From the NCBI GenBank assembly GCA_964247055.1, contig OZ176057.1, forward strand, positions 3,596,001 to 3,660,000: a DNA stretch of 64,000 bases, in the 5' to 3' direction. Positions 1 to 64,000 of the stretch are shown in pieces. The notes under the pieces were generated by a model. The model saw only the letters and a program-made list of their open reading frames with translations. It was not told where the DNA came from and did not search any database. The DNA is from Paragordius varius (Eukaryota; Animalia; Nematomorpha). Within the stretch, counting starts at the first letter, position 1, and each line of letters starts with the position of its first letter. Position numbers and translations under genes: made by a program.

Positions 1-114
1 CGTATATATATTTACTCTTAACATAATTTACCCTAAAAATTAATTTACAAACCCATTAAATTTTTCTTATAAAAATCTATAAAATGTGAAATTTGAACAA
101 AAAAATCACCATAC

Positions 115-366
115 CCAGGGATCAAAGTTGGTGCTTCTTGTTGTAAAATAGCAAGACCCTCTTGAATTTGCATTAGAGCTTTCATGGCTTTCGGGTTACT
201 TAAAACGCTTTGTAAATTAGGGTTTTGCATCTTTCGGGCGATTGGAATAAAGAAAAAATTATATGAAACCATAACTTTTATTTAAAAAAACTATTTACTG
301 GTTCAATAAAAGAGAACCTAAATTAGTCTATGCTTGGTTATAAAAGTTTAAAGTTTAATATTATCG

Positions 367-401
<35 letters not shown>

Positions 402-2378
402 AAACTGATGCAATATTCATTAATTATCCGCTATAACCGCTAATTTTTTATCAGTTTATGTTAATGTGTTTAAGTGAAATTAAGGGATATCCATATTAAA
501 CAATAAAAGAGGAATTATTACGGTACTTTTTAAATTATGGCTTTAATTATTCTAAAAAATTTATAAAATATAACATACTTGTTGAATAAAGAGTGGTAAT
601 TGAGCCTTAATTTGTGCAGCTAAGGTTGGATTATTTGCAAACATTGGGTTGGACATTATAATCTAATGTACATGTGTAAAATAAAATAAAAAAACATTTG
701 AATTAATTATTATAGGGTCAAAAAATAATTAAATGATAAATAATAAAAAAAATTTTGCTAATTAAAAAATGCGTTTTATTTATATGCAATAAACCATTTT
801 AGTACCAAATATTGCTACAATATACATTTTAATGGTAGTTTTCACACTATATATAGGCGATTTGGAACAGGAGTGTATAAAAAAACATCAAAATAAATAA
901 CCAATTATTTCCTTTCTTTTTCCATACACTACTACTGTGTTGCAAATTGCCCGCCCTACTATAGTGTGAAATAAGCAACCATTAAAATGCATACTCTAAT
1001 GTAAAAATACAGTCATGTATCCTTTATTTTATCTAAAATTTATTTTCTTTCGTTAAATAGGGGTATAAATATTTGGTAAAAAATGGAAAAAACAAGAGCT
1101 CTATGGTGATTCTTATACTTTTTTGATGAATATGATTTTGTTAATACCATAGAGCTCTTGTTTTTTCCATGATAAAAAACATAAACGTTAAAACTAAATG
1201 ACAATATATATTTTAGAAAAGACAATCCCAGCCAAACTCTTTCAAACCTAAACTTTCCGTTCATAAACATTATAATATCAATTTCCATCTCTTCCTTAGT
1301 CACATAGTACTACAATACTATTAAGAATAAGTTATATTTGAAAAAGACTATGGGGGTTGCCTTTTTAAAAAATATTACCAGAGTTAAATATTTTTGCGTT
1401 TTGTCGGTTTTCTAATTTTTACTGTAATTTTTTAATGGAAATTTTTTAAAAAAACGTTCATCACCTAATATTAATGATAGGAAAGTTAAGTAAAAAATTA
1501 TATTTCTAAACATCTTATGCTATAAAAGGTAATATCTTTGACACTTTTATTTTATAGACATTTTTCAAAAATTTTAATTTTAAAACAAATTTCAAGGTTA
1601 AAAGAAAAGCCTAATCATCAAATTTTAGTCAGTGCATACAAAATTAAAATTAAAGAAAAAATATATTACAATGAAGACAATATATATATGCTCTAGTATC
1701 AAACTTGTTTCGGGATTTAACCATTTTTATCAGAAATATCTCTCAGCCGAACAAAAAAGTTTGATTTTTTTTGTAAAAAATGACAATTTTTAATAAAACT
1801 CATATGTTTTTCCATTAAAAATTGTTTAAACATATCTTTATGGACATAAATATTTTGTTAACAAAAACATCTGTGCGTAATTAATCCTATTTTATTCAAA
1901 TAAAACTTTTGTTGGACAAAAAATTTTTTTCAGAATATCTATCCACCTACCTGTTCATACATGGATGGATTATTACTCAGGGTTTCAAGGGTACTTTTCA
2001 TATATGGACTATTTATAAGGTTTTGCATTAGGCCAGGATTCGCTGACATTTGTTGTAATAAACTTTGCATGCTGGCTGAGTTAAAGGCCGCTAACATATG
2101 TCAAAAAGTAAAATAGGGATAGAATAAAAAAATTCTGCCGAAACAATCAAAATTTGCCCAAATTGGTTTAAAAAAATTTCGTTTTTATGATTAAACAAAC
2201 CCTTAATGCCATAAATTTCTGTTTGCTAACAATTAACTCAATTAAATCATTTATTTGCCTATTATTTCAAGAATTCATAAAATTAAAGGGAAAAAATGTC
2301 GGTCAAAAGGTTTTTTATAAAGTTACGATTTCACATTTTGCAAAAAATATGCGCGCATAGACCCAATTTTTTACATAT

Positions 2379-2424
<46 letters not shown>

Positions 2425-5400
2425 TAGATATGAATAGTGGAACATAAAACTACCCCAAAAAGTCACGATATATGCGCAATTTTAAATTATTAAATAATAA
2501 TTTGATGCACCCAAAGAAACCTAAACTATTTAATTGAGTCAATCAACTACTCAAATTTATAAAATTCAAATTTTTAAAACATAAATAATGCAAAAAGTAT
2601 CATAGCTATCTATTACCATGCACAAAAAAGTGCTTAAATCTCAAATTAATATAAAGCCATTTAAAAAAACATAAAAAGTTAATAAAAAATTACCTAAATT
2701 ATCAAAAATATAGATAGTTTGCGAATCTTGGGTTAATAAACTCACTTTATTTTTACAAAAAAAAACAAACTTTAAAATATATAAATAACTCATTTTTTTC
2801 AAAGAAAAAACAAAACTTAAAATTATAAAAAATTTACGAATAGTTGTAGATCCGATGCCGGTATTAGAAGTTGGGTTTATTTGAGCCCTACTAACATTAA
2901 CATTAGTGTTAGAAGTCCAGGGGTTAGGCATAGGTGCATTAACACTATTTCCTCCTTCTACCGTGGTAGAGTTTTCATTGGAATTAACATTCATTGCATT
3001 ATTATTTTGATCTAAAATGTTGTGGATTAATTATAAAAAAGGAAATAACATAAAGACAACTATATTAATTTGACTTTAAAGTTTTAATATTGTTAATAAA
3101 GATATATTAATTTGACTTAAAGTTAAAAAAATGTTTGTTAAATTTAATATAGACACACTTTTTTTCGTAGATAAAAACCATATTTTTGAACAATTGATTC
3201 GATTTAATATACTATATTATTTTAGAAGTGTACGAAGGATAGATATGTAATATAGTGACAAACTCAATCTTATGTTTCATCCTAATATATATTTATTTAA
3301 AATTTTATAAAAACGATAAAATTCCTTTTCTCCTTATATATGTATTCAATCTTGATAAACTTAAATATTTTTATATATAATTAAATTCTATTCTCCTTTT
3401 TTTTAATGTTTTATTTTGGTTTCTAATTTAAATTTTAATGTATAAAATAATGATATCATGTAAAGTTAAAAAAATGTAAAATTTCCATAATCTCATTAAA
3501 CTATTTATATGTTTTTGATAAAAAAATTTGTAGAAAATTAAAATAAATAAACTTCTTAAGGCTGCAAAAGGATTTGCACCAAATTGATCTGTTGCTGCGT
3601 TAAGCAATGGTTCCTGAACATCCGTATACATACGTCTCAATAAATTATATCCTCCTGGAATGCTCTAAAAAAAGTTAATATCATTAAAAGAAAAATTATG
3701 TAATTGTTTGTGTAAAAATTATTGAAATATTATATCAGGGCGGATTGTAAAAATTGATATAACTTAAATGACAATCAATTTTTTTTCATTATATAATACC
3801 TATCTTTTTGAGTTATGTAAATTGGTAATACATACAATCAACTATATAATTCATCTATTAGGTTTATAAAGAAAAAAAATATCAAAATTTAAAATTGTAA
3901 GCCTGTCTATATACATGCAAAAATATTTGTATTTTAATTTTACTGTGTTAGTAGAAGTTTTTTTAGTGGTTACAAATAACAGTAACTAAATATAATGTAT
4001 TATATGTAAAGTTTTATTTAATACTTATAATATCAAATATATGGCCGTTTACTGTAAAAACTAAAAACAATTCAGCCCCCTATCCCCCCTTAAAATTAAA
4101 CTTTTATTATGCACTTTTCAATCTTAGAGCAAGGGTAATCCGATGTTTAGAATCAAAGAATTAAAATTGCCTATATACTATATGAGTAAGTATACATTGA
4201 TAATTAACACCGAATAGCATAGTTTTAGCAAAGGGCAATATATATACCATTTTCAATCAAACTCTCCCTTTAACAATTAAATTCACCCTAAAAATAAATT
4301 ATGTGTTTTCTGGCTAATATAAATCATCATTTATAAGGAATGTATTCTTATGGCATAGTATATTATTTTTTCAGTATTATATCAATTCAAAATGGAATTT
4401 ATTATTTAAAAATATAAAAAAATATAGGTAATTTTAAATCTTGCAAAAAACACATAGTTTTTTTAGGGTGAATTTGAACTGTAATTGGTATAATTCGCGT
4501 ATAATTAATTTTTTCACTCTATTTTTTAATGTTATATTAAACGACAATAATAATCTCCTTGCCTTTAATATGAAAAACTAGCAATATATGTATAAAATAC
4601 GTACTCATATTGTATCCTAACAAAATACTTAGATAAGTGATAAAATGAACGTTTTGTTTTAGGAGCTTATATAATATAATCAACTTAAGCAAATTAAATC
4701 ATTTCAAATCTTTTGAAGAATTATTCAAAAATATCGATGATATACAGTAACGAGCACTATACTTTTACAGGCCATATTTGGGATTCAAATGGTTTTAAAA
4801 AGAGTAATTAATTCCCATGTGTGCTACCATTTATGACATTTTTCATATTTATTAGTGACATGTTAATTTGAACACACCCTGCCCCCCCCCCCCCCGACCC
4901 ATAATTTACAAAAATGCAAATAAAACGAAAAAATCTTATATACCTGGTTGCTATGGTTACTGACATGTAAATTAAATACCCTCTAACCATTTAAATTACA
5001 ATAGTATGGACTTTATAATAGTGCTCATTACAGTAGAGTTAAATAACGAGCGTAATACAAATAAGAATATGATTTTTTCCCTCTAAATTGTGTATTGCAA
5101 TCATTAGACGCCAGCGAGAAGGTCCTATTTTATACTTAACACAATATTTTATTCTTATATACCAGTAATACTTCAAAATAAACATTGATTAATTCATATT
5201 TACTATTAAACAAATCAAATTTACCCTAAAATATATTATGTGTTTTTTAGGAGTAAAATTACTGTTTTTTTTAATATAATTAAAAAGCTAAATTCTCTTT
5301 TAAACAATACTGAAAGGATATTAAATTATGCTATACATACTCCATATAATAAGCGAGTATTGGCCCAAAAACACATAATTTATTTTTCGAGTGAAATTGA

Positions 5401-5626
5401 TTCGAAGGCACATAAAATTAAAAAAAAATTTTAAAAAACGATTACTAAAAAGATCAACTTTGATTCAAAACTCTATAACTACTATATTAAAAAGCTTAAG
5501 AAGAACTAAATTTATATGTACCTCTAAATTACTTAGGGCCCTATCTTGATTCCTCATCATCTCCTGTAACATAACAGGATTTCGCGCTAATTCCATAGTC
5601 TAATATAAAAATTAAATCCTAAAAAA

Positions 5627-5667
<41 letters not shown>

Positions 5668-6876
5668 TCATAATCATATTTTCCAATTATCATTTATTTA
5701 GTATGATGTTTTAATTATTATTTTATTAATGTTAGTTCATTCATTGAAAAGGTAACTAACATGTATCAAAAAAATTGGACACTGTTAAACTTAAATATAT
5801 TTTATCATCAAATATTAAACAATTTTATAATTTAGATATTTAAAAGATAATTGGTTTTTTGAATTTTGTAAAATTAAATCTTTGCTATATTTATATAAGT
5901 ATATACTTCTCTCATAAGCTCAGGGTTATTTAGTACATGGCTCAATTCAGGATTGCGCTAAAAAAAATAAAAAAAAATTAAAATATAAAAAAAGACAAAA
6001 GGTGAAAATTAAAAGACAATTAAATTATAAATAATATGACATATAAATATCTTTGCATTTTGAATTCCATAATAAGAAATAGAGATGCAATTTGTAACAT
6101 ACTCAATAATATATTATACCATTTACAAATCAAATTCACCCTTAAACAATTCAAATTCACCCTCAAATAAAAGATATGTTTTTTTTAAGGATTAAAAATT
6201 ATCTTATATATTTTAAAATATAAATTTTGTTTTAAATAAAAAAACCAAAAACATAATAAACTATGCCATAAGACATATTATAAATTAATAATTAGTTATA
6301 TTAGTTCAAAAACACAATTTATTTTTAGTCTAAAATTAAATTGTTCGAAAGGTGAAATTGAATTCTAAATATGATTATTGGAAAATCGGTTAAAGTAAAG
6401 TATTTATCCAAAAAAAATATTTCTTTATTTTGTCTTAAATTTTTTTATTTAGTAATTACAATTATAAGAAAAATAATATCATACATATCAAACTGCTTTC
6501 GGCGTTAAATGTAACATTATAAATTAAAAAAAATAAAAACGCCATCACAATCTATTAAAATCAAAAACTTAACAAATAATATATTTATATAAATGCCAAG
6601 TTTTTCCTCATTATTTTATTTAAATTTCAATTACATATATTAAAAAATTGAAACCATTTTAGTTTAAAATTTAACAATTTTTCCAAAAATTCAAAAAAAG
6701 TTCAAAAAAAAAATTTATACAAAAGTTTAAAAAATAATTTGTTACATCCATTAGTTCCTGCATTTGAGGATTAGAAGCCATGAGATCTCTCATTATGCCA
6801 GGGTTCCCCATCAAATTTTGTACCAAGGGATTATTTAACATTTGTTGCATAAGTTGTGGATTTCCCATTAGCTTTT

Positions 6877-6913
<37 letters not shown>

Positions 6914-9900
6914 ATTTACAGTTTAAATTCACCTCACCCTTGAACAATTCAAATTCACCCTTGAACAATTCAAATTTACCCTTTTGAACAATTCAAATTC
7001 ACCTTTGAACACAATTCAAATTCACCCTTGAACAATTCAAATTCACCTTTGAACACAATTCAAATTCACCCTTGAACAATTCAAATTCACCCTTAAACAG
7101 TTCAAATTCACCTTTGAACACAATTCAAATTCACCTCACTCTTGAACAATTCAAATTTACCATTTACAGTTTAAATTCACCACCCTTGAACAATTCAAAT
7201 TCACCTTTGAACACAATTCACCCTCACCCTTGAACAATTCAAATTCACCACCCTTGAACAATTCAAATTCACCTTTGAACACAATTCAAATTAACCCTTG
7301 AACAATTCAAATTCACCCTTAAACAGTTCAAATCCACCCTTAAACAATTCAAATTCCCCCTTTGAACACAATTCAAATTCACCCTAAATGTAAATTATGT
7401 GTTTTCGAACTAATATAACTCCTCATTATTAATATGAAATATGAGTTTATGGTGTAATTTATTATTTTTTCAGTATTAATTTAATTTAAATTTTCGAACT
7501 AATATAACTCCTCATTATTAATATGAAATATTATGAGTTTATGGTGTAGTTTATTATTTTTTCACTATAAATTTAATTTAAAACAAAATTTTTATTTTTA
7601 AAAAAATATATTAAATATAGATATTTTTTAATCTTAAAAAACATATATTTTATTTGAGGGTGAATTTAAATTGTTCAAGGGTGAATTTAAATTGTTTAAG
7701 GGTGAATTTGAATTGTTCAAGGGTGAAATTGAATTGTAAATGGTATATATATAGTGCAAAAAAATTATTAACAAAATAATTTTTTTTCATGAGATAGCTT
7801 ATGACCAGCGTATTCATTTGCCGCAAAATTTTTTATTTGCTTACGACCTGTAGATTTTTAAATATTGGGAGAAAATCTAAATCGGATACAAAAAGTGAAA
7901 TAAAGGATAATAAAGGATGATTTGAGTATTATGATTTATTATCTATCATTTTAGCAGATATTTTTAATATATAAATAGTCTAAAATCTTATAGTTAGGCT
8001 TTCTTCTCAGTTCAAAAGGCGTATTTCTTTTAACACACTTAAAAGACATTTTTTTTAATGAAACTATATTAAAAAAATTTTTTAATTAATTACTAGCTAA
8101 ACTCACTATTAAAATCTTAACAGTCATATATTTTATTAAGTAAATATTGTTTATTATTTTATCATTTTTTGTTATTTGGTTCTAACTATATGATTTTCGG
8201 CTATTTTTATATTGAAAATATATTTTAAAATGATAATAAACCATAATATCTCAACTTTTATCATTATTTTTTAACTTATCCTTAATTACCCTTAATTTTC
8301 ACTTTTTGCAGTATTTCAAAAACTAGGTCGTCAACAATTTTAAATTTTTACGGCAAATAGATTCACTTTGTTCATGTAAAAATTTATGTTCAAAAACATT
8401 AACCTATGCATTTTAATGGTTGCTTATTTCACACTATAGTAAGGGGGACAATTTACAACACAGTACTGTATGGAAAAAAGATAGGGAAAAATTATTTATT
8501 CAGCATTTTATCGTTTTTTCCATACACTACTGTGTTGCAAATTGCCCCCAACTATAGTGTGAAAAAAGCAACCATCAAAATGCATACTGTAAATATAAAA
8601 AATATATTTAGATTTAAAAAAAGCTTTTTATTTAATAAAAGTTGACAAAAAACTTTAAGAAATAAGGTATACTCTCTAACAAATAGATTTTATCATCTAA
8701 TAAGAGGTAAAACAAGGAAAATTAGTATTGGCTTAAATAACCTTTTTTAGCTTTTTCTTACTATTAGAAATAAAATAAGCAATGTATAATTACTCATACT
8801 GTATACCAAATATTATAAATGTATAAATTTAGAAACCATTGGGATTTAAGGTAGAATTGTTTTTTATAGAGATACCTAAATTTCATGAGATAAGCTTATA
8901 AATTTGTGTTATAAGTTAGTTTATTTAAACTGGTTTATTATTAAAATTGTGTGTAATAAAATAATATAGATGTACTTTGATTTTTAAGCTTAGAATATGC
9001 TTTTACCAGTTTTATATGATATTAATTTTTAACATAAATTTTATAAATGTTAGCATAGAAATCGTAAGTGAACCAACCTGTTACCGGTTTCGAATTATTT
9101 TTTGATAAAATCGATGGTTTTGAAAAAAAATATCATCCGGTTTACAAACATTTTCGCCCAAAATATAACAGTTTGAGGTAAGGGGTTAATTTTTTACACT
9201 TAAATAGTTATGAAAGGTAATAGATAGTTTCAATTTACAAATTCAAAAAATATTTTTAACTAAGTTACAATATAATTTTTTTCGTTAATAAAATTTGATA
9301 ATATATGTATTCGAATATCAAAAAGTATTTTTTTCACATTTTTATCACCGTAATTATTAGTCTTACAATCTAAATTTTGGTGATTTTTTTCATTAGCATT
9401 TGAAATGTCGAGATTATTGTGAAACAATGTATGTATAATTGTAAAAAATATTATAAAGAATTTAAAACCACAAAAACTTACTATGATAATATTATTTATA
9501 TAGTAAAAAATCCTTAGATAGTATATATTTTAAGTAAATAAATTCAAGAAATTAATTACGGTAAAAATTGAAATTATACGGACAAAACCTAAAAATATAA
9601 AGAAAAATATTTTTTGTCCAAAAAACAACCATACTTAAACTTCATTTTTAAAAAGATATCTCATTGTTTTAAATTGCAAATTACAAAATTGATATGTATA
9701 TTAGTTCCACTATCAATTATATATTTTACAATTGTAATCATATAATTTATATGAGAAAAATTAAGGTTTATAAAAGTATGGTTGACTTTAAAAAAAAATA
9801 TTTGTCTTTATATTTTTACTTTTTGTCCGTATAATTTCAGTTTTCTGTATAAGCATTAACAAATATTTTAAAAGATTTTAGAGCTATGATTGTAAAAACA

Positions 9901-11959
9901 ACTTTATTTAAATTGACCATTTTTGCTATAGTTTATTGCCGCCAAAATTAGGGAGAGAATTATTAAAAAATTTATTTAATAAAAATATTTTAACTGGAAT
10001 TTCGTAAAATTTTGTGGTTAAGATTTTCCCTGAGCCCCTTAGAGATGGAAATTAGGTATTTTACGCTTTGTATTCGGATAAATTAGGGTTTAAAAAAAGT
10101 ATATGGTTATCTTTTGAAGGTAAAAATTTTTTTGTCTTTTTTCGTTTCATCTGTATAATTTCAATTTTTATTTTATGTTATAAAATTATTTTAAAAAACT
10201 ACCTCTCCTTGTAGACGTTGTTGAAGATCATTCATGTTGGCTATATTTATATTTGTAACATTAAAAAAATTATAAAAAAATAAAATTATATAAATTTTGG
10301 AACATATTCAAAATGACAACAAATTATTTGAAATAGATTTATAAAAATAAAATAAAAGGCAATATATAAAAAATGTAAAGCCAAATTCATAAATTTTTAT
10401 ATAATAATTTATGAATAATTGAACAATAATTTAGTAATCCCATTAGATTTATAAAGGTACACCACCAAGTGAAATAGCTGCCTTTTATAAAAAAAGATAT
10501 CTCTTATTTCGGTAAACTTTGATTTGTAAAAAAAAATCAAACTGCCAAAAGAAAAATTCACATAAAAAATGTATTGATCGGTCTAAAAAAAATATATATA
10601 AAAAAGTTGGAAATTTATTTAAAAGCGTGTCATAAAATATCGTCCCCAGCGTTAAAAAAATTATATAAAGTTTTATATCGACCAAACCGCAAGGAAAGTT
10701 AAAACACGCCTGAATGAACACACGTATAACATAAAGAATGGGGATTTTAAAAGTTGTATTGCGGAACATTGTTGAAAGGAAAACTATAATGTTTCCTTTG
10801 ACAATGTCAGTTGCATTACGATTTTCAATAATAATCAAAGGTTTACACGAGAATCATTAGAAATTCTCAAAGGAAACAACTTTAACCGAGAGGAGGAGGG
10901 ACAAAAGATGAGTGATATATGGAAAGTCATTATTCTTGATGATTGATCCCATATGGACTCTTTTGTTTTCAACTCAAAGTTGTTGTCCCTTATTTATTTT
11001 TTGTGTCCTTTTTTTAGTATATGGTTGTAAATTTAATAAATTGTTTGTTCGACATGGTTAAAACCACTCTCAATGACAAATTGTTTTAACTTATCATTTT
11101 TTAAGGAAGAAACAACAATAAACGTTTTAAAAAAATTGTATAAAGAACAACCATTTTATCCAAACTCATTTATATATATTTTTTAACGCTGAGGACGGAC
11201 ATAAGTTATAGTGTCCGAAACCGTTGGCAAATTTTATTTATTCTATGACACGTTTTAAAATAAATTTCCATATATTTTATAATATTCACGTGTCGAAAAT
11301 GATTTATATTCTACAATAAAAAAATTTTGCCTAGAAAAAACAAAAATGCCACAAATCCGATTTTCAGGAAAATCAAATTGTCAATTTATGTTTTTTTAGA
11401 AAAAAAAACTTTAACATCACCTGATCCTAAATTCATGTTTCCTAAACCAGGAATCCCACCGATTGATCCTAAATCAAAAGGAGAAGCAGCGATATTTGGT
11501 GGGTGGTTAGGTGTTGTTCCAATATTATTATTATTTCCCTAAAATTTAAGATGCATCAAATAGATAAAAATAAATGTGTTAGTATTTAGATATAAATAGT
11601 TATAAAATACTGATATTTCTTGCATCCTGGATGTAGGCTCAATTGGCTAAAGAATTATAAAACTTTATAAACTTTATTGGGACTCCGAATTACCAAATGA
11701 ACAGTCAACCCATCCTTTATATCTAATGTAATATATAATATGCGTATTACTTAATTCAGTTAAAGTTTGTCCATCCTTCAAGATTTTACCAGCAAAAATT
11801 AGGCATAATTGTTCCGCAGGAGCATTATATAATTTTGAAATTTGATTTTTTAACTATGGATAAAATTAAATTTCAAACCTCATCAACACTTGCATTTTGA
11901 GAAATTTCTAATTCTTTCTGCTCTTTTGGTGTTTTAATTTTTAATTTTATAAGGGACAT
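115..11959 (-). CDS. UBQLN: Ubiquilin (UBL + STI1 repeats; UBA-encoding 3' end lies beyond the window start)
   Basis: Exons on minus strand: 11879-11959, 11751-11853, 11673-11722, 11611-11646, 11421-11538, 10203-10240, 6746-6871, 5907-5957, 5522-5599, 3553-3664, 2838-3011, 1951-2090, 579-662, 115-230. All introns are GT-AG and phases are consistent (435 codons + 2 nt). Translation gives a UBL domain ([13 protein letters not shown]...[15 protein letters not shown]...[12 protein letters not shown]) and ubiquilin motifs ([72 protein letters not shown]). Confidence 0.95.
818..996. mobile_element. Family C MITE copy
   Basis: Degenerate TIRs with the same core (CCATACACTACTACTGTGTTGCAAATTGCCC). 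Confidence 0.8.
1010..1175. mobile_element. Family B MITE, right-truncated
   Basis: TA|CAGTCATGTATCCTTTATTTTATC left arm with the AAGAGCTCTATGGT core. Confidence 0.8.
4247..4488. mobile_element. Family A MITE copy
   Basis: tata|CCATTTTCAATC...GAACTGTAATTGG|ta with the family core (ccctaaaaataaattatgtgtttt). Confidence 0.8.
4745..5033. mobile_element. Family J Tc1/mariner-type MITE
   Basis: TA|CAGTAACGAGCACTAT...ATAGTGCTCATTACAG|TA, with an internal C14 run at 4882-4895. Confidence 0.65.
6119..6372. mobile_element. Family A MITE copy (degenerate right end)
   Basis: tata|CCATTTACAAATCAAATTCACCC left end, family core, GGTGAAATTGAATT right end. Confidence 0.75.
6912..7743. mobile_element. Family A MITE (CCATTTAC...GTAAATGG) in a (TA)n tract, with expanded 21-23 bp subterminal array
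   Basis: Perfect terminal inverted repeats flanked by TA repeats. About 19-20 copies of TTGAACAATTCAAATTCACCC at 6920-7385, inverted copies at the right end, and an internal tandem duplication of roughly 90-100 bp at about 7400-7580. Confidence 0.9.
7754..8400. mobile_element. Family F palindromic deletion derivative
   Basis: Left arm (TTTTTCATGAGATAGCTTATGACCAGCGTATTCATTTGCCG) and inverted right arm (GGTCGTCAACAA...CGGCAAATAG). Confidence 0.75.
8405..8589. mobile_element. Family C MITE copy
   Basis: TATGCATTTTAATGGTTGCTTATTTCACACTATAG...AAAATGCATACTG|TA. Confidence 0.85.
9559..9847. mobile_element. Family G MITE (TA|CRGTAAAAATTGAAATTATACGGAC...GTCCGTATAATTTCAGTTTTCTG|TA)
   Basis: TIRs with TA flanks. 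Relatives at 61501-61775, about 10090-10170, about 38480 and about 63485. Confidence 0.8.
10450..11290 (+). mobile_element. Decayed Penelope-like retroelement 3' fragment (GIY-YIG endonuclease) in ubiquilin intron 5
   Basis: Frame 10671-10946 reads [90 protein letters not shown], the PLE pattern YIGQT.R.LKTRL.EH...S.IAEH...R...ES.EI....NFNR..G...IW. A degenerate GVYKI-like stretch (CHKISSP) lies upstream in another frame. Confidence 0.85.
11185..11230 (+). ncRNA. Hammerhead-ribozyme-like core of the Penelope element (probably degenerate)
   Basis: CTGAGGA (11189-95), C, GGACA/TGTCC stem II with a 10-nt loop, then GAAAC (11217-21). It lies downstream of the PLE endonuclease. Stem III and the cleavage triplet look truncated. 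Confidence 0.55.
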
Positions 11960-13376
11960 ATATTTATGTTGCAGACAAGGTATAAAAATGAATTTATGAA
12001 AATAAAAGTGCAGAATTTAAAATTTTTTATTTATGTGAAAATATATTTATTATAAATAATATATTAGAGTATATTATATCCGTACTAAATAAAAATTTTT
12101 TGGTAAAAGTTAAATGCTTTATTATAAAAATATTATAAAATAGCATTAAACTAAAATTATAAATTCAAATTGTTAACTCTCTTTTTTAACCTTTACAATG
12201 AAAAGATATTTAAAAGCACAAAGTCTAGGTTTTGCGGAAAGATTTTTAGATATGGTGTAGATGTGACAGTCAAATATTATCCTTATGAAACATGTGTATT
12301 TTACAGGAAAGTATCTGGATTATAATGTTTGTTTTAGGTGGCATTAACAATTAAAAAGGTTGTGTCACTGTTTTGGTAACTGCTCATATCAAGCAAAATT
12401 TGCGCACAATTATTTCAACCAATTTTTTTGAATAAAACTAGGTTCTTCATAAAAATATGTAAATATATTATGACCTACATATGAAAATCAAGATATATTT
12501 CTATAAAATGTGATTTTAGATTTTGTTATTTTAAAATACTTATTAATATAAATTGGGATAATAAAATCTTAAATATACAGTTAGTAGATATAATATTCTG
12601 ATAGAAAAAAAATCAGGAGTATCATGATGCTTATGGTTTTGGTCCTTACGAGTGGTAAAACAATGTTATTTTAATTGTATTCTGAAAATGACCAAATTCG
12701 CATTTTATTTAGTATAATATTTTTGTCTAAAGCTGATGTTTCATTCTATGAACATATAATGAACTATGCATAAGAAGTATATAACATTCTCAAACTTTTA
12801 ATATTTAGATGTATAAATGTCATAATTTTTGCTCTTCTAAAATGAGATAGTTCTTTTTAGAATAAGCGTAAAAATGCCGTGTTCGCGAGGCAAATATTTT
12901 AAATATAGGCTAAATGTACAACTATGAAAAATTAATACCTTTTTTGGTGTTTTTAGCGTTATTTTGTTGAAGCGTACTTCATAATACTTTGAGGCGAAAC
13001 GGTAAAAAACCCTTACGATAATAAATTTTTTTTCAATCTTATTGGACGATGCTGAATATTTCTATCGCTTTAGAAATATATTTTAAGGTTAATTTCTTAA
13101 ATTTTTGGCCCATTTGTATAAACGCATAGTTATGTCATACATTTGATGAACCAATACTTATATCTTTAAAATGACCTCAATATCAACTTTTCTTGCTTGC
13201 TAAGATTTAATTTTTCATCACAGGCTTGAAAAACAAGTCAAATCACAGTTTGTTTATAAAAAATATCCTGAAATTTTTGATATGAAAATGTATCTCAAGC
13301 TTTTGATTTTGGCTTACGGAGTGATATAAAAAATTATTATTTGTAGTATCATTCAGAAAATAAGGAAACTGGACAT

Positions 13377-15415
13377 GGGTGGGTTTATAAAAAAATTTTT
13401 TGACCTGACTTGCAAGTTTTTCAAGTCATGGCTTGCTTTCATGTGATAAAATATATAACAATAGAAGACATAAGTCAAACAAGAAAACTTGATTCGGAGG
13501 TGATAAAAAATCATATGCAGGTAAAACTTAAAAATTTTGCAAGTAGGGCACACTTGACAGATTCAAAAATATGGATAAAATTATTTTGGACTCTATTTAT
13601 GTATAAAATTTAGGTTTTATGGGTCAGGTGATAAAAAATTTTTTTGACTTGACTTGCAAGCTTTTCAAGTCATGGCTTGCTTTCATGTGATAAAAAAATT
13701 TAACATTACACGACTTAAGTTAAGCAAGAAAACTTGATAAGGAGGTGATAAAAAATCATATGTTCAAGTAAAATTAAAGATTTTGCAAGTGTGGTGTAGG
13801 GCGCACTTGAAAGATTTAAAAGTATGGATATTATTTTGGAAACTATTTATATACAAAATTTAGGTTTTATATGTAATTAAAACCTTTATTAATGCTATAA
13901 ATTGTTAATTTGATAAATTTTGGCTAATTAATCTATTCATTGGGTGGATACAAAAGACGATAAATTTATAGAAAAACTCTGCTAATATTAAATAAAATGG
14001 CACATTAAAATATGCTAAATATATCAATTCCGTGACCGCAAAAAAATTGGATTCTCGAAAATTTCTTAAAATTAATATTTAAATATTAATCTTGTAAAAT
14101 TTCAAATCTTCGTTTATTAAAAGCAAAACTTCACTTTTATCCAATGTAAAGAATTTATTTCATCATAAATTTATTTCGAATGTAATGTTTATAATCCATT
14201 TAAAATAATTATGTTATATTGTATAAACATCTTCCCACTATATTCGCAACTGGACTCCAAAAATAAGTTGTGTGGTAAAATAATGGAAAGTGTTTTAAGG
14301 GCGAATGGTTTCATCAATCTAAAAATTATTACCAGGCTCACAATTTAGAAAACTCTATAATATTATATAAGATACGTGCCCACTGAGTTTGAAAAACATC
14401 AATAAATGCATATTGTATTTATTTTTTATCTTTTTGTGCCTTATTTTAAAAATTTAGCTGAAAAGGATCAAAAAAATTTCCATAAAATTCGAATTGGGTG
14501 GCAAAAAACTGTTACATTCATAAGCAAAAGACTTGACTTAAGTGTTTTTTTATCACCGATCTTCAAGTGTACACTTGCTGGCTTAAGTAATCTTGCTCAA
14601 CTTGCCACGCTTAGCTTACAAGTCAAGTGCGACTTTTTTATCACTCCACCCTATAAGTAATTCAACTTTTGTTAATGCTATAAAATGTTAATTTGATAAA
14701 TTTTGGCTAATTAACCTATTCTTTGGGTGAAAACAAAAGAGGATAAATTTATAGAAAAACTCTGTTAATATATAAGAGCATAGCACATAAAAATATGCTA
14801 ATTATATCAATTCCGTGAACGCAAAAAATTCGATTATCGAAAATTTGTTAAAATTACTAATTAAATGGTAATCTTGTAAAATTTCAAATCTTATTAAACG
14901 CTAAAGGTTACTTCACTATTAACTAATGTAAATATTTCATCATAAATTTATTTCAAATGTAATGTTTATAATCAATTAAAAATAATTATGTTATATTGTA
15001 AAAACATCTTCCCATTATATTTGCAAATGGATTCAAACAAAATGAGTAGTGTGATAAATGGAAAGTGTTTTAAGGGCGAATGGTTTCATCCATCTAAAAA
15101 TTAATATCAGTCAATATTTAGAAAACTCTTTATCATTAAATAAGATACGTGCCAGTGATTTTGATCTTTAATAAATGCATATTATATTAATTATTTATAT
15201 TTTTGTGTCTTATTTCATAAATTTTGGCTGAAAATGATCAAAAAAATTTATGAAATTCGAATTGGGTGGCAAATGTTTCATTTATAAGCAAAAGACTTGA
15301 CTTAAGTGTTTTTTTATCACCGGTCTTCAAGAGTACACTTGCTGGCTTAAGTAAATTTGCTCAACTTGCCAAGCTTGACTTACAAGACAAGTGCGACTCT
15401 TTTATCACCCAACCC
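13377..15415. mobile_element. Family D ~1 kb non-autonomous DNA transposon (outer, interrupted copy)
   Basis: GGGTGGG(G)TGATAAAAAA...TTTTATCACCC(C)ACCC termini. Halves 13377-13620 and 14652-15415 join into one contiguous family copy. Confidence 0.85.
13621..14651. mobile_element. Family D copy nested inside another family D copy
   Basis: Complete 1031-bp copy flanked by a TAT direct repeat (tat|GGG...CCC|tat). Confidence 0.9.
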
Positions 15416-18400
15416 TTTATTTAATAAATTTTAAAAATATAATTTACAAGAAATATGATTAAAATATACCATAAATAAGTATAAAAAGGGAGATAAGCTC
15501 CGTTTCAATTTTTTTCGTTCCTCTAAAATTATCTAGTTAACTTAAAAAAACCACAAAAATTTCGAGACTACGAGATAAGAATTACATATATATATATATA
15601 TATATATAAATTTTGATATTAACTTTTGAGAATTGCATAATCTTAAAAATATACCCTCAGCTAAATTTGAAGCGACTTACTATTTTGAAACATAAGTGTT
15701 AATCGCATAATGTATTTTTTTAAAACGTAAATTATGAAAATCTCTTTCTCGCCGCCTTTTTTAAATTTTTCTAAAACCGTGATACAACAGGCAAACAAAT
15801 AAATAATTTACAAATTGAAAAGCTTTCAAACCATAATTGTACACAGATTTTTAAAAATTATGGATTTCAAAATAAGCTGCGTTATGGATTATGGGAGCCT
15901 GAATTTAGGATTTTATAAGCTAAAAAACTGTAAAAATAAGACGTTTCTTTGATACAATAATAATTAACTATTAATTAAAACACTTGCAAACCATTTAACA
16001 CAATTAGGAACTGAGATATATTCCTACCCAAAATGGATAGATTAATAAATTTTGTAATACAATGAAAGATTCGATTTAATTTAGGATAACTAGTGACTAC
16101 ATTTATTACTTTAAAATTATTGATATTTCAGCTTATATTTAATTTTCAATATTATAATAAGCGAAAAAATATTGCTTTTAAAAAAAGGTTCATATTAAAC
16201 TATTTGATTTATATCCACGATATTTTTGGAGAGTATCGTGTTTTAAATTTAAACATTTAAGCTAATTAATTTTATAATCAATACATTTAAATTAAAAAAG
16301 TGTTTTATTTTCTATATATATTTTGACAATGCACAAATGTCATGGATAAATCTCCACCTTCGGGATTATCCATAAGATATATATTATCAAGTTTTGTTAA
16401 AATCTTTATTTATTTTTCGATATTCAAACTTTTTAATGTTAATTATTCCATATTTAAATAAGATTTGATTTTACAGACCTGGGGTAACCAACTACCTCAA
16501 TTTGATATAAAGTATACAAGTGTTAAATTTAACAAATACACATTATTTTAACTTTTTTACGTTTAATTGTGATACGAGCCTTATATTGGCTTCAAAAACA
16601 TTTTTTATACTTTTATAATTATTCAATATAATGGATTAATAATTATTCCCATATTATTTTTTTAAGTCTAACATATTTTAACTAGTTCAAATTAAATTAT
16701 AATGAACAGATTCTATAAATTCGGACATGCCCTTAAGCTAATCAAAACGGTAATTAATTAAAAATAATATATTTAAATTTTGCTCCTATTTGCATTTTTC
16801 TTATAATGACCCGTAGAGTTTTATTCGCATACTTTTTATATAAGGTCCCCTTTAACTGTATGATTTTTGAATTTTTTATTATCTCCAATCTCAGGTATTT
16901 AATTATAAATATATTTTTTTTATCTATCTTATAAAATTTATTAATTAGTTTTACATATTTTATTGGATTGGTAATGCTTATGTATTTAAAATGTCAAATA
17001 TTTTTGTGTCAAAAATACTCATAAGGAAAGAAGAGGGAGGAATGTCAATATTGGGACATTTGAATAAATAAAAACAGAGTTTTTTTAGGGGTTAATTTAC
17101 ACTTTTTTATTTTATTTACATTATTATCATAGAGTATATATGTATTTTTGCATTTAAGATTGATTTTTATATATTTTCCTTCCATACACGATTTTGCTGA
17201 ATAATGTTATTATTGTTAACTAACTGTTTTTATATCCCTTAACCTACCCTCCTCCCCATTTTATCTATGTTTAATGAGAGAGATAAAAAATGTCAAAATA
17301 AATATAATCATTGATTTTTTAATTAAAAGATATTTATGACATTGCGGCACGGCGGTGTTCATTATAATTTTTAAACCCATTTTTTGTGGTTACATACATA
17401 ATTATTTAAAACTCATCATATGTTTTTTTTTTCGAAATTTTAAATAAGTTTTATATATAAATTTTTCCAGGGGTGTGAGGAAATTGTTTTTTTAAATTTT
17501 TCAATATTTTTACAGTTTTTTAAATTTCACAATAAGGCGGAAAGTCAGCTCTTTTTTTAACAATTGTACGATAATAATAATAAGCCATTTGTAAGTGTGT
17601 TGATGCAACAAATTTTTTGCCTTAAAGACTTAATTAATCATGGTTTAACATTTATTCATATAATCACATATAATTTTTATAATGAAATACAAATAAAAGA
17701 TTATATAAAGCAAGAGGGGCAACGCCTATTAAAGCGGAAAAATTCTAATGGGGGCGCTAAAAATTTGGAGAATTTAATTAAAAAAATAAAACTAAATATA
17801 TATTATTAAAGGATTTCAGGTGTGAATTATCTAGGTTTGTCACCGATATGGAAAAGATATATTTTCAAAAAATGTAAATATAAAGATCTCATTGATTGGG
17901 ATTTTTATAATATCATAATATATTTTACATTTTTGACTTGGGGATTTTTTTAAGAGGGGGGCGGCGCAAGAATTTTTTGTTTTCAACTTGGTGGCGGTGT
18001 GAACAAATTGGTAACCACTAATTTTAATTTTTTAGTAATATTGTTATTCGAAAATTTTTTGCCATATTCTAAAATTAAAATTATTTGTCAGTCTCGAATA
18101 TTTTATAAAATAAAAGTTTTTAAAATTCATGTTTGTAAAGGCTTAGATATACACTCGCCTGTGTAAAAATTAATCAATATATCATCACTTAGGCCGTTTT
18201 TTGGGGAGATTTAAAATAAAAACTAGGTAGGTAACATTACAGTATAACATATCTCTTAATGAATGATAATTCTATTTTTGTCTTTATTTGGCTTATATAT
18301 GTATATATATTATGTCTATTAAAATTTTTAGATAACCCAAAATTCTAGTGCCAAGAATATTGCATTATTCACCCCACTACAATTTCCAAGCTACATAAAT

Positions 18401-18989
18401 TTTATTTTCAACCTTATCCACATTTCACTCCCAATATAGTATATTACTCTCAACCGGAGTTTTTTTGTTTGGGTTAACCTGACCATCGCTTTATTTGTTT
18501 AAAAAACTTTTTTTTCATTAAACAGTACATATATACATAGAAAACACGAAGCTTGATTAATAGATAATCTTCTATGTTATATAAAGTAGTATCTTAGATG
18601 TTTAATAACACAACACAACATAACATGTATGTTACAATACACAAACAAATATTACACTAAAATACCTGAGCTGTTAAAATTACTGGCTTGCTTCTGTTTG
18701 TTTTGTACATACTTACTTAACCTTTACTAGTTATCTACTTTTACCCATCCTCTATTGTAAACTCTCCCTCACCACCCCCCTTTTTTTATCTTACATTCTG
18801 GTCAAATTCTTATAAAAAAAACCCACATTTTTTTGCCTTAATGATTCGTTTCAAATTATATTCCAAACTTTTTTAACCCATAGTGGTATTTGACAGGCTA
18901 AAAAACCACTTCAAATAAACCATATTTTCCAATGTTGACCGTGATATAGCAAATTTTCTCGAACCGCACTGTCCTATTATAAACTCACA

Positions 18990-19360
18990 ATGGGTCGCAA
19001 AAAAATAAAAATCACCCCTATCAATGATGAAAGAAACCGACAGGTAAAAACATAATTTTTATTTCAAATATATATATTATATATATACCATACACAATTT
19101 AAATTCTTTGAACACTTCAAATTTACTTACCCTCGAACAATTCAAATTTACCCTAAAAATAAGTTATGTGTTTTCGAATTAATTTAACTATTAATATATC
19201 TTTATGACATAGTTTATTATTTTTTCAGTATAATTTTAATTTAAAACAAATATTATAATTTGAAAATATATAAAAATAATAGTTGTAAATTCTTAAAAAA
19301 CATATAATTTGGAATTTAAATTGTTTGTGGGAGAATTTAAATTGTTCATCAGTAAATTTG

Positions 19361-19439
<79 letters not shown>

Positions 19440-22258
19440 TAGATTTCAAATAATTATTAATTCGTATACATCATTTTATTTTTAAGTTTTAAAAATTTTC
19501 AAATTTTCTAAGAACATCAAAAAATTTGTGTGATGTCTATGCCAATAAATAGTATTTACGCCAATTATCTTATAAATTATTAATTATCATTTCAAAGAAG
19601 GGATGATATTTTTAAGTCCAATGTTGCGATATTTCTTGGATTTAATTATAAAAAAGTTATAAAAAAATTGTTTTCCAATAAATAATTTATATGCATGTAA
19701 CTTTATATATTAATTTTCGTAAAATAAATAGGCTGGTAGCTCAAAAGTTATTTTAAATGAATATGTATATATCCATGAATAGATCATTCGCGATATTAAA
19801 TATTTATGAAATTAATTACTAGAGCTAAGTTAATGCCGTTATATAGTCTAAAATTTTTTTTAATTTTAAATTATATTGGATAATAATTTATATATGACAT
19901 TGTGCTGTTTAGGTGACCTTTACAAAACGCAAATTTGGCCTTATGAAAAAAGCTTATGAGCTAAGCGTTCTCTGTGATTGTGATATAGCACTGATCATTT
20001 TTAGCCCAAACAATAAATTATTTCAATACGCAAGTACTGATATGGACAAAATTTTGCTTAAATACACGGAGTATAATGAACCACACGAGAGTCGTACAAA
20101 TAAAGATATCTATGATGTAATTTACATTGTACTATTAATTATGAGTTTGGTCTTAAACACTTTAAGTTTGTATCCTTTATAATTTCAAGGCCGTTTTTAA
20201 TTATTTCAAGTTCATTGTTTTTCATTCCAAGGCCACTTTTTTTGAAAATTGAAATAGCCCATTTCTAAATGATTGTGTCGAGACACAGTTATGTATCCTT
20301 TATTTATTTTATTGAAAATTTATGTTTTTTCGTAAAATGGGAAAAATATTTGGTAAAGAATGGAAAAATCAAGAGCTCTATGGTAATTCTTATACTTTTT
20401 GATCAATAAGATATTGTTAATATTATTAAGCTCTTGTTTTTTCATTCTTACCAAATATTCATCATTTAACGAAATAAAATTAATTTTTGATAAAATAAAG
20501 GATACCTGACTGCATATATGTTTTTTTCATAGTCCTGCTTTATTGTTTTTCAATATGCACTGGCGATATTACAAAATGTTTTATTGAATTTTATCGTTTA
20601 AGTTTTTTTTAATTATTACATCTTTGTTACCTAAAGGAAAAACTGAATATATTTTTTCACACAAATTTATCATTTATTGGATGAAATAGTGGAAATACAA
20701 AAGTATTATTATTGTTAGCGTGTTGTTAATAATTTTCTTTATATTATTCAGACCCTTGGCCGTAAAGCAGCGGCAAATTCGACAGCCGCCATGCATTCTC
20801 TAAATAACGGTCTGCAAACATCTAGTTATTCAAATGACGAAGATAATTTTTCTGATGATCCTGATAATGGGTGTGAAACCTCAATGTTAGCCTCTTCCGA
20901 CAACTATTTCGGTTTGGACCAAGATCATATGTCCGTTGCTGATAGCAATGCACAAACCGTTACCGGTTTATTCAATGATCGGAGACAACATCTTTCTACA
21001 TCGCATGATCGGATAAGTTCGCCGTATTTAAGTGCAGCCTCCAAAAATTATCTGCGACAAAATTCACCTTTGCTAACTAGTCATTACTTTAAGGACGGTA
21101 TCTATACGAATAATAACGATAATACCAATTCACATGACAGGGCAAATCAAAATTCATTTTCACATGGTAAAATTGGTACTCCAAAAAATAATAACGGTTT
21201 CAACACACCAAACGATTATAGTAATGATACGCAGACGACTATCATACACAATAGCAATGATAATATCAGCAATACTAACAAGGTGCCTTCAGAACATTTT
21301 TTAAAATCTGTACGTCCTGTAATCAAGGAGGAAGCTATGTTTGATGAAGATTTAATGGATTCTACTTGTTGTACCACTCAGCAAATCGGTTCAACGGGTC
21401 AATTATCACCTAGCTTGGAACGGGCCTATTCAACCAACCCAAAGGTTAATTTTACTATATGATGTCGGTAAAATATATGATGGAAAAAATAATTTTCAAA
21501 ATTTGTTAAGTTTCAATGTTTTCGTTACACTATCTCATTCCTTAATATTAGTTAAATTTATTTTATTCTATCGATAGATCTCATCACATACATCTGAGTG
21601 TCCCAACGATAATATCAATAACCCAAATATGCCACCATTGCTATTTACCAAACTGAATAGTGGTGATGGCGATGTTTCTCAGGATAATATACCTGCTTAT
21701 GTTCAACAAAATACTTTAAATACCACTCAAGTTATGACCCATAAACATAATTTTCAAAATAAAAATACCTCATCTTTATCTACAAATTTAATGCCTGAAA
21801 CGATAAAAAACCCAAATGTCAACGAAACGGGCACTTTTACAGATAAACATCCAAACACTGCCTATTCTGCTATAGAGCATCCTCCTTCCATGTTTGCAGC
21901 AGGTGGTCATCCCAATTATTCATTTGCTTTTTATCAACAAGCTGCGGCTTATAATATGATTGCACCCCATGCTTTTTATGCCGTAGCGGCTAATTACGGT
22001 TTTCCAAATGCAAATAATGTAAATATTTCCACCATAAATACTGCGTATCCCCTTACAAATTCTAACAGCCAAAATTTAATTTCGTCTTTAGCGGAAGGAC
22101 TGCAAAAACCTATAGCCTCTATACCAAACTTTTATAGTGTGGCTGAAACTTTGGCAACAATACAACACAATCTTCCCAATCATCCAACTAATGATTGCAC
22201 CGATAACATTACTAATAGTGGTAATAATAATGAAATGAAATCATCACAACTGCAACAA
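18990..22258 (+). CDS. MEF2: Myocyte enhancer factor 2 (MADS + MEF2 domain), exons 1-4
   Basis: Exons 18990-19043 ([18 protein letters not shown]), 19913-20116 ([31 protein letters not shown]...[30 protein letters not shown]), 20752-21444 and 21578-22258. All introns are phase-0 GT-AG, and the introns after codons 18 and 86 match the animal MEF2 pattern. Confidence 0.95.
19088..19361. mobile_element. Family A MITE copy in Mef2 intron 1
   Basis: Left end after tatata, subterminal units and family core. Followed by (TA)n(TACA)n. Confidence 0.75.
20285..20512. mobile_element. Family B MITE copy in Mef2 intron 2
   Basis: CAGTTATGTATCCTTTATTT...ATAAAGGATACCTGACTG palindrome. Confidence 0.85.
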
Positions 22259-22289
22259 GTATTTATTATTTAGCATATATGGGTTTTTT

Positions 22290-22500
22290 AAGCTTTTCCA
22301 CCTCCACATGGTGTTGATTGGATCATGGTTTGTCAATTAACAGCATAGGGCAGTTTTGGATGTCTGCAAAAACATGTAATTAAGGATTTTGGGCAGTGAA
22401 ATGTGAAAATCTCACATTAATTCATGCTTCATGTATAAAGACCATAGTAAGGATTTTTAAAGAGTATAAGCACTCTTTACCCCATAATTATTCATATGTG
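22290..22500 (-). mobile_element. Possible decayed Tc1 transposase relic in Mef2 intron 4
   Basis: Minus-strand fragments YTL*KSLLWSL and DPINTMW..K occur in the order of Tc1 Y..ILE..LLPS...DLNPIE..W..LK. Confidence 0.35.
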
Positions 22501-22799
22501 TCAGACTAAAATTGAGCAAAAGTTATAAAAATTAATAATCAGTTTTAACTATAGCAACAGCATTTATAACCTCAAAAATTTACCACAAAGTGATGTCCAA
22601 CACACGGCTCTCTGAGAATATATGTGCGACCCTCGAAAAGTTTGGAATAAGATTTGTAAAAATAGGTTCACAAAATCTTAGCAAAATTAATATTGAGCAA
22701 ATTTTCTGAAGTTTATTCAATTGATTGGCTACAGGACTAGGAAGTTATATTGTGTTCGCATTTTACACTTCTATGTTTGAATCCAATAAATAATATATA

Positions 22800-23146
22800 C
22801 CATTTACAGTTTAAATTCACCCTTAATTCAAATTTACCCTCGTACAATTCAAATTCACCCTCGGACAATTTAAATTCACTTTAAAATAAATTAAGGTTTT
22901 TAAGACTAAAAATTACTTATATTTTTAAATAATGAAATGTTGTTTAAAATTAAAGTAATGCTAAAAAATAATAAACTATGCCATTAAGATCTATTTCATA
23001 TTAATAATGAGTTATATTAACCCGAAAACACATAATATTAGGGTGATTTGAATTGTTCGAGGGTGAATTTAAATTGTTCGAGAGTGAATTTTTGAGAAAA
23101 TGCGCTTCGTTAAGCCAATTGTGTTAGAGACCCCTGTATTAAATGG
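22800..23146. mobile_element. Family A MITE copy with a short hAT-like fragment inserted near the right end
   Basis: ta|CCATTTACAGTTTAAATTCACCC left end. The right TAAATGG|ta at about 23140-23146 is displaced by about 45 bp ending ...AGAGACCCCTG. Confidence 0.75.
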
Positions 23147-24975
23147 TACATTTTGTGTTTTATTTACCTTTACATTTTTCTTAAGGTCATACATGTGTTT
23201 ATTTGTACAAAAATTCAAGGTTTAATAAGATTTTTTGTAAAGTACATCTCAAGGTTTTTTTTTCTTCATAAAAAATTATTGTATCCATATAGGTTTCTTC
23301 TTAACTATATAATTATCACTATAATTTTAACATTAAATAATATTATATATATTAGGTGGTTAATTGATTTAGTACGCTAACCCTTGATAGTGTTGTTATT
23401 GTTAATTTCATCATATTTGAAATTATATATATTATTATCTATATATTTTTATAACCTCCTTAGAGATAGATAATAAGGTATGAATGGGGGATAGTTTATC
23501 AGGGATAAAAATTTAAAATTGAAATTATTTTTCAAGTTATGTACTTTGCAATCGATTGATTGATTGTTATATAGTTTTTAGAGTTAACTCAGTATGAACT
23601 TTATTTAAACAAAAAAATAGAATAAAATTTTTGGTGGGTGTATTTGATATGAAAATTTTCAAATAATATATATTATTTTACATGTAATTCATTATCTATT
23701 ATAAAAAACAATTAAAAACCATTTTTGACTTAAAAACCTGAAAATTATTATTTATAATTTTTTGCTTAAATTCAATGCAAGCATTGTAGTAATATAGCAT
23801 CTATGTTTTAAAGTTTTTAGAGTAGCTTTTAATGAACATCAGATTTTTTATTAAAAACCTCTAACATTTTCCTGTTTAAGTTATTAAAATTTTTTAACTG
23901 TTAATTTATTTTTTTGCCATAATATATATGTATTTATCTAATCGCAAAGTAGTTTTTGCATGAAATTTTAGTTTTAGGGATATCCAACACAAAAGGCTTC
24001 GCCGACCGCATTTTATGTTTGGCATTCATTAATTTTTATTATTGCAAACGCAATCTAAAATTTTCCTAATTCCCTACTAATTGGATAGACCAGTGGTGTA
24101 TACTCACCCAAAAAAAATTTGAAGTACCAAATAAAATATTTTTTGCTTTAATAGCGATGAATGTTGAATTCCTCTTCGTTACATATGCAGATATTTATTT
24201 TACTTTCAATCTGAGTTACGTGACATATTGCAGGTCGCATATAAATAGCTTTATTGATATGAGAATATTTTAGTAATTACATTTTTAACAATCACTTTTA
24301 AGGACATATTTTATAATTACCAACATTCTCAGCAAATCTGGTTTAGCAAGACCAATCTTATCTTGTTATCATTTTAAAAGATGTTTGTGCGTGTATGTAA
24401 GTATACACTTCGTTTCGATTTGGGATAAGCTGACAATATTTAAACTCATATTTTTAAAAAACAAGTGAAAATAACAGTTCTAGTTTATATTTTTACTTCT
24501 ATTATCAAACAAATACAAATAACATTTAGTTTTGAAAATCGACATCCTTTTTGTTTTACAACGTATTTGCAATTATCGTACTTTTTATTGTTCCTAACGC
24601 TAAAATCATAGTTAATTTTTTATTTAAATCAAATCTAACATAGATATAAACAGAATGTTTATGCATTATTTAATTTTTGCAATGGTTTTAATTAGTTCCA
24701 TCGGGGTTTCTAATGACCACAATTTGAATCGAATGACTGAAATGAATGTGTTTTTTCCAAATTTTAAAAATGTAAGAATATTTTTATATTTATTTGGCAT
24801 CGAAATATATTTTTGGAAGGAACACATCTACAAAGTTGGAATTTAAACCAATTTAATTATTAACTAGATGTGCATATAAACAGATAATTACCCTAACGAA
24901 AAATAAAAGAAAATCTTTTAAATAACCAATAAAAATTAAATATCGACTTAAGATAAAAAATTTTAGATATATATA

Positions 24976-25800
24976 CACTGTGTGCAAAAACAATTTTTTT
25001 TCATGAGATAGCTCAAGCGTATTCATTTGCCGTAAATATTTTTATTTGTTTACGACCTAGTTTTTGAAAATTGTGAAATCGAAATCAAACTAAACGTGAA
25101 AATTAAGGATAATTAAAAAAAACTGAGAAAAATTGAGATATTAAAGTTTATTATCATTTTAGGACAGGTCTTAAATTTTATAGTTAGAATTTTATAGATT
25201 CTCGGTTCAAAAGATGGGGTTTTTCTTTTAACACACTTAAAAGACAAGAAGTTTTTTTATAAATCTTTATTAAAATAATTTTTTTTGTTTTACTAGCTTA
25301 CTATTAAAATCTTAAATTTCATATTTTATAGTAAAAAAACTTATATATTAAAATAAAATATTGTTTTTCATTACTGTTTTTCGGTTTATGACGGTATAAA
25401 AAATTTACTGTTTTATTTTAGAGTTTCACATGAGCGGAAATTATAATGTATATATATTAATTAATTAAATTTAGAAGTAAATCAACCAAAAATCCATACT
25501 TATCATCGTAATATTAATTTGTGTTATAACAAACTTGTTACAGGGTTCATACGGATTGTTGGTTGATAATCTACTTTAAAATCTATTTTGCATAAATTAT
25601 ATAAATAATTTCCCTATGTAAGATTCCAAAATAAAACGGTATAAATTTTTTATTCACTCATAAGCCAGATGACAAAAAAATGAAAAAATAAAAACCATAT
25701 TTTGATATCTAAGTTTTTTTACCGAATATGAATGATAAGATTTAATAGTGAGTTTCTAATTTAAGTATCATAGAATTTTTTTATCTTTAGTATATATTTC
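24976..25800 (+). mobile_element. Family F long-TIR element (TA|CACTGTGTGCAAAAA), right-truncated
   Basis: About 420 bp TIR-like arm plus centre, matching 7754-8400 and the reverse complement of 30240-30978. Confidence 0.8.
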
Positions 25801-26523
25801 CTCAATATATGTCTAAAAGTTTTTCATTAATCAGAGATATCTAGTTGTAAATATGTTTTGACATCCCTCTCTGGAAAATAATTTCAATTTTGGTCTGACA
25901 TAATTAAGCTTGACTTCATAAACCCTATGTTAGAGCGTAAGGTCCGCCTAATTTTATATAATATTTTAATTATTACATTTGATCCAGCTGTCTTTGCTTT
26001 TTTTTAATTTTTTGATATTTATTTGGAAAGTTTTAATAACAATATAGTTAAGTTGCAATATAGTTTGTACTAAAGAATTTCTGTTAAAAGCGGATTTAAA
26101 TTGCGTACAACACATTGTGATTTTTTTCCACTTGAGAGAAAGGGGGAAACGTTTATGAATGAAAATTCATCTAGTTTTGACAGAGAGTCTGTACCTATTA
26201 TGATCAAGGATTAGTTTTTAGATATGGTAAATTACCACAAATAAAAACATAAATATTGAATTGGGCATAAATTTATATATCGCGAAATATTTCATTTGGT
26301 ATGCATAATATCAAATTATATGGTCATTTGGAAAAGTATTATTTTCGCTAAATTTCTAACTGAAATCGTCTTTGTTCTATATTATCGGTGTGATTGTAGA
26401 ATAATGTTTCAAAGTATTTGAGTGTTATAGCAATCTTTATACTTACATTATTTATCGATTTTGTGTTGGATTTTTAAGCCGAGATTTGTTTTTCTATATA
26501 ATGTTTTTTTTATTGCGCAATAG

Positions 26524-28379
26524 ACACCCGAATTACTTGGATTTATGAATAAATCGGCACTTCAACACTCGGTTACTTCAAATCTTTTGTTGCCTTCACT
26601 GTTATATCCTAATGCTCCTCTTTTTAATGGACATTCATCTAACGATTTATCTATGAACAACACACAAACTGTATCCCATGAGTGTAGTACTTCTGCCGTT
26701 CCAACATCTATTGTTTTGAGCATGAACTCAAACGAATATAATCTTTCCTCCTATTATGGCGCAACCAATACCATGAATTCTTCAGGAACTGCGATGACAG
26801 AAACATTACCACTCAGTCTGACAACCAATGTTACAAGTTGTTGTGATTCAAATCTTAACCAGACTTTACATGGCTCGACCGGGATCCAGCCAAATTCTCC
26901 CGACGAAACTTGTTCTCGGATTAGTTGGCAGGCTCGTAGAGGCTCGGCATGTTCAAACGTATCTAATGCAAGTAGTCAGCCTGCCTCATCCCACAACAAC
27001 AATGGTGGAAACATGGGAATAGACATAAGCTCTATAATGACCTCGGTACCGTCAGAAAATTTTTCTGTCCTGGGACTTATGGAAAATCCAAATCAAGTCA
27101 ATGCCCTTAATCATACCCGAATGCATTACCTTCCGCATTTATCTCAACACTCGGACAACATAAACAGCACGGATGATCGGTTAGAGATTTTGGACGAATT
27201 TTTACACGAACAGACGGTAAAATTTAAAAAAACCGAAAATGTATCTCTTGGTGCATTGGATAAGCAACATTTGGACATTCATTGCAAAAGTGAGAAGTTT
27301 ATATCAGTTCAACAAAACAATGATGACACTGACGATGATATAATAATGGCCGCAGCCCGGGCCATGGCATTTAGGAAAAGCAATTCTCAAAGAAGGGGAA
27401 GTGCACCTTTGACTCTCTGCCACACTACTCATGTATCTCCGCCTTCTAATTTATCAATGACATTCTCTCCAACTCAACCATTAGCAAAAAGGAATGCCTT
27501 TAATGTTATATCATCGAATACCGGTTTGTAATAGTATAAAATATATTTAAGCCACAAAATTTAAAAGCTTAACCCATTCATTAATCGTCAAATACAAATA
27601 ATTATTTTTTCATTAATTTAGAAGATGGTCAATTCAGTATGTTGGTGGATGGAATACCTTGTGAATCAAGTTACAAAGAAACATATATTCCCCCTGCTCC
27701 TCCTCCGAATCCTGCAAAAACTCCTCCACGATCTCATAGCACGAATTTTCTTGAAGTGCCATACCTATTTAATAGTCCTGTTAAATCATTGTCACCGGTG
27801 GCAACGGCGCCTGGTGGTGTTGTTGGGAAAACAACACCCCCACAACCCCTTGCTACCAGTAACATGAAACGATACCCTTCCCCATTAAGCGTAAAGGAAT
27901 ATAGCCCATTAATAAATTTTTCAACTGGGCGACGAATTCCATCCCCCTACTTTGGGACACCGGTAAATGTTCCAAAATATTCTAATCAAAATCAAATCAA
28001 CACAGCACCTAATTCGTTTAGGAGACATACGGCACACAATATCTTTGATGACCACCAATCATATTTTCCCGGTAACCAAAACAATTTAAATAAATACCAT
28101 GAAAACATTCATCTGAGTTCAAACACTCCAAATCCATTTGAAATAAAAAATAAATTACGAAATGAAGAATTTTTTAAAACTACAAATGAATCAATTGGTG
28201 CTACTATGTTTTGCGATGAACCAAATCCTAATGATTCGAATAAAATAACAAATGATGATAAAAATTCTTTTTTTACCAGTGACAATAAAATTGATAGTCA
28301 TCAACAGCATCCAATCAATATAAACCCAAAATTTAAGAACATTGATAATAATCCTTTTTATCAGTTTATTGGCGAATAA
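26524..28379 (+). CDS. Probable MEF2 exons 5-6 (long S/T/N/P-rich C-terminal region)
   Basis: Exon 26524-27523 has a phase-0 TAG acceptor compatible with the exon 4 donor at 22259. A 98-nt GT-AG intron (27524-27621, phase 1) joins it to 27622-28379, which ends in TAA. Long stop-free frames in very AT-rich DNA indicate real coding sequence, but no recognisable domain proves it belongs to MEF2. Confidence 0.65.
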
Positions 28380-29289
28380 TATTAGGAAATGAAAATTTTA
28401 TTGCCTTTAACCTATAAAATACCTCTTTTTTTGAAAACTTTGATAGTGTTTTGTGTTTATATAATTTTATACAGTATGCATATATAGTAGATATTTTACA
28501 ATCACTAGTCATTTTTACATAGTTAATAGATTGATAAATAGTCAACTTGAATGCACGTACCACTTTTAATAAAATTAATTTTAATTACTATAGATAATTT
28601 AAAAAAAACGTCTACAACATACAAAAATAATTATATCATAAAATAATCTTTCAAAAATCATAGCACAATTTTTTATACCAAATAAAACAGTTTTACTTAT
28701 TATATTTGAATTATATCTGTGAAATCAACTATTGCTCATCCATTTATTAAAATCATAAATGTATATGTATAATATATATGAACATATTTTATAGTAATAA
28801 TAATTACAAATTATGTTACACCTAACTATTCAACAAAATTTATTTTATATTTTTGGCCGGTATGATTTTTTTATGTAGCCTTATTATTAAATAGTACATA
28901 TATATATATTCATATTTAGATGTTGTAACAATAAAAAAACCAAGTCCGATTCGCTATGGATTTATATAAAATGGTCATTGCAATATTTTGTTTAATAAAT
29001 TTTAATACTTGATATATATATATATATATATATATATACCAACAATATTTTTTATATATTTTTATTATATTGAAGATATTTATATACATAGTTCCACAAT
29101 ATAACATCTTGATAAATTATATAAATTTTAGTGAGAAAATTTACAAAACTATAGTGTTTATGGGCGTATAAGGAATTTACTGGAAATTGCTTGGTACACG
29201 GATTAATAACACTAGACAACAAATTTTAACTGCCAATTTTGTAAATTTAAAATTCACTTTATTAAAGTACGTAAATAGTATATCTGGAA

Positions 29290-29830
29290 AAAAATGGTAT
29301 AACACTTAATATTTTTTAGGTATTTATAAAAATTGGCCTCGAACATTAATTTCGAATTATCAAAATTAAAAGTTTTAGAGATATATAGCATGTATTTTAT
29401 AAAATTCATCGCAAAAAACTGAATCTTATGAATGGTAGTTATAAAGTTATATGACGTCCTATGGCCAAATTTTTAACCGATATATAAGTGAAAAAAATTT
29501 ACAAACAAACTAATTAAATACAAATAATTTTAATTATTCGGGTCACATTATTTTTTTAAAAGATATAATTAATGGCCGGTTTGAATGACATAAAAGCAAT
29601 AAATACCAAAAAAACTTTTTGGTGATATCTTTTTAGACATTCATTGCCATCTAACAAAGTTTGAGTTATTTCATCCATTAATTTTTAATAATATTTAAAT
29701 TAAGAAAAACGTTCTCGCTTCGCGGGTTTGTCGCTTCTATGTCCAATATTAACTCTCGATTTAAAACATAATATGTATTTTATAGCGGTTTCATTAATCT
29801 TTCGAATGATATATTACAAATGCGCTGTTG
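29290..29830 (+). mobile_element. Family I unclassified dispersed repeat
   Basis: Reverse-complement homologue of 44012-44720 (e.g. TTAGACATTCAT...AACAAAGTTTGA, CTTCTATGTCCAATATT). Confidence 0.6.
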
Positions 29831-30019
29831 TATATTTTAAAGAAAAACATTTTTTCGTAAAATTATGTTAAAGAGGGCGCATACAAATTATTAATATATA
29901 AGAAAAATTATATTTTTATATATACAACTGTTAAATGTTTGTAATTATCAGAAATTGCAAAAAACTCGAATGACAGAAAAAATTTGTCTAGTGTAATGAA
30001 AAGCCTATACGCAAATAAA

Positions 30020-30215
30020 TCCAAAAACAACTTTGGCATAATTTTCATTAGAATGTTAAAAAATTGGTCTCGTTATGCGGTATCATTCCTTACAAATACG
30101 TGATGTTTGGAAAGGAAGAAGGGCAAAAGGCGAAGCCGACCTCATATGAGATATTTAAACATAATAAAATAGCAAACTAACATTACATTGATACCCTATA
30201 AGAGAGTAAGAAATG
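30020..30215 (+). mobile_element. Decayed RTE-clade LINE 3' coding relic
   Basis: Broken frames give FGII.IR, then LERKKGKRRSRPHMRYLNIIK*, resembling the RTE C-terminal motif FGH..R...LEG..EGKR.RGRPR.RY.D.I. Confidence 0.5.
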
Positions 30216-30239
30216 GGAATAAACAGTTCACACTATAAT

Positions 30240-30975
30240 TTATATATCAAAATAAAAATAAAAAATATTTTTATTTTTTCGTTTTTCTGTCATCTGGTGT
30301 ATGAGTCTATAAAAAATTTATGCTGTTTATTTTGGAATCTTACATGAGTGGGAAATATAAACTATATTATTTATGCAGGATAAGGTTTAAAAGTAGTGGA
30401 ATATCAACCAAAAAGACTTACAAATCCCTGAAATTTCACCACAAAGTTTTGTGTTATGTAGATATAGGTTGATTTTTCACTACTTAATTTTATTTTATAT
30501 TAATTTATATACTTAATAATTTTCGCTCAGAAATAAAACAGTTTTTTTATACCGTCATAAACTGTGAAACAAAAAAGTGAAAAAATAAAAAAACATTTTT
30601 TAGATTTTGAGATATAAGTTTTTTACTGAATAAAATATGAATGTCAAGTTGATAGTGAGTTTAACTAGCACGAAAAATTATTTTAATATAGTTTATAAAT
30701 TTTTTTTGTCCTTTTAGTGTGTTAAAGAAAAATATCTCTTGACCTGAGATCTCAAAGACACCCTATAGGCTATTTATATATTGAAAACTCCTAAAATGAT
30801 AAAAAACCATAATTTATATTGAATTATCCTTAATTTTCACTTTTTGCCCGATTTCGATTTTATCTCAATATTTCAATAGCTAGGTCGTAAACAAATAGAA
30901 ATTTAAGGCAAATGAATAGGCTGGTCATAAGAGCTACCCTATAAAAAACTATTTTGTTAAATATTTTTGCACACA

Positions 30976-30978
<3 letters not shown>
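30240..30978 (-). mobile_element. Family F element, opposite orientation
   Basis: Ends TTTTTGCACACAGT(A) against a (TA)n tract. Reverse complement of about 24976-25720. Confidence 0.8.
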
Positions 30979-31017
<39 letters not shown>

Positions 31018-31040
31018 GATAAATATCAAATAACTAGCTA

Positions 31041-33140
31041 GCCCTGTCACAATTCTCTGTTAGTCTCTCCAATAATTATTCTTGATAATTTGAAATAAAT
31101 AGAGGTAATGGAGATAAATAATAATAAAAAACATATTAAGTAAAAGAATGTATTTAATTATTTTTTTACGGGTTTTCGCATAGGCTCGAATATGGTTTAG
31201 ACCATATTTACACTGTCCTTTATTAAAGTTATTATTTAGCTATTATTTCATGTATTTCAAGATTTTCGTTTTAAATCATGATTCAAAGTTTTATGTAAAA
31301 ATTGTGCTCATACTGCTGGGATCAAGGGGTATAAAAACATATCGTTTGTGGTCCCTTTTTAAGGGAAAAATGTTTTTATACGAATTCCTCAGAAATGTGT
31401 TTAACTGAACTCGTATGGCTTCTTATTGAAAATTCTCCAAAACCACGGCATTTTTGTATAGGGTCTCAGTTTTACACCGGTAGGCCCCTACGCATAGACC
31501 TGAAAGAAAAGGGCTAAGTTAAATTCTTTGCCTTTATAGGGCAAATATTTTGAATCATCTTTGATACCATTGTCTTATGGGTTATTTAAAAAAATACATC
31601 AACACTATATAATCCTTATATGATGGAGTATTTTTAGGGCTTAAAGGCCCCAAATTAAGACTAGGAAACGCCTGACTTTATTTTTTAGATTACAGGTAAT
31701 ACTTCAAGCTTTTAATGAGCTCATGTGGCTTCATAATTCTTCTGTAAATTAGCTCCAAAACAACGCAATTATTATATAAAGGGGGAATATCTGGGATTAT
31801 CATGGATTCCATATGTTTCTATAAGTTCTTGGTAGTATTGCTTCAAAACAAAATATGGCGGCCCATTTTTCAACGCGTAAAGCCTTACTTAGCCACTCAT
31901 TTAAATAATCCCCTATACTAAAATATTTGTTTTTAAGGGGTTACAAATTATTTTAGGCCCTTATTGGGCTCACATATTTTCATTGGTTTTCGAAAATTTG
32001 GCACCAAAGGCATGCTGTATCGATAAACGCGGGTAGCCCCCAAGCCAGGGGAACAAAAAGCGCTCGATTATTGCCTCAATTCAGGTAATACCTGTTATAT
32101 TGATACATATATGGGATTTTCGAAAAATTGCTTCAAACCATTAAGTCAATCTATGATGCCACATTTTTCAGGGCTATCAATTAAAGGTAATTTTTAAAAC
32201 CGCTCTACTTAAAATATTACCTTTTTACGGGTATTATTTCAGGCCCTTATTAAACTTAGATGGCTTGATATGTTTTTTATTTGTATCCAAAGTCACACTG
32301 AATCGATATGATGGCGTAGTTGTAGGCGGGTATCCCCCTACCCAGAGGCCAAAATAAACGTTTGATAAGAAATTTTGCTATAGGGGAAATCATCATTTAT
32401 TCCATATGTTCTTGATGGTTTTTTCGAAAAATGGGTTCAAAACTAAATAATAGTTCAATAATAGCGCATTTTTTAGGGCGCAAAGGTCTGAATTAACGGC
32501 TAATTAAAAAAAACCCGTCGACTAAAATTTTCCTTTTTACGGGAGATATTTTAAGCACCTTGAACTCATATGGCCTGATAGGTTTTATGAAATTTATCCC
32601 CATATGAACGCTTTTTGATATGACGGGGCAGTTTTTAGCGGGTATCTCCTTACCCAGCAGCCATATAAAAAGAATACACACCTAAAATTTTTGCCTTTTA
32701 ACAGGAAATTCCTGAAATCCTTATTGTATTATAGTCTCATACCTTGGGAAAAAACGAGATTCAAAATATTATTTTTGTGGACTAATTTTTTTTGAAAAAA
32801 ATAGCGTTTTACGGGAGAGGCGGGTAAAAAGAGGGCCTAAAAAAACGAGCGGACTATGTTTGCGCAATCGAAAATGAGTAAAAAAAAATCATTGAAGTAT
32901 AATGGTCTAAAACACGTTTTCCGAAAAATTGTCTCAAAGACACAATTTTTGTGGACTTCCTCTTCCAAAAAAACCGTTTTTACAAGAGGTGGACCCGAAC
33001 AGTGGGGCTAATTTAAAAAAAGGGCGAAGCTTGTCAGGGATTCATTTATTATTATTTTTTTCGATATGATTTGAATGGGTCTCCCGGTTTTCCAACAGTT
33101 CATAAAGCCAGTATTTTCCATTTTTATAAATATATAGATT
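31041..33140 (+). mobile_element. Family E unclassified repeat with degenerate ~300-bp internal tandem units
   Basis: GGGTAGCCCC-type motifs recur at about 32031, 32330 and 32640. The 3' block (TTTGAATGGGTCTCCCGGTTTTCC...TTTTCCATTTTT) is shared with the other copies. Confidence 0.7.
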
Positions 33141-33439
33141 ATAGATATTACAGACTTCAATGTGTTTAAATAGAATATAATAAATATTTTTTAATATAGC
33201 CTTTTTTTCATAATTACTTACATTATCATCAGATATCAATGCCTAAACTCAGCAGTTAAAAAGTTAGTACGGAGTTTCGGAATCAATATCTTTTTGAGGT
33301 TTATCATCCTGCAATCACAAATTCTATCAAAAGATCTGCTTTATTCAAATTAACATTGAAAAATTTGCCTATTAAATTATTTTTTAAATAACTCTTGTTA
33401 TGAGGGCTCAATTTTTAACAATTAAATATTAATTTTCAT

Positions 33440-34745
33440 GATCTCTTAAATCGGTTATCCAATTCATGTTGCAAACCATTCCATACCTGTGCCTTAACCC
33501 AAAAACTTTGGGTCGGGTGATAAAAAATTTTTTTTGACTTGACTTGCAAGTTTTTCAAGTCATGGCTTGCTTTCATGTGATAAAAAAAATTTAACATTAG
33601 GGCACTTAAGTCAAGCGAGAAAACTTAATAAGGAGGTGATAAAAAATCATATGTTCAAGTAAAACTTAAAGATTTTGCAAGTGTGGTGTAAGGCACACTT
33701 GACAGATTTAAAAATATGGATAAAATTATTTTGGAAACTATTTATATACAAAATTTAGGTTTTATATGTAATTTAAACCTTTATTAATTCTATAAATTGT
33801 TATTTGATAAATTTTGGCTAATTAATCTATACATTGGGTGGATACAAAAGAGGTAAATTTATAGAAAAACTCTGCTAATATTAAATAACATGGCACATAA
33901 AAATATGCTAAATATATCAATTCTCTGACCGGAAAAAAAATTGGATTCTCGAAAATTTCTTAAAATTAATAATTAAATATTAATCTTGTGATTTCAATTC
34001 ATTTAAAAGCAAAACTTCACTTTTATCCAATGTAAAGAATTTATTTCATCATAAATTTATTTCGAATCTATTGTTTATAATCAATTAAAAATAATTATGT
34101 TATATTGTGTAAACATCTTCCCATTATATTTGCAACTGGACTCCAAACAAAATAAGTAGTGTGGTAAAATAATGGAAAGCTTTTTAAGGGCGAATGGTTT
34201 CATCAATCTAAAAATTATTACCAAGCTCACAATTTAGAAAACTCCATATTATATAAGATACGTGCCAGTGAGTTTGAAAAACTTCAATAAATGCATATTG
34301 TATTTATTGTTTATCTTTTTGTGTTTTATTTCATAAATTTTAGCTGAAAATGATCAAAAAAATTTCCATAAAATTCGAATTGGGTGGCAAAAAACTCTTA
34401 GATTCATAAGCAAAAGACTTGACTTAAGTGTTTTTTTTATCGATCTTCAATTTTACACTTGCTGGCTTAAGTAATCTTGCTCAACTTGCCACGCTTGGCC
34501 TACAAGTCAAGTGCGACTTTTTTATCACCCCACCCTTTCACTTGAAGAAATAATCCCTATATCTGAATCTTCTGTGATTTGTTTTTGGTTTTCCAGCATG
34601 GGTTGATATAGAAATATCCAAGTTTTCACATGAATTGGCGTTTTTTATGGCTTCCCCGTAAAGTTGATTCCGAATATCTGATAATTATATAATTAAGGAA
34701 TGAAAATCTTAAAATGCTTAATTGAAATTATGGGATCTTGCAATC
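33440..34745 (-). mobile_element. Possible decayed non-LTR RNase H relic split by family D insertions
   Basis: Minus strand at about 33505-33440 reads FWVKAQVWNGLQHELDNRFK (compare WVKAH.G..GNE.AD.LAK). A YSEST-like stretch at about 34680-34650 resembles YSDS.S.L. Confidence 0.35.
33510..34535. mobile_element. Family D copy
   Basis: ttt|GGGTCGGGTGATAAAAAA...TTTTTATCACCCCACCC|ttt. A 3-bp TSD and GGG termini suggest a PIF/Harbinger- or Zator-like origin (inference). Confidence 0.9.
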
Positions 34746-34748
34746 TAT

Positions 34749-35767
34749 GGGTGGGGTGATAAAAAAATTTTTTTACTTCACTTGCAAGTTTTTCAAGTCA
34801 TGGCTTGCTTTCATGTGATAAAAAAATTTAACATTAGACGACTTAAGTCAAGCAAGAAAACTTGATTCGGAGGTGATAAAAAATCATATGATCAGTTAAA
34901 ACTTAAAGATTTTGCAGTGTGGTGTAAAGCACTCTTGACAGATTTAAAAATATGGATAAAATTATTTTGGAAAGTATTTATGTAAAAAATTTAGATTTTA
35001 TATGTAATTCAAACCTTTGTTAATGCCATAAAATTTTAATTAATTTTAGCTAATTAATTTATTCATTAAGTGGATAAAAAAGAGGACAAATTTATAGAAA
35101 AGCTCTCCTAATATATAAGAGCATGGCATATAAAAATATGCTAAATTATCTATTTCTTAACGCAAAAAAATTTGATTCTCGAAAATTTCTTAAACTTAAT
35201 AAATAAATTTCAATCTTATAAAATATCAAATCTTAGTTTATTAAACGCTAAAGGTTACTTCATTATTAACTAATGTAAAGAACTTATTTCGTCATAAATT
35301 TATTTCGAATGTAATGTTGATAATCAATTAAAAATAATATATTATATTGTAAGAACATTTTCCCATTATATTTGCAACTGGACTCCAAAAATAAGTAGTG
35401 TGGTAAAATAATGGAAAGTGTTTTAAGGGCGAATGGTTTCATCAATCTAAAAATTATTACCAGGCTCACTATTTAGTAAACCCTATATTATTAAATAAGA
35501 TATGGAGTGAGTTTGAAACACTTCAATCATATTGTATTAATTGTTTATCTTTTTGTGCCTTATTTCATAAATTTTGACTGAAAATGATCAGAAATGTTCC
35601 CATAAAATTCAAATTGGGTGGCAAAAAACTGCTACATTCATAAGCAAAAGACATGACTTAAGTGTTTTTTTATCACCGATCTTCAAGTGACTTTCTGGCC
35701 TAAGTAATCTCGCCCACCTTGCCACTCTTGGCTTACAAGTCAAGTGCGACTTTTTTATCACCCCACC
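34749..35767. mobile_element. Family D copy
   Basis: GGGTGGGGTGATAAAAAAA...TTTTTTATCACCCCACC, in the same orientation as the copy about 210 bp upstream. Confidence 0.9.
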
Positions 35768-36599
35768 AAGTATCAGCCAGAAAATTGTTGTTCTTCTAAA
35801 TCAAACTGATCACATCTTGTTTCACTAGCATATGAAATATTTTTACCTAAATCTAATATATAAAATCATCTATTCACGCAACAGTGGCATTAACTTGGTT
35901 ACATCAAAAAGTGCCAAATGTGTTTCTGATATGGAGCACCTACTATAAAAATATAAATAACTTTTTTAAACTCCTCAGAGCAATAGCAAAAGCATCATGA
36001 TAGTCCTGATACATTTTCATATTGGGAGATATATATTTCATCTTGTTTTTTTTTGTGGACACGGATATTAATGCTTTTGTGGAAAGCATTAAGCTAACAA
36101 AGTTTTATTAGGATAGTGAATTTTGCGATTATATTTTACCACAAAAATCCTAATACTTTTCTGACAGAAAATATATCAAATTTTACCATTCCCCCAAATG
36201 CATTTATTTAGAAATCAGACGTTTAATTCGTGTTAAGAGCTATCCAAATTTAATTTTTAGTTAAAAACTGTAAATAATATAAGCTCTCATATCTAATAAA
36301 GGAAAGGGAATGATCATTAATTTATGACCAAATTTTTAAGAAGTTTATTTACGAGCAAGCCCAGGGATTCTCTACATAAAAAGAAATATAAAATTGGGAA
36401 TGCTTCAATAAACAACCCGATAATTAATAAATGCTGAGAATTATGTGCCATAAAAAAATTTTTAGGCTTTTCAACATATCTTAAATTTTCTTTTGTAAAT
36501 TATAGGCCATAATGTAAGGATTTTTTACATTTATTCACACTTTTGTTTTTCCTCTAACGACTAACTGCATGTTTGCTAATTCGGCCAAAAATACACCAA

Positions 36600-37150
36600 A
36601 CATTTAAAATATAATTTAATAAATCATTGTAATTCCAAATGTTATTAAAGTTTTAAACATTTTTCTAACATTAGATTAAAACCCCAGACTATATTTTAGT
36701 TAATATTTTTAAAAACCTACCGAATAAATGGTTTCAATTCAAATTTAAGCTTTAAAAAAATAATCCGAAATATCTAACGAAAATTTAGTTTGAAAAAAGC
36801 TCCATATAAAACTACTTCCACCATTTAAAAACATTTTCGCATTTAATTAAATTAAATAAAACTAAAGCTAAATTTTATTAAAATCACATCTAATATTAAT
36901 AAAAAGAGAAAAAGTGGTTAATTGTTATAATAAAATTTACTTAACCCACACACCTTATGTTAACTAAATTTTTAATTTTAAGTTTTACCATAACTATAAT
37001 ATTAAGTATTTTAATTATGATATATTTTGGATTAATGTTATATAAGTACAAATTTTTGCCATGGCTTTTTGGTTTAGTTTTAACCAAGCAAAGAGTAAAA
37101 CCCCACTTTGAATTGAAAACCGAAATGAATTTGTTGTATCCAATTGTTAG
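36600..37150. mobile_element. Family H remnant ending about 100 bp upstream of the RPS9 start codon
   Basis: Colinear with 45720-46290 (AAAGCTCCATATAAACTACTTC...CCCCACTTTGAATTGAAAACCGAAATGAATTTGTTGTATCCAATTGTTAG). Confidence 0.65.
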
Positions 37151-37238
37151 GTAAGGATTGAATACAGATTGACATGCGATTTCGTTCAAATTATTAAAAA
37201 CACATATGATTTATTGTGTGTTCGCATAAGCTTACTGA

Positions 37239-38964
<1,726 letters not shown>

Positions 38965-39599
38965 ATTAAAATATACGAAAAATTATTGTTTAATTAATAA
39001 ATGAACAAAATTAATATTACCGCTATTTTTTATAATATTTGGATTGGAATACTACGTTTATGATGGAACTTTAGTGCTAAAAGGCTTTGAGCATAATATG
39101 AGCGATTATGGGAATAGGGTAGCCTTGTCGCATATCATGAAGAATATTTGTTGAATCTAGATAATAATGAATGAATAAAATTGATATTTATAGTATTTTT
39201 GTGTATAATTTTACGTCACAAAGCGTAGAACTAGAGTGATGATGGGTAAAATAATATGTAGCATAACACGAAACATTAATATTTATTTTATAGAAAGTTC
39301 GATTAATCGTATATCATTCGATAGCTAAAAACCTCAGGATAAGGAATATCCAAATGATATATAAGGTTAAAATATAAAATAAAAGTTATTTTAATTCATC
39401 ATTAGCCAAAATAACGCATTTTTATCGCATACTAGCACAAATCTCGAAATGCTATCCAGCCCGAGGAAGTCTTTCGGAATTCTTGGGGGAGGGGGTATTA
39501 ACTATATAATATTAAACCCTGTGGGATTGAGGAAGCAAAATTGCGTTTTACAAATCCTATCAGATATTATTGTATAAAGAAAAAAGTTGTCTTGCAGAA

Positions 39600-41530
39600 A
39601 AAAATTATAATGATGGTATAAAACCCATGAATTAATATAGATCATCTCATGGATTATTTGAAAAACTATCTCAGCATTAAATAATCTTGATATGATGGCG
39701 TATTTTTTAATAAAAAACGCCTGACCTTAATATTTACGTTACAGGTAAGATTTCAAGTTTTTAATGAGCTCTTGCTTCATAAATATTCTTTATATTAGGT
39801 TCAAAACCCAACTTTTATATTGTGTACAGTTTTTCGGGTAGCCCCTTACCCAGGGCTGATATAAAAAAGCGTTTGGCAAAATTTTATATGGAGAATATCT
39901 GGAATTATCGTGGATTCCTTTCCTATAAGTTCTTGGAAATATTGCTTCAAAACTTAAAAAATGTTATATGGCGGCGCATTCAGGGTGTAAAACTTAACTT
40001 GGCGACTCATAAAATTACCCCCTATAGTAAAATATTTGTGGGTCATAAAAATTTTAGACCCCTATTGAACTCATATAGTTTCAAAGGTTTTCTGAAATCT
40101 GGCTCCAAAGGCATGTTGTATCGATTTGATGACGCAGTTTTACCGGGGTAGCCCCCTAACCAGGCGAAACAAAACGACGCTTTTTGCCTTAATTTGGGCA
40201 ATACATGGAATCATGTTTGATTCTTTATGCCATCGTGGGATTTTAGAAAAATTGCCTCAAACTCATGGTGGCGCATTTTGCAGGGGAAAGGCCTAATTAA
40301 CGGATAATTTAATAACACCGCTCTACTTATATTTTTGCTTTACGAGTAATATTTCAAGTCCTTATTGAATTCATATGGCCTGATCAGTTCATTTGCCTCC
40401 AAAGTCACGCTCTATCGATATGGTGGCGCAGTTGTAGGCGGGTAGCCCCCTACCCAGAGGCCAATATAAAAATATGTTCGATAAAAAAATTTGACTTTAG
40501 GGGCTGGAATCATCATATATACCATATGTTCTTAATAGTTTTTGGAGGAATGGCTTCAAAACTAAATAATAGTTCAATGATAGCGCATTTTTTAGGGCTA
40601 AGGGTTTAATTAACGGCTTATTATAAAAAGGCGCCCCACTTAAATGTTTGCCTTTTACGGTTAATATTTTAGGCCCTTATTAAACTTATTGGTTGAAATG
40701 TTTTCTGAAAATCTCCTAAACAACAGATATGGTGGCTCGGTTTTAGTCCCCAGGGAGGCTGATACAAAAAAGCGCTTGATTAAATTTTTGCCTTTTTCGG
40801 AGAAAACATCGAATCATGATTGACATATCTCTCATTAGTTTTTGGAAACGCCTCAAATCTAAAATATCATTCTATGTGGCGCATTTTTCAGTGCGTGAAG
40901 GGCCTAATTAACGGCTAATTTAAAAAACCGCAAATCTAAATTTTTTGGGTAATATTTTAAGCACTTATTGAACTTATATAGCCTGATAATATGTTTTCTG
41001 AAATTTAGTTCCCAAAGGCAACCTATTTCGAAATGACGAAGCAGTTTTTAGCGGGTATCTGTTTACCCAGCAGCTAATATAAAAAACGCACGACTAAAAT
41101 TTTTGTCTTTTAACAGGAAATACCTTGAATCCTCATTGAAATTTTACTGTCTCATACGGCAAAAAATAGATCTAAAAAAATTATTTTTGTGGACTTTAAA
41201 AAAATGGCATTTTATAGGGAGAGGGTAAAAATAAGGCCTAAATTAAAAATGCGAGACTGTATTCGGAGCAATCGAAAAAATGCAAATTAAAATTATATCT
41301 GAAATCGAATGGTCAAACTTGTTTCCCGGAAAATTGTCTCAAAGACACGATTTTTGTGGACTTGTCTTTTCAAAAAAACGTACACGAAATGGGCCCAAAC
41401 CTGGACCTAATTCAAAAAAGGGCGAAGCTATTGTCAGGGCATATTAATTATTTATTTTTTCGACATTAGTATTTGAATGGGTCTCCCGGTTTTCCAACAG
41501 ATCACAAAGCCAACATTTTCCATTTTTGTA
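39600..41530 (+). mobile_element. Family E copy
   Basis: Colinear with 31570-33130. Unit motif at about 39836, 40146, 40440, 40750 and 41052. Confidence 0.75.
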
Positions 41531-43204
41531 AATACATACTTAGGTCAAATAATATTAAACATAATTGATGAAAACGTGTCAAATTTTATTGGTTTTACAT
41601 AAGGATAATTCTAACACAATGATTATCAACAAAGATTTTAGGCTTTTCAGAAGGTCTCAGAAAGATTACAAGAATATAAGCTAAAAAATGGCACTTTGAC
41701 GTCAAATTTAATAATAAAAATTTATTAATATGTAATTTAATTCATATTAAACAATTATATATTAACTCAATGTATCGCCTACTCATAAAAAAAGAATATT
41801 TTTCGTTAACTTACACCAAAGCAGAAGCTGTGTTTAAGTTTTCCAATACATTTAATATTACTTTTTCCATACAATTCGTTGAAAAAGATCTATTATCATC
41901 TCAGATTTTTGATTATAGGGAGTTATTTTACCAGAAAATCATGATTATATATTCTTAGCGCCATTTTGGATATTAATACCGGCCTTAGGGTATAAAATCC
42001 CAAATCTAAAACTAAGTCAATATAATGAATCAAAGTTAGTGCGATTTGTAGCTTATATTCTTAAAAATTCTGGGACCTTACGAAAAAGTGTAAAATCTTT
42101 ATTGATAATATTTTGTGTTTGGAATTATTCTTATGCTATATTAACATGAATAAAATTTCGTTGACACGATATCATATCTTGTATTGATTGTTTTGACCTA
42201 ATATGTGCTAAAAATGCGATTTTTTGATTTTAACTAATATCAGATAATTAAAATAACTTTTTTTCTTGTATTTTAACTGCATATATCATTCCAATATTTA
42301 TTATCCTGAAGCCTTTAGCTATCGACAAATTCATTAACATTCATTTTTTGCTGTGCACCGTGGAATGAATGATTGTGTTAATAATCAGAATATTTGGTGT
42401 TATGACATATCTTTTGTAAGTAAGCTAAGAAGAGCATTTATGTATAGAGTAGAAATGATGTTTACCCCAACAATATTTTAAATAAACTAATAATTTTTAC
42501 TTCATACCATAGGATGATTGTAGAGTGGTGGCACATTAAAATTCAAACTGCATAATATTTTATCAAGGAATTGTTAAAACCTTACAAATAAGGTATTTTA
42601 AAGTCTTGTGACGTGGTGGAAATTTTTTTTTAAATGCTATTGTAATTTGGCTTTTATTCCTGATCATTTATACAACAATTTGGTAAATCACATTTATGTT
42701 AACACTTGGATATAACCAATCCATTTCAGTCCTTCGACTCATGTTAGGGTAACTAGGGACTTCAGGCATGTACAAAATTAAATTATCCAAAAAATATGGA
42801 TTAAATTGAGAACCCATTTTAGAATTTTGCACTTATAAAATTCATTTAAAAAAATGTGATAATTATTTTATATATAAACCTGAAGGTAAATATTTAGCAA
42901 TGACTTTTATGCATTGTCTGTGTATTGCTACAGTCGTCGACTTTTTGTAATATTGTAAATGAAACTTTTCTCTTTAATGTTGAGTTCGGCCAAGCTTTAG
43001 ATAAATATTAAAAGGACTAGACAAAACAAATTTTTCTGCCACTTGTTCATTTTTTGATAATTACCAAAAATTTTTCAGTAAATCTGACATAAAAATTATA
43101 ATTTCACCCACTAATTTATAAAAATTTGATATTTATAACTATGCGCCCACTTTATCAAATTTACTAAAATATGTTTTTCATAAAATTATAGAACAAATGA
43201 TCAT

Positions 43205-43995
43205 CTATATATTTATAAAAATGGAAAATGCTGGCTTTGTGATCTGGTACAGGAAAACCGGTAGACCCATTCAAATCCAAACATCGAAAAAATATAATCA
43301 TTAATGAATGCCCCGAAAATAGCTTCGCCTTTTTTTAAAATAGTCCCCCAGTTCGGGCCCACCCCTGTGAAAAACGGATTTTTTTGAAAACAGAAGTCCA
43401 CAAAAATCGTGTCTTTGAAATTTTCCGGAGAACGTGTTGGACCATTCAATTTTAAATATGATTTTTGTTTACTTATTTTTGATTGCGCCGAACATAGTCG
43501 TCTCGCTTTTTTAATTTAGGCCCTCTTTTTACCCGCTCCCCCAGTAAAATGCCATTTCAAAAAACAGAGTCCACAAAAATAATTTTTTAAATCTATTTTT
43601 CGCTCTAGGTATGAGACCGTAAATATTCTATAATGATTCCAAGTATTCCCTGATAAAAGGCAATAATTTTAGTCAAGCGTTTCTTTGATGATAGCTGCTG
43701 GGTAATGAGCTACGCGCTAAAAACTGATTTGTCATGTGGCTATGTGATCTGTTTCCAGAAAACCGGTAGACCCATTCAAATCCAAATATCGAAAAAATAT
43801 ATTCATTAATGAATGCCTCGACAATAGCTTCGCCATTTTTTTAAAATAAGCCCCCAGTTCGGGCCCACCCCCTGTGAAAAACGGATTTTTTTGAAAACAC
43901 AAGTCCACAAAAATCGTGTCTTTGAAATTTTCCGGAGAACGTGTTGGTTTATTCAATTTTACATTTGATTATTATTTTATTTTTGATTGTGCACC
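43205..43995 (-). mobile_element. Family E 3' end, inverted and tandemly duplicated
   Basis: 43205-43735 and 43737-43995 are reverse complements of the family E 3' region. The second copy is truncated at a C15 run. Confidence 0.75.
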
Positions 43996-44011
43996 CCCCC
44001 CCCCCCCCATA

Positions 44012-44720
44012 CGCTAGTTTGTAATATATTCGAAATAGTAATAAAAGCTCTATAAAATGCATATTAATATCTTTTACATCTATAAATATTGGACATAGGA
44101 AGTTACAAACCAACGAAGCGAAAGAGTTTTCAATTATAGATCAAACTTTGGTAGATATGAATGTCTAAAAAAGATAACACAAAAATGATCAAAACATTTA
44201 TTATTCCTATAATGTCATTTACAGCCATTTTTATTTTTTTTGAAAAATACTACTGCATTAATATTAATTATTTACAATTTCAAAGACTAAATATAAAGTT
44301 TATATACCCTTAATGCAATAAATTTACAGTTATAACTATGTATTTTTGTGTCCACTAGGTAAATATATTTTGTTAATAATGATTTCAATTAAAAAAACAA
44401 ACCAAAAGTTTTTCAGGAATTTAATTTAAATTTTATGCTAAGGTAATCTTAATAATTATATTAAAATAATTTATATGATAAATTCGTTTGTCTGTGAAAA
44501 TTTTAAACTTTATGGGTTAAAATTTTGACTATATAAAACCATATAACTTTTAAATCAGATTTTTAATGACTTACTACCATTCGAATTCGGTTTTATGCGC
44601 TCTTTCGACTGATTTAAAATATATGGCTTATATCTAAAACTTTAATTTTAACAATCGAGTTTAATGTTGAATTGAAGGCCAAAAATTGATAAAACCAAAT
44701 AAATATAAGGTGTTTGAAAT
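44012..44720 (-). mobile_element. Family I copy, inverted
   Basis: Matches 29300-29830 on the opposite strand and abuts the C15 run. Confidence 0.6.
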
Positions 44721-44993
44721 ATATTATTTATATACTTTAATTGCATAAATATTAACAAAGGTCAATTGTTGTTCCTTTTTCTGTTTATATGAATTTTAAT
44801 TCGTTTGATATAAATTTTAATTTTAGATTTAGAATAAAAAAACCGAGAAAAATGTCATAAAATAAAAAGAGCTTTAAAGTAATTTCCTATGGCTTTTTCC
44901 TAAATTTTATTGAGATATGGCTTATTTATATATTTAGTTAAAACAGAATCAAATATTGAATGAAAGTATCCCTTTTCATAGTTTTTTAATAAC

Positions 44994-45040
<47 letters not shown>

Positions 45041-45413
45041 CCTTATTTGAATCCAATTTATAAAAAATATTTTCATCCTTATATAAATGATTTGTTTGGA
45101 CAAATTAAATGTTTTGTCAATTTTTTTAAATCTTATTCAAATCGGGGGAAAGAAATTTAACCTGTTTTGAACGAATTATTTTATAGATTTTTTTTACCCT
45201 TTAAAGTTCGAATGCTTTCTAATTTTGATTTTGTAATCTATCATTCTGAGGTGATAGGGGATGTTAAGCATCATTGATTTGAATAGAAAAAGTGGACAAT
45301 ATATAAAATCGTTTTTATATTTTTAAACAAAAAAGTATCTTTTTTAAAATTATAATGTCAAAAATTAGCATAAATTAAAAAATTATAAATGATCCTGCTA
45401 TTGCGTTTTTTAA

Positions 45414-46289
45414 CACTTGGATTTAACACATTCATAAGACTCCTTAGATTCAAAGTGGAGAAGTAGGATACCCCAGGCCTGTTTAACATTTAAATAATTA
45501 AAAACTATGGAATGAATTTAAACCTTAGCAAAATGCACATTTATTAATGAACCGAAATATATTAAAAATTTTTTTCAAAAATACTTAATATTACTTATAT
45601 TTAGCTAAAACCTGTAGGCAAAAATTTAATTAACATAATATGTCTGCATTAACTAAATTTAAAAATAATACATAAACCATTTTTTAATTTTCTATCAATG
45701 TTTGTGATATACATGAAAAATTAGCTTCTATTTAACACTTCGATTTAAATTGGGGTATTTAAATACCCCAGACTAAATTTAAATTAAATTTTTTAAATAA
45801 CTACTGAAGGAAACGGTCCCAATTTAAATATATGCTTCTATCCTGATAAATATTATAATATGCCGAAATATCTTGATTTGTTTTGAAAAAAAATTTCCAT
45901 ATCAAACTACTTCGACGCCATTTTTATTTTAAAAAATTTTTGCAAAACATCGTCTTCATTTAATTTTAAGGGTAAAACTAAAGCTTATTTTTTATATAAA
46001 TTACATCTAACATTGATAGAAATAGAAAAAGCGGTTTATTAATTTTACAATTTGACACATGTCACGTTGACTAAATTTACCTTTCAGTTTTAGCTCAAAA
46101 TAAGTAATATCAAGTATTTTTGAATAAATTTTTTTATATATTTCGATTTATTAATGTTATATAAGTGCAAAATTTTGCCAGGGTTTGATTACTTCCACTT
46201 TTTAAAATATTTGATTTTTAACAGGCTTGGGGTATCCAACTACCCCAATTTGAATCGAAGGACTAAAATGAGTGTGATGTATCCAAGTG
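45414..46289. mobile_element. Family H palindromic element with TTAA TSD (piggyBac-like, inference)
   Basis: TTAA|CACTTGGAT...ATCCAAGTG|TTAA with about 80 bp imperfect TIRs. Arm fragments at about 16470-16530, 24700-24770, 37080-37150 and 42700-42780. Confidence 0.8.
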
Positions 46290-47237
46290 TTAAAATCATA
46301 TAAATACGATATTTTGCAAAAATGTTATAAAAATGGATCCGAAATAGTTTGATATGGAACTCTTTCCAATCCAAATTTTATTTGGATATTTCGTCTTTAT
46401 TATATAATTAGTACAGAAAAGTAATCGGGACCTTTTTTTAGTAGTGATACTCCAGTGAATTAAATTAAAGGACCTAGCCCAAGAGGGAAAAATATTGCGA
46501 CTTTGAAAGCCTACATCTAAAAAAAATTTAATATTGTTTTGCTTTTTATAAGCTTATGATATTAGTGATGTTTTTCGAATGAAGCATTTTAATTTCACCA
46601 AAAAATTATATACAAAAAGTGTGCTCAAAATTAGCCATTTTTTGATATGGAGCACTTAATATAAAAGTGTTAACAACTTTATTTACCGCGAAAAATTGCT
46701 TTGAAGCTGATGTTTGCTTAAAACCCCTATTTCCGCACAGGACAACTGCTCTGAAACTATTTACAAATGTGCCTCCAACCTCGACGCGTTCAATTATGTC
46801 AAATAAATTTATTTGAATTCAGGTTGCAATCAACCTAAATGCTTCAGTCGAAAAAAAAGTTATGCATTCGGTTCATCGAAATTATCGATAATGAACTAAA
46901 TATACCTCTTTTTAAAACTTTACATACCTCTTAATATATTTAAGGCCCCTGTTTTACAAATGACAAACGGTTAACTTTTATAAACCCTTTAACTCTCGAA
47001 AATTTCGATGTCATTGATATTAAATGTTTTCACAATAATGTCTCAAGAGTGTTAACAATTCACACCAAAAAATTACAATAGCTCTTCGTTAATCTACCTT
47101 ATAAAGATATATTTATCGCTTTATCACATAAAATTTTACGATGTAAAAGAAGTGCCTGTCATTCTTGCCAATATTTTTCCACCATATTTAACCCCTTTCA
47201 TTAAGGCTCATCTGCTATCCTCATTTCAAAAATCATT

Positions 47238-47252
47238 TTTCTAGAAAATTTG
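47238..47252 (+). promoter_or_regulatory. Candidate heat-shock element upstream of Hsp110
   Basis: tTTCtaGAAaaTTTg gives two perfect alternating nGAAn pentamers plus one imperfect, about 80-95 nt upstream of the ATG at 47334. Confidence 0.5.
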
Positions 47253-47309
47253 TGATCCTTCGCCTATTATCATCCATATAATATATTTGTTATAAAAAGA
47301 TTAATTTGA

Positions 47310-63447
<16,138 letters not shown>

Positions 63448-63502
63448 GTATTTATTTTTTTATTAGGTCCCTTAATATAATTTCACAGTAAAAATTGAAA
63501 TA

Positions 63503-63692
63503 CAGTATGCATTTTAATGGTTGATTGGTTGCTTATTATACACTATAGTAGACACAGGAATGTATATGGAAAAAAAGAAGGGAATAATTGTTTATTCGAC
63601 ATTTTGTTGTTTTTTTTCCATACACTACTGTATTGTTGCAAATTGTCCGCCCTACTATAGTGTGAAATAATCAACCATTAAAATGCATACTG
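63503..63692. mobile_element. Family C Tc1/mariner-type MITE (TA|CAGTATGCATTTTAATGG...CCATTAAAATGCATACTG|TA)
   Basis: Perfect TIRs with TA flanks, inserted into a family G terminal fragment (CAGTAAAAATTGAAA at about 63485). Confidence 0.9.
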
Positions 63693-64000
63693 TATTTCGA
63701 ATGGGCAAAAACACGTGAAATTTACTAAAGGAGTCAATCATATTCTTTAAATATCCTGGGTTTTTTAAAGTTTCAACTCATTGTTTAAAACTGCAAAGTA
63801 TAAAATGGAAATGTAAATTAGTGAAACATGGATATTTTACGATTGTAAATTAATGATTATCCTAGGATAAAAGTTTAAAAGGTTAGGGGTTGTTTTTGAA
63901 AACGTTATTTTTATATTTTTTACTGAGTTGGTGTTGATTTTTAACGAAAAAAGGATGGGTGGTATATATTTTCTAAAAAATTCTTGGAACTCACTTTTAT

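What the first reader, a model, noticed from the sequence alone, without database searches (positions are those of the whole stretch)
11539..11878. Three ultra-short spliceosomal introns (25, 28, 26 nt) in the ubiquilin UBL domain
Seen: the UBL domain reads through only if three tiny GT-AG segments are removed: GTTTGAAATTTAATTTTATCCATAG (11854-11878, 25 nt), GTAATACGCATATTATATATTACATTAG (11723-11750, 28 nt) and GTTTATAAAGTTTTATAATTCTTTAG (11647-11672, 26 nt). They flank exons of 103, 50 and 36 nt, and none is a multiple of 3. Established: introns this short are typical of ciliates, nucleomorphs and dicyemids, and are well below the usual minimal intron class of most animals. Inference: this animal has a spliceosome able to excise 25-nt introns even though its genome is TE-rich rather than compact, which would be an unusual splicing system.
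Basis: partly seen in the sequence, partly recalled or inferred. Interest (0 to 1): 0.85.

Follow-up and report, generated by a model that had tools for sequence, protein, structure and literature searches.

The report
Tiny ancestral introns in ubiquilin gene
An intact ubiquilin gene of this AT-rich, repeat-rich animal (probably a horsehair worm) begins with introns of only 25, 28 and probably 26 bases, at exactly the places where sponge, placozoan, scorpion and brittle-star genes have ordinary introns; animal introns this short are published for only two other groups, but I could not show the cutting in RNA.

Summary
The three GT-AG segments are at the stated coordinates (- strand). They sit at the same codon and phase (0, 1, 0) as introns 1-3 of sponge, Trichoplax, scorpion and brittle-star ubiquilin, which have identical 103- and 50-nt exons but introns of 60-7,664 nt. 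They are shrunken ancestral introns. Introns 1 (25 nt) and 2 (28 nt) are forced by the protein. Intron 3 lies just after the UBL domain: its donor is ancestral, but 26 nt is only the likeliest length (35, 17 or 134 also keep frame). The gene is intact over 435 codons. Unspliced contigs from three other studies match the segments, so this is not an assembly error. The one RNA run laid gave nothing, so splicing is not shown. All four introns of 30 nt or less in the window lie within 300 nt of an ATG; later ones are 72-3,331 nt. Sub-30-nt animal introns are published for myxobolids and dicyemids; 5'-clustered 37-nt microintrons for flukes. The scan found this class many times on other DNA of this genome. 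The hairworm identity comes from those notes; I showed only 'bilaterian'. An altered spliceosome was not tested.

The parts
11879..11959 (-). Ubiquilin exon 1 (coding part, ATG at 11959, 27 codons)
11854..11878 (-). Intron 1, 25 nt, GT-AG, phase 0; ancestral position shared with 6 of 7 homologous genes
11751..11853 (-). Exon 2, 103 nt, core of UBL domain (Pfam ubiquitin E 7e-10); same length in sponge, Trichoplax, scorpion, brittle star
11723..11750 (-). Intron 2, 28 nt, GT-AG, phase 1; ancestral position shared with 4 of 7 homologous genes
11673..11722 (-). Exon 3, 50 nt, end of UBL domain; same length in four homologous genes
11647..11672 (-). Intron 3, most likely 26 nt, GT-AG, phase 0; donor ancestral (5 of 7 genes), acceptor inferred (in-frame alternatives 35, 17, 134 nt)
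11611..11646 (-). Exon 4, 36 nt, phase 0-0 linker exon (GC 0.42); small exons of 30-48 nt at this place in four homologues
11539..11610 (-). Intron 4, 72 nt, GT-AG
11421..11538 (-). Exon 5, 118 nt
115..11420 (-). Rest of the ubiquilin gene in the window: exons 6-14 (STI1 region) and introns 5-13 of 307-3,331 nt, all GT-AG; the UBA end lies beyond the window's left edge
47441..47470 (+). Second instance of the class: 30-nt first intron of an Hsp110/HSPA4-type gene, 107 nt after the ATG; its other 16 introns are 297-1,274 nt

Best explanation
These are ancestral major-class (U2-type, GT-AG) introns of a working ubiquilin gene that have shrunk to 25-28 nt. Shown: position, phase and exon lengths are ancestral; the reading frame needs introns 1 and 2 removed; the DNA is real. 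Inferred: they are removed by the normal spliceosome, recognised across the intron (intron definition) from little more than GT and a T-rich (T)TAG end. The branch point must lie within about 20 nt of the donor, far below the 46-nt human minimum, so this animal's spliceosome tolerates a much tighter 5' site-to-branch distance, as in myxobolids, dicyemids and ciliates. Also inferred: the lineage shortened its introns by deletion, and introns further from the promoter are long at least partly through transposon/MITE insertion, while those within about 300 nt of the start stayed minimal.
For: Same alignment column and phase for introns 1-3 in Corticium (60, 64, 371 nt), Trichoplax (1174, 1021, 89), Centruroides (1791, 2983, 208) and Amphiura (7664, 1520, 879); Lingula lacks intron 2 and has a 153 = 103+50 nt exon. 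12 of 13 window introns share column and phase with at least one homologue. Exhaustive enumeration of GT/GC-AG choices: best score about 250 with 25+28 nt, about 165 if introns must be 35 nt or more. 435 codons, no stop, 13 GT-AG introns. Contigs of three other studies match the segments with 0 differences. A diverged X5 contig shows 1 synonymous change in 73 nt of exon 5 against 7 in the 72-nt intron 4. Intron GC 0.15-0.21 against exon 0.26-0.42. 5' confinement: 4 of 5 introns within 300 nt of an ATG are 30 nt or less, 0 of 27 beyond (Fisher p 1.4e-4, three genes only, cut-off chosen after seeing the data). 27% of long-intron bases lie in repeats seen within this window alone.
Against: No spliced read or contig was seen: RNA run X8 laid nothing, and no listed holder is on record as RNA. 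No branch-point motif above chance (YTRAY in 1 of 3; shuffles 45-49%). The length of intron 3 is not fixed by homology. Many long introns show no repeat within the window, so TE-driven expansion is only partly supported. No spliceosomal component could be examined.
Confidence: 0.88

Rival explanations
1. Introns 1 and 2 are real at 25 and 28 nt, but intron 3 is not 26 nt: it uses the GAG acceptor at 11638 (35 nt), or exon 4 is skipped (134 nt), so only two sub-30-nt introns exist here.
For: These models keep frame and score as well as or slightly above the 26-nt model against homologues, because the linker is not conserved.
Against: 0 of 31 other acceptors in the window are GAG, 24 are TAG. 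Exon 4 has coding-like GC (0.42), and a small phase 0-0 exon is at this place in four other animals.
Confidence: 0.15
2. The introns are real and the animal has a specially modified spliceosome (altered snRNAs, or reduced U2AF/SF1/branching factors), or a promoter-linked mode that handles only cap-proximal tiny introns.
For: Donor-to-branch distance cannot exceed about 20 nt, against 46 nt minimum in human constructs (PMC11291888). Stentor branching factors are non-conserved near the active site (PMC9505925). Tiny introns are 5'-confined in this window. Earlier scan notes mention a U1 C9U variant and a lengthened U2 linker (unchecked).
Against: Myxobolids splice 22-27-nt introns with conserved U2, U2AF1 and U2AF2 (PMC13644364). 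Donors and acceptors of tiny and long introns look alike here. An earlier scan note reports seven tiny introns through a whole 1.5-kb gene (s1-252952, unchecked), so cap proximity may not be required.
Confidence: 0.3
3. The locus is a decaying pseudogene, or the tiny introns are inefficiently spliced relics (as in microsporidia), with function supplied by another copy.
For: No RNA evidence; weak splice sites (4-5 of 9 matches to the U1 consensus).
Against: Open frame over 14 exons with all sites GT-AG; about 60% identity to other animal ubiquilins in core exons; the listed X5 variants fall in intron 4 or are synonymous; long introns have equally weak donors.
Confidence: 0.05
4. The segments are assembly errors or non-spliceosomal insertions (DNA elimination, editing, frameshifting).
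For: None found; only the lack of RNA.
Against: Present unchanged in contigs of three independent studies; GT-AG ends at ancestral spliceosomal intron positions.
Confidence: 0.02

Closest known systems
Ultra-short introns of myxobolid myxozoans and Dicyema (Hadjez et al. 2026, PMC13644364; Dicyema mean 26.2 nt, PMC2222250)
   Same: Animal GT-AG introns under 30 nt at conserved ancestral positions, reduced splice signals, adjacent to other short introns; parasitic host lineage if the hairworm identity holds.
   Different: There the short class dominates (medians 22-27 nt) in mostly compact genomes. Here the median in the window is several hundred nt, with tiny introns confined to gene 5' ends in a repeat-rich genome. 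The gene groups with bilaterians and is not strongly divergent. The paper's main text does not mention Nematomorpha; its 51-species list could not be read.
Microintrons of trematodes and cestodes (Opisthorchis felineus, PMC6530080)
   Same: Short class clustered together and enriched at gene 5' ends, beside multi-kb introns in a large (684 Mb) genome; intron definition proposed.
   Different: Peaks at 37 and 90 nt there, 25-30 nt here; different phylum on current reading.
Ciliate tiny introns (Paramecium 20-35 nt; Stentor 15-16 nt, PMC9505925)
   Same: Size range and AT-richness; same steric problem for the spliceosome.
   Different: Ciliate introns are uniformly tiny. This gene uses the standard code, has kb introns and animal-ancestral intron positions.
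Ubiquilin / Dsk2 family (UBL-STI1-UBA)
   Same: N-terminal UBL matching UBQLN1/2/3 structures, STI1 repeats in order, ancestral exon structure.
   Different: Shorter N-terminal extension; UBA domain lies outside the window.

Membership tests
U2-type spliceosomal intron | GT...AG ends | tested here: met
   All three, and all 32 introns modelled in the window
U2-type spliceosomal intron | Removal restores a conserved reading frame | tested here: met
   Introns 1 and 2 forced; intron 3 needed in some form, its length not fixed
U2-type spliceosomal intron | Position and phase homologous to known spliceosomal introns | tested here: met
   4 to 6 of 7 annotated animal genes per intron
U2-type spliceosomal intron | Branch-point sequence and pyrimidine tract | tested here: inconclusive
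   YTRAY in 1 of 3, chance level 45-49%; T-rich ends but genome is 74% AT
U2-type spliceosomal intron | Excised from mRNA (junction reads) | tested here: inconclusive
   RNA run X8 laid nothing; no spliced joint in any run
U2-type spliceosomal intron | Lariat formation / dependence on U1, U2, U6 | not testable with these tools
   Needs experiment
U12-type intron | RTATCCTT donor and TCCTTAAC branch site | tested here: not met
   Donors GTTTGA, GTAATA, GTTTAT
Animal ultra-short (<30 nt) intron class of myxobolids/dicyemids | Length under 30 nt at conserved positions | tested here: met
   25 and 28 nt firm, 26 nt likely
Animal ultra-short (<30 nt) intron class of myxobolids/dicyemids | Short class dominates genome (median 22-27 nt) | tested here: not met
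   In this window 4 of 32 introns are 30 nt or less; genome-wide not tested
Flatworm-type 5'-clustered microintrons | Adjacent clustering at 5' ends beside kb introns | tested here: met
   Ubiquilin introns 1-3 and Hsp110 intron 1; Fisher p 1.4e-4 on three genes
Flatworm-type 5'-clustered microintrons | Length peak about 37 nt | tested here: not met
   25, 26, 28, 30 nt here
Ubiquilin/Dsk2 | N-terminal UBL followed by STI1 repeats | tested here: met
Ubiquilin/Dsk2 | C-terminal UBA | not testable with these tools
   Gene runs off the window's left end
Host = bilaterian animal | Ubiquilin groups with bilaterians | tested here: met
   Clade support 99/97; no named cnidarian, flatworm, nematode or hairworm row in the tree
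Host = Nematomorpha | Marker genes closest to hairworms | tested here: inconclusive
   No hairworm sequence retrieved; GC 26% and repeat load fit Gordionus (26.9% GC, 63.8% repeats); identity rests on unchecked scan notes

The most novel reading that the evidence does not exclude
A third, independent animal lineage (horsehair worms, Ecdysozoa) has introns under 30 nt, but as a promoter-proximal class inside a transposon-rich genome, so one spliceosome handles 25-nt and 3-kb introns of one pre-mRNA, possibly through changed snRNAs or branching factors or a cap-linked route.
Probability: 0.3. Interest if true: 0.8.

Novelty: new variant of a known kind. Interest (0 to 1): 0.58.

Why it matters
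A September 2026 survey of 51 animal genomes found sub-30-nt introns only in myxobolids and Dicyema and linked them to genome reduction. This gene shows the same size in a bilaterian whose genome is not compact, with 25-nt and 3.3-kb introns in one transcript. That separates minimal intron size from genome compaction and gives a natural test of the spliceosome's donor-to-branch space limit (46 nt in human). Practically, gene finders with a higher minimum intron size will break the 5' ends of such genes, which could inflate apparent gene loss in this lineage (inference). The phenomenon itself is not new in animals, and this locus is one of many examples in this genome.

Tried and rejected
Taxon: Hsp110 exon search gave one unnamed 59% hit; RPS9 exon 1 gave unnamed 93% hits with ordinary introns; PDB best hits do not fix a phylum; tree unresolved below Bilateria. 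Rfam found no RNA gene in the window. The Atlas gave nothing for the long-ORF gene. The sigma-70 promoter scan is irrelevant here. Paper searches for Nematomorpha/hairworm plus intron found no report of short introns; the two hairworm genome preprints do not use the word intron in their held main text (tables held as images could not be read). Rejected: longer alternative introns for 1 and 2 (they delete conserved UBL residues); ciliate source (standard code); U12 type; assembly error. The spliced model existed only inside scripts, for frame checks, alignment with fetched proteins and the tree.

Full report
Observation. The - strand from 11959 encodes the start of a ubiquilin. Exon 2 matches Pfam ubiquitin (E 7e-10) and the UBL structures of ubiquilin 1, 2 and 3. 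The gene continues to the left edge of the window: 14 exons, 435 codons without a stop, 13 GT-AG introns of 25, 28, 26, 72, 1180, 3331, 788, 307, 1857, 541, 747, 1288 and 348 nt.

Are they introns? I searched one STI1 exon by reference, named the hits, fetched seven annotated animal ubiquilin genes and aligned each protein exactly on its own DNA. Sponge (Corticium), Trichoplax, scorpion (Centruroides) and brittle star (Amphiura) have introns 1-3 in phases 0, 1, 0, with exon 2 = 103 nt and exon 3 = 50 nt, as here; their lengths are 60-7,664 nt. Lingula lacks intron 2 and has a fused 153-nt exon. The termite keeps only intron 1, and the ostracod gene has no introns. In a protein alignment the three tiny introns share column and phase with 6, 4 and 5 of the seven genes, and 12 of the 13 window introns match at least one homologue. 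The chance of the five fixed GT/AG dinucleotides is about 1e-7. These are old spliceosomal introns that have shrunk.

How firm is each length? I enumerated every GT/GC-AG combination over exons 1-5. All top models use 25 and 28 nt (score about 250); forbidding introns under 35 nt drops the best score to about 165 and deletes core UBL residues. Intron 3 lies just past the UBL domain in an unconserved linker. Its donor is ancestral, but in-frame options of 35 nt, 17 nt or 134 nt (skipping exon 4) score equally. 26 nt is preferred: the 35-nt option needs a GAG acceptor, seen in 0 of 31 other introns, and four homologues have a small phase 0-0 exon 4 of 30-48 nt.

Reads. No listed holder of the stretch is on record as RNA. 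I laid four runs on 10150-12200. The presumed RNA run X8 gave nothing, which is no proof of silence. Runs X5, X6 and X7 (three other studies, other organism labels, depth 2-6) hold unspliced contigs with no differences over 11839-12019, 11520-11670, 11792-11942 and 11717-11950, covering introns 1 and 2 fully and 24 of 26 nt of intron 3. This excludes assembly error. A second X5 contig (11466-11936) has 16 substitutions and 13 gap letters. The table shows only eight of them: seven in the 72-nt intron and one synonymous change in exon 5. That fits purifying selection, but I could not see how its tiny introns differ. No spliced joint was found. Splicing is therefore inferred, not shown.

Context. 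The window is 26% GC with 32% in self-repeats. An Hsp110-type gene (47334-63449, +) reads open for 942 codons with 17 GT-AG introns; only the first is tiny (30 nt, 107 nt after the ATG), the rest 297-1,274 nt. RPS9 has introns of 61 and 1,065 nt. All four introns of 30 nt or less start within 300 nt of an ATG, and none of 27 further ones does (Fisher p 1.4e-4; three genes, cut-off chosen after the fact). Long introns are 27% repeat by within-window comparison alone, exons 2%, and the interior of ubiquilin intron 5 is deeply covered in X5 (up to 340 against 6-10 over exons 1-4; summed contig depth, a rough sign). Splice signals of tiny and long introns look alike: GT(A/T) and mostly TAG, with no branch motif above chance.

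Host. The ubiquilin falls in a 99/97 clade of bilaterian sequences, apart from sponge, placozoan and alga; the phylum is unresolved and no hairworm, nematode, flatworm or named cnidarian was in the tree. The code is standard. Earlier notes of this scan call the genome a horsehair worm, citing a mitogenome with coding palindromes. I could not test this; GC and repeat load fit Gordionus.

Mechanism. Most likely the major spliceosome removes these introns by intron definition. The branch A can be at most about 20 nt from the donor, against a 46-nt minimum in human (PMC11291888), so the machine must tolerate a tight lariat, as argued for Stentor (PMC9505925). Whether this needs altered parts is open: myxobolids keep canonical U2 and U2AF (PMC13644364). 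The length pattern is best read as deletion-driven shrinkage, with insertion-driven growth of introns away from the promoter; this step is inference, partly supported here and suggested by earlier scan notes.

Comparison and verdict. Animal introns under 30 nt are published for myxobolids and Dicyema only. 5'-clustered microintrons beside kb introns are published for flukes, at 37 nt. I found no paper reporting short introns in hairworms, within the limits of the library. The finding combines the size of the first with the layout of the second in what appears to be a further lineage: a new variant of a known kind. The scan has reported this class repeatedly elsewhere in this genome; the ancestral-position proof here is independent of those notes.

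Noticed in passing
window 47334-63449 (+): Hsp110/HSPA4-type gene, 18 exons in the window, open for 942 codons; 30-nt first intron; exons at 50067-50127 and 50736-51007 add a long Q/N-rich insertion inside the ATPase domain.
   Followed up: partly
window 58714-59576 (+): Hsp110 intron 14 holds 220-255-nt tandem repeats that copy the 3' end of exon 14 together with its GT donor (copies at about 59019 and 59239, a partial third near 59460): possible decoy or alternative donors.
   Followed up: partly
window 37251-38965 (+): RPS9 (uS4) gene, 195 aa, introns of 61 and 1,065 nt; a pyrimidine run just before the ATG resembles a TOP start. Its first intron, 217 nt from the ATG, is not tiny.
   Followed up: partly
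window 20719-28379 (+): Gene with very large low-complexity exons (ORFs of 223, 214, 328 and 246 aa; S/N/T/P-rich) and no Pfam or Atlas match; possibly the 3' part of a lineage-specific regulator.
   Followed up: partly
window 6878-8144, 22783-23091, 51238-51461, 53315-53612 and others: Abundant inverted-repeat (MITE-like) family built on a 21-nt subrepeat, expanded to a 20-copy array at 6934-7385 inside ubiquilin intron 6.
   Followed up: no
window 13375-15425 and 31573-35767, 39890-41695: Larger repeats (245-nt tandem unit; multi-kb, higher-GC dispersed elements) without an intact ORF.
   Followed up: no
window 11663-11672 (-): Intron 3 starts with a near-tandem 9-nt duplication that creates a second in-frame donor at 11663 (17-nt intron if used with the 11647 acceptor).
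   Followed up: partly
runs X5-X7 on window 10150-12200: Exact low-depth matches in runs filed under three other organism labels; may be this animal's DNA inside host or mixed samples. X5 also carries a second, 3-4% diverged haplotype.
   Followed up: no
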